A stretch of 64,000 nucleotides of DNA from Mobula hypostoma. Its lineage: Eukaryota. Below the pieces are notes generated by a model, which was not told where the DNA came from, did not search any database, and was given only the letters and a program-made list of their open reading frames with translations. The DNA is taken from assembly GCF_963921235.1 (NCBI RefSeq), contig NC_086109.1:12834001-12898000 (forward strand), written 5' to 3'. This document shows positions 1 to 64,000 of the stretch, piece by piece. How positions within the stretch are numbered: the stretch's first letter is position 1; the number at the start of each line of letters is the position of its first letter. A program made the translations under genes and the position numbers.

Positions 1-390
1 TTTGATTTCTGATTCTAAACATGATTTTCTAATGTAATGGGGGCCCTTTCTGAGTTATTTTCATAATCTCTGAACTGCTATTAAAGTATTGATCTGAGCC
101 ATTATTATTATAATATTATATGGTAAGGTCTTTTTTTTACCAACCAGTTCATTTTGGTAGTGGGGATAGATTTTTTTAATGAAATAAAATAAAACAATTT
201 TATTGAATTTCATAATTCAATCTCTTTTTCTACATGATTGCTTTGGAATATGGATACTGTGATCATATTACTGTGATTTAAATGTAATGTAATTTGTGTT
301 ACTTAATTGTATCCTTATGAATTTTGTATTTGTATTCATGCAATTTAAATAATATTAATAAAAATATTGAAAGGTTCAAAAAAAAATCCC
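1..390 (+). mobile_element. 3' end of an L1-clade LINE (ORF2 terminus, 3' UTR, A-rich tail)
   Basis: Bases ~38-75 read ...WGPFLSYFHNL*, matching the ORF2 end of the L1 at 23647-23994 (WGPFLNYFQNL*). They are followed by an AT-rich UTR and an AATAAAAATATTGAAAGG...A9 tail like 24250-24280. Confidence 0.65.
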
Positions 391-479
391 CTGCACTGGT
401 GAAAACATACAGGGGGTGGGGTTGGGAACTATTCCACGCACATCCAAAATAACACTCAATATACCCTCAGCAGGAGTAC

Positions 480-910
480 TTGATAAAGTGGCCACTGACT
501 TTATGTTCGTCGTCTTCAAATGCTGCAGCCCATCCACTTCAATGTTGAATGTATTATGCATTCAGAGATGTTCTTCTGCACACCACTGTTGTAACGCATG
601 CTTATTTGAGATACTGTCACCTTACTGTCAACCTGAACCAGTCTGACCATTCTCCTCTAACCTCTCTCGATAACAAGGCGTTTTCACCCACAGAGCCGCC
701 ACTCCAAGATGTTTTTTTCATTTGTTTTTTGCATATATCTCTGTAACTTTAGAAACTGTAATGTGTGCTAAGCCCAGGAGATCACCTGTTTCTGAGATAC
801 TCAAACTACCCTATCTGGCAACTAAAATCATTCTGCAGCCAAAGTCATTTACATTACATTTCTTGCCAATTCTGATATTTGTTCAGAACAACAACTGAAC
901 CTTTTGATCA
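480..910. mobile_element. Tc1/mariner-type MITE relic
   Basis: Contains the TIR end ATAAAGTGGCCACTGA (484-499) and the internal CTTCTGCACACCACTGTTGTAACGCATG segment, also present in the TIR-bounded copy at 31952-33662. Confidence 0.55.
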
Positions 911-1669
911 TGTCTTTTCTTTTCCTCAGTTAACTTTTTGCCATGAACCCTTTCCTCGATGACTTATCACAGCTGACATTTTAACTCAGGCAAGAAAAAA
1001 AGCTTCTGGAGGAACTTAGGGAGTCAGACAGCATCTGCAGATGCAGAGTGGTCAACATTTTGGATTAAGCCCCTGCTTCATGACACCTCCAGCAATTTAT
1101 TTTTGTGCCAGATTATAATATCTGCTGTTGCTAGTGCCTCACAATTTGATTTTTCTCATCATTTTTATCAGTCATTGGGAATTATCTTTTATTTTAGTAA
1201 ATATAATTATGAGCTTTTGATAATCTGGGTTGTTTTCTCAACCAACCTACTTTTTACATCCTCCTGGGTGACTGCCTCCTTCCCTTTCTCCAATGGTCCA
1301 CTTTCCTCTCCCATGAGATTCCTTTCTATCCAGCCCTATACCTTACCCACCCACTTGGCTTTACTGATCACCTCCCAGCTAGCTTGCATCCCCTTAACCC
1401 ACCTTTTTATTCTAGTGTCTTCCCCCTTCCTTTTCAGTCCTGATAAATGGTCTCGATCCGAAACATCGACTGCATGTTCATTTACATAGATGCTGCCTGA
1501 CCTGCTGAGTTCCTCCAGAACTTTCTGCGTGTTGCTTTTCATATGATCACACGTCAGCCTAAACTGGCTCACTGTGGTTTCTGATCGGACTTCCTGCCCT
1601 CTTCTTCCTTATTTTCATTTGACAGTAATTTCTCTCTGTGAAGTGCTGACAGGCCTCGTGAATAAATCA
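910..1669 (+). promoter_or_regulatory. Upstream/promoter block of receptor unit 1 (paralogous to 8410-8847 and 62530-63160)
   Basis: Alignable by eye to the two other blocks. The proximal part carries TGTGGTT (RUNX consensus, 1573-1579), ACTTCCTG (ETS/PU.1 core, 1589-1596) and CTTCCTT (1604-1610) just upstream of a leader ATG. Confidence 0.65.
1435..1472 (+). ncRNA. Degenerate minimal type-I hammerhead ribozyme motif from a Penelope-like element terminal repeat
   Basis: CAGTC-CTGATAA-ATGGTCTCGATCC-GAAA-CATC-GACTG. Stem I (CAGTC/GACTG) is intact, but the CUGANGA core has G8 changed to A. Confidence 0.6.
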
Positions 1670-1706
1670 ATGTGGAGTTCAATTCTTCTAATTACTTTCC
1701 TACCTG
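1670..1706 (+). CDS. Signal-peptide (leader) exon of receptor unit 1, MWSSILLITFLP+G, with no Ig exon of its own
   Basis: ATG at 1670 and phase-1 donor GTGAGT at 1707. It is clearly paralogous to the leader at 8848-8887, including the downstream intron sequence. No V exon was found between 1707 and 8400. Confidence 0.8.
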
Positions 1707-1989
1707 GTGAGTGACAACCAGCATTGGACATTTTTATGATCAGTGTTCATTTGCAGGGTCTTACATCGTATCCAGAACAGTGCTTGAATATGTGTAGACA
1801 CTAAATATGTCAGAATCTGGAGTTCCGAGAAAGCTGGAGGAACTCAGCAGGCCAAGCAGCGTCTGTCAGGGGGAAGGTAATTGTCGACGGTTTGGCTTGA
1901 GACCCTGCATTGAATCTGAGTGGAAAGGGAAGATGGTGTAAATAGGAGGGAGGATATTGTGAAATAGGATTAATTACCTGGATAACACC

Positions 1990-2385
1990 CCAGAGTTCTG
2001 ATTGAGGAAACTGAAGAGATTATGGAGGCATGAGTAATGATTTTGTAAGTTTGGTTCCAGAGGACTGAAAAATAACAAATGTCACTCATCTCTTTAAGAA
2101 GGGAGGGAGACAAGGGCAGGAAATTATAGGCCAGGCAGCCTGATTGCAGTGGGTTGGTAAGATGTTAGAATCTATAATTAATGATGAGGTTTCAGAGTAC
2201 TTGGAGGCATATGATAAAATAGGCCTAAGTCAACAGGATTTCCTTAAGGAGAAATCTACCCGATCAAATCTGTTGGAATTCCTTTCAGGATTTAACAGGC
2301 TGGATAGAGAAAGGAGACTTTTTCTGTCAGTGGAAGTTGTTTACTTGGATTTTCAGAAGGCCTTTGACAAACTGCTGCATTAGTC
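1990..2385 (+). mobile_element. CR1 LINE reverse-transcriptase fragment
   Basis: ORF 2144-2383 ends in ...VYLDFQKAFDKLLH, a CR1 RT motif. Confidence 0.75.
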
Positions 2386-3924
2386 AAAGTCAAAGTAAAT
2401 TTATTATAAAATTCATTCATGTCACCACATACTACCATGATGTTTTTAGAGTGACAATGTACTTAACAGTGTACAGGGCACATCAATGATGGACTAGCCT
2501 GTATCCACTGCCTTTTGTAGGTTTCTCCATTCAAGGCCATTCCTGTTTTCATACCATGCCATGATGCAACCAGTAAGAATACTCTCCACTGTGGATCTAT
2601 AGAACTTCATCAAAGTTTTAGATGAGATTTTTATCTTTGCAAACTTTTAAGTAAATAACGTGCTGCTGTACTTTCTTTGTAATGACAGTTACAAGCTGGA
2701 CCCAGGACAGATCCTCTATAATGATAACGCCGAGGAATTTAAATTTACTGACCCTTCCCACATCCTTAGCACCCTGCTGAGGGCTGGCTCATAGACCTCT
2801 GGATAGCTCCTAACGCAGTGTTTGATTTTGCTAATGTTGAGTGAGAGATAGTTGTTATGACACCATTCAGCCAGATTTGCAATCTCATTCCAAAATGCTG
2901 ATTGAACACACACGAGTGCTGCAGGAACTCAGGTGATCAGGCAGCATTTACAGAAAGGAATAAGCAACTGATGCATTTTGCCAAGTCCCTTCAATGAACC
3001 CAGTTTCAGGTCAGGGACCCCTCCTCAGATCTGGATAAAAAGAGGATGACTGTCAGTTTTGAAAGCTGATCTCGTCAGAGCAATGACGTGTAAGATAAAA
3101 GACGATACAGTTCATTCCCAGGTTATGAACTCCTGATTTATGGACACTTGTACATCTGAAGAAGCCGCTGTAATGTTACTTAATTGAATAGTCCAAAGTA
3201 TGTACATATGTTTACACGTGACACAAAGATTGTCGGTGTGCTGGATTGTAGAGAAGGTTATTGTAAGTTACAAGAGGACATAGAAAGGTTAAAGTGCTGG
3301 GGGGGCGAAATGGTAGATGGAGTTTAACTCTAACAAATGTGAAGTGATATACATCGGGTGATCAAAATTGAAGGCAGATTACAAGGTTGATGCAGAATTC
3401 TAAACAATGTGGAGGTCCAGAGTGATATTGGGTTCCAAGTCTGTAAATTCCACAAAGTTGTTGCACAATTTGAAAGGGTGTTAAAAAGGTGTAAGATGTG
3501 CTGGACTTCAGTAGATTAGGGAACTGAGTTCAAGAACCACAAGGTAATGCTACAGCTCGATAAAATTCTGGTTAGATCATTGTATTGTGGAGAATAAAGC
3601 ACAGCTTGAGTGGACTGCCAGCTCCCCTTTCTCATGGTGACAATTAACTATACCAGAGGACATCCATTTTAGGTGAGCGGAGGAAAGTTTCAGGGAGATA
3701 TAAGAGGTCAGGTTTTTTTTTGACACAGAGAGTGGTGGGTCCCTGGAATACACTGCAGACATGGAGGGAGAGGCAGATACAACAGAGACATTCAGAGACT
3801 CGTAGGCACATACAGTACATGTACAGAGCCTATAAAAAGTATTCTCCTCCCTTGGAAGTTTTCATGTTTTATAACATTGACTAACAGTGGATTTAATTTG
3901 GCTTTTTGACACTGATCAATAGAC

Positions 3925-4560
3925 CATAAGATTTAGAGGCGGAAGTAGGACTTTCTGCTCTGCCATTCAATCATGGGCTGATCCAGTTCTTCCAGTCATC
4001 CCCACTCCCCTGCCTTCACCCCATAAACTTTGATGCCCAGGCTAATCAAGAATCTATCTATCTCTGCCTTAAATACATCCAATGCCGTGGCCTCCACAGC
4101 CACTCGTGGCAACAACTTCCACAGATTTACCACCCTCTGACTAAAGTAATTTCTCCACATCTCAGTTCTAAAAGGACGTCCTTCTATCCTAAAATCGTGT
4201 CCTCTTGTCCTAGAATCCCCTACATGTGAAGTAACTTATCCATATCTAATCTGTTCAGGCCTTCAAATATTCAGAATGTTTTTATGAAATCCCCATCCTC
4301 TCCACATACACTCCAACCCAGTTCTAGGCCCTTCACTCTTCAAGAGGTTTCATTGAGAACCCCCACCCCACCAACCCCATTCTTTAAAACTCCAGCAAAT
4401 ACAGACCCAGAGCCATCAAACACTCCTCATACATTAACCCTTTCATTCCTCAGATTGTTCTCAGGAACCTCCACTTGACCCTCTCCAACTACAGCACATC
4501 CTTTCAAAGATAAGTGGGTTAGAACTGTTCACCATTTTCCGCATGTAGTCTGACCAATAC
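3925..4560 (-). mobile_element. CR1 LINE 3' end (antisense)
   Basis: Starts with the ACCATAAGA tail-like repeat and matches the antisense CR1 3' ends at 7975-8390 and 63158-64000. Confidence 0.65.
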
Positions 4561-5269
4561 CTCATAGAGCTGCACTTTCTGTATGATTTCTCAACAACAA
4601 AACAGAAAACGTTTTACAATCCCACCGTTCTATTTACAGGTAAGCACAGGATTGGGATCAGGTTGAAACAGAATGGTTAAATGATCTTGTCACATTTCTT
4701 CACCAAATTGTTATTGTTATTCAGTAATGTAGTTGCTGAAACAGAAATGCTTTGCTGAAGATGCTTTGTATCTCAGTACTTGTTCTCATCAGCATATTGA
4801 CCCATGGTTGTTGAGAAGTTTTCCAAGAAGTGATGGTGCAATGCAGAAAGAGACCAGAGCAAGAGGTCAATGTGTAGCATCTGTTGTTACTTCTCTATAT
4901 TCTGTTTGGTAAGACAATTAAAGAAAACAGAAGTTCTGACCACATCCTTCACTGAGGGTGAACATTAGACTGATGACAGCAGTGACTGATGCAACAGAGT
5001 CAGCACTCATACTCTACAATGTACAGAATTTAAGCAGATATACATTCACTGCTAATATACTGCACTGTTTTCCCCTAAAACAAATGTAACAAACCCAAAA
5101 TTACAAAAGATCTCCATCTATACTGAATTATTTTATCATTTATCTCTTTATATACAATGTGAAATTAACTGTTAATAAACAATTGCAAAGTCAACAACAA
5201 AAATTCAGGAAAATATAAATCAGCCACATTCTTGCATCACCTCAACCCTCACACTACAATGAAATCAAA

Positions 5270-5690
5270 AGCAACACACACAAAATACTGGAGGAGCTCA
5301 GCAGATCAGTCAGTATCTATGGAAATGAATAGATATTTGACATTTCAGGTCGAGGCCATTCTTCTCCTCTTCTCACCTGTCTTTTACTTCCCCCTGGGTC
5401 CCCTTTTCTTCCCATTTCTCCTTTGGTTCAGTCTGCTCTCCTGTCAGATTATTCTTTACAGCCTTTACCACCATTTCCATCCACCTGGCTTCACCGATCA
5501 CCTTCCAGACAGCCTTCCTCCTCTCCCCCATCTTTTTATTCAGACAGCTTCCAACTTCCTTCTAAGACCTGAAGAAGAATCTCAGCCTGAAACATCGAAA
5601 TCTATTCATTTCCACAGATGCTGCCTGACCTGCTGAGTTCTCTCCAGCATTTTCTGTGTGTTGGTTTTGATTTCTAGTATCTGCAGATTT
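5270..5690. mobile_element. Penelope-like element-derived inverted-repeat unit
   Basis: AACACACAAAATACTGGAGGAGCTCAGCAG at the left end, with its reverse complement CTGCTGAGTTCTCTCCAGCATTTTCTGTGTGTT at the right end. A hammerhead-like core CTGAAGA...GAAACATC lies at 5569-5596. Confidence 0.65.
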
Positions 5691-6477
5691 TCCAGTGTTT
5701 ACAACGAAGTTAAAGTTAAACAATTAACATTGTTCAATTAAAATTCAGGATGGCGCCGGTAAGTGTCGACTCTGTGTAGAGCTCCAATGGTAATCATCGA
5801 ATATTCCCGTTTAGGACTGCTGTAGTTAATTTCACGACATACAGTATGTCGGTGATATTAAAACAGATTCGTATTCTGATTCTGTATTAATTCTCCAATA
5901 TGTGTGACATGTGAGAATTGTTATTCCTTGTACTGATACTCTCCTCAGACTTCATCTGCCCCAGGGAATCGCACAGCATAAATCTGGATAGATCACACTT
6001 CGACTAACACATAGAAAGATCTAACCTGGTGAACAGAGATACTGTGATGCTAGAGACTGAGAATCTCAGCAAAGGTATGCAGGGTTAGGAGAAAGGGAGA
6101 CCATGGAGCTGAGCTGGGTAAAATAGGAATGTCTTCTCCTTGGACAAGTGTGACCTGCCCATTTACTGTGCCCTCTGATTCTATGAGAAATAGAAACAAC
6201 AGGGGTCATCTACTTAACACAGACAATTTCCTGTCAAAATGGAGTTGATTTAGTTTAAGAACAGACCTGACATGGATGTTACTCCATTGTGACTGTGTAA
6301 ATTCCATTCACTTGGTTCCTCCTCACATTTAACCATAGCAAACTGAAATTCCATCAGAGTTCATGAAATTGCATCAACAGATGGAAAAGAATTCAGAAGA
6401 GGTGAGCTATAAAGTTTCCTTCAAAGAGGAGACACAGCTTTCAGAGGGGAGGAAATGAACTGGAGCACTGTATGCTG

Positions 6478-7258
6478 TGTGACGACAAACCAAGTTATCA
6501 GAAGATTGATGCTGATGAGAGAGATAAGGGAGATAATGGAGAAACATTCAAAATGTTAATAAGAGAGAAGGGAGAGATTAACGAGAAAGAAACACATTTC
6601 AGAGTATTGACAGACCGGTTGCTTTGAACCTGAACTGTTTGAAGTTTGATGGACAGGCGATACCCCAGCAGGGGGATAAAAGGAACAGGTTCGCTAAGGC
6701 ACGACACACACCACGAGACCACGAGATAACGAGACCCTGGAAGACCATAGACGCACAGGGTCAAAGGGTACGATCGGCGGGAACCTGGTGTGTGTGTCCG
6801 CCCTTGCCTGGGTGCCGGCTTCACCGCGGAAGAACGGTCGTATCCGGAGCGGACGGGTCACAGTCGGTGACCACAGAAGACATAACAAAGGGTCCGCCCG
6901 AAAGCCAACTGCGAAGAACATCAAAGGTCTGCTGAATCAGATTTGCATATCTCTATCTCTCTCTCTCTCTCCAACGGCACAACAGTGATTACTGCGAACA
7001 GTGCTGAGCTGAACTTTGCGTCACTTGAGACTGATCATTTTACCCCTGGACTGCGATAGAGCTTGGTTGATTCCTATTACCCTAGTTCTGTGTACATGTG
7101 TGTTATATCATCGCTAACCCATTGCATTTATATCCTTACGATTAGAGTACTGTGTTACTTATTTCTTTAATAAAACTTTATTAGTTTCTGTTAAACCAGA
7201 CTCCAACTAAGTGGTCCATTTCTGCTGGTTTGGCAACCCAGTTACGGGGTACGTAACA
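6478..7258 (+). mobile_element. Solo LTR (Gypsy-like), 781 bp
   Basis: TGTGACG...CGTAACA termini, AATAAA at 7169-7174, and flanking 4-mers GCTG/CCTG (degenerate TSD). No internal coding region. Confidence 0.75.
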
Positions 7259-8409
7259 CCTGAGTTTGCATGAAAAGCCCCTTCCACATCACACCTATTT
7301 CCATATTTGTCAGTCCTAAGCAGCAAGTTCCGCAAAACACATTTGATTGAATTATCAGAATCAGAATGAGAATCATGTTTATTATTACTGGCATGTGTCG
7401 TGAAATTTGTTAACTTAGGAGTCGCAGTTCAATTGAACACATAATATGGAAGGGAAATAATAATTATGAATAAATAAATTGCACTATATGTATATTGAAT
7501 AGATTAAACATCATGCAAAAACAGAAATAATATATATTTAACAAGTGAGGTAGTGTTCAAGGGTTCAATGTCCATTTACAAATCGGATGACAGAGGGGAA
7601 GATGCTGTTCCTGAATCGCTGAGTGTGTGCCTTCAGGCTTCTGTATCTCCTAACTGATGGTAACATTGAGAAAAGGGTTTGCCCTGAGTGCTGGGGGCAC
7701 CAAGGCAAGATCCAGAATGATGTACAAATCTTGGAGTGTAAGTCCATAACTCCCTGAAATTTGGAACAGAGGGAGATGGTAAAGTAGCTGATAAAAAGAG
7801 CTTATGGCAATAGGCCAGCATTGTGCATGTGAGAATTCATGTTGCAAATTATAAAAATAAGGTTAAGGCACACTTTAGGTTGGTGTGTAGTTGTGTTTGC
7901 AGCATAGCAAGAAGGATGTGGAAACATTGGAGGGATTGCACAAGAGGTTCACTAGATTTTGCCTGTAATATCAGACCATAAGACCAAAAGATATAGGAGA
8001 AGAATTAGGCCATTCTTCCCTTTGACTCTATTCCACCATTCCGTCATGTCTGATTTATTTTCTCTCTCAAACTTATTCTCCTGCTTCTCCCCTTAATCTT
8101 TAATAACCATAATATTCAAGAATTTAACAATCTCCAGTGAATTGGCCTCCACAGCCATCTGTGGCAGTGAATTTGACAGATTCACCATCCTCCAGCTGAA
8201 GCGATTTTCCCTCATCTCTGTTCTAAAGGAGTGTGCTTGTACTCAGAGGCACTGCCCTCCGATCCTAGAACTCCCCATCACAGGGAACATCCTCTCCACA
8301 TCCACTCTCCCTTGTCCTTCCAATATTCAATAGGTTTGAATACGACTTCTCATTCTTCTAATCTCCAGTGAGTATAGGCCCACAGCCATCAAACTTTCTC
8401 CTCACACTC

Positions 8410-8847
8410 ACAACACTCAACATGGGCTCTTTCTCCTTCCATCATTAACTTTTCACCATGAACCTTTCCCTATTGACGCACCACGGCTAACGTTATAAAT
8501 CAAGCAAAAAATAAATTGAACTTCAGGAGTCAGGTTGTCAACATTTCAGATTAATCCTCTGCTTCAGGACACCTCCAGCCGTTTATTTTGACTTCAGATT
8601 AGAACATTTACTATTGCTTGTGTCTAATATTTTAACATGTCTCAGCACTTCATTCAGTCTTTGAGAATTGTTTACATCTTCCTGTCCTGCTAAATATAAC
8701 TAAAAGCTTTTCAGATTGTCACGTACAACACACCAATTGTGTTACTGTAGTTTTTTTGAGCAAACTTCCTGCTGCCTTCTTCCTTATTTTATTTCAGTCA
8801 TCTCTCTCTGAGGACAGACAGGTCCTGGCTGTGTCTCTGTGATTAAA
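8410..8847 (+). promoter_or_regulatory. Upstream/promoter block of receptor unit 2
   Basis: Paralogous to 910-1669. ETS cores ACTTCCTG (8764-8771) and CTTCCTT (8779-8785) are conserved. The RUNX-equivalent position reads TGTAGTT (8746-8752). Confidence 0.65.
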
Positions 8848-8887
8848 ATGATGTGGACATTGATTCTTCTGATTGGTTTCCTACCTG
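8848..8887 (+). CDS. Exon 1, signal peptide MMWTLILLIGFLP
   Basis: Hydrophobic leader with phase-1 donor GTGAGT at 8888. It joins the V exon as ...FLPVSGALWA. Confidence 0.9.
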
Positions 8888-11800
8888 GTGAGTTACAGAT
8901 AGCACTGGACAACTGCATAATCAGTGTTGGATTGGGGGTCATACAACGTTTCCACAACAATACTTGAACACCTGTAGACACTAAAGATGTCGGAAGCTGG
9001 AGTTCAGACTTCACTCCTGGAGAAACTCAATGGGTCAAGCAGCATCTATCAGGGGGAGGGGAAAAGTCAATGGTTTGGGTCGAGACCCTGCATCACGTGT
9101 GACTGGAGAGGGAGAGGGTGTAAATAGGAGAGAGGGAGGCATGAAACTGGGTCCTCAAGTTAGTCGGGGCTGAGGAGAGGTGAAGCACAACAGGCAAATG
9201 GAATGGGGTGGAAAAGGGATGGTGTTTGGAGGTGGGTGAGAGTGGACGCAGATAAGGAGAAAAGAGGAATAGTGTAGAGCCAGGTGTGGGGAGAATATGT
9301 CCAGCTGGAGAAATATCCTGGAACCTGTTAAACGAGAACGTCAGGTCTACCATTGGTGGAATCTGATCTCAATCTGCAGAGATCACTATGACGATCGACA
9401 TTATGCTCCTGAAATCAGAATTCTTCCTGGGCGACTTCAGTGGTTCAGTTGGCAGAGAAAGTTACCTGATCAGGAGTCTAAGGTAAAGCAGGGTGGTATG
9501 AATGAGAGATTTCTCTCCCTTTATGCCTTTCCAATCCACATGGGATTTTGACACTCTGGCAGTTCATCATTATTATTATTGATACTTGTTTTTTAAATTC
9601 CAGAAATAATAAATTGGATTTTAGCACTCAAAGTATCCCAACAGTTATTGAAATCACACCTGGATTTCTAAACACTAAAGTACTAATGACCACTGTTGCA
9701 CCACTTTCTAACTACACATAGAAATACTTGATAGGTACAATATTTACAACTTGCTTCAGAACCAGAGGGCACAGTTTCAGACATTGTGTGGGGTCTCTTT
9801 CTGCAGTTTATAAACTTGTCTGAATACAAAACCACACACACACACACACAATTGGGAGCATCTTAGATGAAATAGCTGAGACCTTTGTGGACATTTCAAA
9901 GGCCGACATAATCTGTGTAATTGAAAGTTCAACACTGCCACTCTCCCTCTGTACTGCACTGGAAGATCAGCCCTGGGTTTCTGCTCAGGACTCTGGAGTG
10001 GGAATTGAACCCACAAAGTACTGACACAGGGGAGAGAGCACTGACACAGCTGACACAGTAACAGCACTGACTGCACCTCAGACCAAAATCATTGGCTGTG
10101 GTGTCATGGACCACATGCTGTACATGATCTGCACCTGTTTTCACCATCATGTTCAAAAATAATTTTTGCATTAATTTGTTCCTTTCCCTCAATTCTGAAA
10201 ATGCCTCCCTCAGTTTCAGGTGCATTGTGGGCAAAGAAATATGTCAAGGGAGCTGTGGGAAGAGCGATCACAATCGATTGTCACTATCAAGAAATGTACC
10301 ACTCACACACAAAGTATTGGTGCAATGGATATACTGGCCTCTGTTCAGTTTTAGTGAAAACAAATGGGCAACACAGACGGAGTGGACGAGTGTCAATCAC
10401 AGATAACCCGGAACAGAGAAAATTTACAGTTACAATTGAGAATCTTCGCTCTGGAGATACAGGATGGTACAGCTGTGGCATTGAAACACCAGGAGTCGAT
10501 GCAAGATTTAATTTACATCTAAAAGTAAATGATGGTAGGTTTCTCAGTGATTGATTTGTGCCTTCCATAAAATAAATGTCTCATGATCTTTATCCAGACC
10601 CTATCAATCCCTCATTATCTCTGCATTAATATCAGTGCCAAATGTTTCCCACCATACGGCAGGTCACTGAACCCAGTTACAATTTCATTCTCTCCTGAAA
10701 GCCACCAAACATGTGACAGATATCTCCCAAGTTGCTGCCTTTAAACCTCCTGTACATAATAGAGTGGCCACTGAGTGTATGTTCATGGTCTTTTGCTTCT
10801 GTGGCCCATTCACTTCGAGCTTTGATGTGTTGTACTTTCAGATGCTCTTCAGCACACCGCTGTCATAACCCACGGTTATTTGAATTCCTGTCAACTTCCT
10901 CTCAGCATGAACCTGTCTGGCCATTCTCCTCTAACCTCTCTCATTAACAAGGCACTTTTGTTCACAGAATTACTGCTCTCTGGATGTTTTTTCATGCTGT
11001 TCGTACCATTCTCAGTAAACTCTAGAGACAGTTGTGTGTGAAAATCCCAGGAGGTTAGTAGTGCCTTAGATATTTACTACCCCGTCTGGCACCAGCAATA
11101 ATTGCATGGTCAAAGGCACTTAGATCACATTACTTCGGCATTCTGATGTTTGGCCTGAACATTGACTGAAACTCTTGAATATTTCTGCATGCTTTGATGA
11201 GTTGAGTTGCTGATGGTCTGATTGACTAATTAGATATTTGCATTAGTGATCAGGTTAATATTTGTACCTAATAAAGTGGCAGAAGAGTGTATGATATTTA
11301 GATGTTCATTCAGTGTCCGAATGTTTAATTCTTTCCCACAGAACTCGTGTCTGTTCCTGTGCTTCGATATCTGTCACCAGCAAATGTCTCACGCCTCGGG
11401 GGCTCTGTGTCACTTTCCTGTGAGTCTCTCCAGGGATCCCTTCCCATTCAGTACCGATGGTATGAACAAACCTCATCTGAGCAGCTGAAGATCTCAGATA
11501 CCAATAAACTGACTCTACATTGTCAATCCTTCAACCAGCAGCGCTATCAATATTACTGCAGTGCGTCAAATTGGCTTGGAGCAAGGTCCAGTGGAATGGT
11601 TAATGTGACAGTCTCCAACAACGGAGAGATCTGCAGTTACGTGACAGAAATCAATGGCATCAGTAAGTTGTAATTTCAAGGGAGGATACATTTAAATATT
11701 TCTTTTTATTACTCTGTTACTGCTGCTCTTATGCTTCTAGTGAGGGTAAGGAATTTCTTTGCATTTGTAGAAGCTACACATTGCAGCCACCAAGGGGTAG

Positions 11801-14800
11801 ATCTAAAGTGCAATGAACAGTTAAGTCTATCACTTGCTCCAGGAAGATGTGGAGCATCTCAAACATAGTTGGACTTGCACATCTAGACAAATTGAGAATA
11901 TTCCATTCATACTTCTGGCTTTACTTTGAAAAGTCTAGACTAGGTATCGACTTCTGAATCAGTGACATTCTTATAAAAGCAAAAGGAAAGACATAATATT
12001 GCAAATATTAGTGGGAATGACAGCAATTTGGCAATGGCAGGGGCAGGGATGAGTGTCGTTGCTATTACTAAGTAAAACGTGCTTGGGAAGCTGAGGGATC
12101 TGAAAGTAGATGAGTCATTTGGACCAGATGGACTACACCCAAGTTTCTGAAAGAGTTCTATAAAGAAATCGTGGAGGCATTAGTGGTCACCTTTCAAGAA
12201 TAACTAGACTCTGGAATGTTTGAAGGATTAGAAAATTGGAAATATCACCCCATTCCTTAAGAAAGGAGGGAAATAAAAGGAAGGGAATTGTCAAACGGTT
12301 AGCATGACTTCAGTAGTTGAGAAGATGTGGGAGTCTATTATTAAGAACAGGATTTTGGGGTACTTCGAAGTATATGATCAAATATGGTTTCCTTATGGGG
12401 ACATCGTGCCTGAAAAATCAGCCTCAGTATGCAAGGACATCCCTTTATTTTATTTATTTACCGATAGTGTACAGAATAGGCCTTTCCAGCCCTTTGGGCC
12501 ACAACACCGAAGGAACTCTCGACAAATTCAATTAATTGTAATCTGATCACAGGGCAATCTGCAAAGACCAATTACCCTAATGAGTATATCTTTGGACTGT
12601 GGCAGGAAACAGGACCACTCGGGGAGACCCCATACATTCCACACGGAGGATGTGCAGACTCCGTACATTAGAACAGAGATGAGGAGGAATTTCTGTAGCC
12701 AGAGGGTGTTGAATCTGTGGAATTCAATACCATACATGGCTTTTGAGGCCAAGTCACTGGGTATAATTAAAGCGTAGCTTAATAGTTTCTTGTTTAGGAA
12801 AGGCATCAAAGATTACGGGGAGAAATCCCAAGGATAGAATTGAGAGGGATAATAAATCGGCCTTGATGGAATAGTGGAGCAGACTGTATGGGCCAAATTG
12901 CCTAATTCTCTTCCTATGTTTCATGCTCTCATTGTCTTTGTTCACCTCCAGCTTTTGAATATCTGAGCAGCCCAAGTAAATTACTAACTTCTAAAATTGA
13001 GTTTTTGTTTGTTAAATAAAAAACCTCACTCACTTTGAGACATGAGAAGGAAATCCATTCCTTCTGTGAACAAGGCTGCTGCATTTCATGATTACAACAA
13101 GGATAATAAACCTTTAAATCCTTTTTAATCACTGAAGGAATGTCAGTGCAATGCGAGAGATGGGCTGGTGTTCAGCTTTCTGCACAGCAAGATTTACTTG
13201 TCTTTACGCTGAACTGAGTCCGTGGTTGGCAATTAACGGGCTCATGAGTTGGTTACAGTGATGACTGGTTTCTTGACTGTGGCCTCAGTTGTGTGAATTT
13301 CTGTTCCAAATGTTATTTGCTTACTTTGATTCGCTCTTTTTTTCTGTATATTGGGTGTTCTATTTTTTTTATGATTGCCTGGAAGGAGGTGAAACTCAAG
13401 GTTGTATATGGTATAGATTCTTCGATAATAAATGTACTTTGAACTTTGAATTTTCAGACTGAAGTGCAATCTGATTAGCTGTGATCCCATAAGCTGTCAC
13501 ATCTATGTAATGAAATAGAATTCTGAATTTAACATTTCAAAAGCGTGTTCCAGTTTAGAGAGGATGCTGCAGAGTCAGAGAGTTACAGGTTATGAAAACA
13601 GCAGCTTCACCCCAAATTGTCCATGCCGACCACAGTGTCTTCCTGAGCTTCTCCCATTTCCCTGCATTTGGCTGGTATCCTTCTAAAACTTTCCAATATG
13701 AACTTGTCCAAATGTATTTTAAATACTATATGTGTAACCATCTCCAGCACTTCCTCTGACAGCCCTTTCCACGCACACACTGCTCTGTGTGGAAAACCCT
13801 GCTGCTCCAGGCTCTCTAAGAATTTCCCCTCACTCCTTAAGTGAGTGTCTCTAGTTTTCAACTCCCCCACCTGGGATAAAGACAGTGATTATCCACCATA
13901 CCTTTGTCCACAAAACTAAGTAATACAATATAATCCATGTCAAACCACACACAACAAAGACTGACAAAAAACTGATATGCAAAAGATGGGGGCTGCTTGC
14001 TGGCACAGAGCAATGGGGGTGAACACCGGCTCATATTCAAGATCCTAATGTAAACTTACACAACTCTTTCCACTGTCCACCACACTGCAGTGTCACCCAT
14101 AACTTATTATTCATGCCTACACATTCATTCCAAATTATTAATATTACTGACAAACAACAGTTGTTAATAATCTTGAAACTTGAGCCTGCTTGTGTAAATT
14201 TGATTTTACCTGTCCATTTTCTGAAGATTTTCTCCCTCAGTTTCAGGTGCTTTATGGGCAGAAGCTAAAGTAAGAGGAGTTGTGGGAAGAGCGGTCACAA
14301 TCGATTGTCACTATGCACCAATGTACCGTTCACACACAAAGTATTTGTGCCGCATGTGGGATCGTCAATGCACATCGTCAGTGAACACAAATGGGACAAA
14401 TGAGCAGTATGGAAGAATGACAATCAGAGATAACACATCCCAGGGAATATTTACTGTTACTATGGAGAATCTTGTCTCTAATGATACAGGACTTTACAGA
14501 TGTGGAATTACAACACCTGGCAATCATCCAGTGTTTGATGTGCATCTCCAAGTATCTGATGGTAGGTTTCTCATTGATTGACTTGATGGCTCCACTGAAA
14601 TATCTGATTCAGGTTTGCTCTGGGAAGAGTCAGGGCAGCAGGAATATCCTGAGGCTCCACAGCAGTGCAGAGCCCTGTGGCGAGTGTGCAAAATGGGGAG
14701 ACCTCACTCATAATTCTCTCACCCACTGTGAGTTCTGATCCACTGTTGGGATACTGGTTTCCAGTGGAAGGCTCAGTGTATTTTCCTGCTTCTGAATTCC

Positions 14801-17800
14801 ATGAAACGTCACCCTGTTAAAGGAGGAGATGTTTGCTATCCTGAGGCAAATCAGTGTGAGTATATCCCCAAGGCCTGCTAACGTGTTATCTTGGACCTCA
14901 CGGGAGGCAAGTGCAGAAATTACCGGGGCCCTGGCAGACTTAATTAAAATATTCTTAGTGACTATGATGCTTAGTGCAGGGATTGGTGCTGGGTCTGTTG
15001 TTGTTTGCATCTGTATCAGTGATCTGGATGATAATGTGGCAAACTGGATCAGCAAATTTCCAGGTGACACCAAGATTGTGTGTGTATTGCACAGTAAGGA
15101 AGGCGATCACGGCTTGCAGAGAGATCAACAACAGATTGTAAAATGGGCTGAAAAATGACAGATGGAATTTAATGCAGACAAGAGTGAGGTTTTGCCCTTC
15201 AGTAGGACCAACCAGGGTAGGTCTTAAACAGCGAATGGTAGGGCACTGAGGAGTGTGGTAGAGCAAAGCAAAGACTGGTCCATAATATTTGTAGGTTGCG
15301 TAAGAGTTAGATAGGGCTGTAAAGAAAGCTTTTGGCACATTGTCCTTCATAAATTAATGTATTGAGTACAAGAGATGGAATGTTATGTTGAAGGTGTATA
15401 ACATATTGCTGAGGCCAAAGTTAGAGTATTTTGTGCAGTTTTGGTCACCTATCTGCAGGAGAGATATAAATAAGGTTGAAAAACTACAGACAAACTTTAC
15501 AAGTATGTTGCCAGTTGTAGAGGACCTTAGCTATCAGGAAAGAGTGACTAGGTTATGCCTGTGTTACTTACAATGTAGAAGCTTGAGAGGGCATTTGATA
15601 GAGTGCACAAAATTATGAGGGGTATAGAAAGGGCAAATGGAAGCAGGCTTTTCCCACCGAGGTTGGGTGGGACAACAACCAGAGGTCATGGGTTAAAAGT
15701 AAAAGGTGAGAAGTTTAAGGGAAGCATGAGGGAAACTTCTTCAATCAGCAGAACTTAAGAGTGAGGAATGAGCTGTCAGCTGTCAGTCATTGGGTATATT
15801 GAAAACAGGATTTCATAGGTTCTTGATTAGTAAGGGCATCAAAGCATACAGGGAGAAGGCAGGAGAATAGATTTGTTGGGATAATAAATCAGCCATGATG
15901 GAATGGTGGAGCAGACTCAATGGACAGAATGGCCTAATTCTGCTCCTATGTTTCATGGTATTATGGTCTATGATCTCACATGATTCCTTGTTGGCTTCAT
16001 ATCGGTATCAGTACATATAATGGGTTCTCTCGCTGCTGTAGATCACTGAAACCAAATCACAATTATACTCTGTCCTTAAAGTCACCATTCATTTTGTACA
16101 TATCTGACAATTTCCTGTTTTCAAATTATGGTGAGTTTTCCAGGACGCACACAATGTTGCCATTCCAAAGTCACATTACTAGGTATCACTTAAGACTGTC
16201 TCCTTGCTGCTGAGAGACTGAAGCCCAGATTTTCACTCAGTGTCATCACTGTTGTTCTGATCAGGAATCCTGCTGTTTTCAGGGATACTGACAGACATGG
16301 AAGTTCAGGCAGATGTGAGGATGCAGAGACAGAGTGGAGTAGATGAGCTGCTGAGATTCCAAACTTGTGGGTTCTGGTTGAGACACAAAACTGCTGAAAT
16401 CTTCAGTGTGATTGATCTTCAGAAGTTTGCTGATTTTTGGCCATAGAACCCTGTGCTATGTCTGTTCCTTTGCTTTGATCTTCACCACCAAAAAGCGGCT
16501 CAAGTTGTGCGGACTCCGTGTCAGTGTCCTGTGAGTCCGTCCATGGATCCCTTCCCATTCAGTACTCATGGTATGAAAAGACTCCATCTGTGGATTTAAA
16601 TACATCTGATACCAATAAACTGGAGCTACATTGTCAATCCATAAAATAATGTATTATTGCAAAGCTTCAAATGTTAATGGAACAACGTACAGTGAAGTGG
16701 TCAGTGTGTCCATCTCCAGCAGTGTCAGCACCTGCAGAAATGTGATTGAAGTCAACAGCACGGGTAAGTGGTGCAGGGTTTGATTCTTTACGATGGTTGA
16801 TGGAGTACAACTGAATGACTGATGCCTGTTGGATATTGTGTTGTTGGAACTTCACTCAGGAGCATGGAGTGTATGTTGTCACCACCTTTCAGAGAATGAA
16901 AAACCTTTCGGCACAGCAGTTCAAATGTGAGTCTCTCAGCACAGTGTCTCCTGTCTCCGATCTTCTTTCGCTGGCTGACTGTGAATGTGTCACAGCTGCT
17001 AATATTTCTGGCCATTTGTTAAGACAGTCCTTCCAAGAAAAAAATCACTCAAAATTCAAAGTAAATTTATATCAAAGTACACATGTGTCACCATACACTA
17101 CCCTGAGATTCATTTTCTTGCAAGCATTCAAGTAGATACCAATAAATAAAACAGAATCAATGAAAAACAACACATCGAAGATGGACAAATAACCAATGTG
17201 CAAAAGATGACATACTGTGCAAATACAAAAGAAACAAATTAGTAATAAGTAAATAAATAAATAATATTGAGAACATAGGTTGTAGAGTCCTTGCAAATGA
17301 GTCCATAGTTTGTGGAATCGGTTCACTGTTGAAGTGAGTGAAGTTATCCACACTGGTTTAGGAGCCTGATTGTTGAAGGGTAATAACTGTTTCTGAACCT
17401 GGTGTTGTGGCAGTAGCATGAAGAAAGCATGGCCTGGATGGTAGCAGTCCCTGATGATGGATGCTGTTTTCTCGTGGCAGAGCTCCTTGGAGACTTTTAT
17501 CCATATTTGCTCTGCCTGAATTTATAAACAATTATCTGTGCTGCATTTGAGAGAAAATGGGCTGAGTCATAAAATTAAAGGAGATTTATCTTGATGAAAA
17601 GTACAGAAATCACATGGATCGTGAATGTCTGTGTCCTAAAAACAACATATGACCACACAAAAAAGAAGAACTGTGTATTCTCATTCACTGAGTCTCCATG
17701 CAAAAGCGAAGACAGATTGAGCCCAAGTGAATTCTATGGGTGAGCAGTTTCAAGGACAGAAACATTATTGGAGCGGGTAGGGTTAAATTGGAAACATTCA

Positions 17801-20800
17801 ACCACTAAACCACTGGGGGCTTGGATGAGTTGAATTCTGTCTATTTCCCCAATTCAGTGAATTGAAAATAATTGGGTAAAAAATTTAGTGACACTTAGAC
17901 TGTGGAATAACAGGAATATAGATAATTATCTGGATAGCAATAGAATAGAAAATGGAGGAATATTATGAGTTTTGGGTGTCCTTGTACATCTTTCACTGAA
18001 GGTATACTTGCAGATGCAGCAAGACATAAAGAATGCAAATTGTATTCAGACTTGCAGAGAGAAGATTCGCATAAAGGAACAAGAATGAAACACTGCAATG
18101 ATACAGGGAACAAATTTCAAAGTATATTTATTATTAAAGTATCTGTACCGTATACAACCTTGAAATTCATCTCCTTACGGGCAGCCATAACACAAAGAAA
18201 CCTAATAGAACCTATCAAAAAAAGAACATCAAACACTCAATGTGCAAAAAAAATACTAATCAATCAAATACTAATAGTAAGCAAATAACATTCAGGACTG
18301 AAGTCCACAGCCATGAAGCCAAGCAAGCCGATCTAGGAGCCCGTTAGTTGCTGGCCACAGCCTCAACTCAGCGCAGTGATGGCTAAACCTTGTGGAGCAG
18401 TTAGCCTCACATCAGCCCGTCCCTCTTGTCCAGCCCTGACACCCTGAACTTTTCAATCTGGTCCAGTGCTTTAACCAGCCAAACAGAAAGTCATTCCTCA
18501 CACTCACACTCAGGCCCTGCTGCTTCGATATGCTCTCATGCTCGGGACCCGCCGACTCAATTCGGCTCGTACCCAATATTTCCACTCAGGCCTGAAGTTT
18601 AAATCGGTCAGACACCAACTTGATCCTCACTCTCGGGCCACCAATATTGTGTGCATGATTTGGTCCGATGAAAGATGTTCCTGTTATGGAAGGAGGTGAA
18701 CAAAGGAACAAGTGACATTAGATCAGAGATTTGGTTGATAAGGTTTTTATTTACTGGAGTTTAGAAGGCTGAGAGGTGATGTCATAGAAATGTGCAATAT
18801 TTTAACAGGGTGATACTGGTGTAGATAGGATGCTTCCAATGCCAGGGAATACAGGATAGGCATGGAGTCTTAGAATAATCTGGAGATGCCTACTGATTGT
18901 TGATGGAGTACTGTAACAGCTTTTTGTGTCTGCTCCTATATTACTTACTTTGCTGTTTCCAAGCTGTTTTGAAATCTTACTTGAAAACATAACATTGTTT
19001 TATTATGAGGGGTGCCAAAGGTAAAAAAGAAGAGGACTCTCCTGCAACTTTGGAATCTATTATGGAGACACTTCGGAAACATAAAAAAGTATTTTCAGAG
19101 GAGTTCCAGCAGAAGTTCCAGCAGCTCAGCGCTGAAATTAAACAAATTGATGTAAAATTGGACTCTATTCAAAAAACCTTAATTGAACATGATAAACGAT
19201 TACAGGAGAATGAAGATACTCTGACGATTTTAGATGCGAAAATTGAAGACCTGCAACAGCTTTGTGAAAAACAGTCAAAGTCTAATGAAAAATTAAGACA
19301 GAAGATTATCAACATAGAAAACAGAAGTAGAAGAAATAATCTACGAATTCTGGGTCTTGAAGAGTTAATGGAAGGTAATCAGCCTATGGAATCCTTTGCA
19401 AACTTCTTGGCAAAATTATTTCCTAAAATTTTAAAATCTCCACCTTAAATTGATCAAACCCATAGATCACCCGTGCCCAGACCTGTCGAGGGAGAAAGAT
19501 CCCGACCAGCGATAATCTGTTTCATGATTTTCAAACAAAAGAACTTTTAATTCGTGAATTCCATTGAAGAGGTATGATTGATTACAACGGCCAGAAGATC
19601 AGAATTGTTGAGGATTTTTCACCTGAGGTGGTGAATGAGCACTTCAAGTTTAAACAGGTTATGTCGGAACTGTATAACAAAGGTTTCAAGCCATCTCTCT
19701 GTTACCCTGCTCGGCTCAGAATTATTTTGAGGAATGGTTCTCAGAAATGGCTCCGTTCAATACAAGACGCTCAAGAGTTTTTTTAGAATCAGGAGACTAA
19801 CTGTTTAATATCTTCCTACATGAATAATTGCTTCTTTTACTTTTGGTATACCTTTGCAGCTAACTCTCTTTTTGAACTCTTCAATGCTTTACTTAAAAAA
19901 TAAGATTTTAATGAGATAATACCTTGAGTGTTAATATGTTTTGAACTTTGATAGTTTTTTTTAAATATTATATATTATACATTTTTGAGGTTTTTCCTTT
20001 CAATAAGGTTTAGTTGCTTTGTCTCATGAGTTGTCTAGGTTGGAATGCAGTTAATCTTGGAAAATGATTTGGACCTATACTTTTGGGAAAGTAATGTCAT
20101 TAGGTTTAGCTGTCGACTGACTATTGGTCGGCTTTTTGACTTTGGGTGGGGGGCGGGGTGTTTTCTTTTCTGTAAGCTGTTTTGGTCACTTAGCCACACT
20201 TGTTGCCTGGTTACCCTATCTCAAAGTTCATTGTTTGGATTTAATATACATTCCAGTGGTTACTATTCTAACCTTTCTTTTAAGTAGTATTAAGAATGGA
20301 TCATACTATTAATTTACTTAGTTTTAACGTAAATGGATTAAACTACCCCGTAAAACGGAATGAGATATTTACCTACATTAAAAAATTTAAGGTCCCAATT
20401 ATTTTTTTACAAGAAACTCACGTTCGTAAATATGACAACTTATGCATCTTTAGTCGTTGGAAAAGATAACAATTTCATTCCTACTTTCAGGATAAGTCGA
20501 GGGGATTTTGATTTTTATAGATACAGTTTCTTTTGTTCAACATAAAGTACCAATGGGCATTTGGTTATAGTATCAGGAAAATTAGATAATAAATTAATGG
20601 CACTTGCTAATGTGTATGTCCCGAATATAGATGATCCAGGGTTTTTTTGAGTGTTTTTTTTTGCTTTTGCCAGATTTAAGTCTTTACCCACTGGTCTTGG
20701 GCAGAGATTTTAATTGCTGGTTAGACCCAGTTTTAGATTGATCATCTTCCAAACCAGCGACACTTAGTAAATCAGCCTTGTTTATTCAATCTTTTCTAAT

Positions 20801-23800
20801 GACATATGATATTATTGATGTCTGGCATTTCTTACATCCAATAGATAAGGAGTACTCGTTTTTTTCCCATATCCAACATAAGTATTCCAGGATTGATTAT
20901 TTTTTATTGATTGCCCAATGATTCCATCAGTTTGATGCTGTGAATATAAAGAGATTGCTGTCTCAGATCATGCTCCTGTGTTTTTATCTTTCAATCTCCC
21001 TCGTCTCCCTCAAATAAACAGATTTTGGCATTTTAATCCAACTTTGCTATCAGATAAGGATTTTTTAAAAAATTGGAGAGACAAATTACTCTTTTTTTTG
21101 AAGAGAATACACAGGAAAAGACTTCTAGTCTTATTATATGGGATGCCCTTAAGGCTTATATTAGAGGACAAATTATTTTTTATACTGCAAATGTTAAGCA
21201 AAAAGCTAATAAAGAGAGAATTGAAGTAGCTAATCAGTTGAAACAATTAGATCAGAAATACGCCTTGGCTCCAGAACCCGCTTTATATCAAAGGCGTGTT
21301 GAAATTTAAACTAAATATGATCTTCTTTTAACATAGCCAATTGAAACTCAACTCCTAAAAGATAAAAGTCAATTTTATATTCATGGAGGCAAAACAGGTA
21401 AATTATTGGCTAACCAATTAAAAACATTTATAGCTAAATGGCAAATTAAAGAAATTCGTAAAGCCAATGGTGATAGGACAACTGATCATTTAGATATAAA
21501 TGATAGCTTTAGAGAATTTTATTCTAAACTTTATAGTTCTGATCTTCCTAAAGATAATACTGTTATGAATAATTTCTTAGATCAATTAAACATCCCTACA
21601 CTTTCTGATGATAACCGAAAACAGTTTGATCTACCTATTTCTTATGAGGAAATGGCCGAGGCTGTATGTTCATTGCACTCGGGGAAGGCTCTGGATCTGA
21701 TGGATTTTCCGGAGAATTTTATAAGGCTTTTTTCCTCATTGGTTATACCTCACATATATTCAGTCCTCCTGGACTACTTTAAGTTGGGTAGCTTGCCACA
21801 ATCTTTTTATGCAGCTTCTGTTTAACTTATTCTTAAAAAGAATAAGAACCCAACTGAATGCTCTTCGTATAGACCAATCTCCTTACTTATTGTTGACACT
21901 AAAATCCTATCCAAAGTTTTGGCTCACAGGATTGAAAATATTTTACCATCTATCATTTGGATTTCTTAAAAATTGATATTCCCACTTTAATATTCGTCAT
22001 TTATTAAATGTTATTTAATCTTCTTCTAAAGAGATATCAGAATGTACAATATCCTTAGATGCTGAGAAATCTTTTGATCAGGTTGAATGGAATTATTTAT
22101 TTAAAACCTCAGAAAAATTTAATTTTGGGCCCAATTTTATTCGATGGATTCAGTTACTTTATTTATTTCCCTCTGCTCGAGTTCTTACTAACTCTCAGAA
22201 TTCCAAAACATTTAAACTTCAACATGGAACATGGAAGGTTGTCCTTTGAGTCCCTTGCTTTTTGATCTGGCCTTAGAACCCTTAGCTATTGCTTTTTGAG
22301 AATCTAATCATATCACTGGTATTTTAAGGAGAGGTACTATTCACAAAGTTTTGCTTTATGCTGACAATCTATTGCTTTATATTTCTAATGCTGAGACTTC
22401 AGTACCTTCCGTGCTTTCCTTGCTCTCTTGTTTTGGTCAGTTTTCAGGATATAAATTAAACTTTCATAAAAGTGAACATTTTCCTTTGAATAATTTGGTA
22501 TCAATTAATACTAATCTTCCTTTTGAATTTGTAAAAATTCAATTTACTTATTTAGCTGTAACAATTACCAGGAACTATAAATATTTATTTAAAGCAAATT
22601 TTTTTACCCTACTGAATTATATAAAAAGGGCACTATCAAAATGGTCGCCCCTTTCATTATTGTTGATTGGCCAAATTAATTCTATTAAAATGAATATCTT
22701 GCCTAAATTTTTATCTTTTTCAGGCCTTATCTGTTTTTATTCCTAAATCCTTCTTTGATTCTTTTGATTCTACATATCTTCATATATATGGAAAAATAAA
22801 CTTTCTTAACTAAATAAAGTTCATCTTCAAAAAGCTAACAAGAATGGAGGTTTAGCTTTCCCAAATTTTAGGTTTTATTACTGGGCAGTCAATATACGGA
22901 ACCTCACATTTTGGTCATATTATGTTAACCCAGAGGACTGTTCGGTTTGGGTTTCTTTAGAAGCTACCTCTGTTAATAAATTTTCTATAATTTCTCTTCT
23001 CGGATCCTCAATTCCTTTATTTTTAAGTAAACTAACTGATAGTTAGGTACAATTTAGAAAATATTTTGGTTTATTGAGATTTTCTCTTTCAAGTCCCATT
23101 TTTACTAACTTTTTTTTAAACCTTCTATGACTGATGTATTTTTCAAAGATTGGGATAGACTGGGTATTAAATGCTTCTAGGATTTGTTCGTGGAGAAATT
23201 CACTTTCCGTTTGAGCAGTTGTCAGCTAAATATAGCTTAACAAAAATCCACCTTTTTCGATATTTACAAATTAGAGACTTCCTGCGATCTCAATTACATA
23301 CATTTCTTTAAAATCCCGATAAGAATTTATTAGATGTAATTTTTTAATTTGAAACCTTTTCATAATGGATCAATATCTAATATTTATGGTATATTGTTGG
23401 GAATGAGAAATGCCCCTTTACACAAAATTTAAAATCTCTGGGAACAAGACTTACAGACTTCAATTTCTGACGAAACTTGGAATGAAATTTTTAAATTGGT
23501 TAATACCTCATCATTGTGCCTGTCATTCCCTCCTACAGTTTAGTGGTTCATAGGGCCCACATGACTAAAGATAAGCGGTCTCTTTTTTATTCAGATATAT
23601 GTCCCTATTGTGACAGATTAACAATGGAGAAGCTTCATTAATTCATATGTTCTGGACATGCCCGAGTCTTGAAAAATATTGGAAGGAAGTGTTCCAAACT
23701 TCTTCTGTACTTTTCAAAGTAAATTTTAAACCTAACCCTTTGACTGACTTATTTGGAGGAAAATATATCATCTTGGAGACACCTGATTTGCACATTTTGG

Positions 23801-26800
23801 CTTTTATTTCTCTTATAGCTGGGAGGGTATTGTTGCTTAAGTGGAAGGATGTTGCTCCGCCTACACATGTTCAATGGATAAGTGATGTTATGTCGTGCCC
23901 AAATTTAGACAAGATTCATTGTTCAATTTCTGAATCTAGACAAGACTTTCTAACATTGTGGGGACCCTTTTTGAATTATTTTCAAAATCTTTGACTTGTT
24001 ATTATGTACAGATGTTGGCCAATAATATGTTTTATATATGATAAGGATTTTTTTCCTTTTTTCTTTCTTTACCAAACAGCTTTTCTTGGTAGTGTGTTTA
24101 GATTTTTTTGTATAATAAAATTATTACTTTTCAATATTACAATTTAATTTAATTTACATGAATACAGGGTAATGAGACTATAAGTGTGATTAAATATATT
24201 GCAATTGATATAATATATATCCTCCCGTACTCTGTATTCTTTTATGTAAGAAATCAATACAAATATTGAAAAAGAAAAAAATAATCTATAAGGGTGAGCC
24301 ATTTAAGACTGGGAATAGGGAAGACTTCTTCCCTCTGAAAGTGGAGAACCCTGTATTCACGAAAGATTTAGTTGTTTTTCTCAGAGGTAGAGAGATCAAA
24401 AAAATATGGGAGAGAATTATCTCCCAGAAATACTGGATATCACAGGGTTTATTGAAAGACAGAAAGCAGGTAATCACCAATAATAGTGGAAAGGTGTTGG
24501 GAATACTGATATGGGAGAAAACCAATAAATCTCCAGGTTCTGATACTCTACATCCCAGATAACATAAGGAATTGGCATTGGGAAAATATAGATGCATTGC
24601 TGGTCCTTTTTAATTCCAATGGATTGGAGAGAAGATCACTACTCTATTTTTAAAAGGAGGTGGAGAGAAAAGAAGAAATTACAGATCAATTAACCTGACA
24701 TTGGTATCAGGAAATGCGGTGAAGAAGGACAAAACCAAAACCAATGTATTGAATTGGTCTTGAGTTTCTTTGCACCCATTATAAATTTCCCCATTTCTGT
24801 CTGTTAGATATCCTATATTTGTTTTAATTAACCTTCTGTTCACATACGTATTGAAGTTTTCACATAGGTACATATGTTTCCGGCAAACTTGCTCACTTTC
24901 TATATTTTCAGTGTTTTAATCAATTACTTTGTTTTCTTTTAACTTCTAAAATACTTCTAATACTCAGCATTGCTGCTTTTACTGAACATGGCACATTTCC
25001 CTGGATCTAATAGGTTCACAAATTTCTTTTGAAAGTCGTGCTTGATAGTCTAAAAGCTCGAAGGGGGTCTCTTTAATGCATAAAGTATTCCCTGAGGAAT
25101 AGATGGAGCTCATGTTGAAAGGGATGTTTCACAGGCTGCAGGGTCCGGACTGGGGACAATTACAGGAGAACATTGATCATCATTTCATTCTTATACTTAG
25201 ATCTATTACTCTGTGCAGTTTAAGCAAATGTTTCAAAAATGAAAAGCTTTATTCAAATATCTGAGTGCTCGCTGGCGGAGTGGAAAGTTTTCCTCCAACA
25301 AGAGAATCACAGAAATCCTATACGTACATAGAAAATCGTTATCAATATTTTATGACAGCTTCTGAGAATGGTTGAGGTTTCCGTCACACAAAGTCATACT
25401 GGGGTTCGAGGATGGGAATGAGTGGACAACATAAAATTGGTGTACGTTCTGATATATGTGCAACAAATAAATCTCACCTTTAATCATTAAAAGTGTATTA
25501 AATAACAGATCACCTTTGGTCTACCGTGCTCAAATACCTATTGGTCTTACAACTCTGCTCTCTTGGTTTTGCAAGTACAAAGCAGATGAAATTGAATTTC
25601 ATACTCTTTTAACAGGGTCAAATCATTTCAGTGAAAATACTGTGACAAAATCAAAGACAAGTACACAAAGGTAAGAAACTATTTCACCTCAAACGTAAAG
25701 TATAAGGTTCTCTCTACAGGAGGTTTCACTGCGACTGTTTCCAAATATATTCAGTGGGAGAGAAATTTGTTTCTCTTTAACTGGATTTACACTTGTTTGA
25801 CATGATTAACTTCAATGAAATGATGTATTGGAAACTGAATATTCCTGATTTTATTGTACAGGCATCAAGCCTGAAAACAAATATAATTTTCTTAACCTAA
25901 ATATTTAATAATTTAAGTATAGCAGTTGAAGCTCATGTTCTGAGTCATAAAGTCATTGTTATATATTAGAACAACAGGCTCTTCAGCCTGACTCGTCCAA
26001 GCCAAACAAGAGTCCAGACAGCCACGAAACGAAGAAAACCATGGGGGCCGTTCCAAGAACAGGTTCGGTTACATGGTCAGCAATGGTGTCTGTCAGAGAA
26101 GAAACTGCCAATCAAACCCATTGTGCAACAGTTCTGATGAAATGTTTGCAAAGGAATATGGTAGGGTTCCCAAATGGCCTGGACAATCGTTACTCTCTAA
26201 CCAACATCACTATCATTGGTCATGGTCACATTTCTGCTTGTGAGACCTTGCTGTGAGCAGATTGGCTGCTGCAATTTCCCACAGTCAACAGTGTCTAATG
26301 TTCACTTTCTGAGCTGCAGACATCCTGAGCTCATGAAAAATGCTGTGTAAGTGTCAGACTTTACAAATGGCCAAGAATAAGTGGTGAACCAGGACTGACC
26401 TTTTCCTATTCTTTACCACAGACACACTTACATGATTGTGCTCAGTATCATTGGAATTCTTCTCATACTACTTGTCGTTTGTCTCCTTTGCTACCTGAAG
26501 AGAAAAAACAGGGGTAGGTTTTGTTTTTGCTTTCATTATTTCATGATGAAAATGATAGCAACTGCTGAATCTGAAGGAACGTGATTCGGTTGCAGTCAAC
26601 AAAAAGCCAGGTTTAGAGTGCTGATGTGTTGGTTTACAACACATGAATGAATGGTGTTGCTCTCACTGTAACATGGTGACTCCATTATTCCTGAAACATC
26701 AGGTGATGGAATCTCACATCAACTGTGGAATGGCAGAGAACCAAGAGTTTGGGTAGGAGAAAGATTTAGATGGTCTCGCCTGTTGTTCTCAGTTTTGGGA

Positions 26801-29800
26801 AATTAACTGTTGTACAGTATTTGAAAGTGTATTCAATAAGCTGTTCCTCAGTACAACCCCCAATTAAATGCAATCGTTTGGACAATGTATGTGTAAAATC
26901 ATACTCACATGCAATTCTCCAATTAAAGATCAGGTGTATCTTTTACCAATCTATCACTCACTACATATCACTGGAGAAACTTCCCTGCTCTTATTGGAAA
27001 AGTTGCTGTAGATTAACTTATAGTCTGCTTTGTTGAGATGATCCTGAGATGGGCACCACGGTAGCGTAGAGGTTAGTGTGACGTGATTACTCCTCGGGGT
27101 ATTTTGGAGTTTGGAGTTCAATTCCGGTGAAATTCAGTAAGGAGTCTCTACGTCCTCACCATCGAGTGTGTAGGCTTTCCCGGGGTGTTCTATATCTTTC
27201 CCACAGCCCAAAGACGTACCAGGTATGTTATTTGGTCATTGTAAATTGTCCCATGATTAGGTTAAGGTTAATCACGTTTGTCAGGGTTGCTGGGTCAGCA
27301 TGGCTCAAAGGGCCAGAAGGGCCTACTCTGTGATCTATAAATAAATAAATGAGTAATCTTGTGTCCCTTCAATAGACTTTGTATACCAGTAAAGAGAGCT
27401 GTGAGTACAGTGATCTTCTGTGTGTTATTATCAGATGGGGAAATTGAGTTGATCACTGGAAAATAAAGCCCCTGCAGCCTCATAACTCATTGGCTGAAAA
27501 TTATAACAATTAATAATTCAACTGCTCCCCGTGATGTATTTCCTGGCTTCTCTCTCTCTCCAACAAACCAGACAGTTACTTTCAGCCTTGTATTATCGCC
27601 AAGTCACTGTTTGTTGCATAGATCTGAACAGAAGGAATGCATTCTTTTCCAAAGGAGAAATTCCCTAAAAGTTCAATACCTGAGATACAGGCAGAAAAGT
27701 GCTCGGAATGCTCAGCATGTCAGATGGCAGCTGTGGAGAGAGGAACAGCTGATCCTTCAAGGCAACGGTCTTGCATCAGAACTGGAAAATGTGAGCAATA
27801 ACGAGTCTCGAGGTGCAGAGGAAGCACGGAAGCAAGCACAAAAAAGTGCGATTCTGATAGAGTACAAGACAGAAAAAAACACTAGAAAAGAAGATGTGTG
27901 AGGCAAAAGGTGGGTGGTAATAGGATTAATGAAGAATTAAAGATGAGCGGGCTTTGAAATTTGATATCTTCATTGGTGACATTATCCTCATCAGTAACAG
28001 AGTGTACTGCTCTTGATTTCCCTTGACATTTCTCTTTATATTGTTAACTACTATTAATAAAAAAAATGAGACGGGCTTTGGGAAGTAAAATCTGTTCACA
28101 ACTCAACTTCCACTGTTCTGCTCCTCACTCAGGAGTTTTCCCTGTTTTCTTAAGGTAGTCAGACAGGTAAACTCCAGTCCAGGTGTAGTTGTAGTCTGAA
28201 GGCAGTTCTATTGTCCAGCAACACATTACAGTGAGCCAGGAGCTCAGTAAGCAAAATGACAGTGTTTCTAGATGATCTCACAAGAGATGGATTTAAATAT
28301 TATTATAAATTCATTTGACTCGTAACAAAGTGTTTCTGAATGAAAAAATATACAAATGATTATAAAATGGCTGACCTGATGTCGAAGGTCAATTGCTTAG
28401 AAACACAGTTGTAAGGAATGAAAAACAGCTGCAAACTTACAAGTAAGCACTGATATCTAGTGGCTAGAAATAAAATAGCAAACCATATCGGCGGGGACAT
28501 AACATCCACTAATAGTCTCAGGTCATCAAAACCATTTATTGAGAATGGAACATTCAGATTCTGTATGACCCCAGGGTGAGACAACAGATTAAATTGTTGA
28601 TCTCAGTGTTGAATTTGAAAGGTGGTTTTATGGTCAGTTGGAAAATGAGGTGATTTTTATTTTGGGCAGTTTGTTCCTTCTGTCTGAGGGACAATCTTCC
28701 ACAGAGCCCTGGAGAGATAATGAGAATTTTGTCAGATAATCTGCTCCACCATATTGTGAAGGAGAAATCTGATCTAAAAGCACACACAGACAATGTAGAA
28801 AACGCTTGGTAGATCAGACAGAATTTTTAACAATGAAAAACAATTAAAATGTCAAATCCAAAACCGTCATTACACTGTACAAAGATGGTAAACATTAGTT
28901 TTCAGTAGCAGAGAAGGTGGTGGGGGGGTTGTAAAAGCTATGATCCTTTCTGAACATTGTGTAGTAACCAGAGCAGAGGTTTGCTCTGTGTGGAGAATCA
29001 TTACTGTGTTGCAGCTGGGGTTCCCGTGGTTCTGAGATTCAGTATGGGTGTCATGGTAACCTAGCGGTTCAGGTGAAGCTATTACAGCTCGGGGCGTTCT
29101 GGAGTTTGCAGTTCAATTCCAGAGCTGTTCTGAAAGGAGTCTCTGTATGTCCTCCCTGTGGGATGCATGGATACACTCCGGGTCCTCCAGTGTCCTCCCA
29201 CAGTCCAAAAACGTACCAGGTAGGTGAATTGGTCAATGGAAATTGTCGCATGATTAGGATAGGATTAATCTGGTTTGTCGGGGGTTGTTGGGGTGGCGAA
29301 GCTCAAAGGGCTGCTGGGGCCGACTCTGTGCTGTATCAATCAATCAATAAATACATATTCATGTCTGTGCTCCCCTCATGGAATTTTTAGCAGTAATGTT
29401 GTATTTTCCAGAATCGAAGCACAACACATCTCACGGAGAAGGCAACAATGAAATCCAGGTACGGACATGAAGTATAAAGTGTCTGAATGTTTCAGAATGT
29501 TTAACAATTGGATTACATAGGAGTTTACAGATCATTCATTCCCCCCCCCCCCGCCACCAGTCCATTCCAGTATTATTTTACACAAACCTCTGAACACCGC
29601 TCTCACTGAATCCCATCAGCCTATCTTTCCAGTTATTTGTCCCTTGCTCTCATGCTCATCCAGATTTTCCTTCAGTCTATCCATAATATTTTGCGTGACT
29701 ATTCTTCAAAGTGGCTCCAGGCCTGATTATCATTACCAAATGGTGAAAAGCGAGGTTGGTCCTTTCTCTACTGTTAGAGATCGAGTGTCTAATTGTCTAA

Positions 29801-31899
29801 ATCTGTCTTTGGGTTTAATAATTTACCAGTTTACATTTTGTGTAATCCGTCTGAGTCTCAAACTCTGATGTGAAGTCAGAAAAATAGGCAAGTCTATTCA
29901 GAAGAATAAACTGGGGATGGCACACTGGCATAGCGGTTTGCGTAATGCTGTTACAGCGCCAGCAACCTACATTCACCGTGGCTGCTGTCTGTATGTTCTC
30001 CCCATGACTGTGTGGATCTCATCTGGGTGCGCCCATTTCCTCCCACATACCAAAGTCCGTTACTTTGGTCACATGGGTTTAATTGGGTAGTATGGGTTTG
30101 TTTGGCCAGAATGGCCTGTTACCATGTGGTATATCTAAATAAGTAAATATCTGTTCTGTGCTGACCTCACCCACCCAACTTTCTCACTCTACCCCTCAAT
30201 CCTGACACCAGTATGAATATTCTATTGTCTATTCGGTCTGTTATAAACAACATTTTTTGTGATATTTTCCACAGTTTTCAGAATGTTTGTTTATTATTAT
30301 CTTCTTCATTAAAATCCCAATTGATTTAACTTTGTCCTAATTGAATAATTAGGGTCAATGTTATCAAAGAGATTCAATTGTTCTCTCAACTTCATCAGTT
30401 GCTTTTCACTTTCTCAAAGGTAACTGCAGGGTGGGGATTGTTGAAGGATTCTGCTCTGCCGTACATTTTCCCTTGTTGGCATCACTTCCCCTCCAAGAGC
30501 TGTACCCTCAGAAAACTGTGTGTTCCTCTTGTGCATCCTCCAGTCTCTGAGTCCTACCACCAATGTCAGTAGCTTCAGCTGCCCAAATCCCACATACTAG
30601 ACAAATCCCACAAATCCATGAACTCCTGCAATTCTGTCCTCTTAACTTTTGTTTGTTAGAGATACAGCAGAGTAACCGGTCCTTCCGACCCACGAACCAC
30701 TCAATTACACCCATGTGCTCAATTAACCTGCTACAACAAACCATTTAGACTGTAAACCCTAAAAGTATTGTAATTTACCCAAATAATTCTCAAGTTAACA
30801 TAGAGCATAGAACATAGAATAGTACAGCACATTACAGGCCCTTCAGCCCACAATGTTGTGCCAACCCTCAAACCCTGCCTCCCATATAACCCCCCACCTT
30901 AAATTCCTCCATATACCTGTCTAGTAGTCTCTTAAAATTCACTAGTGTAACTGCCTCCACCACTGACTCAGGCAGTGCATTCCACGCACCAACCACTCTC
31001 TGAGTAAAAAACCTTCTCCAATATCCCCCTTGAACTTCCCACCCCTTACCTTAAAGCCATGTCCTCTTGTATTGAGCAGTGGTGCCCTGGGGAAGAGGCG
31101 CTGGCTATCCACTCTATCTATTCCTCTTATTATCTTGTACACCTCTATCATGTCTCCTGTCATCCCCCTTCTCTCCAAAGAGTAAAAGCCCTAGCTCAAG
31201 TTCATTTTCAACCTCTTCTCTTGCTAAACTCTGTGAAACACCTTCGAGCAGTTTAGTGTGTTGGTGTTGTAAAGCAACATGCTGTTGTTGCCCAGTTAGT
31301 AGTGGGTCCGGACTAAGGATTACAGCCACTGAGTCATAAAATGTTATCAAACATTCTGGAAAATTATATTCTACAAGCTGATTGAATGAATCAGGGTTTA
31401 TTTAAAGAGAGGAAACTGAAGGTGTTCTGGAAGATGTCTGCAAGAGTATCAAATTGTTTTATAGAGTAGTGAATATGTTTCCACTTAAAGTTGAGAATAG
31501 AACTCTAGCTATAAACATAAGATAATTTTTTTTTAAATCCAGCAACTCAAAACCATAGATCAGAAAGCAAGGAGCCTTCTCCCTGCAACCTTTCATGCCT
31601 CACCTTCCACATTCACCAACCAGACAACAGATCTTGGAATTGATTTATCTTCTCAGGAAACGGCCACGTTGGAAGAAAACATCGTTTATGCAGATCTACA
31701 CCATTATCAAAACAATGAGGCAGCTGCCCAGTCGGCTAACAATGAAAATGGAACTGTGTATGCAAACATGAAATTTAAAAGGAAGTCACGAGCAGGACAC
31801 TCTGTTATGGATGAGGACAACGCCACCTATGCAGATATCAAATTTCAAAGCCAACCCACAAAGCCCAGACGGAAAGCTTTCTCTCCTGGTACTCCATAG
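8848..31899 (+). CDS. CD300/pIgR-like (MDIR-type) inhibitory Ig-superfamily receptor gene, spliced, L-V-C2-V-stalk-TM-cytoplasmic, 479 aa predicted
   Basis: Exons 8848-8887, 10214-10534, 11342-11662, 14241-14561, 25616-25670, 26422-26513, 29412-29458 and 31657-31899 all have GT/AG boundaries and matching phases (1,1,1,1,2,1,0). They total 1440 nt with no internal stop. Confidence 0.85.
10214..10534 (+). CDS. Ig V-type domain 1 (CD300/pIgR-like)
   Basis: TIDCHY...KYWC...C...GRVSITDN...FTVTIENLRSGDTGWYSCG, with the extra Cys pair typical of CD300/pIgR V domains. Acceptor CCTCAG at 10213 and donor GTAGGT at 10535; 321 nt. Confidence 0.95.
10640..11290. mobile_element. Tc1-type MITE relics in the V1-C2 intron
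   Basis: TIR ends GTGGCCACTGAGTGTA (~10764-10779) and GTACCTAATAAAGTGGC (~11265-11281). Internal sequence is shared with 480-910. Confidence 0.55.
11342..11662 (+). CDS. Ig C2-type domain 1
   Basis: VSLSCESLQGSLPIQYRWY...YQYYCSASNWLG. Acceptor CCACAG at 11341 and donor GTAAGT at 11663; 321 nt, phase 1/1. Confidence 0.93.
12060..12900 (+). mobile_element. CR1 LINE fragments with a nested antisense SINE piece
   Basis: CR1 ORF2-like segment (SLTSVVEKMWESIIK) and CR1 3' UTR (RTEMRRNFCSQRVLNLWNS). Confidence 0.65.
14241..14561 (+). CDS. Ig V-type domain 2 (duplicate of V1)
   Basis: SGALWAEAKVRGVVGRAVTIDCHY...KYLC...DTGLYRCG. Same 321-nt length and splice context (CCTCAGTTTCAGG / GATG|GTAGGT) as V1. 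The frame is open. Confidence 0.9.
14720..15975 (+). mobile_element. CR1 LINE 3' portion (RT C-terminus and tail)
   Basis: ...ISDLDDNVANWISKFPGDTK... and LLRPKLEYFVQFWSP motifs, ending in a TATGGTC-type tail repeat. Confidence 0.8.
16447..16763 (+). pseudogene. Disabled second Ig C2 exon
   Basis: Paralog of 11342-11662 (VSVSCESVHGSLPIQYSWY...YYCKASN). It has TGA at 16476-16478 where C2-1 has CGA, and a 10-nt deletion/frameshift at ~16641-16651. Acceptor CATAG (16446) and donor GTAAGT (16764) are still present. Confidence 0.9.
19005..19786 (+). pseudogene. L1 ORF1p (coiled coil, RRM, CTD), disrupted
   Basis: Heptad-rich N-terminus, ENRSRRNNLRILGL RRM start and GQKIRIVEDFSPEV CTD, split by a stop/frameshift. 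Confidence 0.88.
20296..23994 (+). pseudogene. L1 ORF2p (APE endonuclease, RT, C-terminal CCHC), multiply disrupted
   Basis: LLSFNVNGLN...LQETH, SDHAPV, YRPISLL, SLDAEKSFD, LYADN and HMFWTCP motifs distributed over several frames. Confidence 0.88.
25616..25670 (+). CDS. Stalk exon (G)SNHFSENTVTKSKTSTQ(R)
   Basis: Acceptor TTTTAACAG and donor GTAAGA; 55 nt, Ser/Thr-rich. Phase 1 in and phase 2 out, exactly matching the TM exon. Confidence 0.8.
26422..26513 (+). CDS. Transmembrane exon HTYMIVLSIIGILLILLVVCLLCYLKRKNR
   Basis: About 21 hydrophobic residues with no charged residue, followed by the KRKNR stop-transfer. Acceptor CCACAG and donor GTAGGT at 26514. Confidence 0.9.
27051..27350 (+). 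mobile_element. tRNA-derived SINE (HE1-like)
   Basis: A-box-like TAGCGTAGAGGTTA, B-box GGAGTTCAATTCC, a central domain shared with 29046-29345 and 29908-30140, and an (ATAA)n tail. Confidence 0.7.
29046..29350 (+). mobile_element. tRNA-derived SINE (HE1-like), second copy
   Basis: B-box GCAGTTCAATTCC, CCCACAGTCCAAAAACGTACCAGGTAGG central motif and (ATCA)n tail. Confidence 0.65.
29412..29458 (+). CDS. Cytoplasmic exon 1 (E)SKHNTSHGEGNNEIQ
   Basis: Acceptor TTTTCCAG and donor GTACGG; 47 nt. Phase 1 in and phase 0 out, bridging the TM exon and the last exon. Confidence 0.75.
30795..31200 (-). mobile_element. CR1 LINE 3' end (antisense)
   Basis: (CATAGAA)n tail. The minus ORF 30942-31178, MERRGMTGDMIEVYKIIRGIDRVD..., is the typical CR1 ORF2 C-terminus. 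Confidence 0.85.
31657..31899 (+). CDS. Terminal cytoplasmic exon with IVYADL, TVYANM and ATYADI tyrosine motifs
   Basis: Acceptor TCTTCTCAG; the ORF ends in TAG at 31897-31899. Motifs lie at 31681-31698, 31753-31770 and 31822-31839. Confidence 0.88.
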   Translation, partial: ETATLEENIVYADLHHYQNNEAAAQSANNENGTVYANMKFKRKSRAGHSVMDEDNATYADIKFQSQPTKPRRKAFSPGTP

Positions 31900-32223
31900 G
31901 ACTCAGAATAAGTTTGACAAAGTCATTATGTGGAGTAAGGCAGAAGATTTACACTCAGAGGCCACTTTATTTGGTACAGTTGTACACTTGCTTGTTAATG
32001 CAAATACCTAATCAACCAAACATATGGCAGGAACTCGATGCATAAGAGCATGCATGTTGGCATGTTGCGCATTGAAAACTATTCTTCTGCACACCACTGT
32101 TGTAACGCATGTTTATTTGAGTTACGCAAACACGAGAAAATCTGCAGATGCTGGAAATTCAAGCATCACACACAAAATGCTAGTGAAACGCAGCAGATCA
32201 GGCAGCTTCTATAGGAAGAGGTA

Positions 32224-32261
32224 CAGTCGACGTTTCGGGCCGAGATCCTTTGTCAGGACTA
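32224..32261 (-). ncRNA. Best-preserved hammerhead ribozyme motif in the window (probably inactive)
   Basis: Minus strand AGTC-CTGACAA-AGGATCTCGGCCC-GAAA-CGTC-GACT. Stem I, the palindromic ACGT stem III and the GUC triplet are present; core G8 is changed to A. Confidence 0.7.
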
Positions 32262-32397
32262 ACTGAAGGAAGAGATTGTAAGAGATTTGAAAGTGGGAGG
32301 GGAAGTGGGAGATCCGAATTGATAGAAGACAGGAGGGAGAGGGATGGAGCTAAGAGCTGGAAAGTTGATTGGCAAAAGGGATACAAGGCTGGAGAAG

Positions 32398-32460
32398 GGA
32401 GAGGATCATGGGATGGGAGGAGAAGATCATGGGATGGGAGGGGAAGATCATGGGATGGGA
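32398..32460. repeat. 21-bp tandem repeat x3 (GGAGAGGATCATGGGATGGGA)
   Basis: Three consecutive units visible directly inside the Penelope-like UTR. Confidence 0.9.
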
Positions 32461-35400
32461 GGAGAGGAGCACCAGAGGGAGATGGAGAGCAGGCAACGAG
32501 TTATAGTGAGAGGGACAGAGGGAGAAAAGAGAGAGAGAGAAAGAAAGGGAAAAAAATAACTAAGGGATGGGATAAGAAGGAGAGGAGGGGCATTAACGGA
32601 AGTTAGAGAAGTCAATGTTCATGCCATCATGTTGGAGGCTACCCAAACGGAATATAAGGTGTTGTTCCTCCAACCTGAGTGTGGCTTCATCTTGACAGTA
32701 GAGGAGGCCATGCATAGACATATCAGAATGGGAATGGGATGTGGAATTAAAATGTGTGGCCACTGAGAGATCCTGCTTTCTCTGGCAGACAGAGCGTAGG
32801 TGTTCAGTGAAACGGTCTTCCAGTCTGCATTGGGTCTCGCCAATATATAGAAGATACTGTCACCTTCCTGTCAGTTTAAACCAGTTTTGTCATTATCCTC
32901 TATTAGACCTCTGTTTATTTACTGATCCTTCGGGTTCGTTCAGGAGACAGGAACGATGAGCAGTCTTAGCTCTAATGATCATTTATTTTAAAGTACAAAT
33001 AAACATACAAATACTAAGCAACACGCACAAAATGCTGGAGTAACTCAGCAGATTAAGCAAAGTAAATGAAGTGTGAGAAATTATGCCTGGAGGTAAATGA
33101 ATGGCAAAAGATGTGAAGTCAAAATGATGGCATCTCTGAAAACTCCATGACCTTTATAGTTAAGATCAGGAAAATCGACAGAAATAAACTAATTAATAGG
33201 CCACATAATTAAAAGGCCACATAATTAAAACAATTACCTCTCGTGGGTAACTTGCTAATACTTAGCCAATGGAAAGTGAGGAAGGTGATAAACCATTAGT
33301 TTAACTGCTATACCGGTTTCTGTCGGGAGTGGGGACGAAATACTACATACTGCGAAAAATACATAAATTTGTTAAAATGTACAAATCTTATAAGAAAAAG
33401 TATTGTTTTTAAAAAGCAGTGGTTTCCAACACCTCTGACCTCTCTCATTAACCAGGCATTGCGCGCACAGAACTGGAATTTTTTTAAAATCACTAATGTC
33501 ACATTTCTTCTCCATTCCTAACTTTGGTCTGAACAACAGCTGAACCCCTTGATCATATGTGCATGCTTTTATGCATTGCGTGGCTGCCACATGACTGGCT
33601 GATTAGGTATTTGCATTAATGAACAGGTGTATTGGTGTACCTAATAAACTGGCCACTGAATCTATCCAAATAATTATTCTCTCAAGCTGATTGTGAGCTG
33701 CTTCTTTCAGACACACCCCTCTTCCAGTTCCCCTTCACAGGCAAGTATAGCCCATTGGCAATGAGTGTCTGAATCCAAATCATCTCTGTGTTATTACCCA
33801 TTACACTACTGGCGTTTCAGGCAGCGATGAAAGTCCTCCATCGCTGGTGGTGTTCAGGGCTTCCTTCATCATGTCAGTAGCCTTCTCTCAGTTTTCACTA
33901 TTGTTAGTCATGCAAATCCCGGGTTGAGACTCCGGAATACTATCACACTCAGATATAGGACAATACTTCATTGCTATTTCCACAGCAGTTTTGTTTTACC
34001 TGTCAGGGTTGTTAGTCCTGAGCTGAACGACTGAACCAGGAGGACTTATAGACTACACTTAGTCTGGCCTCTACTGTTTGACAAGGGTAACCCTACCAAG
34101 AGCCAAAGCATAATGCCTTGACTCCAGTCAATGTAGCTCTCCAGGTCATTCAGGCATACAAGCCTCCAAACCATGACAAGATTGTGATCCTCTTGGAGGC
34201 TAGATCTGGACAAGTCTGGTTCTTCCCATCTACAGAAGGACACACTTAAAATGGACTGAGTACAGCAACATTTACCCAGAAAGATTCTTGGGATTTTGTG
34301 TTTGTTATATAAGGAGAGATTGCTGTATGAGGCTGACTGGAAATCTACTCCCTTAACTGTAGAGGCCAATTCAGTGAAATAAAGAACATAGAATATAAAT
34401 TATATAAGGGTATAACACAGGGACTCACCCTGTCTGTACTGACCATTATTCCAATCTAACTAATCCCATCTGCCTGCACATGTTCCTACCTGTCCATGTG
34501 TCTGTTTAAATACCTTTTCAATGTTGCTATTGTATCTGCTTCCACCACATCCCTTGGTAGACCATTCCATGCACCATTTATACTCCCTGTGTATCAAAAA
34601 AATGTCTCTCACATCCCCTTCAAAGTTTTCTACTGCACACCTTGAATGTAAGTCCTTTGGTATTTTATAATTTTACCCAGGGAATTATGACTATCTCCCC
34701 TGTCTATGCCTGTCATAATTACACACCTTTCCAATAGGTCGCCCCTCATGCTCTGACACTCCAAGTTTGTCCACACTCTCCATATAGCTATTACACTCTA
34801 ATCCAGGCAAAACCATGGTTAACCTCTACTGTACCACCTCCGAAGTCTTCACATTCTTTCTATATTGTGGAGACCAAAACTAAACACAATTACTCTAAAT
34901 GTTGCCAAAGTTTTATACAGTTGCAACATGACTTGCTAACTATCATACTCAATGTTGGCAATCATGCCGTACGCTGCCTTTGCTACCCTGTTCACTTGTA
35001 TTGTTACTTTCGGGAGCTGTGGACTTTCATGCCACAATCCCATTGTCGATCAGTGCTCCAAAGGGTCCTGCCAGTTACTACATAACAGCATTTGACCTCT
35101 CAAAATGCAACACCTCATGATTGTGTGATTTGAAGACTATCTGTCTTTTCTCTGTCCCAAACTCCCAGCTGATCTACAGTGCCTATAAAAAGTATTCACC
35201 CCCCTCTAGAATATTTGCATTTTTTATTATTTTACAACATTGCGAGAACATATGAGAAAGTGAAGAGGGAGGGACCCAGGGGGAGGTGATCGGCAGGTGG
35301 GGAATAGAAGAAAAGGTGAGGAGGAGAAACTGATTTTCATGCCATCAGGTTGGAGGTTAACCAGATGGAAAATAAGCTTTTGCTCCTCCACCCTGAGGAT

Positions 35401-36084
35401 GGCCTCCTCTGATTATACATTGCCATAGGGTGAGACAACAGATGAATGGTGATGTTAAATTGTACTTAATGAAGCCTTCAGGATAAAATCAAGGGAGCCA
35501 TTAAGTGGTCGTCTCCTGTATTAACACATACCTGCTTTTGTATAGTTAAGGGTTCATTGCTCAGCTCTGCAATAAAAGATATATATTTTGGGTGCCTGGT
35601 GTTTATGCTCAGAAGCTCTTGGACCAGCCACTAGTCTATTCAGATGTGCTGATCTCCCATTGTAAATATGCAATTCTGCAAAAGTTACCTGTCTATTTTC
35701 AAAAATTGAAGTCAAATGTTAGGTAACGATAGCTACTAAAATGCATTTAATCACTTATTGTTGTCTTTTTATTGACAAAGTATAAAACATCACGGTACTG
35801 ATGCTTGGAGAGAGCAGAAATAGATTCTCTGGATCTGCTGTGTTGAATAAAGTTCTTTTGTATCTCACATGTTCGGTGTCCATGTGGCATAGTTCAGCAC
35901 TCACAACAATCTCGTAGAGTTACAGAGCAATACAGTGCAGATAAAGGCCTTTCGGCCCAGTCTCTCTATGCCGACCACAGGGCCCCCCAGCTGGTCCCAG
36001 TTCAGGAAGGGAAAGTCTAGTGAACACACACCAGTGCACAGCGAGGGATCGGCAGGGGAAAGGGTGAGCAGTTTCAAGTTCCTC

Positions 36085-38760
36085 AGTGTGAAGGAGTGGA
36101 GCTTTGAGGCTTTGACTCGAGAGATTCTGGCAGTTTTGGCAGTTGGTCTGTGCAATCAAGATTTGAATAGATCAAGAGGAAGCCATTAATTAGACAATCA
36201 AGATTTGAATAAGCTCAGACTCAGCAGAAAGCAGCTGATTGGGCAGTCAAGGTCAGGTGACCAAACATTTTGAAAAGCTCAAACAGATAAGTAGAGGGAT
36301 AGCTCAAGCGAAGCGGCCAGTGGAAAGTGGCCAGAGTGTGAGTGGGCCAGTGAAGGAGTGGAGCTTTGAGGCTTCGACGAGAAGAGGCGGAGGACAAGCT
36401 AGCTCGCAGTTAGTTTTTACAACGTCTCCTGAGATGGTGATGTGCCTCTCATGTGAGATGTGGCAGTCTTGGGGGAACTCCCCTCTCCCGCAGAGTCACA
36501 TCTGACAGAAGTGCATACGGCTGGGCGATCTGGAAGACCGTGTAAGGAATCTGGAGCAGCAGTGGGATGACCTTCGACTCATAAGGGAGAATGAGGCAGT
36601 CATAGATGAGAGCAACAGGGAGGTAGTCACACCTAGGCTGTCGGAAGCAGGTTGTTGGGTGACAGTCAGAGGAGGGAAAGCGAAGGTGAGCAGACAGGTA
36701 GTGCAGAGCATCCCTATCGCCTTTCCCCTGAATAATAAGTTTACCATCCTGGATACTGTTGGCGGGGATGACCAACCAGGTGTGGGCCACGGTGGCAGGG
36801 CCTCTGGCACTGAGTCTGACCCTGTGGTGCAGAAGGGTGGGACGGAGAAGTGGAGAGCTGTCGTCATTGGAGACTCTATAGTCAGGGGAGCAGACAGGAG
36901 CTTTTGTGGACGTGAGAAGGACACCCGCATGGTTTATTGCCTCCCGGGTGCCAGGGTCCGCCATGTCTCTGACCGGGTGCATGACATCCTGGTACGAGAG
37001 GGAAAGCAGCCAGAAATCGTGAGACATGTTGGGACCAACGACATGGGCAGGAAGAGGGATGAGGTCCTGAAGTGTGAGTTTCGGGAATCAGGCAGAAGGC
37101 TGAAGAACAGGACCTCATGGGTGACGTTCTCAGGATTGCTGCCAGTGCTACTTGACAGAGATGGTAAGAATTGGAGGAGATGGCAGTTGAATGCGTGGCT
37201 GAGGAGTTGGTGCAGGGAGCAGGGTTTTAGATTTTTAGATCATTGGGATCTCTTCTGGGGAAGGTGGGACCTGTACAGATTGGATGGGTTGCACCTGAAC
37301 TCGAGAGGGAGCAATATCCTTGCAGGTAGGTTTGCTAGCATGGTTCGGGAGGGTTTAAACTAATTTGTGAAGGGGATGGGACCCAGAGCGATAGAGCAGT
37401 GAAAGAAGTGCATGGAGTAAAGCCAGATCTAACATACAGAGAGGCTTTGAGGAAAGAGAAGCAGAATAAACGGTGTAAAGACAGTAAGGGAGAAGGGCTG
37501 AAATGTGTGTACTTCAATGCAAGAAGCATCAGGAACAAAGATGATGAACTGAGAGCTTGGATACATACATGGAATTATGATATAGTGGCCATTACAGAGA
37601 CTTGGCTGGCACCAGGGCAGGAATGGATTCTCAATATTCCTGGATTTCAGTGCTTTAAAAGGGATAGAGAGGGAGGAAAAAGTGGAGGAGGGGTGGCATT
37701 ACTGGTCACGGATACTATTACAGCTACAGAAAGGGTGGGTAATGTAGCAGGATCCTCTTTTGAGTCAATATGGGTGAATGTCAGGAACAGGAAGGGAGCA
37801 GTTACTTTACTGGGGGTATTCTATAGGCCCCCTGGTAGCAGCAGAGATACAGAGGAGCAGATTGGGAGGCAGATTTTGGAAAGGTGCAAAAATAACAGGG
37901 TTGTTATCATGGGTGACTTTAACTTCCCTAATATTGATTGGCACCTGATTAGTTCCAAGGGTTTAGATGGGGCAGAATTTGTTAAGTGTCCAGGATGGAT
38001 TCCTGTCACAGTATGTAGACAGGCCGACCAGGGGGAATGCCATACTAGATCTAGTACTAGGTAATGAACTGGGTCAGGTCACAGATCTCTCAGTGGGTGA
38101 GCATCTGGGGGACAGTGACCACCGCTCCCTGGCCTTTATAATTATCATGGAAAAGGATAGAATCAAAGAGGACAGGAAAATTTTTAATTGGGGAAAGGCA
38201 AATTATGAGGCTATGAGGCTATAAGGCTAGAACTTGCAGGTGTGAATTGGGATGATGTTTTTGCAGGGAAATGTACTATGGCCATGTGGTCGATGTTTAG
38301 AGATCTCTTGTGGGATGTTAGAGATAAATTTGTCCCGGTGAGGAAGATAAAGAATGGTAGGGTGAAGGAACCATGGGTGACAAGTGAGGTGGAAAATCTA
38401 GTCAGGAGGAAGAAGGCAGCATACATGAGGTTTAGGAAGCAAGGATCAGATGGGTCTATTGTGGAATATAGGGAAGCAAGAAAGGAGCTTAAGACGGGGC
38501 TGAGAAGAGCAAGAAGGGGGCATGAGAAGGCCTTGGCGAGTAGGGTAAAGGAAAACCCCAAGGCATTCTTCAATTATGTGAAGAAAAAAAGGATGACAGG
38601 AGTGAAGGTAGGACCGATTAGAGATAAAGGTGGGAAGATGTGCCTGGAGGCTGCGGAAGTGAGCGAGGTCCTCAATGAATACTTCTCTTCGGTATTCACC
38701 AATGAGAGGGAACTTGATGATGGTGAGGACAATATAAGTGAGGTTGATGTTCTGGAGCAT
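36085..38760 (+). mobile_element. CR1-clade LINE 5' half: ORF1 (Zn finger, zipper, SGNH esterase) and ORF2 APE endonuclease
   Basis: ORF1 36434-37363 has CLSC...HI*QKC, VVIGDSIVRG and HVGTND motifs, with one TGA at 36503-36505. ORF2 has CVYFNARSI, ITETWL, IMGDFNFP and SDH motifs. It is truncated at ~38760. Confidence 0.92.
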
Positions 38761-38968
38761 GCTGACCCTCTCCTCATTGCTATCATCAAGAAGATGTTAC
38801 AAAAGCCTGAAAACAAACACTCAATGTTTCAGAAACAGTTTCAATCCTTCCACCAGCAGACTTCTAAACGGACAGTGCATTCATGAACATCCCCTCACTA
38901 TTTTTCCTGTCTTTTTGCATTGCTTATATACAGTATAGTAATTTATGTTTTTTATTATGTATATCAAT

Positions 38969-41322
38969 CATTATGAGAAAAGCTTATATCATGGTGTAAA
39001 ACAAACAATCAGATAATCACCAACATTTGGTTTAAACAACATCCAAGAAGGAAATGGACACGGAGAAGCCCAGATGGGAACAACAAAAATCAAATCGACT
39101 ACATAACAATCAATAACAGATTCAAAAACTCTATAACTCAATCTAAAAGCTACCCTGGAGCAGAGTGTGGAAGCGACCACATACTGGTCATTTGCAAAAT
39201 GAAAATAAAGATGAGAAAATTAAAGAAACCAAAAAGATCAGAACCACTGGATTATCAACAAGCACAAATCAACCCTAATGTGAAAACAGAATACACAATC
39301 AAGGTGAAAAACCATTTTCAATTGCTGCAGGATGAAGGAGGCATATCTTCCTGCGACATACTGAAGGAATCCATGGATTAGCTGCAAAAGAAACCATCCC
39401 ATGAAAAGAACGGAAAAGTAAGCAGAAATGGATAACTGAAGATATAATACAATTGATGCAACGAAAACAGACTATCAAACTAAGAGATAGCAAAGAATAC
39501 AAACAACTTGATAAGACAATAAAAAGAAAATGCAGAGAAGCTTAAGACAGATGGCTAAATGAGAAATGCTCAGAGATAGAAATGCTACAAACCCATAACC
39601 CTGGAACAAAGTTGATGCACAGTAAGATTAAAGAACTAATGAAGAAATTACCTTGCTCAGCAAGTGGATGCATCAAGGCAAAAGATGGCAGCTTAATTAT
39701 GAACAAAGAGGAAATCCTAAACAGATGGACAGAATATATATATATATAAGAACTTTTTGAAGACCAAAGAGGAGAAAAACAGAACATAAAGAAGAATCTT
39801 GAAGGACCTAGCATTCTAAAATCAGAAATTCGAGCAGCCGTAAATAAAACAAAACATAATAGAGCAACTGGTCCAGACAACATCGCTGTTGAAATGATAC
39901 TGGCCTTAGAAGATTTTGGAATAGAAAAAATAACAGTAATAGCAAATGAAATCTATGATCATGGGGAGATACCTGATGATTTAAGTAAATCAGTGTTCAT
40001 CACACTTCCAAAGAAAGAGGGAGCAACAGAATGTGAGTTACATCATACAATAAGCCTGATGAGCCATGTGGCAAAAATTATTCTCAGAGTAATCACCATG
40101 AGAGCAAGATGCTGTTTAAAACCAGAAATCAGTAAAGAACAAAGCGGCTTTGTGGAAAACACTGGAACCAGAAATGCAAATTTCATGCTACGGATGATCT
40201 GTGAACAGGCCATCCAGGTACAAAAAGACATTTAGCTACGTTTCATTGACTATACAAAAGCTTTTGACACTGTCAGACAGCAAGATCTTCTGGAAATGCT
40301 TCAAGATCTTGACACAGATGGGAAAGATATATGTTTCTTAAGAAACTTATACTGGGACCAGACAGCATCCATCAGAATAGAAGGAGAAGTGAGTGAGTAT
40401 GTGAATATCATGAGAGGAGTCAGGCAAGGTTGTGTCTTTTCACCAGACTTATTCAACCTGTATAGTGAAAATATCTTGAGAAGTATCAAAGACATCAAAG
40501 GATTCACAATTGGAGGCCGTAATATAAATAACATCAGATATGCTGATGACATCATACTAATAGCTGACTCAGAAACAAAACGTCAAGAACTACTCACTAT
40601 AGTGGCAGCAGAAAGTAATCGCAGAGGCCTCTCAATCAACACCAAGAAGACAGAAAGCATGGTCATCTCCAGAGAGACAAACATCCCACAAAGTGTGATC
40701 AAGATCGGAATTATAAACATCAAACAAGTCAACAAATTCAAATATCTTGGCAGCCTAATGGTAAGTAATGGCAGGTGCGACACAGATATCAAATACAGAA
40801 TAGCAATGGTGAAAGAAGCTTTCTAAAAAATGAAGATCATATTAACAGACAGAAAGATGAGAATGCACACCAAAAACAGAATACTGCAGTGCTACATTTA
40901 TTCTATCCTGACTTATAGAAATGAATGCTGGACCATTTCTCCAGCAATGGAAAAGAGACTAGAAGCAGCTGAATTAAGGTTCTACAGGAGAATGTTAAAA
41001 ATATCGTGGACCACACACACATCAAATGAAGAAGTTCTCAGAAGAGCCCAAGCAGTTCCATCACTCGTAACAACAATGAGAGAAAGACAACTCAGATTCC
41101 TAGGACACATCATGCGGAAAGATGAACTAGAAAAACTCATACTCTCTGGAAAGATCGAGGGGAGTAAACCTAGAGGAAGACCTCGGCTTATGTACATCAA
41201 AAGCCTAGCCAGGTGGCTACACATCGAGGAAATGGAAGTCATCCAAAAAACGAAGGATAGATCTATATGGAAAACCATGGTCACCAAAGTCTGCATCGGA
41301 TATGGTACCTAGACAGACAGAC
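38969..41322 (+). mobile_element. 5'-truncated RTE-clade LINE (APE end plus RT), nested in a Rex1-type 3' tail
   Basis: SDHILV, HTISLMSH, GVRQGCVFSP, NIRYADD and GKIEGSKPRGRPR motifs, with an (AGAC)n tail. The 12-bp TSD is ATGTATATCAAT/ATGAATATCAAT (38957-38968, 41323-41334). Confidence 0.92.
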
Positions 41323-43636
41323 ATGAATATCAATATACCTCTGTTGCAAAACAGCTAATTTCACGACAGATATTAAACGTGATTCTGATTTTCTGCATTC
41401 AGCCCACATCTCTCGAAACCCTGACCTTCCATGTACCCATTCAAGTGCTTCTTAAATGGTGCTTCTGTACCTGCCTCATCACTTCTTCTGGAAGACTCCA
41501 CAACTCAAACCTCTACTGCCTTGCAGCTGTACCTACTCATGGGTAAGGCTTTGTGAGTATCCAGGTGTCCCAATGGCAGTCCTACATTGAATTGAATGCT
41601 GATTGGCTACTACTGTGAGGCCACTGGTGCCAAACTGTATTTGTCTCTGCTGTTCCTTTGGAACCATCAGCTGCATGGGGGGGCGGGGTGCATCTGTTAC
41701 ATGGGCAACAGCTTGCTCTCCACATTGTACGGACCGGCTTGCTTATCACGTAGACACCTGGGAAGCAATATCCATGGTTGACCCTGACCAGCCGAGGGCC
41801 TCTTATTATTTAGTTATTGTTTTTTTCCCCTCAGTTCAAGCTGGTAAAACTTGAGGTACGACCAGAGCCAAGCACATTCATTTCTCAATTGCCAGGACCT
41901 TTCGGATTATTCTAGTGGTATTTAGTAATGTGAGATTTACATAAATATTTGCTGTGTAGATCTAATTGTTTAATGCTATTGTGTGGTAAATTTGGGAGAT
42001 ACCAGTTGTAGATATTACTACTGGGCAATGTACCATCTATCCTGTTCCTGTTCCATAGTTCTTCAATTTTCTCCTTAAATTCAGTGTACTTTTATTTTTC
42101 ACTGGTCGATTTCTATACATTGTGTGTGTTTCAGGTGGCTATACCTGTAAAGTTGTTCTTACTTGTTTATTCGACAAGCTCACTCCTCATATTCTTGCAT
42201 TCCGAGGAATAAAGATCTAATCTGGTCAACCCATCCCTATAACTCAGTGCCCTCTAAACCGAACATCACCTTGATATATCATCTCTGCACTGTTTTTAGT
42301 TTAACCATGTCTTTCCTCTAGCAGGGTGACTAAAACTGTCCACAGTACTCCAAGTGAGACCTCAACAACAAATTGTACGATTGCAACATAAAACCCCTAT
42401 TCCTAAGACTGTAAAACATTCTTCAGGCATGAGTTTCCCTGGGGAAAATGATTGTGTGATTTCCTCTTTCTGTGCCCCTCATGATTTTATATCCCTCTAT
42501 AAGGTCAGTAGTCCTCTACAACGTCATAGAAGGAAATAATATTTCACCTGAAACTACAACTGGTGACAACTGGAGTCTGGGGCAGCCACAGACAGCACCG
42601 AGATTCTATCCTATTGAAAAATGTCACAACACATTGATCATTGTATGGTCCAACTCAATATCCAACAGTTTCCCCACTGTTAATTGACCTTCGGGCTGTT
42701 CATCCAATGATTGTAAATATGCTCAAGCTGAACAAATATTTGTTTTCATTTGAACACGAGAGCCTCCTCTGCATCCTCTCTAAAACTGCCACGTCCTTCA
42801 TATAATGAGATGTTTAGAGCTGAACACAATCCTCCAGTCTGGTATAACCAGGGTTTTTATAGAGTTGCTACAATACCTAATGGCTTTTAAACTCAATAAT
42901 CTCGATGGTGTTGCTGCCTATCGTTACATATCGTGGTTTATTGGTCAGGAAGCTAAGGATCAAATTGCAAAGAGAGATGCTGTCCCCCATACCTAGGAGT
43001 TTGGAGATGATTGTGCTTGGATTATTGTATTGAAAACAGAGCTTTATTCATAAGCAGTCTAACACAGGTGTATTTTACTGTCTGGATGCTCCAGAGAGGA
43101 GTATAGGGGAAGGAAGATGGCCTCCATCATAGACTAGTTTTTGCAGTAGTTGAACTTCCATGGGTTGAGATTGTCCAGGAGGCTAATGTTAATGTGTGTC
43201 ACAACCAGCCTCTCAAAGCACTTCAGAATAGTGAATGTCAGAGCTAACAAGCAAAAGTGGTTAAGGCAAATTACCTTTGGTATCAGGATGATAGTGCTCA
43301 TCTTGTAGTAGAAGGGAACCTCAGACAGAGGCAGGACGAAGTTTAAAAAATGTCTGCCAAATCCCTCACCAATTGATCCGCATAGGATCTGAGAACTTGG
43401 CCAGGTCCACCATCCAGTCCAGATGCTTTCCGTGGGTTGAGTCTCCAGACTGAATTGATATCTGTAACAGTGACTGTGGGATCAGGAGCACTGGAGGCCT
43501 ACGGGGCAAGTGATGACATTCCAAACCCTTTCTGCTTAAACCATGCTTAGAATGCATAAGGTTCATTGAGAAGGGATGTAGTGTGATCAAACATATACTG
43601 CTTCATTTTGTAGCCAATTATAGCATTTAATCATGA

Positions 43637-46600
43637 TGTCATGGTTTCGGCCATCCCTTCCGTTTATTCCTCATGTTCTCCTAATTCCTTTTTCCGCCTG
43701 CCTTCCCCTTCATCCTCCTGCCTGCCGTTCTCCTCCAGCCACGCTCACACCCTCATCGGCATCCCTGCTCTGCCTTGTTGCACTGCCAGCCTACACTCTC
43801 CGCTGGCTCAGTGGTTAAACGGGGCGCTCTCACCGCAGCAACCCTGGTTCGTCTCCCGGTTGAGCCTCGCTCTCTCCTCTGCTTTCCTCAGCCTAATCCT
43901 CACTCCCCGGCCTTCCCTGCAACCATTAATAAACACTCTTCAGATTACACTCCCTCTGTGTGAGTGTCCTGCGTTTGGGTTCACCCGTTCGACGTAACAG
44001 AACAATGTGGCCAACATGGACCCAGTGGACGCAAACACCATCCTACAAGCCATCGCCAGCCAGGGTTCCCTATTGGGACAGCACGACCAACTCCTCCAGA
44101 AGGTCATGGAGAACCTCGGTTCTCTGTCTGTTAACGTCACACAGATCGGGAACCAGGTGGACCGTATCTCCACTCATATTACCCAACACATACCTGGAAC
44201 CTCACCCAGAGAGCCTCACGTACAAGAGCTGCAGCACAATGCCGGAGACCTGGGGAAGTGCCGGGGTTTCCGCCTTCAATGCTCCCTGGTGTTTCAGCAG
44301 CAGCCGCCGACCTACTCCACAGGTAAGCCTAAAGTTGCTTATGTCATTGGGTTGCTACGGGGAAACACATAAGCATAGGCCACAGCAGTTTGGGACAACC
44401 AACTTCTGCTCCTCTTTCACCAGTTTCATTGCAGAGATTAGAAAGGTCTTCGATCACCCAGTTTCGGGTAAAGATGCCACTAAGCGCCTACTCACTCTCC
44501 ACCAGGACTCCCGCAGTATTGCTGAATACTCAGTGGAGTTCCGGACATTAGCAGCTGACTCGGGGTGGAACGACGAGTCGCTCCAGGGGGTATTTGTGAC
44601 CTGGTGAAGGACGAGTTGGCGCCGAGAGACGATTCTCACAGCCTGGATTCCCTGATCTCCCTGGTCACCAGGTTGGACAATCGCCTCCGGGAGCGCCGTA
44701 GAGAGAGAACTGGTTGTCCACCACCTTTGGACACTTCTCAGCTCTCTTTACCGCCTTTCGCCAGAACAAGCGTCTCTCCCCCTCCTGCACCCCAAGTAGC
44801 TCCCAGCCCTGCCGCTTCCACCACCCCGGGAGAGGAACCCACGCAGCTGGGGCAGGCACACCTTTCTCCTGCTGAACGTATCCGGAGAATGAGAGAATGA
44901 GAGCGGGCGGTCAGTCCGGCCACTTCCTTGCCTCCTGTCCACTTCGGCCCAAGGGGAGGGCTCACCAGTAGTGGTGGGGGGGGGGACCCTGGTGAGCCGC
45001 ACAACCTTCCCTGTAGTCCCCCGACCCCGGATGCAGCTTCAAGCCACTGTGTGTCATAATCAACAGTCCTTGACTCTGCTAGCGCTAGTGGACTCCGGCC
45101 AGAGGGAAACTTCCTGGATGAAAACTAGCCCTCCAAGCCGGTATTCCTCATGAGCCTCTGTGTACGGTGCTGGACGCCAATGCGCTAGACAGTAGACTCC
45201 TGGCCCGAGTCACGCACTACACGGAACCCCTGCTTCTCCTTCTCTCCGGAAACCATCGGGAACAGATACGGTTCAATCTAATCCCCTCTCAAGCCCTTTG
45301 CGTTCTCGGCCACCCATGGCTAAGCCGTCATAACCCCCACGTCGACTGGCCCATTGGGAAGATAGTCAGCTGGAGCCCGTTCTGCCATTCCTCTTGCCTG
45401 CAATCAGCCCTTCCCCCAGTGGAGGTCAATGCTACCTCGTCCGCCTCCGAGCCCCGACTTGTCCACCGTTCCCGTAGAATATCATGATCGTAGAGAGGTG
45501 TTTGGTAAGCAACGGGCCCTTTCTCTGCCACCACATCACCCTTACGACTGCACGACTGACCTTCTCCCCGGAGCCTCATTACCTACCAGTCCGCTGTCTA
45601 GCCTGTCCCGTCCAAAAAGCATGCAAGCAAGGTCCAAAAATAAAGCACAAGGTGGTGAGAAAGGATCTGTGGGTAATTTTGAAACAACTCAGTCATGTTC
45701 TAAGGATAAAGTGCCAGATCTGCTTTGTAATGAGAAATTAGAAGAAAAAGAGATCAAGTCGCCAGCTGCTTTATCCAAGACTAAAACAGATCATGAAGAT
45801 GAACAAAGCAGAGACAAGAGTAATAAGCTGAAAAATGTGGCAGAATATGTGGAGGAGGTGGAGATGATCAAAAGTAATAAAATGCAAGAGAATCATAAAA
45901 TGGAGTATGATCAGTCGGGATCTTAAGCTAACTTGCATACAGATATCAAAGATGAAGAAATTGTAGAAGGGAAAAAAGATATTGTATATTTCAAGTTTAA
46001 GGAATGGCATTTAGGAGAAAATGAAACAAATAGTACAAAAGAAAGATCTGAAAATACATTCTCAGAGTCTAGTGAAAAATTTGAAATTAATGAAGGAACT
46101 GATATAGAAAATTCCCAGTTGCATTTAAAAGAAAGCAGACTGGATACTAAGGAAATTGCACATGTTTCTCCAGGAAACATGGTGCAAATTGAAAAGTTGT
46201 TAAGATCTGAAGACAAATGAGAGGAGAGATCTGCTGCAGTGGATGAACCTGTTGAAGCCAAACCAGTTCAAATACAAGAGGAGGAAAGTCGAACACAATC
46301 GTAAGAAAAGACCACAAAGGTTGAAGGTAAAGCAAGAAACCTGACCACTGGTGTAAGTAGCCAGAGTAAACCAACCACTCGTGCAGCGTAGAAAGTAGCT
46401 GTCCTGATCACTTGTCTGTAACTGAGCAAGAAAAGCATTCACTGACTTCTACAAAAGAGAAACCAACAACTGAACTAAAGTCAGGAAAATCTCCAGCACC
46501 AGTATCAGTTACAAGATCAAGAAATCAACCATCTCCTGTGATTAAACAAGGCCGTAAAAAGAGAAGCAAGTCCAGAACGCAAAAGATGACAACATAAAAC

Positions 46601-46877
46601 TCAAGCTACCTAGATCCATGCACATACGTCCCACGGTCCACGTCTCCCAATTGAACCTGTATCTGTCAGCCCTTTGTGCCCACCTGCTGAACCCCCTCCA
46701 CCCGTCTGGGTCATCAACAATACCGGCAAGCCTGCTGGTTCGCCTGGAGGCTCCTTTTGAGGAAGGGGGTTACTGTCACGGTCCCAGCCGTCCCTTCCTT
46801 TTAATCCTCATGTTCTCCTAATTTTCTTTTCCCTGTGTTTCTCCTGCTACCCTGTCTGTCTCCCTCTCTCTGTTTGT
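43637..46877 (+). mobile_element. Gypsy element A (sushi/PEG10-like), internally deleted and carrying a foreign insert
   Basis: 5' LTR 43637-43999 (TGTCA...GTAACA), gag from ATG 44016 to TAG 44969-44971, protease LALVDSG and RT start. Then the integrase C-terminal piece ([17 protein letters not shown]), a PPT and a 3' LTR from 46774 that is truncated at 46877. Confidence 0.92.
45615..46597 (+). other. About 1-kb non-Gypsy, Glu/Lys/Ser-rich decayed coding sequence inside Gypsy A (candidate captured host gene fragment)
   Basis: A-rich and mostly one frame (ORFs 45429-45926 and 45933-46220 are in the same frame, with a shift near 46400). It ends in ...KSPAPVSVTRSRNQPSPVIKQGRKKRSKSRT. Both flanks are recognisable pol sequence. 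Confidence 0.7.
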
Positions 46878-49761
46878 GAGTCATTCTATTATTGGGGGTA
46901 CATTTCACATAAATAAAAAAGTACAAAAGTAATGTGCTTTCTCAATAAAACAATCAGTGGTTTAAGTTAAAATATTCATTCAATGTAATGTATCCACTAG
47001 TTGCAAAGCTTAAGCATTGACAACTTTTTTGATATTTTAAGGGAAAGGATATTTTTGCTAGTTAGTTTGTCAACTATGTTATGGACAAACTGTATGCCAT
47101 TACACACTTAGTCTAATGCTCTACTTTAGGTAACATACATTTTTAGGAGTTCTTGTGTCTATTCTGCCATATGCACAATGATTTTTTATGTTTTTTTAAG
47201 AATTTAATATTTTGCAGATATAAATGTGATATGCTCAGCGCTGTCATTAAGGTCAGGAGAACTTTTTTTAAATCATAAATCTGCCTTACAGGTCCTTTTC
47301 ATAGTTTTAAGAGATGTTATGCAAAACTCAAACCTGTGTGGATGTATGATATACCTTGAAGGATATCAGAAGCAGCATTTTCATTAGTTTCAATGTAAAA
47401 AAAATCAGGTGTGACATAGTTGACAATGAAAGTCCTATAGTTGACACAAGTAACATAGTTGACTGGACATAATTATTAACCATCAGCACAGTGTTTATTT
47501 CAAGGCAGAAGTGCCATTCAATTTTCAATTCATAGATAGAATTCAATGATGAATAATTAAAGGAATACAGAACACAATACATTTTCATTTACTTGAAACA
47601 AACACATAGTAGAGGAACAAGCTTTTGTACAGTCTGAATAAAATATTGACCAGTAACTGGTGAAGGGTTCAAACAAGTGCTTTCAATTCACACATTTAAT
47701 CAGAATTAAATGTTGACTAACAAAATTCATACAAAACAGTCAATATATTGTATTTTACATTGACATTTAGAAATTTGACAGATGTGAGGCAAAAAAACGT
47801 AGTAGAAGAACAAGCTTTAGTTTGACTAACTGGTGAATCATAGAAGACAACAGTTTTTTTTTATGTAATGCTTTGTTAAAATAATGAGTTCAAACAACTG
47901 TGGCAGCAGGGGTCCAAGTGACGCCTAACCTAAAAATAGTACAGTAAAATCAATATTTAACAGAACATATTAACTACAACATTCAGTTGCACATCTTAGA
48001 AACTAGACCAGATATTTTTATCGATTTCGACGTGACACGATGTCACTGGCTTTGCAGGAGGAATCATTCTCACAATGTCCTCAAACAGGTACCACAGCAC
48101 AACATCTCTTAGTGGCCAGAAGAAACAGTTGACTCCTATGTGGTGCATGCACTTTACCTGCACATGTGTCTCAGTGACTTCCTGAATGACTCCTGGGTAA
48201 ATTTTACCATTGTATTTCACAGCACACCACTGGTCAATTAAATCAGGACCCACTGGAATTCGTCATCCTTGTTTTGTCTGCTTGAGGCAGCACAAGGTTT
48301 TTTGCTGAACTCCAAAACTAAAGTTATTAGTGTTCTCACACGGACACTCAAAACTTTGTTTTATGGTGCAAGGGCAGCTTACATTTCGGTATATGATTTC
48401 TCCGGGTGCCACTGTGACTACCTGGTAGATCCGCACAGTTGGGGGCAGCACTGGCAGAATACTTGGCATTTTTTTTGTAGCTTCTTCCACGAGATCCTCC
48501 TGGGTGTAAAACACTCTCACAGTTTTGTTGTTGGCCAAAGTTCTGTAGAGGTGTTCCTCGGGTTGTTGGAAAACTTCACTGTCTGGGCCTCTGGTGGCGT
48601 AGCTAAGGTCTCAAGTCGGCGCTTTTTTTTATCTGCTTCTTTGCTGTACTTTCCTCCAGTAGGCCCTCTTGCTTCTTTTTTGTCTCTCACTCATCTCTGA
48701 CACAGTTTTGACCTTGCCTTGTGCTCTAAGCCTGTGCCATGCCTCTCTCTGCTTCTCCAAGTACGCTGACCATCTTGCAGGATCAGCATCCCGCTGAGCC
48801 CTGTATCACTGCTGCTTCTCAGCTGCTGATACCGTTTAAAATCATCAGCACATATCCCTTTAATCCTCAAACTCCTCTGGCACATGCAAGCCTAAACTAT
48901 TACAAAATATACTGATCTATGGCAACTGATCCATTAGCATCAGTGAACCATGTTACCCAGTAGGGTCACGTCAACTATGTTACTCATGAGTTGACCCTAC
49001 TGGGTAACTTAGTTGACAGGTAACAGAGTTGACAATTTCCCTATTTTAGCCCCTAATTTCAATGGTAGGCCTTGCATGGCTGACCACATGTCACTTTCTT
49101 TATCAGGTTAACCTTAAGTTTCAACATATATTTGAATTAAAGTCAGAAAAGAATTGTAAACCATAACAATGTACCGAACATAGCTGGCGGTCAATTAATA
49201 TACTCCTTGACAATGAGCTATTACAGATAAAATATTTTTAAAAATGAGAGGACACTCACCAGAATGTATTCAAAGTGGCAGCCACTGAGAGAAATGACAT
49301 CCTGTGATGCTGGTCACATGGTTTTGGGACAAACCATTTTTCAGTTGGGGGGGGTGTTCTGTTGGTAACATAGTCTATTAATGTCTGTAAAAGTTTTGTC
49401 AACTAAGATAATTATTTCATTTAAATGTGAAACTCAATTTTAAAAAACTGTATTTTTCAAAAGTATTTAGAATTTTAAAATAAATAACAAATAGATTATG
49501 CTAACTTTAATGGTTTTTAATCATTATTTTGAGGCCAAGATCCACTCAATTAAAAAATTAACATTGCAAAAACTGTCAGTTTAGGAACATCATGACAATT
49601 TCAGGCTAAATGAAACATATTGTGCACAAAATGTTTGTCTGATTTTATAATATGCTTTCCCTTAATCGGTACAATATGATATTTTTGAAGAAAATAGTTA
49701 GAAAAAATATCATTATCATCAATGGACATGAAATGTACCCCCAATTATAGAATTGTGTGTC
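46878..49761 (-). mobile_element. Cut-and-paste DNA transposon, Sola-like (superfamily tentative), with the catalytic core deleted
   Basis: Imperfect TIRs ATTCTATTATTGGGGGTACATTTCA (46883-46907) and TGAAATGTACCCCCAATTATAGAAT (49729-49753), with a left terminus GAG. Minus-strand transposase N-terminal (YRAQRDADPARWSAYLEKQRE) and C-terminal (YRNVSCPC...WCAVKYNGKIYPG...FFWP) pieces are present. Confidence 0.65.
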
Positions 49762-49778
49762 TATATATCTTGGCACGG

Positions 49779-52700
49779 TATAGGGAAACCTTGAAATTGA
49801 AGCAGAACTTAGAACACACGGTCCTAAGCGGCCGGGAAACGTTAATTACCACACAGGCAATACCAACAATCTGGCAACTAGTGGTTGTAATGCTGGGGTT
49901 CTTATGCTGCAGGTCCTGATGGAAACCAGGTGTGTTGTCATCAAAGAGAATTAGGAGCAAATGGGAAATTAACAGTCAGAGTTGTGACACAATCAAAGGA
50001 AATTAGATGAAAATAGAGAATTAACGATTGGGACCATGACAATAGTTCCCCCTCAACAGCAGCCACCAGTCAAACCACTAGGCTTGTCCAGATTGTCACG
50101 ATGGAAATCATGGATGAGGGAAGGGTCCAAGATGAAGGAGCGGGGAATCCAGCAGCATTCCTCCGGGTCGTATCCTTCCCAATCAACCAGGTACTGGAGA
50201 CCCCTGCCTCACCGGCGCACATCCAGAATTCGCCAGACGGTGTATGCTGGGTAGTCGTCAATGATCCGGGCGGGTGGAGGGTGTTTGGCAGGAGGCACAA
50301 AGGGCTGACAGATACAGGTTTCAACTGGGAGATGTGGAATGTGGGATGAATGTGCATGGATCTTGGCAGTTTACGTCTCACCACCGAGGGGTTGATTATA
50401 CTCTCAATCTCGAATGGTCCCAGATAGCGATAGGCAAGTTTCTTAGGTTCATTCTTAAGGGGCATGTCTTTTGACGAGAGCCAAACCTTCTGCCCAGGCC
50501 GCTAATTGGGAGCAGGAGTTCGATGGTAATCAGCAATCCTCCAGTTGCAGTCGGCTGAGTGGAGCATGGCTGCACGCGCATCCTTCCAGATCTTGCGGCA
50601 CCAGCGGAGATGGGCATGAACTGAAGGCACAGTAATGTCTTCTTCATGTGCGGGAGACAGAGGGGATTGGTAACAGAGGGAGCATTCGAAGGGTGACATT
50701 CTGGTGATGGAGCTGACCTGGGAGTTGTAGGCATACTCTACCCAAGCGAGATGGGTGCTCCAGGATGACGGGTTGTTAGCAGTCATGCAGTGCAGTGCTG
50801 CTTCCAAATCCTGGTTTGCTTGTTCTGTTAGTCTGCGGATGGAAGCCGGAAGACAGACTTACTGAGGCTCCAAAGGCTTGACAAAAAGACCTCCAGACTT
50901 GAGAGATGAATTGGGGGCCCTGGTCAGAAATAATGTCAGAGGGAATTCCATGAAGGCAGAAGACGTGATGAACAAGGTCAGCTGTTTCAAGGGACGTAGG
51001 GAGTTTGGGAATGGCTATGAAGTGTGCGGCTTTGGAGAAGCAGTCCACCATGGTGAGTACAACAGTGTTCCCATGCGAAGTCCAGTAACAAAATCCAGCG
51101 CAATGTGAGACCAAGGGCGGCTAGGGACAGGTACAGGATGAAGCAACCCACCAGTGGTTGGTGGGAGGCACTTCCGTGGGCACAAACAGAGACGAAGGAA
51201 CGAGTGTCAGCATCCATGGAGGGCCACCAGAGATGTCTCTTCAGAAGGAACAGAGTTCGATCGATCCCGGGATGGCAGGCAAAATGAGAAATGTGCCCCC
51301 ACTGGCGAACCTGAGACTGTACAGAGTCAGGCACGAAGAGGCGATTGGAGAGTCCATTGCCTGGGTCAGGTTGAGTCCGTTGGGCCTCTTTGACCATGGA
51401 TTCGATCTCTCAGGTGAGGGCAGCCACCACACAAGATGGTGGAAGGATGGCCTCGGGGTTGGGAAGGCCATCTTTAGAGAGGTATGGACGGGAGAGAGCA
51501 TCAGCCTTCCTGTTCTTGGACCCCCGAAGACAGGTGAGTGTGAATCTGAAACGGCCAAAAAATAATGCCCAATGGGCTTGGCGGGAATTCAGGCGTTCGG
51601 CAGTTTGGATGTATGTGAGATTCTTGTGGTCTGTCCAGACGATGAATGGACGTTCTGCTCCCTCCAGCCTGTGCCTCCACTCCTCCAAAGCGAGTTTGAT
51701 GGCCAGTAACTCCCGGTTCCATACGTCATCGTTCTGTTGGGGCGGGGGATAGCCGGCGAGAAAAGGCGGCGCGGGGATGGAGGTTTTGATGTGGGCCGGA
51801 GCATTGGGAGAGGACCGCTCCCACCCTAGAGTCGGAGGCGTCGACTTCCACAATAAATTGGCGAGGGGGGATCCGGTTGGACCAGGATGGGAGCGGAGGT
51901 GAAACGCCTCTTCAGCTCCGAGAAGGCTGAGTCCGCTTCGGGGGTCCAGTGGAAGGGGGTCGCCGGAGAGGTGAGTCGAGTAGGGGGCGCTGCCACCCGG
52001 CTGTAATCCCTGATGAAGCGACGATAGAAGTTTGCGAACCCCAGAAATCGCTGGAGTTGCTTGAGTGTCATGTGTTTTGGCCACTCCGCCACCGCCCGGA
52101 TCATTTCGGAATCCACCCTCACTTGCCTGCTCCCGATGATGTACCCCAAGAAACTGACAGAAGGGACATGAAACTCACACTGCTCGGCCTTAACGAATAG
52201 TTTGTTCTCCCAAAGCCTCTGCAGAATCTGACGGACATGGTGGATGTGTTCCTGAAGACTGCGGGAGAAGATTAAGATGTCGTCCAAATAAACTAAAATG
52301 AAACGGTTAATAAAGGCCCTAAGGACATCATTTATCAGGGCTTGCAAGACGGCGGGGGCATTGGTGAGACCGAAGGGCATGACCAGATATTCGAAATGAC
52401 CAAGAGGGACGTTAAAAGCTGTTTTCCACTCATCTCCCTCCCTTATCCTGACCAGGTGGTCGGCACTCTGTAGGTCCAATTTAGAGAAAGTGGTGGCTCC
52501 GTGAAGGGGTTTGAAAGCAGAGTAGATAAGGGGCAGTGGATATTTATCCTTTATGGCGATGCTGTCCAGGCCGCGATAGTCAATGCAGGGGCGCAGTCAG
52601 CCGTCTTTCTTCCCCACAAAGAAAAAACCCTGCGCCTACAGGGGAAGATGAGGGTTGGATAATGCCAGCCGCGAGAGTCATTTAGGTTAGCCTCCATTGC

Positions 52701-54633
52701 TTCCCTTCCGGGCCGGGACAGGTTATACAGCCGGCTGGTGGGTAGAGGGGCTTCGGGGAGAAGGTCAATTGCGCAATCGTAAGGGCGATGTGGAGGCAGA
52801 GAAAGAGCTTGTTGTTTGCTAAACACTTCTCTCAGATCGTGATACTCTGCTGGAACCTTGGATAAGTCAGGGGTTTCAGAGGCAGACGAGGTCGCGGTGG
52901 CTTCCACAGGTGAAAGGGCTGATTGCAGACAAGTGGTGCGACAGAACGAACGCCAGCTGACTATCTTCCTGGTGGACCAGTCAATGTGGGGGCTATGGTG
53001 GCTTAACCAGGGGTAATCAAGAACTATCGGAGCTTGAAGAGAGGAAATTAAATTGAATCGTATCTGTTCCCTGTGGTTCCCGGAGAGAAAGAGAGACAGG
53101 TGTGGTGTGCAATGTGTAACTCAGGCCAGTAGTCTACCGGCCAGTGCCCGGGCTTCCAAGGGGGTACTCAACGGCTCGCGAGGAATCCCGGCCCGGGAAG
53201 CTGTGTTTTCATCCAAAACGTTTCCCTCAGCGCCGGGTCCACTAGTGCTGAAAGGGACTGTTGGTTGTAACGTAAAGTAGCTGGAAGCTGCATCCGGGTT
53301 CAGGGAACGGAAGGGAATGTTGTCTGGCTCACCAGGGTCCCCCTTTCTACTGGTGAGCCCTCTCCTTTGGGCCGAAGGGGAGAGGTAACGCGGAAGTGGC
53401 TGGACTGGCTGCAATATAGACACTCACCCGCTCTCACTCTCTGTAGTCGTTCAGCGGGGGAAAGGCGGTTCCGTCCCAGCTGCATGGGTTCCTCTCCCTG
53501 AGCAGTGGAGACGGCCGGGCTGGGAGCTACTCTAGGACCAGGACGAGAGAGGCTTGTTCTGGCGGGAGACGGAAATGAGTGCCGTGGAGTGGCCAAAGGT
53601 GGTGGACAGCCTGTTGTTTCTCTATGCCGTTCTTGGAGACGATTGTCCAACCTGGTGGCTAAGGAGATCAAGGAGTCCAGGCTGTCAGTATCGTCTGTTG
53701 CCGCCAACTCGTCTTTTACCATGTCGCTGAGACCATTCCGATATACCCCTCGGAGTGCCTCATCGTTCCACCCCGAGTTGGCCGCTAACGTCCAGAACTC
53801 CACGGAATATTCGGCAACACTGCGTGAGCCCTGGTGGAGATTGAGTAGACCTTTGGCGGTGTCTTTACCACGGACAGGGTGGTCAAAGATCTTTCTCAAT
53901 TCTGCGACAAAGGTGGCGAAAGAGGAGTAGATCTCCGGTTGATTATCCCAAACAGCTGTAGCCCAAGCTAAGACACTTCCCCGCAACAAGCCCATGATAT
54001 AAGCAATCTTTGACTTATCCGTGGAGTACGTGGATGACTGCTGTTCGAACACCAAGGAGCACTGCAGAAGGAAGCCCCGGCACTTCCCCAAATCTCCAGC
54101 ATAGTGCTCTGGTTCAGGTACGTGCGGCTCTCTTGGCGGGGGTGTTGCTGACACGTAGGGGGTTGCCACTACATGCTGTCTGGGCTGGTTGGACAGAGTT
54201 CCAGAAGTGGATGGGGTAAAATGAGTGGATACACGGTCCGCCTGGTCACCGATCTTCGTTACGTCAGCAAACAGGGAACGGAGGTTCTCCATGGCCTCCC
54301 GGAGGAGTTGGTCGTGCAGACCCAGTAGGGAGCCCTGGTTGGCGAGGGCTTGTTGCAGGATACTCGTGTGTACTGGATCCATTGTGGTCAGATCTTTCTG
54401 TTGTAATGAGTAGATGAAGTGGGTTCCAAGTGCAGGACATAGGCACGGAGAATGAGTTAGGATGCTTACGCGGACGCGGACATGAACATTTAACAGCAAA
54501 CAGGAGGGATCTGTTTACGGAGCCTTGACACAGAGAGATGGAGTTTCATAGGGAAACCTTGAAACTGGAGCAGAACTTAGAACGCACGGTCCTAAGCGGC
54601 ATGGAAACGTTAATTACCATACAGGCAAAACCA
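49779..54633 (-). mobile_element. Gypsy element B (chromovirus-type, sushi-like): gag-pro-RT-RH-IN-chromodomain with two partial LTRs
   Basis: YLDD RT (51826-52479), RELLAIK RNase H, VDCFSK integrase and chromodomain [12 protein letters not shown] (~50130-50240). PPT at 50042-50054; LTR pieces 49779-50041 and 54399-54633 overlap in sequence. Confidence 0.95.
53300..54383 (-). CDS. Gypsy B Gag (open ORF from MDPV through the Zn knuckle into the protease N-terminus)
   Basis: Part of the 399-aa ORF 53300-54499, with [27 protein letters not shown] and CLYCSQSSHFRVTS (last knuckle Cys changed to Ser). Confidence 0.85.
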
Positions 54634-54700
54634 TTCTACTGGTGAGCCCTCCCTTTTTGGCCGAAGGGGAGAGGTAACGCGGAAGTGGCTGGACTGACTG

Positions 54701-55650
54701 TTTCTGGAAGACGTACCCTCGAGTTTACCTTCATCAGGATTGCTGAGAAATATTTTTTCGCATGAATAAGTTCTTGACCGACTTGCCGGTTTTCATCTGA
54801 TACAGACCTAGGACAGGCACTTGCTGCAACCAGTCGCACACAAGTAAATTCACTCCTTCTCCCTCACCGGTTGTTGGTCCGATTGATTTTCACACTCGAG
54901 TACCCTGCCACAACCAAGCAGCTGTAACTACTCCCCAGTGTAAGCCTTCAGTGTAATGCGGTGGCGTAAGTGTCTTCAGAGTCAGAGCCAAACATGCTTA
55001 CCCATGTCTTTTCACTGCATATAGTAACAGCACAGCCAGTGCCAAGCTCAAAGGAAATGGGTCTGCCGTTACTCTCTAAAATCATCCGTGTAGGGAGAAC
55101 TGGTCCTCGAACATCTGAGTATATTACGTCTGCTTACGGCTCCGTGACGGTAACCGCGTACTGTGCCGCAGTGGAAGGTTCTGGTTTGGACGGAGGCGGA
55201 GATCGGCAAACTTTTGTCAAGTATCCTTTCTTTTGGCCAATATAACAGACGGAAACTCGGTGTCGACAGTCAGTAGGCTTCAGCTGATATACACCACAAC
55301 GGTAAGATCGAAAACGTGGAGTGTCCCTCGCTGGGACACTTTGTTAATGTTAGTATAATGTGCGGCAGTTGTCGGTGATGTACATTGCACTGTTGCAACG
55401 AAACAGCATTATCTGCCACTTCCATTGCCGTTTCCAATGCGAAAGGGAATGTGAGTTGAGTGTTAGCTCGGATTCTGCCAATAGACGATGTTGAATGCGA
55501 ACATCACGCACGCCGACAACCAAGTGACCCCATATTTTATTTTCTCTAACAGCTCCAAAATCACAAAATTAAGTCAGCAACAAGCGTTGCTACTGATTCA
55601 TCTTCAAATTGAATATGCGTGTTGAATCTAAAGCCGTGAAAAAAAAGTCC
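54701..55650 (-). mobile_element. Gypsy element C fragment of a different lineage (gag C-terminus, Zn knuckle, protease)
   Basis: Minus strand HLVVGVRDVRIQHRLLAESELTL, CYIGQKKGYLTKVCRS, GRPISFELGTG (DTG motif with D changed to G), LKAYTGE and NLLVCDWL. Confidence 0.8.
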
Positions 55651-55654
55651 AAAT

Positions 55655-56330
55655 GTTCAGTGCTTGGTTGGTAAATTGATGGAGAGGATCCTGAGAGGCA
55701 GAACGTATGAACATTTGGAGAGGCTAATATGATCAGGAATAGTCAGCATGGCATTGTGAAAGGCAGGTCGTGCCTTACGAGCCTGACTGAATTTTTTAGG
55801 GATGTGACTACACATTGATGAAGGTACAGCAGCAGATGTAGTTATATGGATTTCAGCAAGGCATTTGATAAGGTACCCCATGCAAGGCTTATTGAGAAAG
55901 TAAGGAGGCATGGGATTCAAGGGCACATTACTTTGTGGATCCAGAACTGGCTTGCCCACAGAAGGCAAAGAGTGGTTCTAGACGGGTCATATTCTGCATG
56001 GAGGTTGGTGACCAGTGGTGTGCCTCAGGGATCTGTTCTGGGAACCCTACTCTACGTGAGTTTTATAAATGACCTGGATGAGGAAGTGGAGGGATGGGTT
56101 AGTAAATTTGCTGATGACATAAAGGTTGGAAGTGTTGTATATAGTGTGGAGGGCTGTCAGAGGTTACAGCAGGACATTGATAGGATGCAAAACTGGGCTG
56201 AGAAGTGGCAGATGGATAACCTAGATAAGTGTGAGCTGGTTCATTTTGGTAGGTCAAAAATGATGACCGCATATAGTATTAATGGTAAGACTCTTGGCAG
56301 TGTAGAGGATCGCCACTTCATACAGAATTT
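55655..56330 (+). mobile_element. CR1 RT fragment
   Basis: ORF 55846-56370 with DFSKAFDKVPH, GVPQGSVLG and KFADD. Confidence 0.9.
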
Positions 56331-58421
56331 CTGCCCAATTGCTACTCCCATAAATACACGCACAAGGTAGACTTTGTCAGGAGTCCTGGATGAACGATAC
56401 AGAACGAGCATTTTTGGATTTACAGTGACATTTCACCACTAGTCGAGGTCAATGCATCCGGCATTGGTGATATCCTCTCTCTGTGCTCTTCTGAGGATAG
56501 CCCGCTGCACCGTTGCGCTTTTATTTCCCATCGCTTCTCTACAACCGAGTGTAATTATGATGTTGAGAACAGGGAACTTCTGGCTGTCAAGGAGGCCTCG
56601 GAGGAATGGCGACACTGGCTGGAGGAGGCAGAACAACCTCTCTGGGTTTGGACAGATCATTAAAACCTTTCTTACATTCAGAATACAGAGAGACTCCTGT
56701 CAAGCCTGTTGGGCCCTCTTCTTCACCTATCTTCCTGACACCAAGAATACCAAGGCCGACGCTCACTCCCCATCGTTGAGGACAATGCTGATCCAGGGCC
56801 CATTCTTCCTCGCTCGTGATTGCTGCTCCACTGATCTGGAAAATTTCGGCGGAGGTGAGGGCCGTTGAACAGTCAGACTCAGGCCCAGGTAGGAGACCTC
56901 CCAACCAGCTGTATGCCCCAGCTGCATTGTGCTCCAAAGTTGGAATGGGGTCACTCCTTTCATCTGGCGAGCAGTCTGGAAATTCAACGGACCCAGGAGT
57001 TTATAAAGAGACAATTTTGGTGGCCAACTGTCCCAGGATAGCCACGACCTTGTATCTGCCTGTCCCGCCAGCGTCCTGCGGCACTGCTATGTCCGCAGCC
57101 AGTTCCCACCCTGGTCCCTGGTCCCTGGTCACCTCTCGGTGGATTTCATCACTCGGCTGCCCCCATTCTAATGGAAACACTACCATTCCGGTCGTTGTGG
57201 ATCGATTTTCCAAGGTTGCCCACTTCATTGCTCTACTTAAGCTGCAGTTGGTTCGTAAGATTGCCACCCTCATGATTCAACATGTGTTCAGGCCCCACAG
57301 CTTCCCTCAAGACAGTGTCTGATCGTAAACCACAGTCCAATTCCCTCTTTTGGAAGGGTTTCTGTTCTCTAGTAGGAGCCACTGCCAGCCTCTCATCTGG
57401 TTTCTACCCCCAATCTAATGGCCGGACTGAGAGAGTGAATCAGGAGTTTTTGACGAGCCTGCGCTGCCTTGCCTCTTCCAAACCCCAAGTTCTGGAGCTC
57501 CCAAGTGGTTTAGGAAGAAATCACCCGCAATGACCTCCAGTCCTCCTCCACGGCTATGTCCCCATTCTTCCCTGACCAGGAGATTGTTGACGGAGTTCCT
57601 GATGTTGAACGCTGATTCCAAGCTACAAGCACACTTTGAGACCAACCAAAGCTCCTCAGCTGCGCCCAGAAACAACATGCCCAACAAGCTGATTGGCTGC
57701 GCCGACATATGCGAACTCTCATGCCAGGAGAGGTGACCCTGCTGAGCATCAAGGGATCTTCCCATTAAAGTTGAGAGCCACAAATCGATCCCGTGGTACA
57801 TGGGGCCGCTTGTTGTGGAAAAGGCTGCAACAAGGTCTCGTACAGATTTTGTCTACCAGCATTATTGAAAGTCTGTCCAATGTCCATTGTTTCCAAGCTC
57901 CAACCAGTTACCAGCACCCTCCTCCTCCCCGCTTGGTAGATCGTTCATTGGTCAATACTGTACGGCGCCTCCTGCCATCTCACCGGTTATGGGGTGAGGT
58001 CTAGTGCCTTGTGGGCTGTGAAGGGCACGGTCCTGAAGAATGTTCTTGGCTCCCTGTGCTGGACTTCTTGGACAAGTCTCTCATTCGTGTCTTCCAGCGG
58101 GCACAGGTTTGTAGCGACTCCGCAACTACGCCGAGAGAGGGTTCCCTGTCACAACCACAAACTCTTCTGCAGGGTTAAACTGCCAGGTTGCAGTCAGCTG
58201 ATGCTGCTAACTCGCGGTATTCATTGTATATTTAGATATTCCTTTCAGCCGCGGTATTGGCATCCAGTTTACTGTTTAAGAGCTTTTGTGAATGGCCCTG
58301 CTTGACTTTGCGTTTATTGTTTTCCATTAAAATCCTATTTGCATTAAAGTCTGTAAACTATCGACCCGCTTCAGTGTCCCTCTCCCTCTCCGCACTTCGG
58401 CCATATCCAAACGCTGTGACA
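56330..58421 (+). mobile_element. Gypsy element D, 3' half (RT end, RNase H, integrase, PPT, complete 3' LTR)
   Basis: VVVDRFSKVAHFIAL integrase motif, PPT GAGAGAGGG, and LTR 58147-58421 with perfect TGTCACA...TGTGACA inverted termini. Confidence 0.88.
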
Positions 58422-59909
58422 CCACAGGCCTTGTCAATAATCTTCAGAGGTTATCGGACTGGCGTCAGTATTTGCACGGACAGGACGTGAAGTGCACCAT
58501 CTCTCATCGGACCATCCACCTCCTGCTCCCATGGCTTCACGTGACCCTGATGGGGGAGGTGAAGCAAGTGCTACACCTTGCCCAAGGGTGATCTGCACAG
58601 GTTAGTGGAGGGTAGGAATGTCTTGCACCTCCTTTGGTAGAGAGGTATCTCTACCCCACCACCAGTGTGTAAATGGAAAAGTAAATGCAATGATATTGAG
58701 GAATGCGGAGGGTGAAAGGGATCTTGGTGAGTGTGATCACCGATCACTGAGTGTGACAGAAGACGAGATAGGGTGAGTAGAAAAGCAGAAAAAAGGCTTC
58801 CTTTATTTGCAGAGACAAAAGAAATAGAAGCAGTGTGGCTATGCCCATGGCTTGAACACTGGTCCTTTGTAATTACCACATTACCAGAAGACAAGAATGT
58901 AGTGGGGAGTCTGCAGAAGAGATCGGTGAGGATGGGCCAGGGACTGAATGCTTCAGTCGTACCATTGATTGGATTGGCTTTGTCTGGAACTGAGGAGGCA
59001 GAGTGGAGACTTAATTGAGTTGTGAAAAAATTATAAAGGGCATCAAAATGATAAATAGGAAGAAGCTTGATCATTTAGTTGAGTGTTGAAATAGGGGTCT
59101 TGGGTTAAATGTAACTGTCATTTGCATTATAGGGGAGATGTCTGTAACCTCCCCCTTGATCTTGCCGCCATGGGAGACCAGACCATGAGCTAAGCCCTGG
59201 ACAGTGTCTCTCTCAGGATCTAAGGAGCTCACAAGTCTTTTCTTCATGATAAGGTGACGACCCATGGAGAAGTGAAGAAGTGATAGGGTTCCGTAACTCA
59301 TTTCCTGAAGGGTTGGTGGATGCAGAAACTTACGGCACAATATACAGAGACTGGAAGGTGTATTTGAAGAGCCGTCACCTGCCGGGCAAAGGACCCAGTC
59401 TTAGAGGAAAGGCCAGAACAGACAAAGCTTTTTCAACCAGTACTGGATGGAGGGCTGAACAGCCTCCTATGTTGTGCATTCTATGATCTTGCTAGAGGAA
59501 AACAGAAGTGGAACTTGACATTCTGTTCTTTATTGACAGGAAATTCTGGTGACATATGCCAGTGTCCTTTTTTGCTAAGTTATAAAACCAGAAAATGTGT
59601 GGAAACAGGAACCTAGTGTTATTTTAGGGTTTACCATTTTCGGCATATAAAGCATTTTCACGCACACGCAAATTTCGGGTGAATATAAATCAGCTATTTT
59701 CTCAGAATACCCCAATTTTCAAACTACAGTGAAATCTAGACTAAAGAATTAAACAGTCTGTATTACTTCTCCAACATGTGTAAATTTATGGCAACTGTTA
59801 TCCATTATTCACTTGGTTGCACTAAATCACATGGCATACCACTTCAACAAGCATCTAAAGATCTAACTAGGTGAACAGCAATATTGTGGATTTATAAGCC
59901 AAAGAAATT

Positions 59910-60148
59910 CTGCAGATCCTGGAAATACAGAGCAACTCATTCAAAATGCTGGAGGAACTTGGCTGGTTAGGCAGCATCTATGGAAAAAAATACAGTCGAC
60001 ATTTTGGGCCAAGACCTTTTGGCAGGAAGACTTTTGCCAAATGGTCTCGGCCCGAAATGTTGATTGTACTTTTTTCCAGAGATGTTGCCTGGCATGCTGA
60101 GTTCCTCCAGCATTTTGTGTGTATTGCTTGTACTTCCAACATCTGCAG
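59910..60148. repeat. About 240-bp fold-back of two inverted Penelope-type terminal repeats
   Basis: CTGCAGAT...AAAATGCTGGAGGAAC...GTCGAC arm with its reverse complement ...GTTCCTCCAGCATTTT...ATCTGCAG, and almost no spacer. Confidence 0.8.
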
Positions 60149-60413
60149 ACCTTCTTTAGTTTGTGGTTTGACTGAATTATCACCAAGGAAGATCCAGAAT
60201 GATCTACAAATCTTGGAGTGCACGTCCATATCTCCATGAAGGTGTCAAAAGGGACAGACGTAATGTCAATGGGAAAACAGGCTTCAGTCTGGACATTAAA
60301 TAAAAATGTCAGGAAGGTGTGTAGCGGCTGTATAAAAGTTTGCAAGCTCCATGTTTGGAGAATGCGTGTAGTTCTGGTTACTGCAAAACAGGAAGGATCT
60401 AGACCCTTTAGAG

Positions 60414-61565
60414 CAGGGGTAGGCAACCTACGGCCCGTGGGCCACATCCAGCCCACAAGCAAATATTGGGATACTATGCTTATCCGGCCTGCGAGCGATT
60501 TTTCACACGACCACACTGATGGACATGCATGGCATCTTGTTACACTGGCCCCAGGTTCCGTTTTGTTCCAAACCAAACACTGGTATATATGAATGTCAAG
60601 AAGGCAGACTACCTTATTAATATGTATGAGATACTCTCTGTGCACGCGCAGGTTTTCAGATGGGATCATTCAAATTTGTAAACAGAAACAGCGTCACTGT
60701 GTTTTAACAAGAAATCCATGCTAAATATCCAGATATATACATGTGATAGGATACCTGTTGAATAACTCGCGTTTCGAAATAAAATCAAAGAAAAAAATTC
60801 CAATGGCAATGAATGCAAAACGCAGGAAGGTAGACACTGAGTGCCAAAAAAGCAGTGAAAATGAAGGAAGTACCCGTGCCAGCTACGAAGCCTCAAAATG
60901 TATTGCAGAAAAGATGAAGCCTTTTACAGATGCAGAGTTTATCAAAGAATGTTTACTGGCAGTGGTGGATATTGTTTGTCCTGAAAAGAAATCTTTATTT
61001 GCATCTATCAGCCTGTCAGCAAGAACGATCACACGGCGAGTTGAAGAAATGTCAGCAGATGTTAAAAGTTGTTTAAGGGATGCCTGCGACTAATTGCATT
61101 TTTTTTTCAATTGCGCTGGATGAGAGCACAGACTTGAGAGACACTGCTCAACTTGCAATGTTTGTGCGAGGAGTGACCTCAACTTTTCAAATTTTTGAAG
61201 AGCTTATTCAATTAGTTCCTATGAAGAACACAGTTACTGGAGCAGACATTTTTGAAGCTTTGTTGAAAATGATGTCAGAAATGAAACTTAATGCATTGAA
61301 GCTAATTGGCATCACAACTGATGGGGCACCAGCAATGGTAGGACAGAAAAACTAAACCGAGTTCTTTGATTACTAATTGGCATCCTTGGTTAAGCACAAA
61401 TGATTTTCTAGCATGTGTTATTCATTAATTTGAGGCAAAACATAACTAGATGTATTTAAAAGGATAATTCCCATATTTCAAGTTTTTTATGGCATTTATC
61501 TGGCCCACCGTCCGCTCATTAATATGCGATCCTGCCCACGGAGGCAAATCGGTTGCCGACCCCTG
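60414..61565 (+). mobile_element. hAT (Charlie/OC1/SPIN-group, GTF2IRD2-like transposase) non-autonomous deletion derivative
   Basis: TIR CAGGGGTAGGCAACC / GGTTGCCGACCCCTG and a perfect 8-bp TSD CTTTAGAG (60406-60413, 61566-61573). The transposase piece 60803-61355 has KPFTDAEFIKEC, SIALDESTD and TTDGAPAM. Confidence 0.95.
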
Positions 61566-61714
61566 CTTTAGAGCATCTGAAGAAGAAGTTGTACTGCTTT
61601 TTTTCTGGATTAGAGCATATAAGCTCTATGGAGAGGATTGTTTTCTCTGGAGACTGAGGAGACATCAGACAGAAGTTTATGAAAATCTCTTCAAAATCCT
61701 TATAAAGTATAGTC

Positions 61715-62280
61715 CCTGTCTTGCCTTCTTTACAACTGAAGCAATATGGTGGGACCAGGTTAGAACTTCAGAGATCTTGACACCAAGGAATTTGAAGCTG
61801 CTCTCTCTCTCTCCACTTCTGATCCCTCTGAGGATTATTATGTGCTCCTTTGTCTTACACTTCCTGAAGTCCACAGTCAGCTCTTTCGTCTTCCTGACGT
61901 TGAGTGCCAGCTTGTTGCTGTGGCACCATTCCACTAGTTGGCATATCTCACTCCTGTACGCCCTCTCGTCACCGCCTGAGATTCTATCAACAATGGTTGT
62001 ATCGTCAACAAATTTGTAGATGGTATTTTGAGTTATGCCCAGTATACAGAGAGTAGAGCAGTGGGCTAAGCACACATCCATGAGGTGCGCCAGTTTTGTC
62101 GTCAGCCAGGAGGATATGTTATCACCAATCCACACAGACTGTGGTCTTCTGGTTAGGAAGTTGAGGTTCCAATTGTAGAGGGAGGTACAGAGGCCCAGGT
62201 TCTGCAACCTCTCAATCAGCAATGTGGGAATGATGGTGTTAAATGCTGAGCTGTAGTCGATGAACAGCATCCTGATGTAG
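61715..62280 (-). mobile_element. Rex1/Babar LINE RT fragment
   Basis: ORF 61677-62270: [24 protein letters not shown] and [14 protein letters not shown]. Confidence 0.85.
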
Positions 62281-62399
62281 TCGTACGTGCCTGGAATGTA
62301 CTGCTAGATTAGATAGTGGGAGAGGATGTAATAATGAAATTTAAGGGGCAATTTTCTGTGAATTCTAGAAACTGTTTTGTGTGCCAACTGCAAGAGTTC

Positions 62400-63160
62400 A
62401 GGAATTCCTGAGAAACTCAGACGGCCCCATCTGGCACCTGCAAACACTCTACAAAGTCACTTCGATCACAATTCTTCCGCATTCTGAGGTTTGTTCTGAA
62501 CAACAACTGAACTTCTTGACCATGTCGTTTCTCTTCCTCTCATTTGTTTCTCTTCCTCAAATAACTTTTTGCCATGAACATTTTACTCGATGACTCATCA
62601 TGGATGACATTTTAACTCGAGCAAGAAAAAAATTTTCTGGGGGAACTTAGAGATAGAGAACATCAGCTCATGTAGAGTGATCAACATTTTAGATTAAGCC
62701 CCTGCTTCATGACACCTCCAGCAATTTATTTTTGCTCCAGATCATAACATCTGCTGTTGCTAGTGTCTAACAATTTGATTTTTCTCATCATTCCTATCTG
62801 TCATTGGGAATTGTCTTTTATTTTGTTAAATATAATTAAGAGCTTTTGATATTCTGGCCTTTTACCTCTTCTCACCTGCCAATCACTTTCCCCTGGGTTC
62901 CCTCCTCTTTCCCTTCCTCTTTTGGTCCACACTCCACTGCGAATATATTCCTTCCTCACCAGCCCTCTACCTTACCTTTCCAGATGGCTTAACCTATCAC
63001 CTTCCATCCACTCACCCCAACTTTTTATTCTGATGTCTTCCCCCTTCATTTTCTGTCCTGATAAAGGGTCATATCCAAAATGTCGACTGTATATTAATTT
63101 CCATTGATGTTGCCTGACCTGCTGAGTTCCTCAAGAACTTTGTGTGTGCTGCTTTTCATA
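62400..63160 (+). repeat. Third paralogous receptor upstream block (copy of ~780-1543)
   Basis: Long collinear match including GATTAAGCCCCTGCTTCATGACACCTCCAGCAATTTATTTTTG and the hammerhead-relic repeat. It ends at GCTTTTCATA (63151-63160, equivalent to 1534-1543). Confidence 0.85.
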
Positions 63161-64000
63161 AGGCCGTAGGATGTAGGAGCTTTTGACCCATCAAGCCTGT
63201 TCCACCATTCAGTCATGGCTGATCCTTTGTTTTGCCCTCCTCAGCCCCACTCCCCGGCCTTCTCCCTATAACATTTGATACCATGGCCAATGAAGAATCT
63301 TTCAGTCTGCACCTTAAATACATCCAAAGGCCTGGTCTCTACAGCTGCCTGTGGTAACAAATTCCACAAATTTACCACCTTCTGGCCAGAGACATTTCTC
63401 CATATCTCTGTTCTAAATGGATACCCCTGAATCCTGAGGTTGTGCTGTCTTTTCCTAGACTCCCCTACCATGGGAAATATTCTTTCCACATCTACTTTGT
63501 CTTGGCCTTTCAACGTTTAATAGGTTTCAATGAGATACCCCTCATCCTTTGAAATTCCAGTGAGTAGAAGCCCAGAGCCATCAAATGTCCCTCATATGAT
63601 AACCCTTTCATTCCTAGAATCATTGTTATGAACCACCTCTGAACCCTCTACAATGCCAGCACATCTTTTCTCAGATAAGGAGCCTACAACTCTTCACAAT
63701 ACTCAAAGTGAGGCCTCACCAGTTCCTTATAAAGCCCTAGCATTGCATCCCTGCTCTTATATAATCACTTGAAATGAATGTTAACATTGCATTTGCCTTC
63801 CTCACCACTGGCTCAACCTGTAAGTAACCTATAGGATGTTCTGCGTAAGGACTACCAAGTCCCGTTGCATCCGATTTTTCGATTTTCTCCCCTTTTAGAA
63901 GACAGGCTTTACATTTATATCTACTACCAAAGTGCATGACCATGCATTTTCCAACAATGTATTTCATTTGCCACTTTCTTTCCATTTTCCTTATCTCTCT
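63158..64000 (-). mobile_element. CR1 LINE 3' portion (antisense), interrupting the third upstream block and running off the window
   Basis: Minus ORFs 63241-63513 and 63737-63985 are CR1 ORF2 C-terminus (GYPFRTEIWRN...VVNLWNLLP; KCMVMHFG). Confidence 0.85.

Follow-up and report, generated by a model that had tools for sequence, protein, structure and literature searches.

A predicted MDIR-family receptor gene of Mobula hypostoma with a disrupted fourth immunoglobulin exon

The stretch of Mobula hypostoma DNA analysed here (64,000 nt, hereafter the window) contains no runs of N. On its + strand, three-frame translation and self-tblastn revealed two V-type immunoglobulin (Ig) exons, an intact and a broken C2 exon copy, a transmembrane (TM) exon, and a tyrosine-rich terminal exon. 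Exons 1–4 and the 5' limit of exon 5 were taken directly from the sequence, and AG/GT combinations were tried for the remaining boundaries of exons 5–8. A single exon set was obtained, comprising eight exons (8848–31899, + strand) that encode 479 amino acids and are separated exclusively by GT-AG introns (Table 1). Once spliced and translated, the exon set reproduces every one of the 479 residues of NCBI protein P0183, 'polymeric immunoglobulin receptor-like [Mobula hypostoma]', whose gene call in assembly GCA_963921235.1 spans 23,052 nt (31899 − 8848 + 1), with no other gene called in the flanking 10 kb in either direction. P0183 is an automated prediction. An earlier, sequence-only reading of the locus had proposed this same gene, i.e. 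eight exons in the order L-V1-C2-V2-stalk-TM-tail, 479 aa, and Ig exons of 321 nt in phase 1/1, and was correct in every detail of that exon set, but it left out a dead fourth Ig exon, here called psi-C2b. We consider it very likely that the locus is a single gene of M. hypostoma, that it encodes a type I membrane receptor belonging to the elasmobranch MDIR (modular domain immune-type receptor) family, and that its C2b exon is dead, with the mRNA joining V2 to the stalk. A LINE ORF1 is also present in the window (19020–19373), and the direct repeat 27049–27350/29044–29348 was checked for a duplicate of the short cytoplasmic exon, which it does not contain.

Table 1. Exons of the predicted receptor gene and the associated pseudoexon (positions are those of the window)
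Feature	Position	Strand	Remarks
Leader exon, encoding MMWTLILLIGFLP plus 1 nt	8848..8887	+	40 nt; donor GTGAGT; phase 1 out; 100% match to P0183 residues 1–13
V1 exon, pIgR/CD300-type V-set domain	10214..10534	+	321 nt; phase 1/1; four Cys (IDC, YWC, GLC, YSC)
C2a exon, FCRL-like C2/Ig_3 domain	11342..11662	+	321 nt; phase 1/1; FCRL5 E 2e-41
V2 exon, internal-type V domain, here membrane-adjacent	14241..14561	+	321 nt; phase 1/1
psi-C2b pseudoexon	16447..16763	+	317 nt versus 321; TGA at 16476–16478; frameshift near 16646; AG acceptor and GTAAGT donor kept; absent from the annotated mRNA
Stalk exon, GSNHFSENTVTKSKTSTQ	25616..25670	+	55 nt; phase 1 in, phase 2 out; homologous to the stalks of P0017 and P0162
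Transmembrane exon, YMIVLSIIGILLILLVVCLLCYL without charged residue, plus KRKNR stop-transfer	26422..26513	+	92 nt
Short cytoplasmic exon, ESKHNTSHGEGNNEIQ	29412..29458	+	47 nt
Last exon, tail with IVYADL (canonical ITIM), TVYANM, and ATYADI, plus stop codon	31657..31899	+	243 nt

Pfam assigned V1 (E 1.8e-15) and V2 (E 2.4e-12) to the V-set and the middle domain, C2a, to Ig_3 (8.2e-08)/Ig_2. Both V domains contain four cysteines, and those of V1 lie in motifs typical of the pIgR/CD300 V subtype. When compared with PDB structures, V1 matched all five pIgR domains (E 1.7e-49 for the whole chain), CD300A (2q87; E 2.5e-19), and chains of CD300F (CLM-1; approximately 3e-16), with further matches to NKp44, TIM proteins, and TREM2; the best matches of the V domain were pIgR D1–D5, CD300A, CD300F, NKp44, and TREM2. 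C2a matched FCRL5 in the same comparison (Table 1), and the domain types were settled by these matches to pIgR, CD300, and FCRL5 structures.

The TM segment contains no charged residues at all. In the tail, IVYADL fits the consensus (I/V/L/S)xYxx(I/V/L), whereas TVYANM and ATYADI do not fit the strict ITIM consensus; the three tyrosine positions are kept in ray, skate, and shark relatives, in which the second and third motifs are often canonical (IVYANV and VTYADI). The uncharged TM segment and ITIM-type tail of the predicted product most naturally point to an inhibitory receptor, and the inhibitory character attributed to the gene in the sequence-only reading is supported by these features. 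The ITIM-type motifs would also argue for signalling over transcytosis. In the predicted protein, V1 is membrane-distal, and the ectodomain is followed by the 18-residue stalk, the uncharged TM helix, and a tail with one canonical ITIM and two ITIM-like tyrosine motifs. Judging from family resemblance, V1, the most divergent domain, would bind the ligand. Src-family kinases would then phosphorylate the ITIM tyrosines, and the phosphorylated ITIMs could recruit the phosphatases SHP-1, SHP-2, or SHIP, by which activating signals would be damped in leukocytes.

A library-wide phmmer search with V1 returned 2,666 matches, including 140 with E < 1e-30, and many of the best ones showed repeated V matches. 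Word-indexed searches with P0017 and P0183 as queries retrieved >100 elasmobranch and chimaera proteins, with relatives from Mobula, Hemitrygon, Hypanus, Pristis, skates, many sharks, and Callorhinchus, most of which are named 'pIgR-like', 'Fc receptor-like 5', or 'CMRF35-like' by NCBI. The P0183 search gave full-length matches to skate MDIR3 (P0176; E 1.5e-224), MDIR5 (P0202; E 5.9e-186), and MDIR2 (P0232; E 2.3e-103), as it did to the >100 elasmobranch paralogues. Mapping of the window exons onto the relatives showed that domains of the V1, V2, C2a, and C2b types are reused in (V-C2)n orders by 100+ proteins, with family architectures ranging from V-C2 to V-C2-C2-V-C2-V-C2-V-C2-V-C2 (P0001, 1,254 aa), and a matching stalk, TM segment, and tail are present in many of the (V-C2)n members. 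Paralogues P0151, P0152, P0194, and P0044 in M. hypostoma itself indicate a multigene family. As judged from sequence similarity, the gene is a member of the MDIR family, combining V domains of the pIgR/CD300 type with C2 domains of the FCRL type; the kinship with skate MDIRs that had been suspected earlier was borne out by this comparison of the 479-aa model with elasmobranch proteins.

MDIR2, MDIR3, and MDIR5 were reportedly described from the clearnose skate Rostroraja eglanteria by Cannon et al. in Immunogenetics in 2006 (volume 58, page 362). Like the ray gene, they combine pIgR/CD300-like V domains and C2 domains in modular order, are type I TM proteins with ITIM-type tails, and belong to a multigene family; the per-domain identity to the ray gene is 54–67%. 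They differ from it in domain order, the retrieved proteins being V-C2 (MDIR2), V-V-C2-V-C2 (MDIR3), and V-C2-V-C2 (MDIR5), whereas the ray gene has the order V-C2-V, in which a V domain adjoins the membrane because the last C2 exon is dead. The mammalian CD300/CMRF35 proteins share with the ray gene a V domain with an extra C-C' disulfide (KYWC...C), and CD300A and CD300F are likewise ITIM receptors, but each CD300 protein has only one V domain, whereas the ray gene encodes three Ig domains, one of which is of C2 type. Similarly, pIgR consists of V-like domains only and carries a transcytosis tail, whereas V domains alternate with an FCRL5-like C2 domain in the ray gene. The NCBI name 'pIgR-like' reflects domain similarity and not orthology. 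In the full-text literature on MDIR, PMC3031540 was the sole match, and the 2006 paper is cited in that article; nothing relevant was found in a broader search of the CD300, pIgR, and elasmobranch literature.

V1 and V2 share 57% identity at the protein level and 74.7% at the DNA level (10193–10558 versus 14219–14585), and C2a shares 70% DNA identity with the second C2 copy, psi-C2b (11348–11671 versus 16459–16772). Since both the V and the C2 domain have an internal match, the V-C2 pair is present twice in the gene. In both comparisons, the similarity ends approximately 20 nt beyond the exons and the introns no longer align, indicating that the duplication is old. Domain-level trees, which the sequence-only reading had proposed as a check, place the copies in separate lineages. 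In the V-domain tree, V2 belongs to a 34-member clade (SH-aLRT 100) whose members are all non-first V domains from proteins of myliobatiform rays, and V1 lies among first-position V domains. In the C2-domain tree, psi-C2b belongs to an 18-member clade (SH-aLRT 99) of membrane-proximal C2 domains, and C2a lies in a different region, among non-terminal C2 domains. Both V types and both C2 types recur, with moderate support, in proteins of Pristis and skates; shark and chimaera domains group by the protein they come from. These positions, including those of the Pristis and skate domains, indicate that the V1-C2a-V2-C2b unit predates the split of the sampled ray families and was not made in this gene. 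The basic unit of ray MDIR genes is thus a set of four symmetric phase-1 exons, V1-C2a-V2-C2b, which arose by an old V-C2 duplication.

The V-C2 module duplication put forward in the sequence-only reading is therefore real, but its placement inside this gene is not, the V1/V2 and C2a/C2b lineages being common to many ray genes. That a recent V+C2 duplication within this particular gene created a new architecture is, in our view, very improbable: V1/V2 (75% nt identity) and C2/psi-C2b (70%) are recognisable duplicates, but they resemble each other in the exons only, the introns are unalignable, and V2 and psi-C2b cluster with same-position domains from other genes and species rather than with their own V1 and C2a. 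At the start of the V1 and V2 exons stand (V)SGALWA and (I)SGALWA, respectively, and the motif at V2 had been taken for the end of a signal peptide carried along by an in-gene duplication. The motif is indeed present at V2, but it occurs family-wide in first and internal V exons, exact SGALWA starts being found in 22 first and 41 internal V domains, along with many variants. Because SGALWA aligns with residues 1–7 of mature pIgR D1, it may largely represent the A-strand start of the mature domain and not a signal-peptide relic.

The same motif bears on whether the exons belong to one gene or to two, namely a gene for a secreted L-V1-C2 protein followed by a V2-stalk-TM-tail gene with its own, unseen leader. 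SGALWA, which follows the leader in V1, also starts V2, and the intron between C2 and V2 is 2.6 kb long, both of which would suit two genes; family-wide, however, SGALWA starts internal V domains. A tblastn search with the leader (word size 2, E up to 10) found copies only at 8848 and, upstream, at 1670, so that a leader for V2, the outcome named beforehand as fatal to the single-gene reading, did not appear. Likewise, no leader-like or TM-like exon was found between 11662 and 14241, none of 253 family proteins matched anything in 11793–14204, and the NCBI models of four species join the C2 and V2 exons. Given the lack of a second leader and of family matches between C2 and V2, together with the joined NCBI models, two genes are very unlikely.

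The fourth Ig exon of this gene, psi-C2b, contains in-frame blocks with 74–84% amino acid identity to the intact C2b of P0017, P0151, P0152, P0162, and P0172, and the position of its TGA codon is occupied by Q or R in intact relatives. The annotated mRNA omits the exon, so that V2 becomes membrane-adjacent on the 18-residue stalk. The resulting L-V-C2-V-stalk-TM-tail layout is also annotated in Hypanus sabinus (P0185, 479 aa) and Hemitrygon akajei (P0186, 478 aa); P0185 and P0186/P0205 match the ray gene across 100% of the length at 78% identity and have the short stalk/TM junction and the three tail tyrosine motifs in common with it. In skate P0224, a V-C2-V ectodomain is annotated without a matched TM segment or tail, and a V-C2-V ectodomain is likewise annotated in P0010 of M. 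birostris, where the model continues across the 3' half of the homologous pseudoexon and enters a LINE ORF1 with 95% identity to that of the window. In a tree of the ectodomain (320 columns), the window gene lies in a polytomy, and AU tests rejected none of the groupings (p 0.34, 0.13, and 0.36, the first being that for a joint clade). The exact architecture had been suggested to be possibly undescribed, but at least three further batoids have V-C2-V models, and since the predicted product is residue-for-residue identical to an existing NCBI protein, the architecture is already in the databases.

Since psi-C2b has retained good splice sites, a part or even the majority of transcripts may contain it, which would truncate the protein after V2. 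A stronger version, in which the gene is decaying or psi-C2b is a poison exon that is normally spliced in, its TGA ending the protein ten residues past V2 to give an NMD target, with the gene non-functional or down-regulated, or a secreted V-C2-V decoy, appears unlikely to us. The intact AG acceptor and GTAAGT donor and the 3' half of the homologous exon in the M. birostris model would fit it, and so, weakly, would a possible second lesion, an out-of-frame GEPGLTF just upstream of the TM acceptor that resembles the GGEPTSHK/GEESTSFK segment of P0162/P0017. Against it, the NCBI model omits psi-C2b and has an uninterrupted 479-aa ORF with all other exons intact, full-length V-C2-V models (478 and 479 aa, 78% identity) are annotated in two dasyatid species, and the tail motifs and TM segment are conserved. 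Our preferred reading thus remains a receptor whose mRNA passes from V2 directly to the stalk. More speculatively, and with little confidence, psi-C2b might be a retained switch, serving NMD down-regulation or the production of a secreted V-C2-V decoy, and the membrane-proximal C2 domain might have been lost repeatedly among ray MDIR genes. If so, inclusion of psi-C2b would put a stop ten codons past V2, and the repeated losses would yield ray MDIR receptors with a V domain beside the membrane.

As every Ig exon of the 479-aa model is 321 nt long and in phase 1/1, Ig exons can be skipped in frame, as the sequence-only reading had calculated, and annotated pairs among the relatives do so. In H. 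akajei, P0186 (V-C2-V) and P0205 (V-C2, 371 aa, isoform X2) have identical stalks, TM segments, and tails, and the pairs P0194/P0044 of M. hypostoma and P0200/P0221 of M. birostris each consist of a V-C2-V-C2 and a V-C2-C2 protein with identical shared domains. P0164 and P0196 of L. erinacea differ by one V-C2 pair. From exon length and phase, shorter in-frame isoforms of the ray gene can be predicted to arise by cassette skipping.

Taken together, the locus is an ordinary, already automatically annotated member of a known receptor family, and the architectural novelty claimed for it fails. Only the death of the C2b exon, which turned V-C2-V-C2 into V-C2-V, is of mild interest. The finding matters little past annotation, where the NCBI label 'pIgR-like' hides a putative inhibitory receptor of the MDIR family. 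It does document the four-exon V1-C2a-V2-C2b unit in ray MDIR genes and illustrates neatly how a receptor whose Ig exons are symmetric and in phase 1 can lose a domain, through exon death and skipping, and yet keep the gene, and it may be of help in cataloguing the innate immune receptor clusters of elasmobranchs.

An AT-rich LINE is inserted in the 11-kb intron that separates the V2 and stalk exons of the gene for the 479-aa pIgR-like protein P0183; a coiled-coil ORF1 (19005-19448) is followed in this element by broken ORFs, and the stretches matched by P0010, an NCBI-predicted relative from M. birostris, fall among the latter. In the P0010 model, the homologue of the dead C2b exon is spliced to ORF1 of a homologous LINE; this junction is probably an annotation chimera. 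The other mobile elements of the window include two gypsy/Ty3 gag-bearing copies sharing 72.7% identity over 1.7 kb.

Features identified in and around the P0183 gene
Feature	Position	Strand	Remarks
Leader-like exon, intact-looking	1670-1706	+	MWSSILLITFLP + G, donor GTGAGT
AT-rich LINE	about 19005-24000	+	in V2-to-stalk intron
Out-of-frame stretch SGEPGLTFSYSLPQ	26376-26421	+	directly 5' of TM-exon acceptor
Inverted last-exon relic, 83 nt	27950-28032	-	84% identical to 31770-31852
CR1-like LINE	36449-41312	+	GDSL-esterase ORF, endonuclease (Exo_endo_phos), reverse transcriptase
Gypsy/Ty3 gag-bearing copy 1	43960-45613	+	inverted relative to copy 2
RT-RNaseH fragment	51410-52084		accompanies gypsy/Ty3 copies
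Gypsy/Ty3 gag-bearing copy 2	52711-54499	-	inverted relative to copy 1

Relics or possible relics of the gene itself were also found. The inverted last-exon relic, which lies in the intron between the TM and first cytoplasmic exons and spans the third tyrosine motif (ATYADI), points to a past rearrangement. The stretch SGEPGLTFSYSLPQ is weakly similar to the extra pre-TM segment of two paralogues with an intact C2b, P0162 and P0017 (GGEPTSHK / GEESTSFK), and on this weak similarity may be the remnant of a once longer TM exon. A second leader is located 7 kb upstream of the real one, within a copy of the promoter-proximal/leader region (1578-1953 versus 8753-9135, 75% identical). This leader copy is not followed by a V exon of its own and may represent either an alternative first exon or the remnant of a lost gene copy.

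Within the single family to which P0183 belongs, NCBI labels vary (pIgR-like, FCRL5, CMRF35-like, CXADR-like, and A33-like). The best non-self matches of the individual P0183 domains showed identities of 82% (V1), 87.5% (C2), 91.5% (V2), and 88% (tail). V1 is thus the domain that diverges most between P0183 and its relatives, a sequence pattern consistent with diversification of the domain farthest from the membrane, presumably the one that binds ligand.

Follow-up and report, generated by a model that had tools for sequence, protein, structure and literature searches.

A BOD1L1 gene fragment in place of reverse transcriptase and integrase in a ray Ty3/gypsy retrotransposon

Results

The 64-kb window, which is the whole stretch of DNA that was analysed, contains a Ty3/gypsy LTR retrotransposon, here called copy A, at 43637-46900 on the plus strand, as are all its parts. 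Its 5' LTR (43637..43990, the 3' end being approximate) begins with TGTCATGG. The gag ORF (43960..44607; Retrotrans_gag PF03732, E 1.3e-7) is followed by an aspartic-protease region (45031..45614) that carries an LALVDSG motif, is broken by frameshifts, and reaches the start of the reverse transcriptase (RT; ..LSRP). This region is 75-80% identical to that of a second gypsy copy in the window (copy B) and, in blastx, 66-87% identical to the N-terminal part (aa 1-145) of P0025, a chimeric protein of Mobula birostris, in which the Asp_protease_2 match is weak and below the threshold. Further downstream, an integrase C-terminal remnant (Tf2-1-type SH3) and a polypurine tract, GAGGAAGGGGG, together occupy 46598..46773. 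The polypurine tract, as read directly from the letters, precedes the 3' LTR at 46774, so that LTRs are present on both sides, the 5' LTR from 43637 and the truncated 3' LTR from 46774. Positions 46774-46832 are 83% identical to the first 59 nucleotides of the 5' LTR, but the 3' LTR is only a stub (46774..46900) that is cut off after about 60-125 nucleotides, and the similarity to the 5' LTR is gone by ~46900. Copy A is without RT, RNase H, and integrase core and is therefore non-autonomous. Copy A is dead, with stops, frameshifts, and the reduction of the 3' LTR to a stub, and is an old member of the putative family described below.

Copy B (49780..54700, minus strand), which served as comparator, still has RT, RNase H, and integrase, although these are broken. 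Its LTRs (49780-49865 and 54548-54633) are 92% identical, and the Pfam domains are in the order RVT_1, RT_RNaseH, Integrase_H2C2, rve, and SH3_Tf2-1. With 73-84% sequence identity it is a relative of copy A and not its progenitor. The homology of copy A to the internal region of copy B starts at 43996, and the two copies are collinear in two blocks, A 43996-45613 to B 54402-52711 and A 46603-46714 to B 50372-50261. The second block is 84% identical, and the ORF of copy B matches SH3_Tf2-1 there (E 1.6e-12). Between the blocks copy B has 2338 nucleotides (50373-52710) that are absent from copy A and hold RVT_1, RT_RNaseH, Integrase_H2C2, rve, and part of SH3_Tf2-1, where copy A has an insert of ~990 nucleotides (45614/15 to 46598-46605). 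An earlier note on this DNA had described copy A as normal up to the RT start and resuming at the integrase C-terminus, with ~0.98 kb of A-rich, same-sense sequence standing for about 2.35 kb in copy B, and the measured values agree well with this description: the match to copy B extends to 45613 and resumes at ~46603, and the insert consists of 42% A. Its GC content is low, 0.32-0.43 compared to 0.55-0.60 outside, and the rest of the window contains no second instance of its sequence. The gypsy parts on both sides run collinearly and in the same sense; host sequence has replaced part of the internal ORF rather than interrupted it.

The insert had been described as almost all one frame, and indeed its sense frame contains only four stops in the first 259 codons, whereas the remaining two frames have 10 and 38. 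In 2000 shuffles of the insert, the best frame never had six stops or fewer (mean 20). Codon position 1 is enriched in G, and the ORF 45429-45926 crosses the left junction in frame, as had been noticed before. The earlier note had named a known transposon ORF or a secondary transposon insertion as alternatives. Pfam searches with five pieces of the insert gave no match, transposon ORFs included, and neither poly(A), nor direct repeats or target-site duplications, nor termini of the insert's own were found at its borders.

The parent of the insert was first matched by phmmer to Narcine BOD1L1 (biorientation of chromosomes in cell division 1-like 1), a protein of chromatin and replication forks that partners with SETD1A. 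The blastx comparison to vertebrate proteins, which the earlier note had recommended, identified the same gene, with 70% identity over 240 amino acids to Mobula and Hypanus BOD1L1 (E 7e-99 to 2e-101) and 78% identity for a 63-amino-acid C-terminal piece. The identity drops with phylogenetic distance, to 56% in Pristis, 50% in Rhinoraja, and 32-42% in sharks. Pieces of the insert are ~80% identical to both the Mobulidae and the Dasyatidae lineages, whose mutual identity there is 82-85%. The insert consists of the 3' part of the BOD1L1 coding sequence. It covers amino acids 1243-1814 of the 1822 amino acids of M. birostris BOD1L1, minus 237 amino acids, and ends 8 codons (24 nucleotides) short of the stop. 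Of the earlier suggestion of a captured SR-like or chromatin protein gene, the chromatin protein can thus be named, but the likeness to SR proteins was not borne out. The SP/RS-rich motif KQGRKKRSKSRT is in part a frameshifted reading of a region that is KQGRKREASPERKRRQHKTE in BOD1L1, and the SR-like reading of the basic tail is dismissed as a frameshift artefact.

Four parts of BOD1L1 can be distinguished in the insert, all on the plus strand, with exon borders read from the locus of Narcine (L001), a distant ray and not the same species. The first part is a fragment of the large exon (45615..46229; M. birostris amino acids 1243 to ~1451) with stops at 45924 and 46218. It is 71-77% identical to the Narcine large exon (L001 38197-39038, blastn), and an mRNA contig of the RNA-like run X16 matches the insert from 45616. 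It is followed by an exon piece (46230..46336, borders from L001) that corresponds to Narcine amino acids 1751-1786 and contains a stop at 46302; its translation, EERSAAVDEPVEA..EKTTKVEGKA, aligns to amino acids 1686-1725 of P0024. Next is a complete exon (46337..46515; Narcine amino acids 1787-1846), interrupted near 46389-46396 by a stop and a frameshift. The stretch 46334-46515 matches L001 56703-56885 at 75% (blastn), where the whole exon lies between AG and GT splice sites. The start of the last coding exon (46516..46605) encodes a basic tail of the NLS/AT-hook type and has a 1-nucleotide indel near 46556; the identity is 90% between 46514-46600 and L001 60592-60677 (blastn). Past 46605 the X16 contig translates to VPPKRTRR-stop. 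A check for lost introns, also recommended, revealed that two introns of the Narcine locus are exactly absent, 5.6 kb between 46336 and 46337 and 3.7 kb between 46515 and 46516. The lost introns show that spliced BOD1L1 mRNA was the source of the insert.

At 46221..46229 (plus strand) the insert has a GAGGAGAGA joint encoding Glu-Glu-Arg, at which 237 codons are skipped in frame relative to the BOD1L1 mRNA. BOD1L1 reads ..SEDKLEER/TETF.. and ..HLHSEER/SAVV.., 237 amino acids apart, and the skip of 711 nucleotides spans the distance between two GAGGAGAGA repeats of 9 nucleotides each. The X16 contig has 716 additional letters at this joint. Alternative splicing was considered as the cause and rejected, as the skip is absent from the annotated BOD1L1 isoforms of Mobula, Hypanus, and Hemitrygon, whose short forms deviate only at the N-terminus or in small segments. 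Because there is no annotated isoform with the skip and no GT donor in the GAGGAGAGA joint, we prefer a jump between the direct repeats, even though the 3' end of the skip falls on an exon start. It could also be that the skip is a later deletion in the founder copy.

Apparent microhomologies are present at both outer junctions. At the left junction, ..CCCAGAAAGAG.. of other gypsy copies and ..TCTGAAAGCATG.. of the parent have GAAAG in common, and at the right junction the match to the parent extends to 46605 while the gypsy match starts at 46603 or before, with an overlap of at least 3 nucleotides (AAG) and possibly up to 9. These microhomologies are short (3-5 nucleotides are certain), and the gypsy side is read from copies other than the progenitor, of which copy B has only the limited identity given above. 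A repeat of GTCCAAAAA beside the left junction had also been pointed out, but it is incidental: it has three matches in the window, and at least three were obtained in 16 of 100 shuffles. In addition, the copy at 45610 needs an A at 45615, a position with G in nearly all of the other copies, and the Mobula copy reads RPE and not RPK.

The chimera is not restricted to the window. The M. birostris RefSeq protein P0025 contains both junctions and the EER joint as in the window, and left junction, EER joint, and right junction are all alike in the M. birostris XP models P0001, P0003, and P0025. The M. birostris copy is annotated as an uninterrupted ORF of 433 amino acids, consisting of the gypsy protease, the disordered BOD1L1 region with the NLS tail, and what is left of the integrase SH3. 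In the two copies examined, from the window and from M. birostris, the reading frame continues across the left fusion. The Mobula chimeric copy is on a chromosome-scale contig (99.8 Mb) other than that of BOD1L1 (232.9 Mb). Diverged contigs of 86-90% identity cross the right junction in runs X1 and X5, and gypsy-to-insert joints with differing deletions are found in X1, X5, and X9. Single insert positions are covered by 5-18 distinct contigs, and the summed depth over the insert is 50-500 versus ~10 for single-copy contigs, although this depth is not a copy number. An X1 contig identical to the window spans the left junction (45540-45700), but X1 may be the sample of the window's assembly. Both junctions are nevertheless crossed by independent sequence. 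Chimeric proteins in other annotations were only found as the M. birostris gene, and in X16 we did not see a chimeric transcript; there the parent mRNA contig alone covers the insert. Because the junctions recur in diverged contigs of three species, the chimera seems to have spread as a non-autonomous family. Contigs and protein models have junctions in common, in line with the amplification that the earlier note had thought possible, and the family appears to be small.

Discussion

The insert is very probably an LTR-mediated retrocopy of BOD1L1, made by template switching within a gypsy element that subsequently spread as a family. A Ty3/gypsy element of a myliobatiform ray would have co-packaged spliced BOD1L1 mRNA. 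During minus-strand synthesis, RT would have left the gypsy RNA within the part for the integrase C-terminus and moved to the BOD1L1 mRNA, 24 nucleotides before its stop, copied this mRNA backwards across three exons into the large exon, and jumped 711 nucleotides between the two GAGGAGAGA repeats on the way, before it resumed the gypsy template at the boundary of protease and RT. Such a chimeric cDNA would still have contained both LTRs, the polypurine tract, gag, and protease, but neither RT nor RNase H nor the integrase core. After its integration, autonomous elements may have re-mobilised it in trans, which would have generated a small family with common junctions. The copies might also have spread by segmental duplication instead of retrotransposition. 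Capture from host mRNA by template switching had been suggested before and is supported by the lost introns and the missing L1 hallmarks.

Short microhomologies suit microhomology-mediated end joining equally well. A double-strand break or deletion in the gypsy element might have been patched at the DNA level by end joining with a BOD1L1 cDNA or retropseudogene, and the product might have spread by segmental duplication only. We consider this very unlikely, because the insert has the same sense as pol and the left fusion is in frame, and because all cis elements for retrotransposition (LTRs, polypurine tract, gag) have been retained. What three species show, many diverged copies whose internal deletions are independent of each other, is the usual picture of a transposed family, and the location of the Mobula copy and BOD1L1 on different chromosome-scale contigs also disagrees with such a patch. 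We give still less credit to a processed BOD1L1 pseudogene that was made by a LINE inside a gypsy copy, with a later deletion removing RT, RNase H, and integrase. The insert is intronless, and the window contains a LINE reverse transcriptase (40296-40823, RVT_1), both of which fit such an origin. In LINE retrocopies, however, it is the 5' end that is lost and the 3' end that is retained, while here the 3' end of the mRNA is missing (the last 8 codons and the UTR), as are a poly(A) tail and target-site duplications. Two events would be needed, an insertion and a deletion with its ends exactly at both insert borders, and the identical junctions in several copies and species are likewise against it. 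Finally, repeats are readily mis-assembled and the assembly may have been made from the very sample of the best DNA run, but an assembly chimera or a chance, noncoding ORF can practically be dismissed given both junctions in one protein model of an independent annotation (M. birostris), the contigs of other species bridging the junctions, and a blastx E-value of 7e-99 to BOD1L1.

The insert is a fragment of the BOD1L1 gene and not a paralogue or member gene. It is homologous to the disordered C-terminal tail with the basic NLS/AT-hook-type end. In contrast to BOD1L1 it does not contain the N-terminal, SETD1A-binding COMPASS-Shg1 domain (Narcine amino acids 15-110), has stops and frameshifts, and is shorter by 237 internal codons and the 8 final ones. 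Given the uninterrupted ORF in M. birostris and the in-frame left fusion, the family could encode a Gag-protease-BOD1L1-tail fusion that helps the element, e.g. in nuclear import or chromatin tethering through the basic tail, or that has been co-opted by the host, but this is improbable.

Gene capture by LTR elements is already known, and the ray chimera does not require a new mechanism. LTR-mediated retroposition in metazoans has been established by Tan et al. 2016 (PMC5131818). As in their cases, a partial, internal, and intronless mRNA copy is placed between discontinuous parts of one LTR element, the ORF of the element is partly replaced, apparent microsimilarity is present at the fusion points, poly(A) and L1-type target-site duplications are missing, and the chimera can probably be re-mobilised as a non-autonomous element. 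What differs is that a ray, and thus a cartilaginous fish, is the host and BOD1L1 the parent. The ray chimera is old, with ~10% divergence from the parent mRNA and LTR starts of 83% identity, and apparently multi-copy in at least three species, unlike most cases of Tan et al. 2016, which are young, single, or polymorphic loci (PMC5131818). Maize Bs1 and the rice LTR elements (Elrouby and Bureau; Wang et al. 2006, as cited in PMC5131818) are similarly non-autonomous and RT-less, with transduced cellular coding sequence in frame with gag/protease. They belong to the Copia or Gypsy elements of plants, with pieces of three genes in Bs1, whereas the ray chimera has one gene fragment in a vertebrate host. 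In the human HERV-K capture of FAM8A1 (Jamain et al. 2001, as cited in PMC5131818) and in oncogene transduction by acute retroviruses, host mRNA is likewise taken up by recombination in reverse transcription, and pol or env is replaced in a replication-defective, helper-dependent element. HERV-K and the acute retroviruses differ from the gypsy element in being ERVs or retroviruses with env. The ray chimera also shows no sign of a selected function. Oncogene capture usually begins from read-through transcripts of an upstream provirus.

The survey of Tan et al. 2016 (PMC5131818) did not include cartilaginous fishes, and a general, not elasmobranch-specific, literature search found no report of such a capture in this group. 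The ray chimera adds a fully resolved case of gene capture by a vertebrate LTR element, for which the parent, the intron loss, and the two switch points have been worked out, together with a probable internal jump of the RT type and probable spread as a family. Annotation pipelines already make "uncharacterized protein" models from such chimeras. For the rays, the finding means that their gypsy elements can duplicate and shuffle host exons.

Architecture of the gypsy copies

Copy A, the Ty3/gypsy copy at 43637-46900 on the plus strand, opens with a 5' LTR (from 43637, beginning TGTCATGG) and carries a gag ORF (43960-44607, plus strand; Retrotrans_gag Pfam match) and an aspartic-protease region, broken by frameshifts, that contains the LALVDSG motif. 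The related copy B lies on the minus strand, with LTRs at about 49780 and 54548. Both copies match collinearly upstream (A 43996-45613, B 54402-52711) and downstream (A 46603-46714, B 50372-50261), and the 2338 nt of B in between (50373-52710), which comprise RVT_1, RT_RNaseH, Integrase_H2C2, rve and the start of a Tf2-1-type SH3, have no counterpart in A. Their place is occupied by about 990 nt of unrelated sequence, single-copy within the window, and the coordinates and sizes that the earlier note had given for this replacement are therefore correct. The insert has a GC content of 0.32-0.43 (42% A) compared to 0.55-0.60 in the flanks. It is followed by an integrase C-terminal remnant, then a polypurine tract, and from 46774 on by a stub of the 3' LTR. 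Over 59 nt this stub shares 83% identity with the beginning of the 5' LTR, the similarity being gone by about 46900.

A 70-nt segment of B's internal region (53342-53411) recurs at 54631-54700, on the inner side of its LTR region, where it is 93% identical, and also matches A's gag-pol linker (A 44910-44971, B 54698-54636); it may represent a rearrangement or a duplicated leader. Upstream of copy A, an unrelated transposable element is visible as an ORF run of a non-LTR (LINE-type) reverse transcriptase (39894-41312, plus strand; RVT_1 with E 3e-19 and a YADD box in ORF 40296-40823). Two adjoining minus-strand ORFs of 85 and 91 aa (47996-48538), neither with a Pfam match, are found in a GC-richer island between the gypsy copies.

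The parent gene

A Pfam search of the insert gave no match, and a protein homologue search restricted by length found nothing. A HMMER search without length filter, with the piece 45927-46217 as query, matched two proteins. One is the 1883-aa BOD1L1 of Narcine, an electric ray, with a COMPASS-Shg1 domain over aa 15-110; the other is an "uncharacterized protein" of Mobula birostris. In blastx comparisons with elasmobranch BOD1L1 orthologues, the insert is 70% identical over 240 aa to those of Mobula hypostoma and Hypanus sabinus (E 7e-99 and 5e-98) and 78% over 63 aa in the C-terminal piece. The identities are 56% for Pristis, 50% for Rhinoraja, 32-42% for sharks, and 30% for Narcine, where the alignment is long and gapped. 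These identities place the window in a myliobatiform ray or a close relative, and the parent is the BOD1L1 of this lineage. The insert corresponds to two stretches of the 1822-aa M. birostris BOD1L1, from aa 1243 to about 1451 and from aa 1686 to 1814. BOD1L1 is a SETD1A partner bound to chromatin, with a long, disordered tail and a basic C-terminal end containing nuclear localisation signals and an AT-hook (PMC11381347, PMC12794331). The nuclear or chromatin protein that the earlier note had suspected without being able to name it is thus identified as BOD1L1 by HMMER and blastx, and the basic motif reported there, KQGRKKRSKSRT, turned out to be a partly frameshifted reading of a region where BOD1L1 has KQGRKREASPERKRRQHKTE.

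Origin from a spliced mRNA

The exons of the Narcine BOD1L1 locus (L001) were mapped with Narcine's own protein. In blastn the insert aligns to this locus in four collinear blocks. Two belong to the large exon (window 45622-45923 to locus 38197-38504, and 45919-46229 to 38722-39038), the third is one whole exon bounded by its AG and GT splice sites (46334-46515 to 56703-56885), and the fourth is the start of the last exon (46514-46600 to 60592-60677; 90% identity). The stretch 46230-46336 was matched by its protein translation to the exon that encodes Narcine aa 1751-1786. At 46336/46337 and 46515/46516 the insert joins exons directly that in Narcine are kept apart by introns (about 5.6 kb and 3.7 kb long), so that two introns are absent from the insert, lost introns being what the earlier note had proposed to look for. 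Independent support comes from the small RNA-like run X16, in which a 5900-nt contig with the same exon joins aligns with positions 45616 to 46605 of the insert at about 91% identity. To the left it translates into ..NVQLKSKEFSESMQA.., a close match to Mobula BOD1L1 (NVQSKSKELSESMQA), and to the right into VPPKRTRR-stop, an exact match. Both extensions match the BOD1L1 protein, and the contig is the parent mRNA; its depth is about 30 and that of the gypsy flanks 0-6, in line with an expressed gene. The captured fragment thus derives from a spliced BOD1L1 mRNA.

The 90% nucleotide identity in the last coding exon compares with 71-77% in the large exon, which suggests that the basic C-terminal part of the parent BOD1L1 is strongly constrained.

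The insert is a decayed coding sequence. Its first 259 codons contain 4 stops in the sense frame and 10 and 38 in the other two, and none of 2000 shuffles had six or fewer stops in the best frame. The proposed in-frame fusion with the upstream pol holds, as ORF 45429-45926 spans the left junction and is continuous with the protease frame. Stops at 45924, 46218, 46302 and 46389, a frameshift near 46390-46396 and a 1-nt indel near 46556 (all plus strand) interrupt the reading frame, and copy A is dead and non-autonomous.

Junctions and internal skip

At the left junction gypsy sequence extends to 45613/45614 (..CTG TCC CGT CC), and parent sequence follows from 45615/45616, where most copies have GAA AGC ATG... 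The parent has ..TTTTCTGAAAGCATGC here and other gypsy copies have ..CCCAGAAAGAGAAGC, with GAAAG common to both. The GTCCAAAAA repeat noticed earlier at this junction is incidental: its copy at 45632 belongs to parent coding sequence (Arg-Ser-Lys-Asn), and the copy at 45610 needs an A at 45615, where nearly all other copies have G. On the right, the parent match extends to 46605 and gypsy similarity starts at 46603 at the latest, an overlap of at least AAG; with AAACTCAAG in the progenitor it could be as long as 9 nt. The 3' limit lies eight codons short of the BOD1L1 stop, and no 3' UTR, poly(A) tail, target-site duplication or terminal repeat was found at the insert. The proposed capture thus survives, the borders showing no termini of the insert's own. 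A BOD1L1 pseudogene made by a LINE, with an exact deletion afterwards, fits worse than such a capture.

Within the insert, 237 codons of the mRNA are missing. This skip is in frame, crosses three exon junctions, and has its joint on GAGGAGAGA (Glu-Glu-Arg, 46221-46229), a motif present twice in BOD1L1 (..SEDKLEER/TETF.. and ..HLHSEER/SAVV..); the X16 contig has 716 additional letters there. The skip is absent from all annotated BOD1L1 isoforms checked and the joint sequence in the window has no GT, which argues against splicing. We read it as a jump of the reverse transcriptase between direct repeats, or as an early founder deletion.

A probable family of chimeric copies

In M. birostris, three protein models of 356, 424 and 433 aa (P0001, P0003 and P0025) begin within the gypsy protease and share with copy A the left junction and the joint ..SEDKLEEK... 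P0025 ends ..NAKDNNKKLKLPRPMRIHPTFHVSHL.., with the right junction as in copy A and then the integrase SH3 remnant. The chimera locus is on a 99.8-Mb contig and BOD1L1 on a 232.9-Mb contig. In RefSeq these models are the isoforms (XP_072133823, XP_072133822 and isoform X1) of one 10.3-kb "uncharacterized protein" gene, the gypsy-BOD1L1 chimera; P0003 runs on into a gypsy RT fragment. The gene is probably annotated transposon debris, the uninterrupted ORF of 433 aa being notable.

Contigs from three DNA runs of three organisms were aligned on 45300-46900. Single insert positions are covered by 5 to 18 distinct contigs with 85-95% identity, and the summed depth is 50-500 compared to about 10 for identical single-copy contigs. 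Several gypsy-to-insert joints with differing internal deletions are present, among them a 151-nt deletion joint (45406 to 45558) in the runs X1 and X5 that corresponds to a gap in the Mobula protein model. Since junctions are shared by the protein models and the contigs of several organisms, a single capture event would be the source of several copies, present in three species or more and spread via retrotransposition in trans or duplication, in agreement with the amplification suspected earlier. DNA end-joining followed by spread through duplication only fits worse than capture by the retrotransposon. An assembly chimera also fits worse. Diverged contigs bridge the right junction (X1 46476-46649 and 46484-46640; X5 46397-46649), and an identical X1 contig (45540-45700) spans the left one.

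Mechanism, age and significance

A gypsy LTR element would thus have captured a piece of BOD1L1 mRNA by template switching, and the features fit LTR-mediated retroposition in the sense of Tan et al. 2016 (PMC5131818). Shared with this process are the internal, partial and intronless mRNA copy, the partly replaced element ORF, same-sense flanks from a single element, the lack of L1 hallmarks, and a pseudo-LTR element for which re-mobilisation is possible; the putative microsimilarity at the switch points would be a further such feature. Maize Bs1 and human HERV-K/FAM8A1 are further relatives. The captured host mRNA fragment of the earlier note is thereby supported, with its parent named and its mRNA origin traced. 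Pieces of the insert have about 80% protein identity to both Mobula and Hypanus/Hemitrygon BOD1L1, which are themselves 82-85% identical in this region. The LTR starts are 83% identical. The capture is old, and its age may be roughly on a par with the split between the Mobula and Hypanus/Hemitrygon families. The process as such is already known; this is a well-resolved case of LTR-mediated capture in cartilaginous fishes, and gypsy-host chimeras of this kind enter annotation as proteins.
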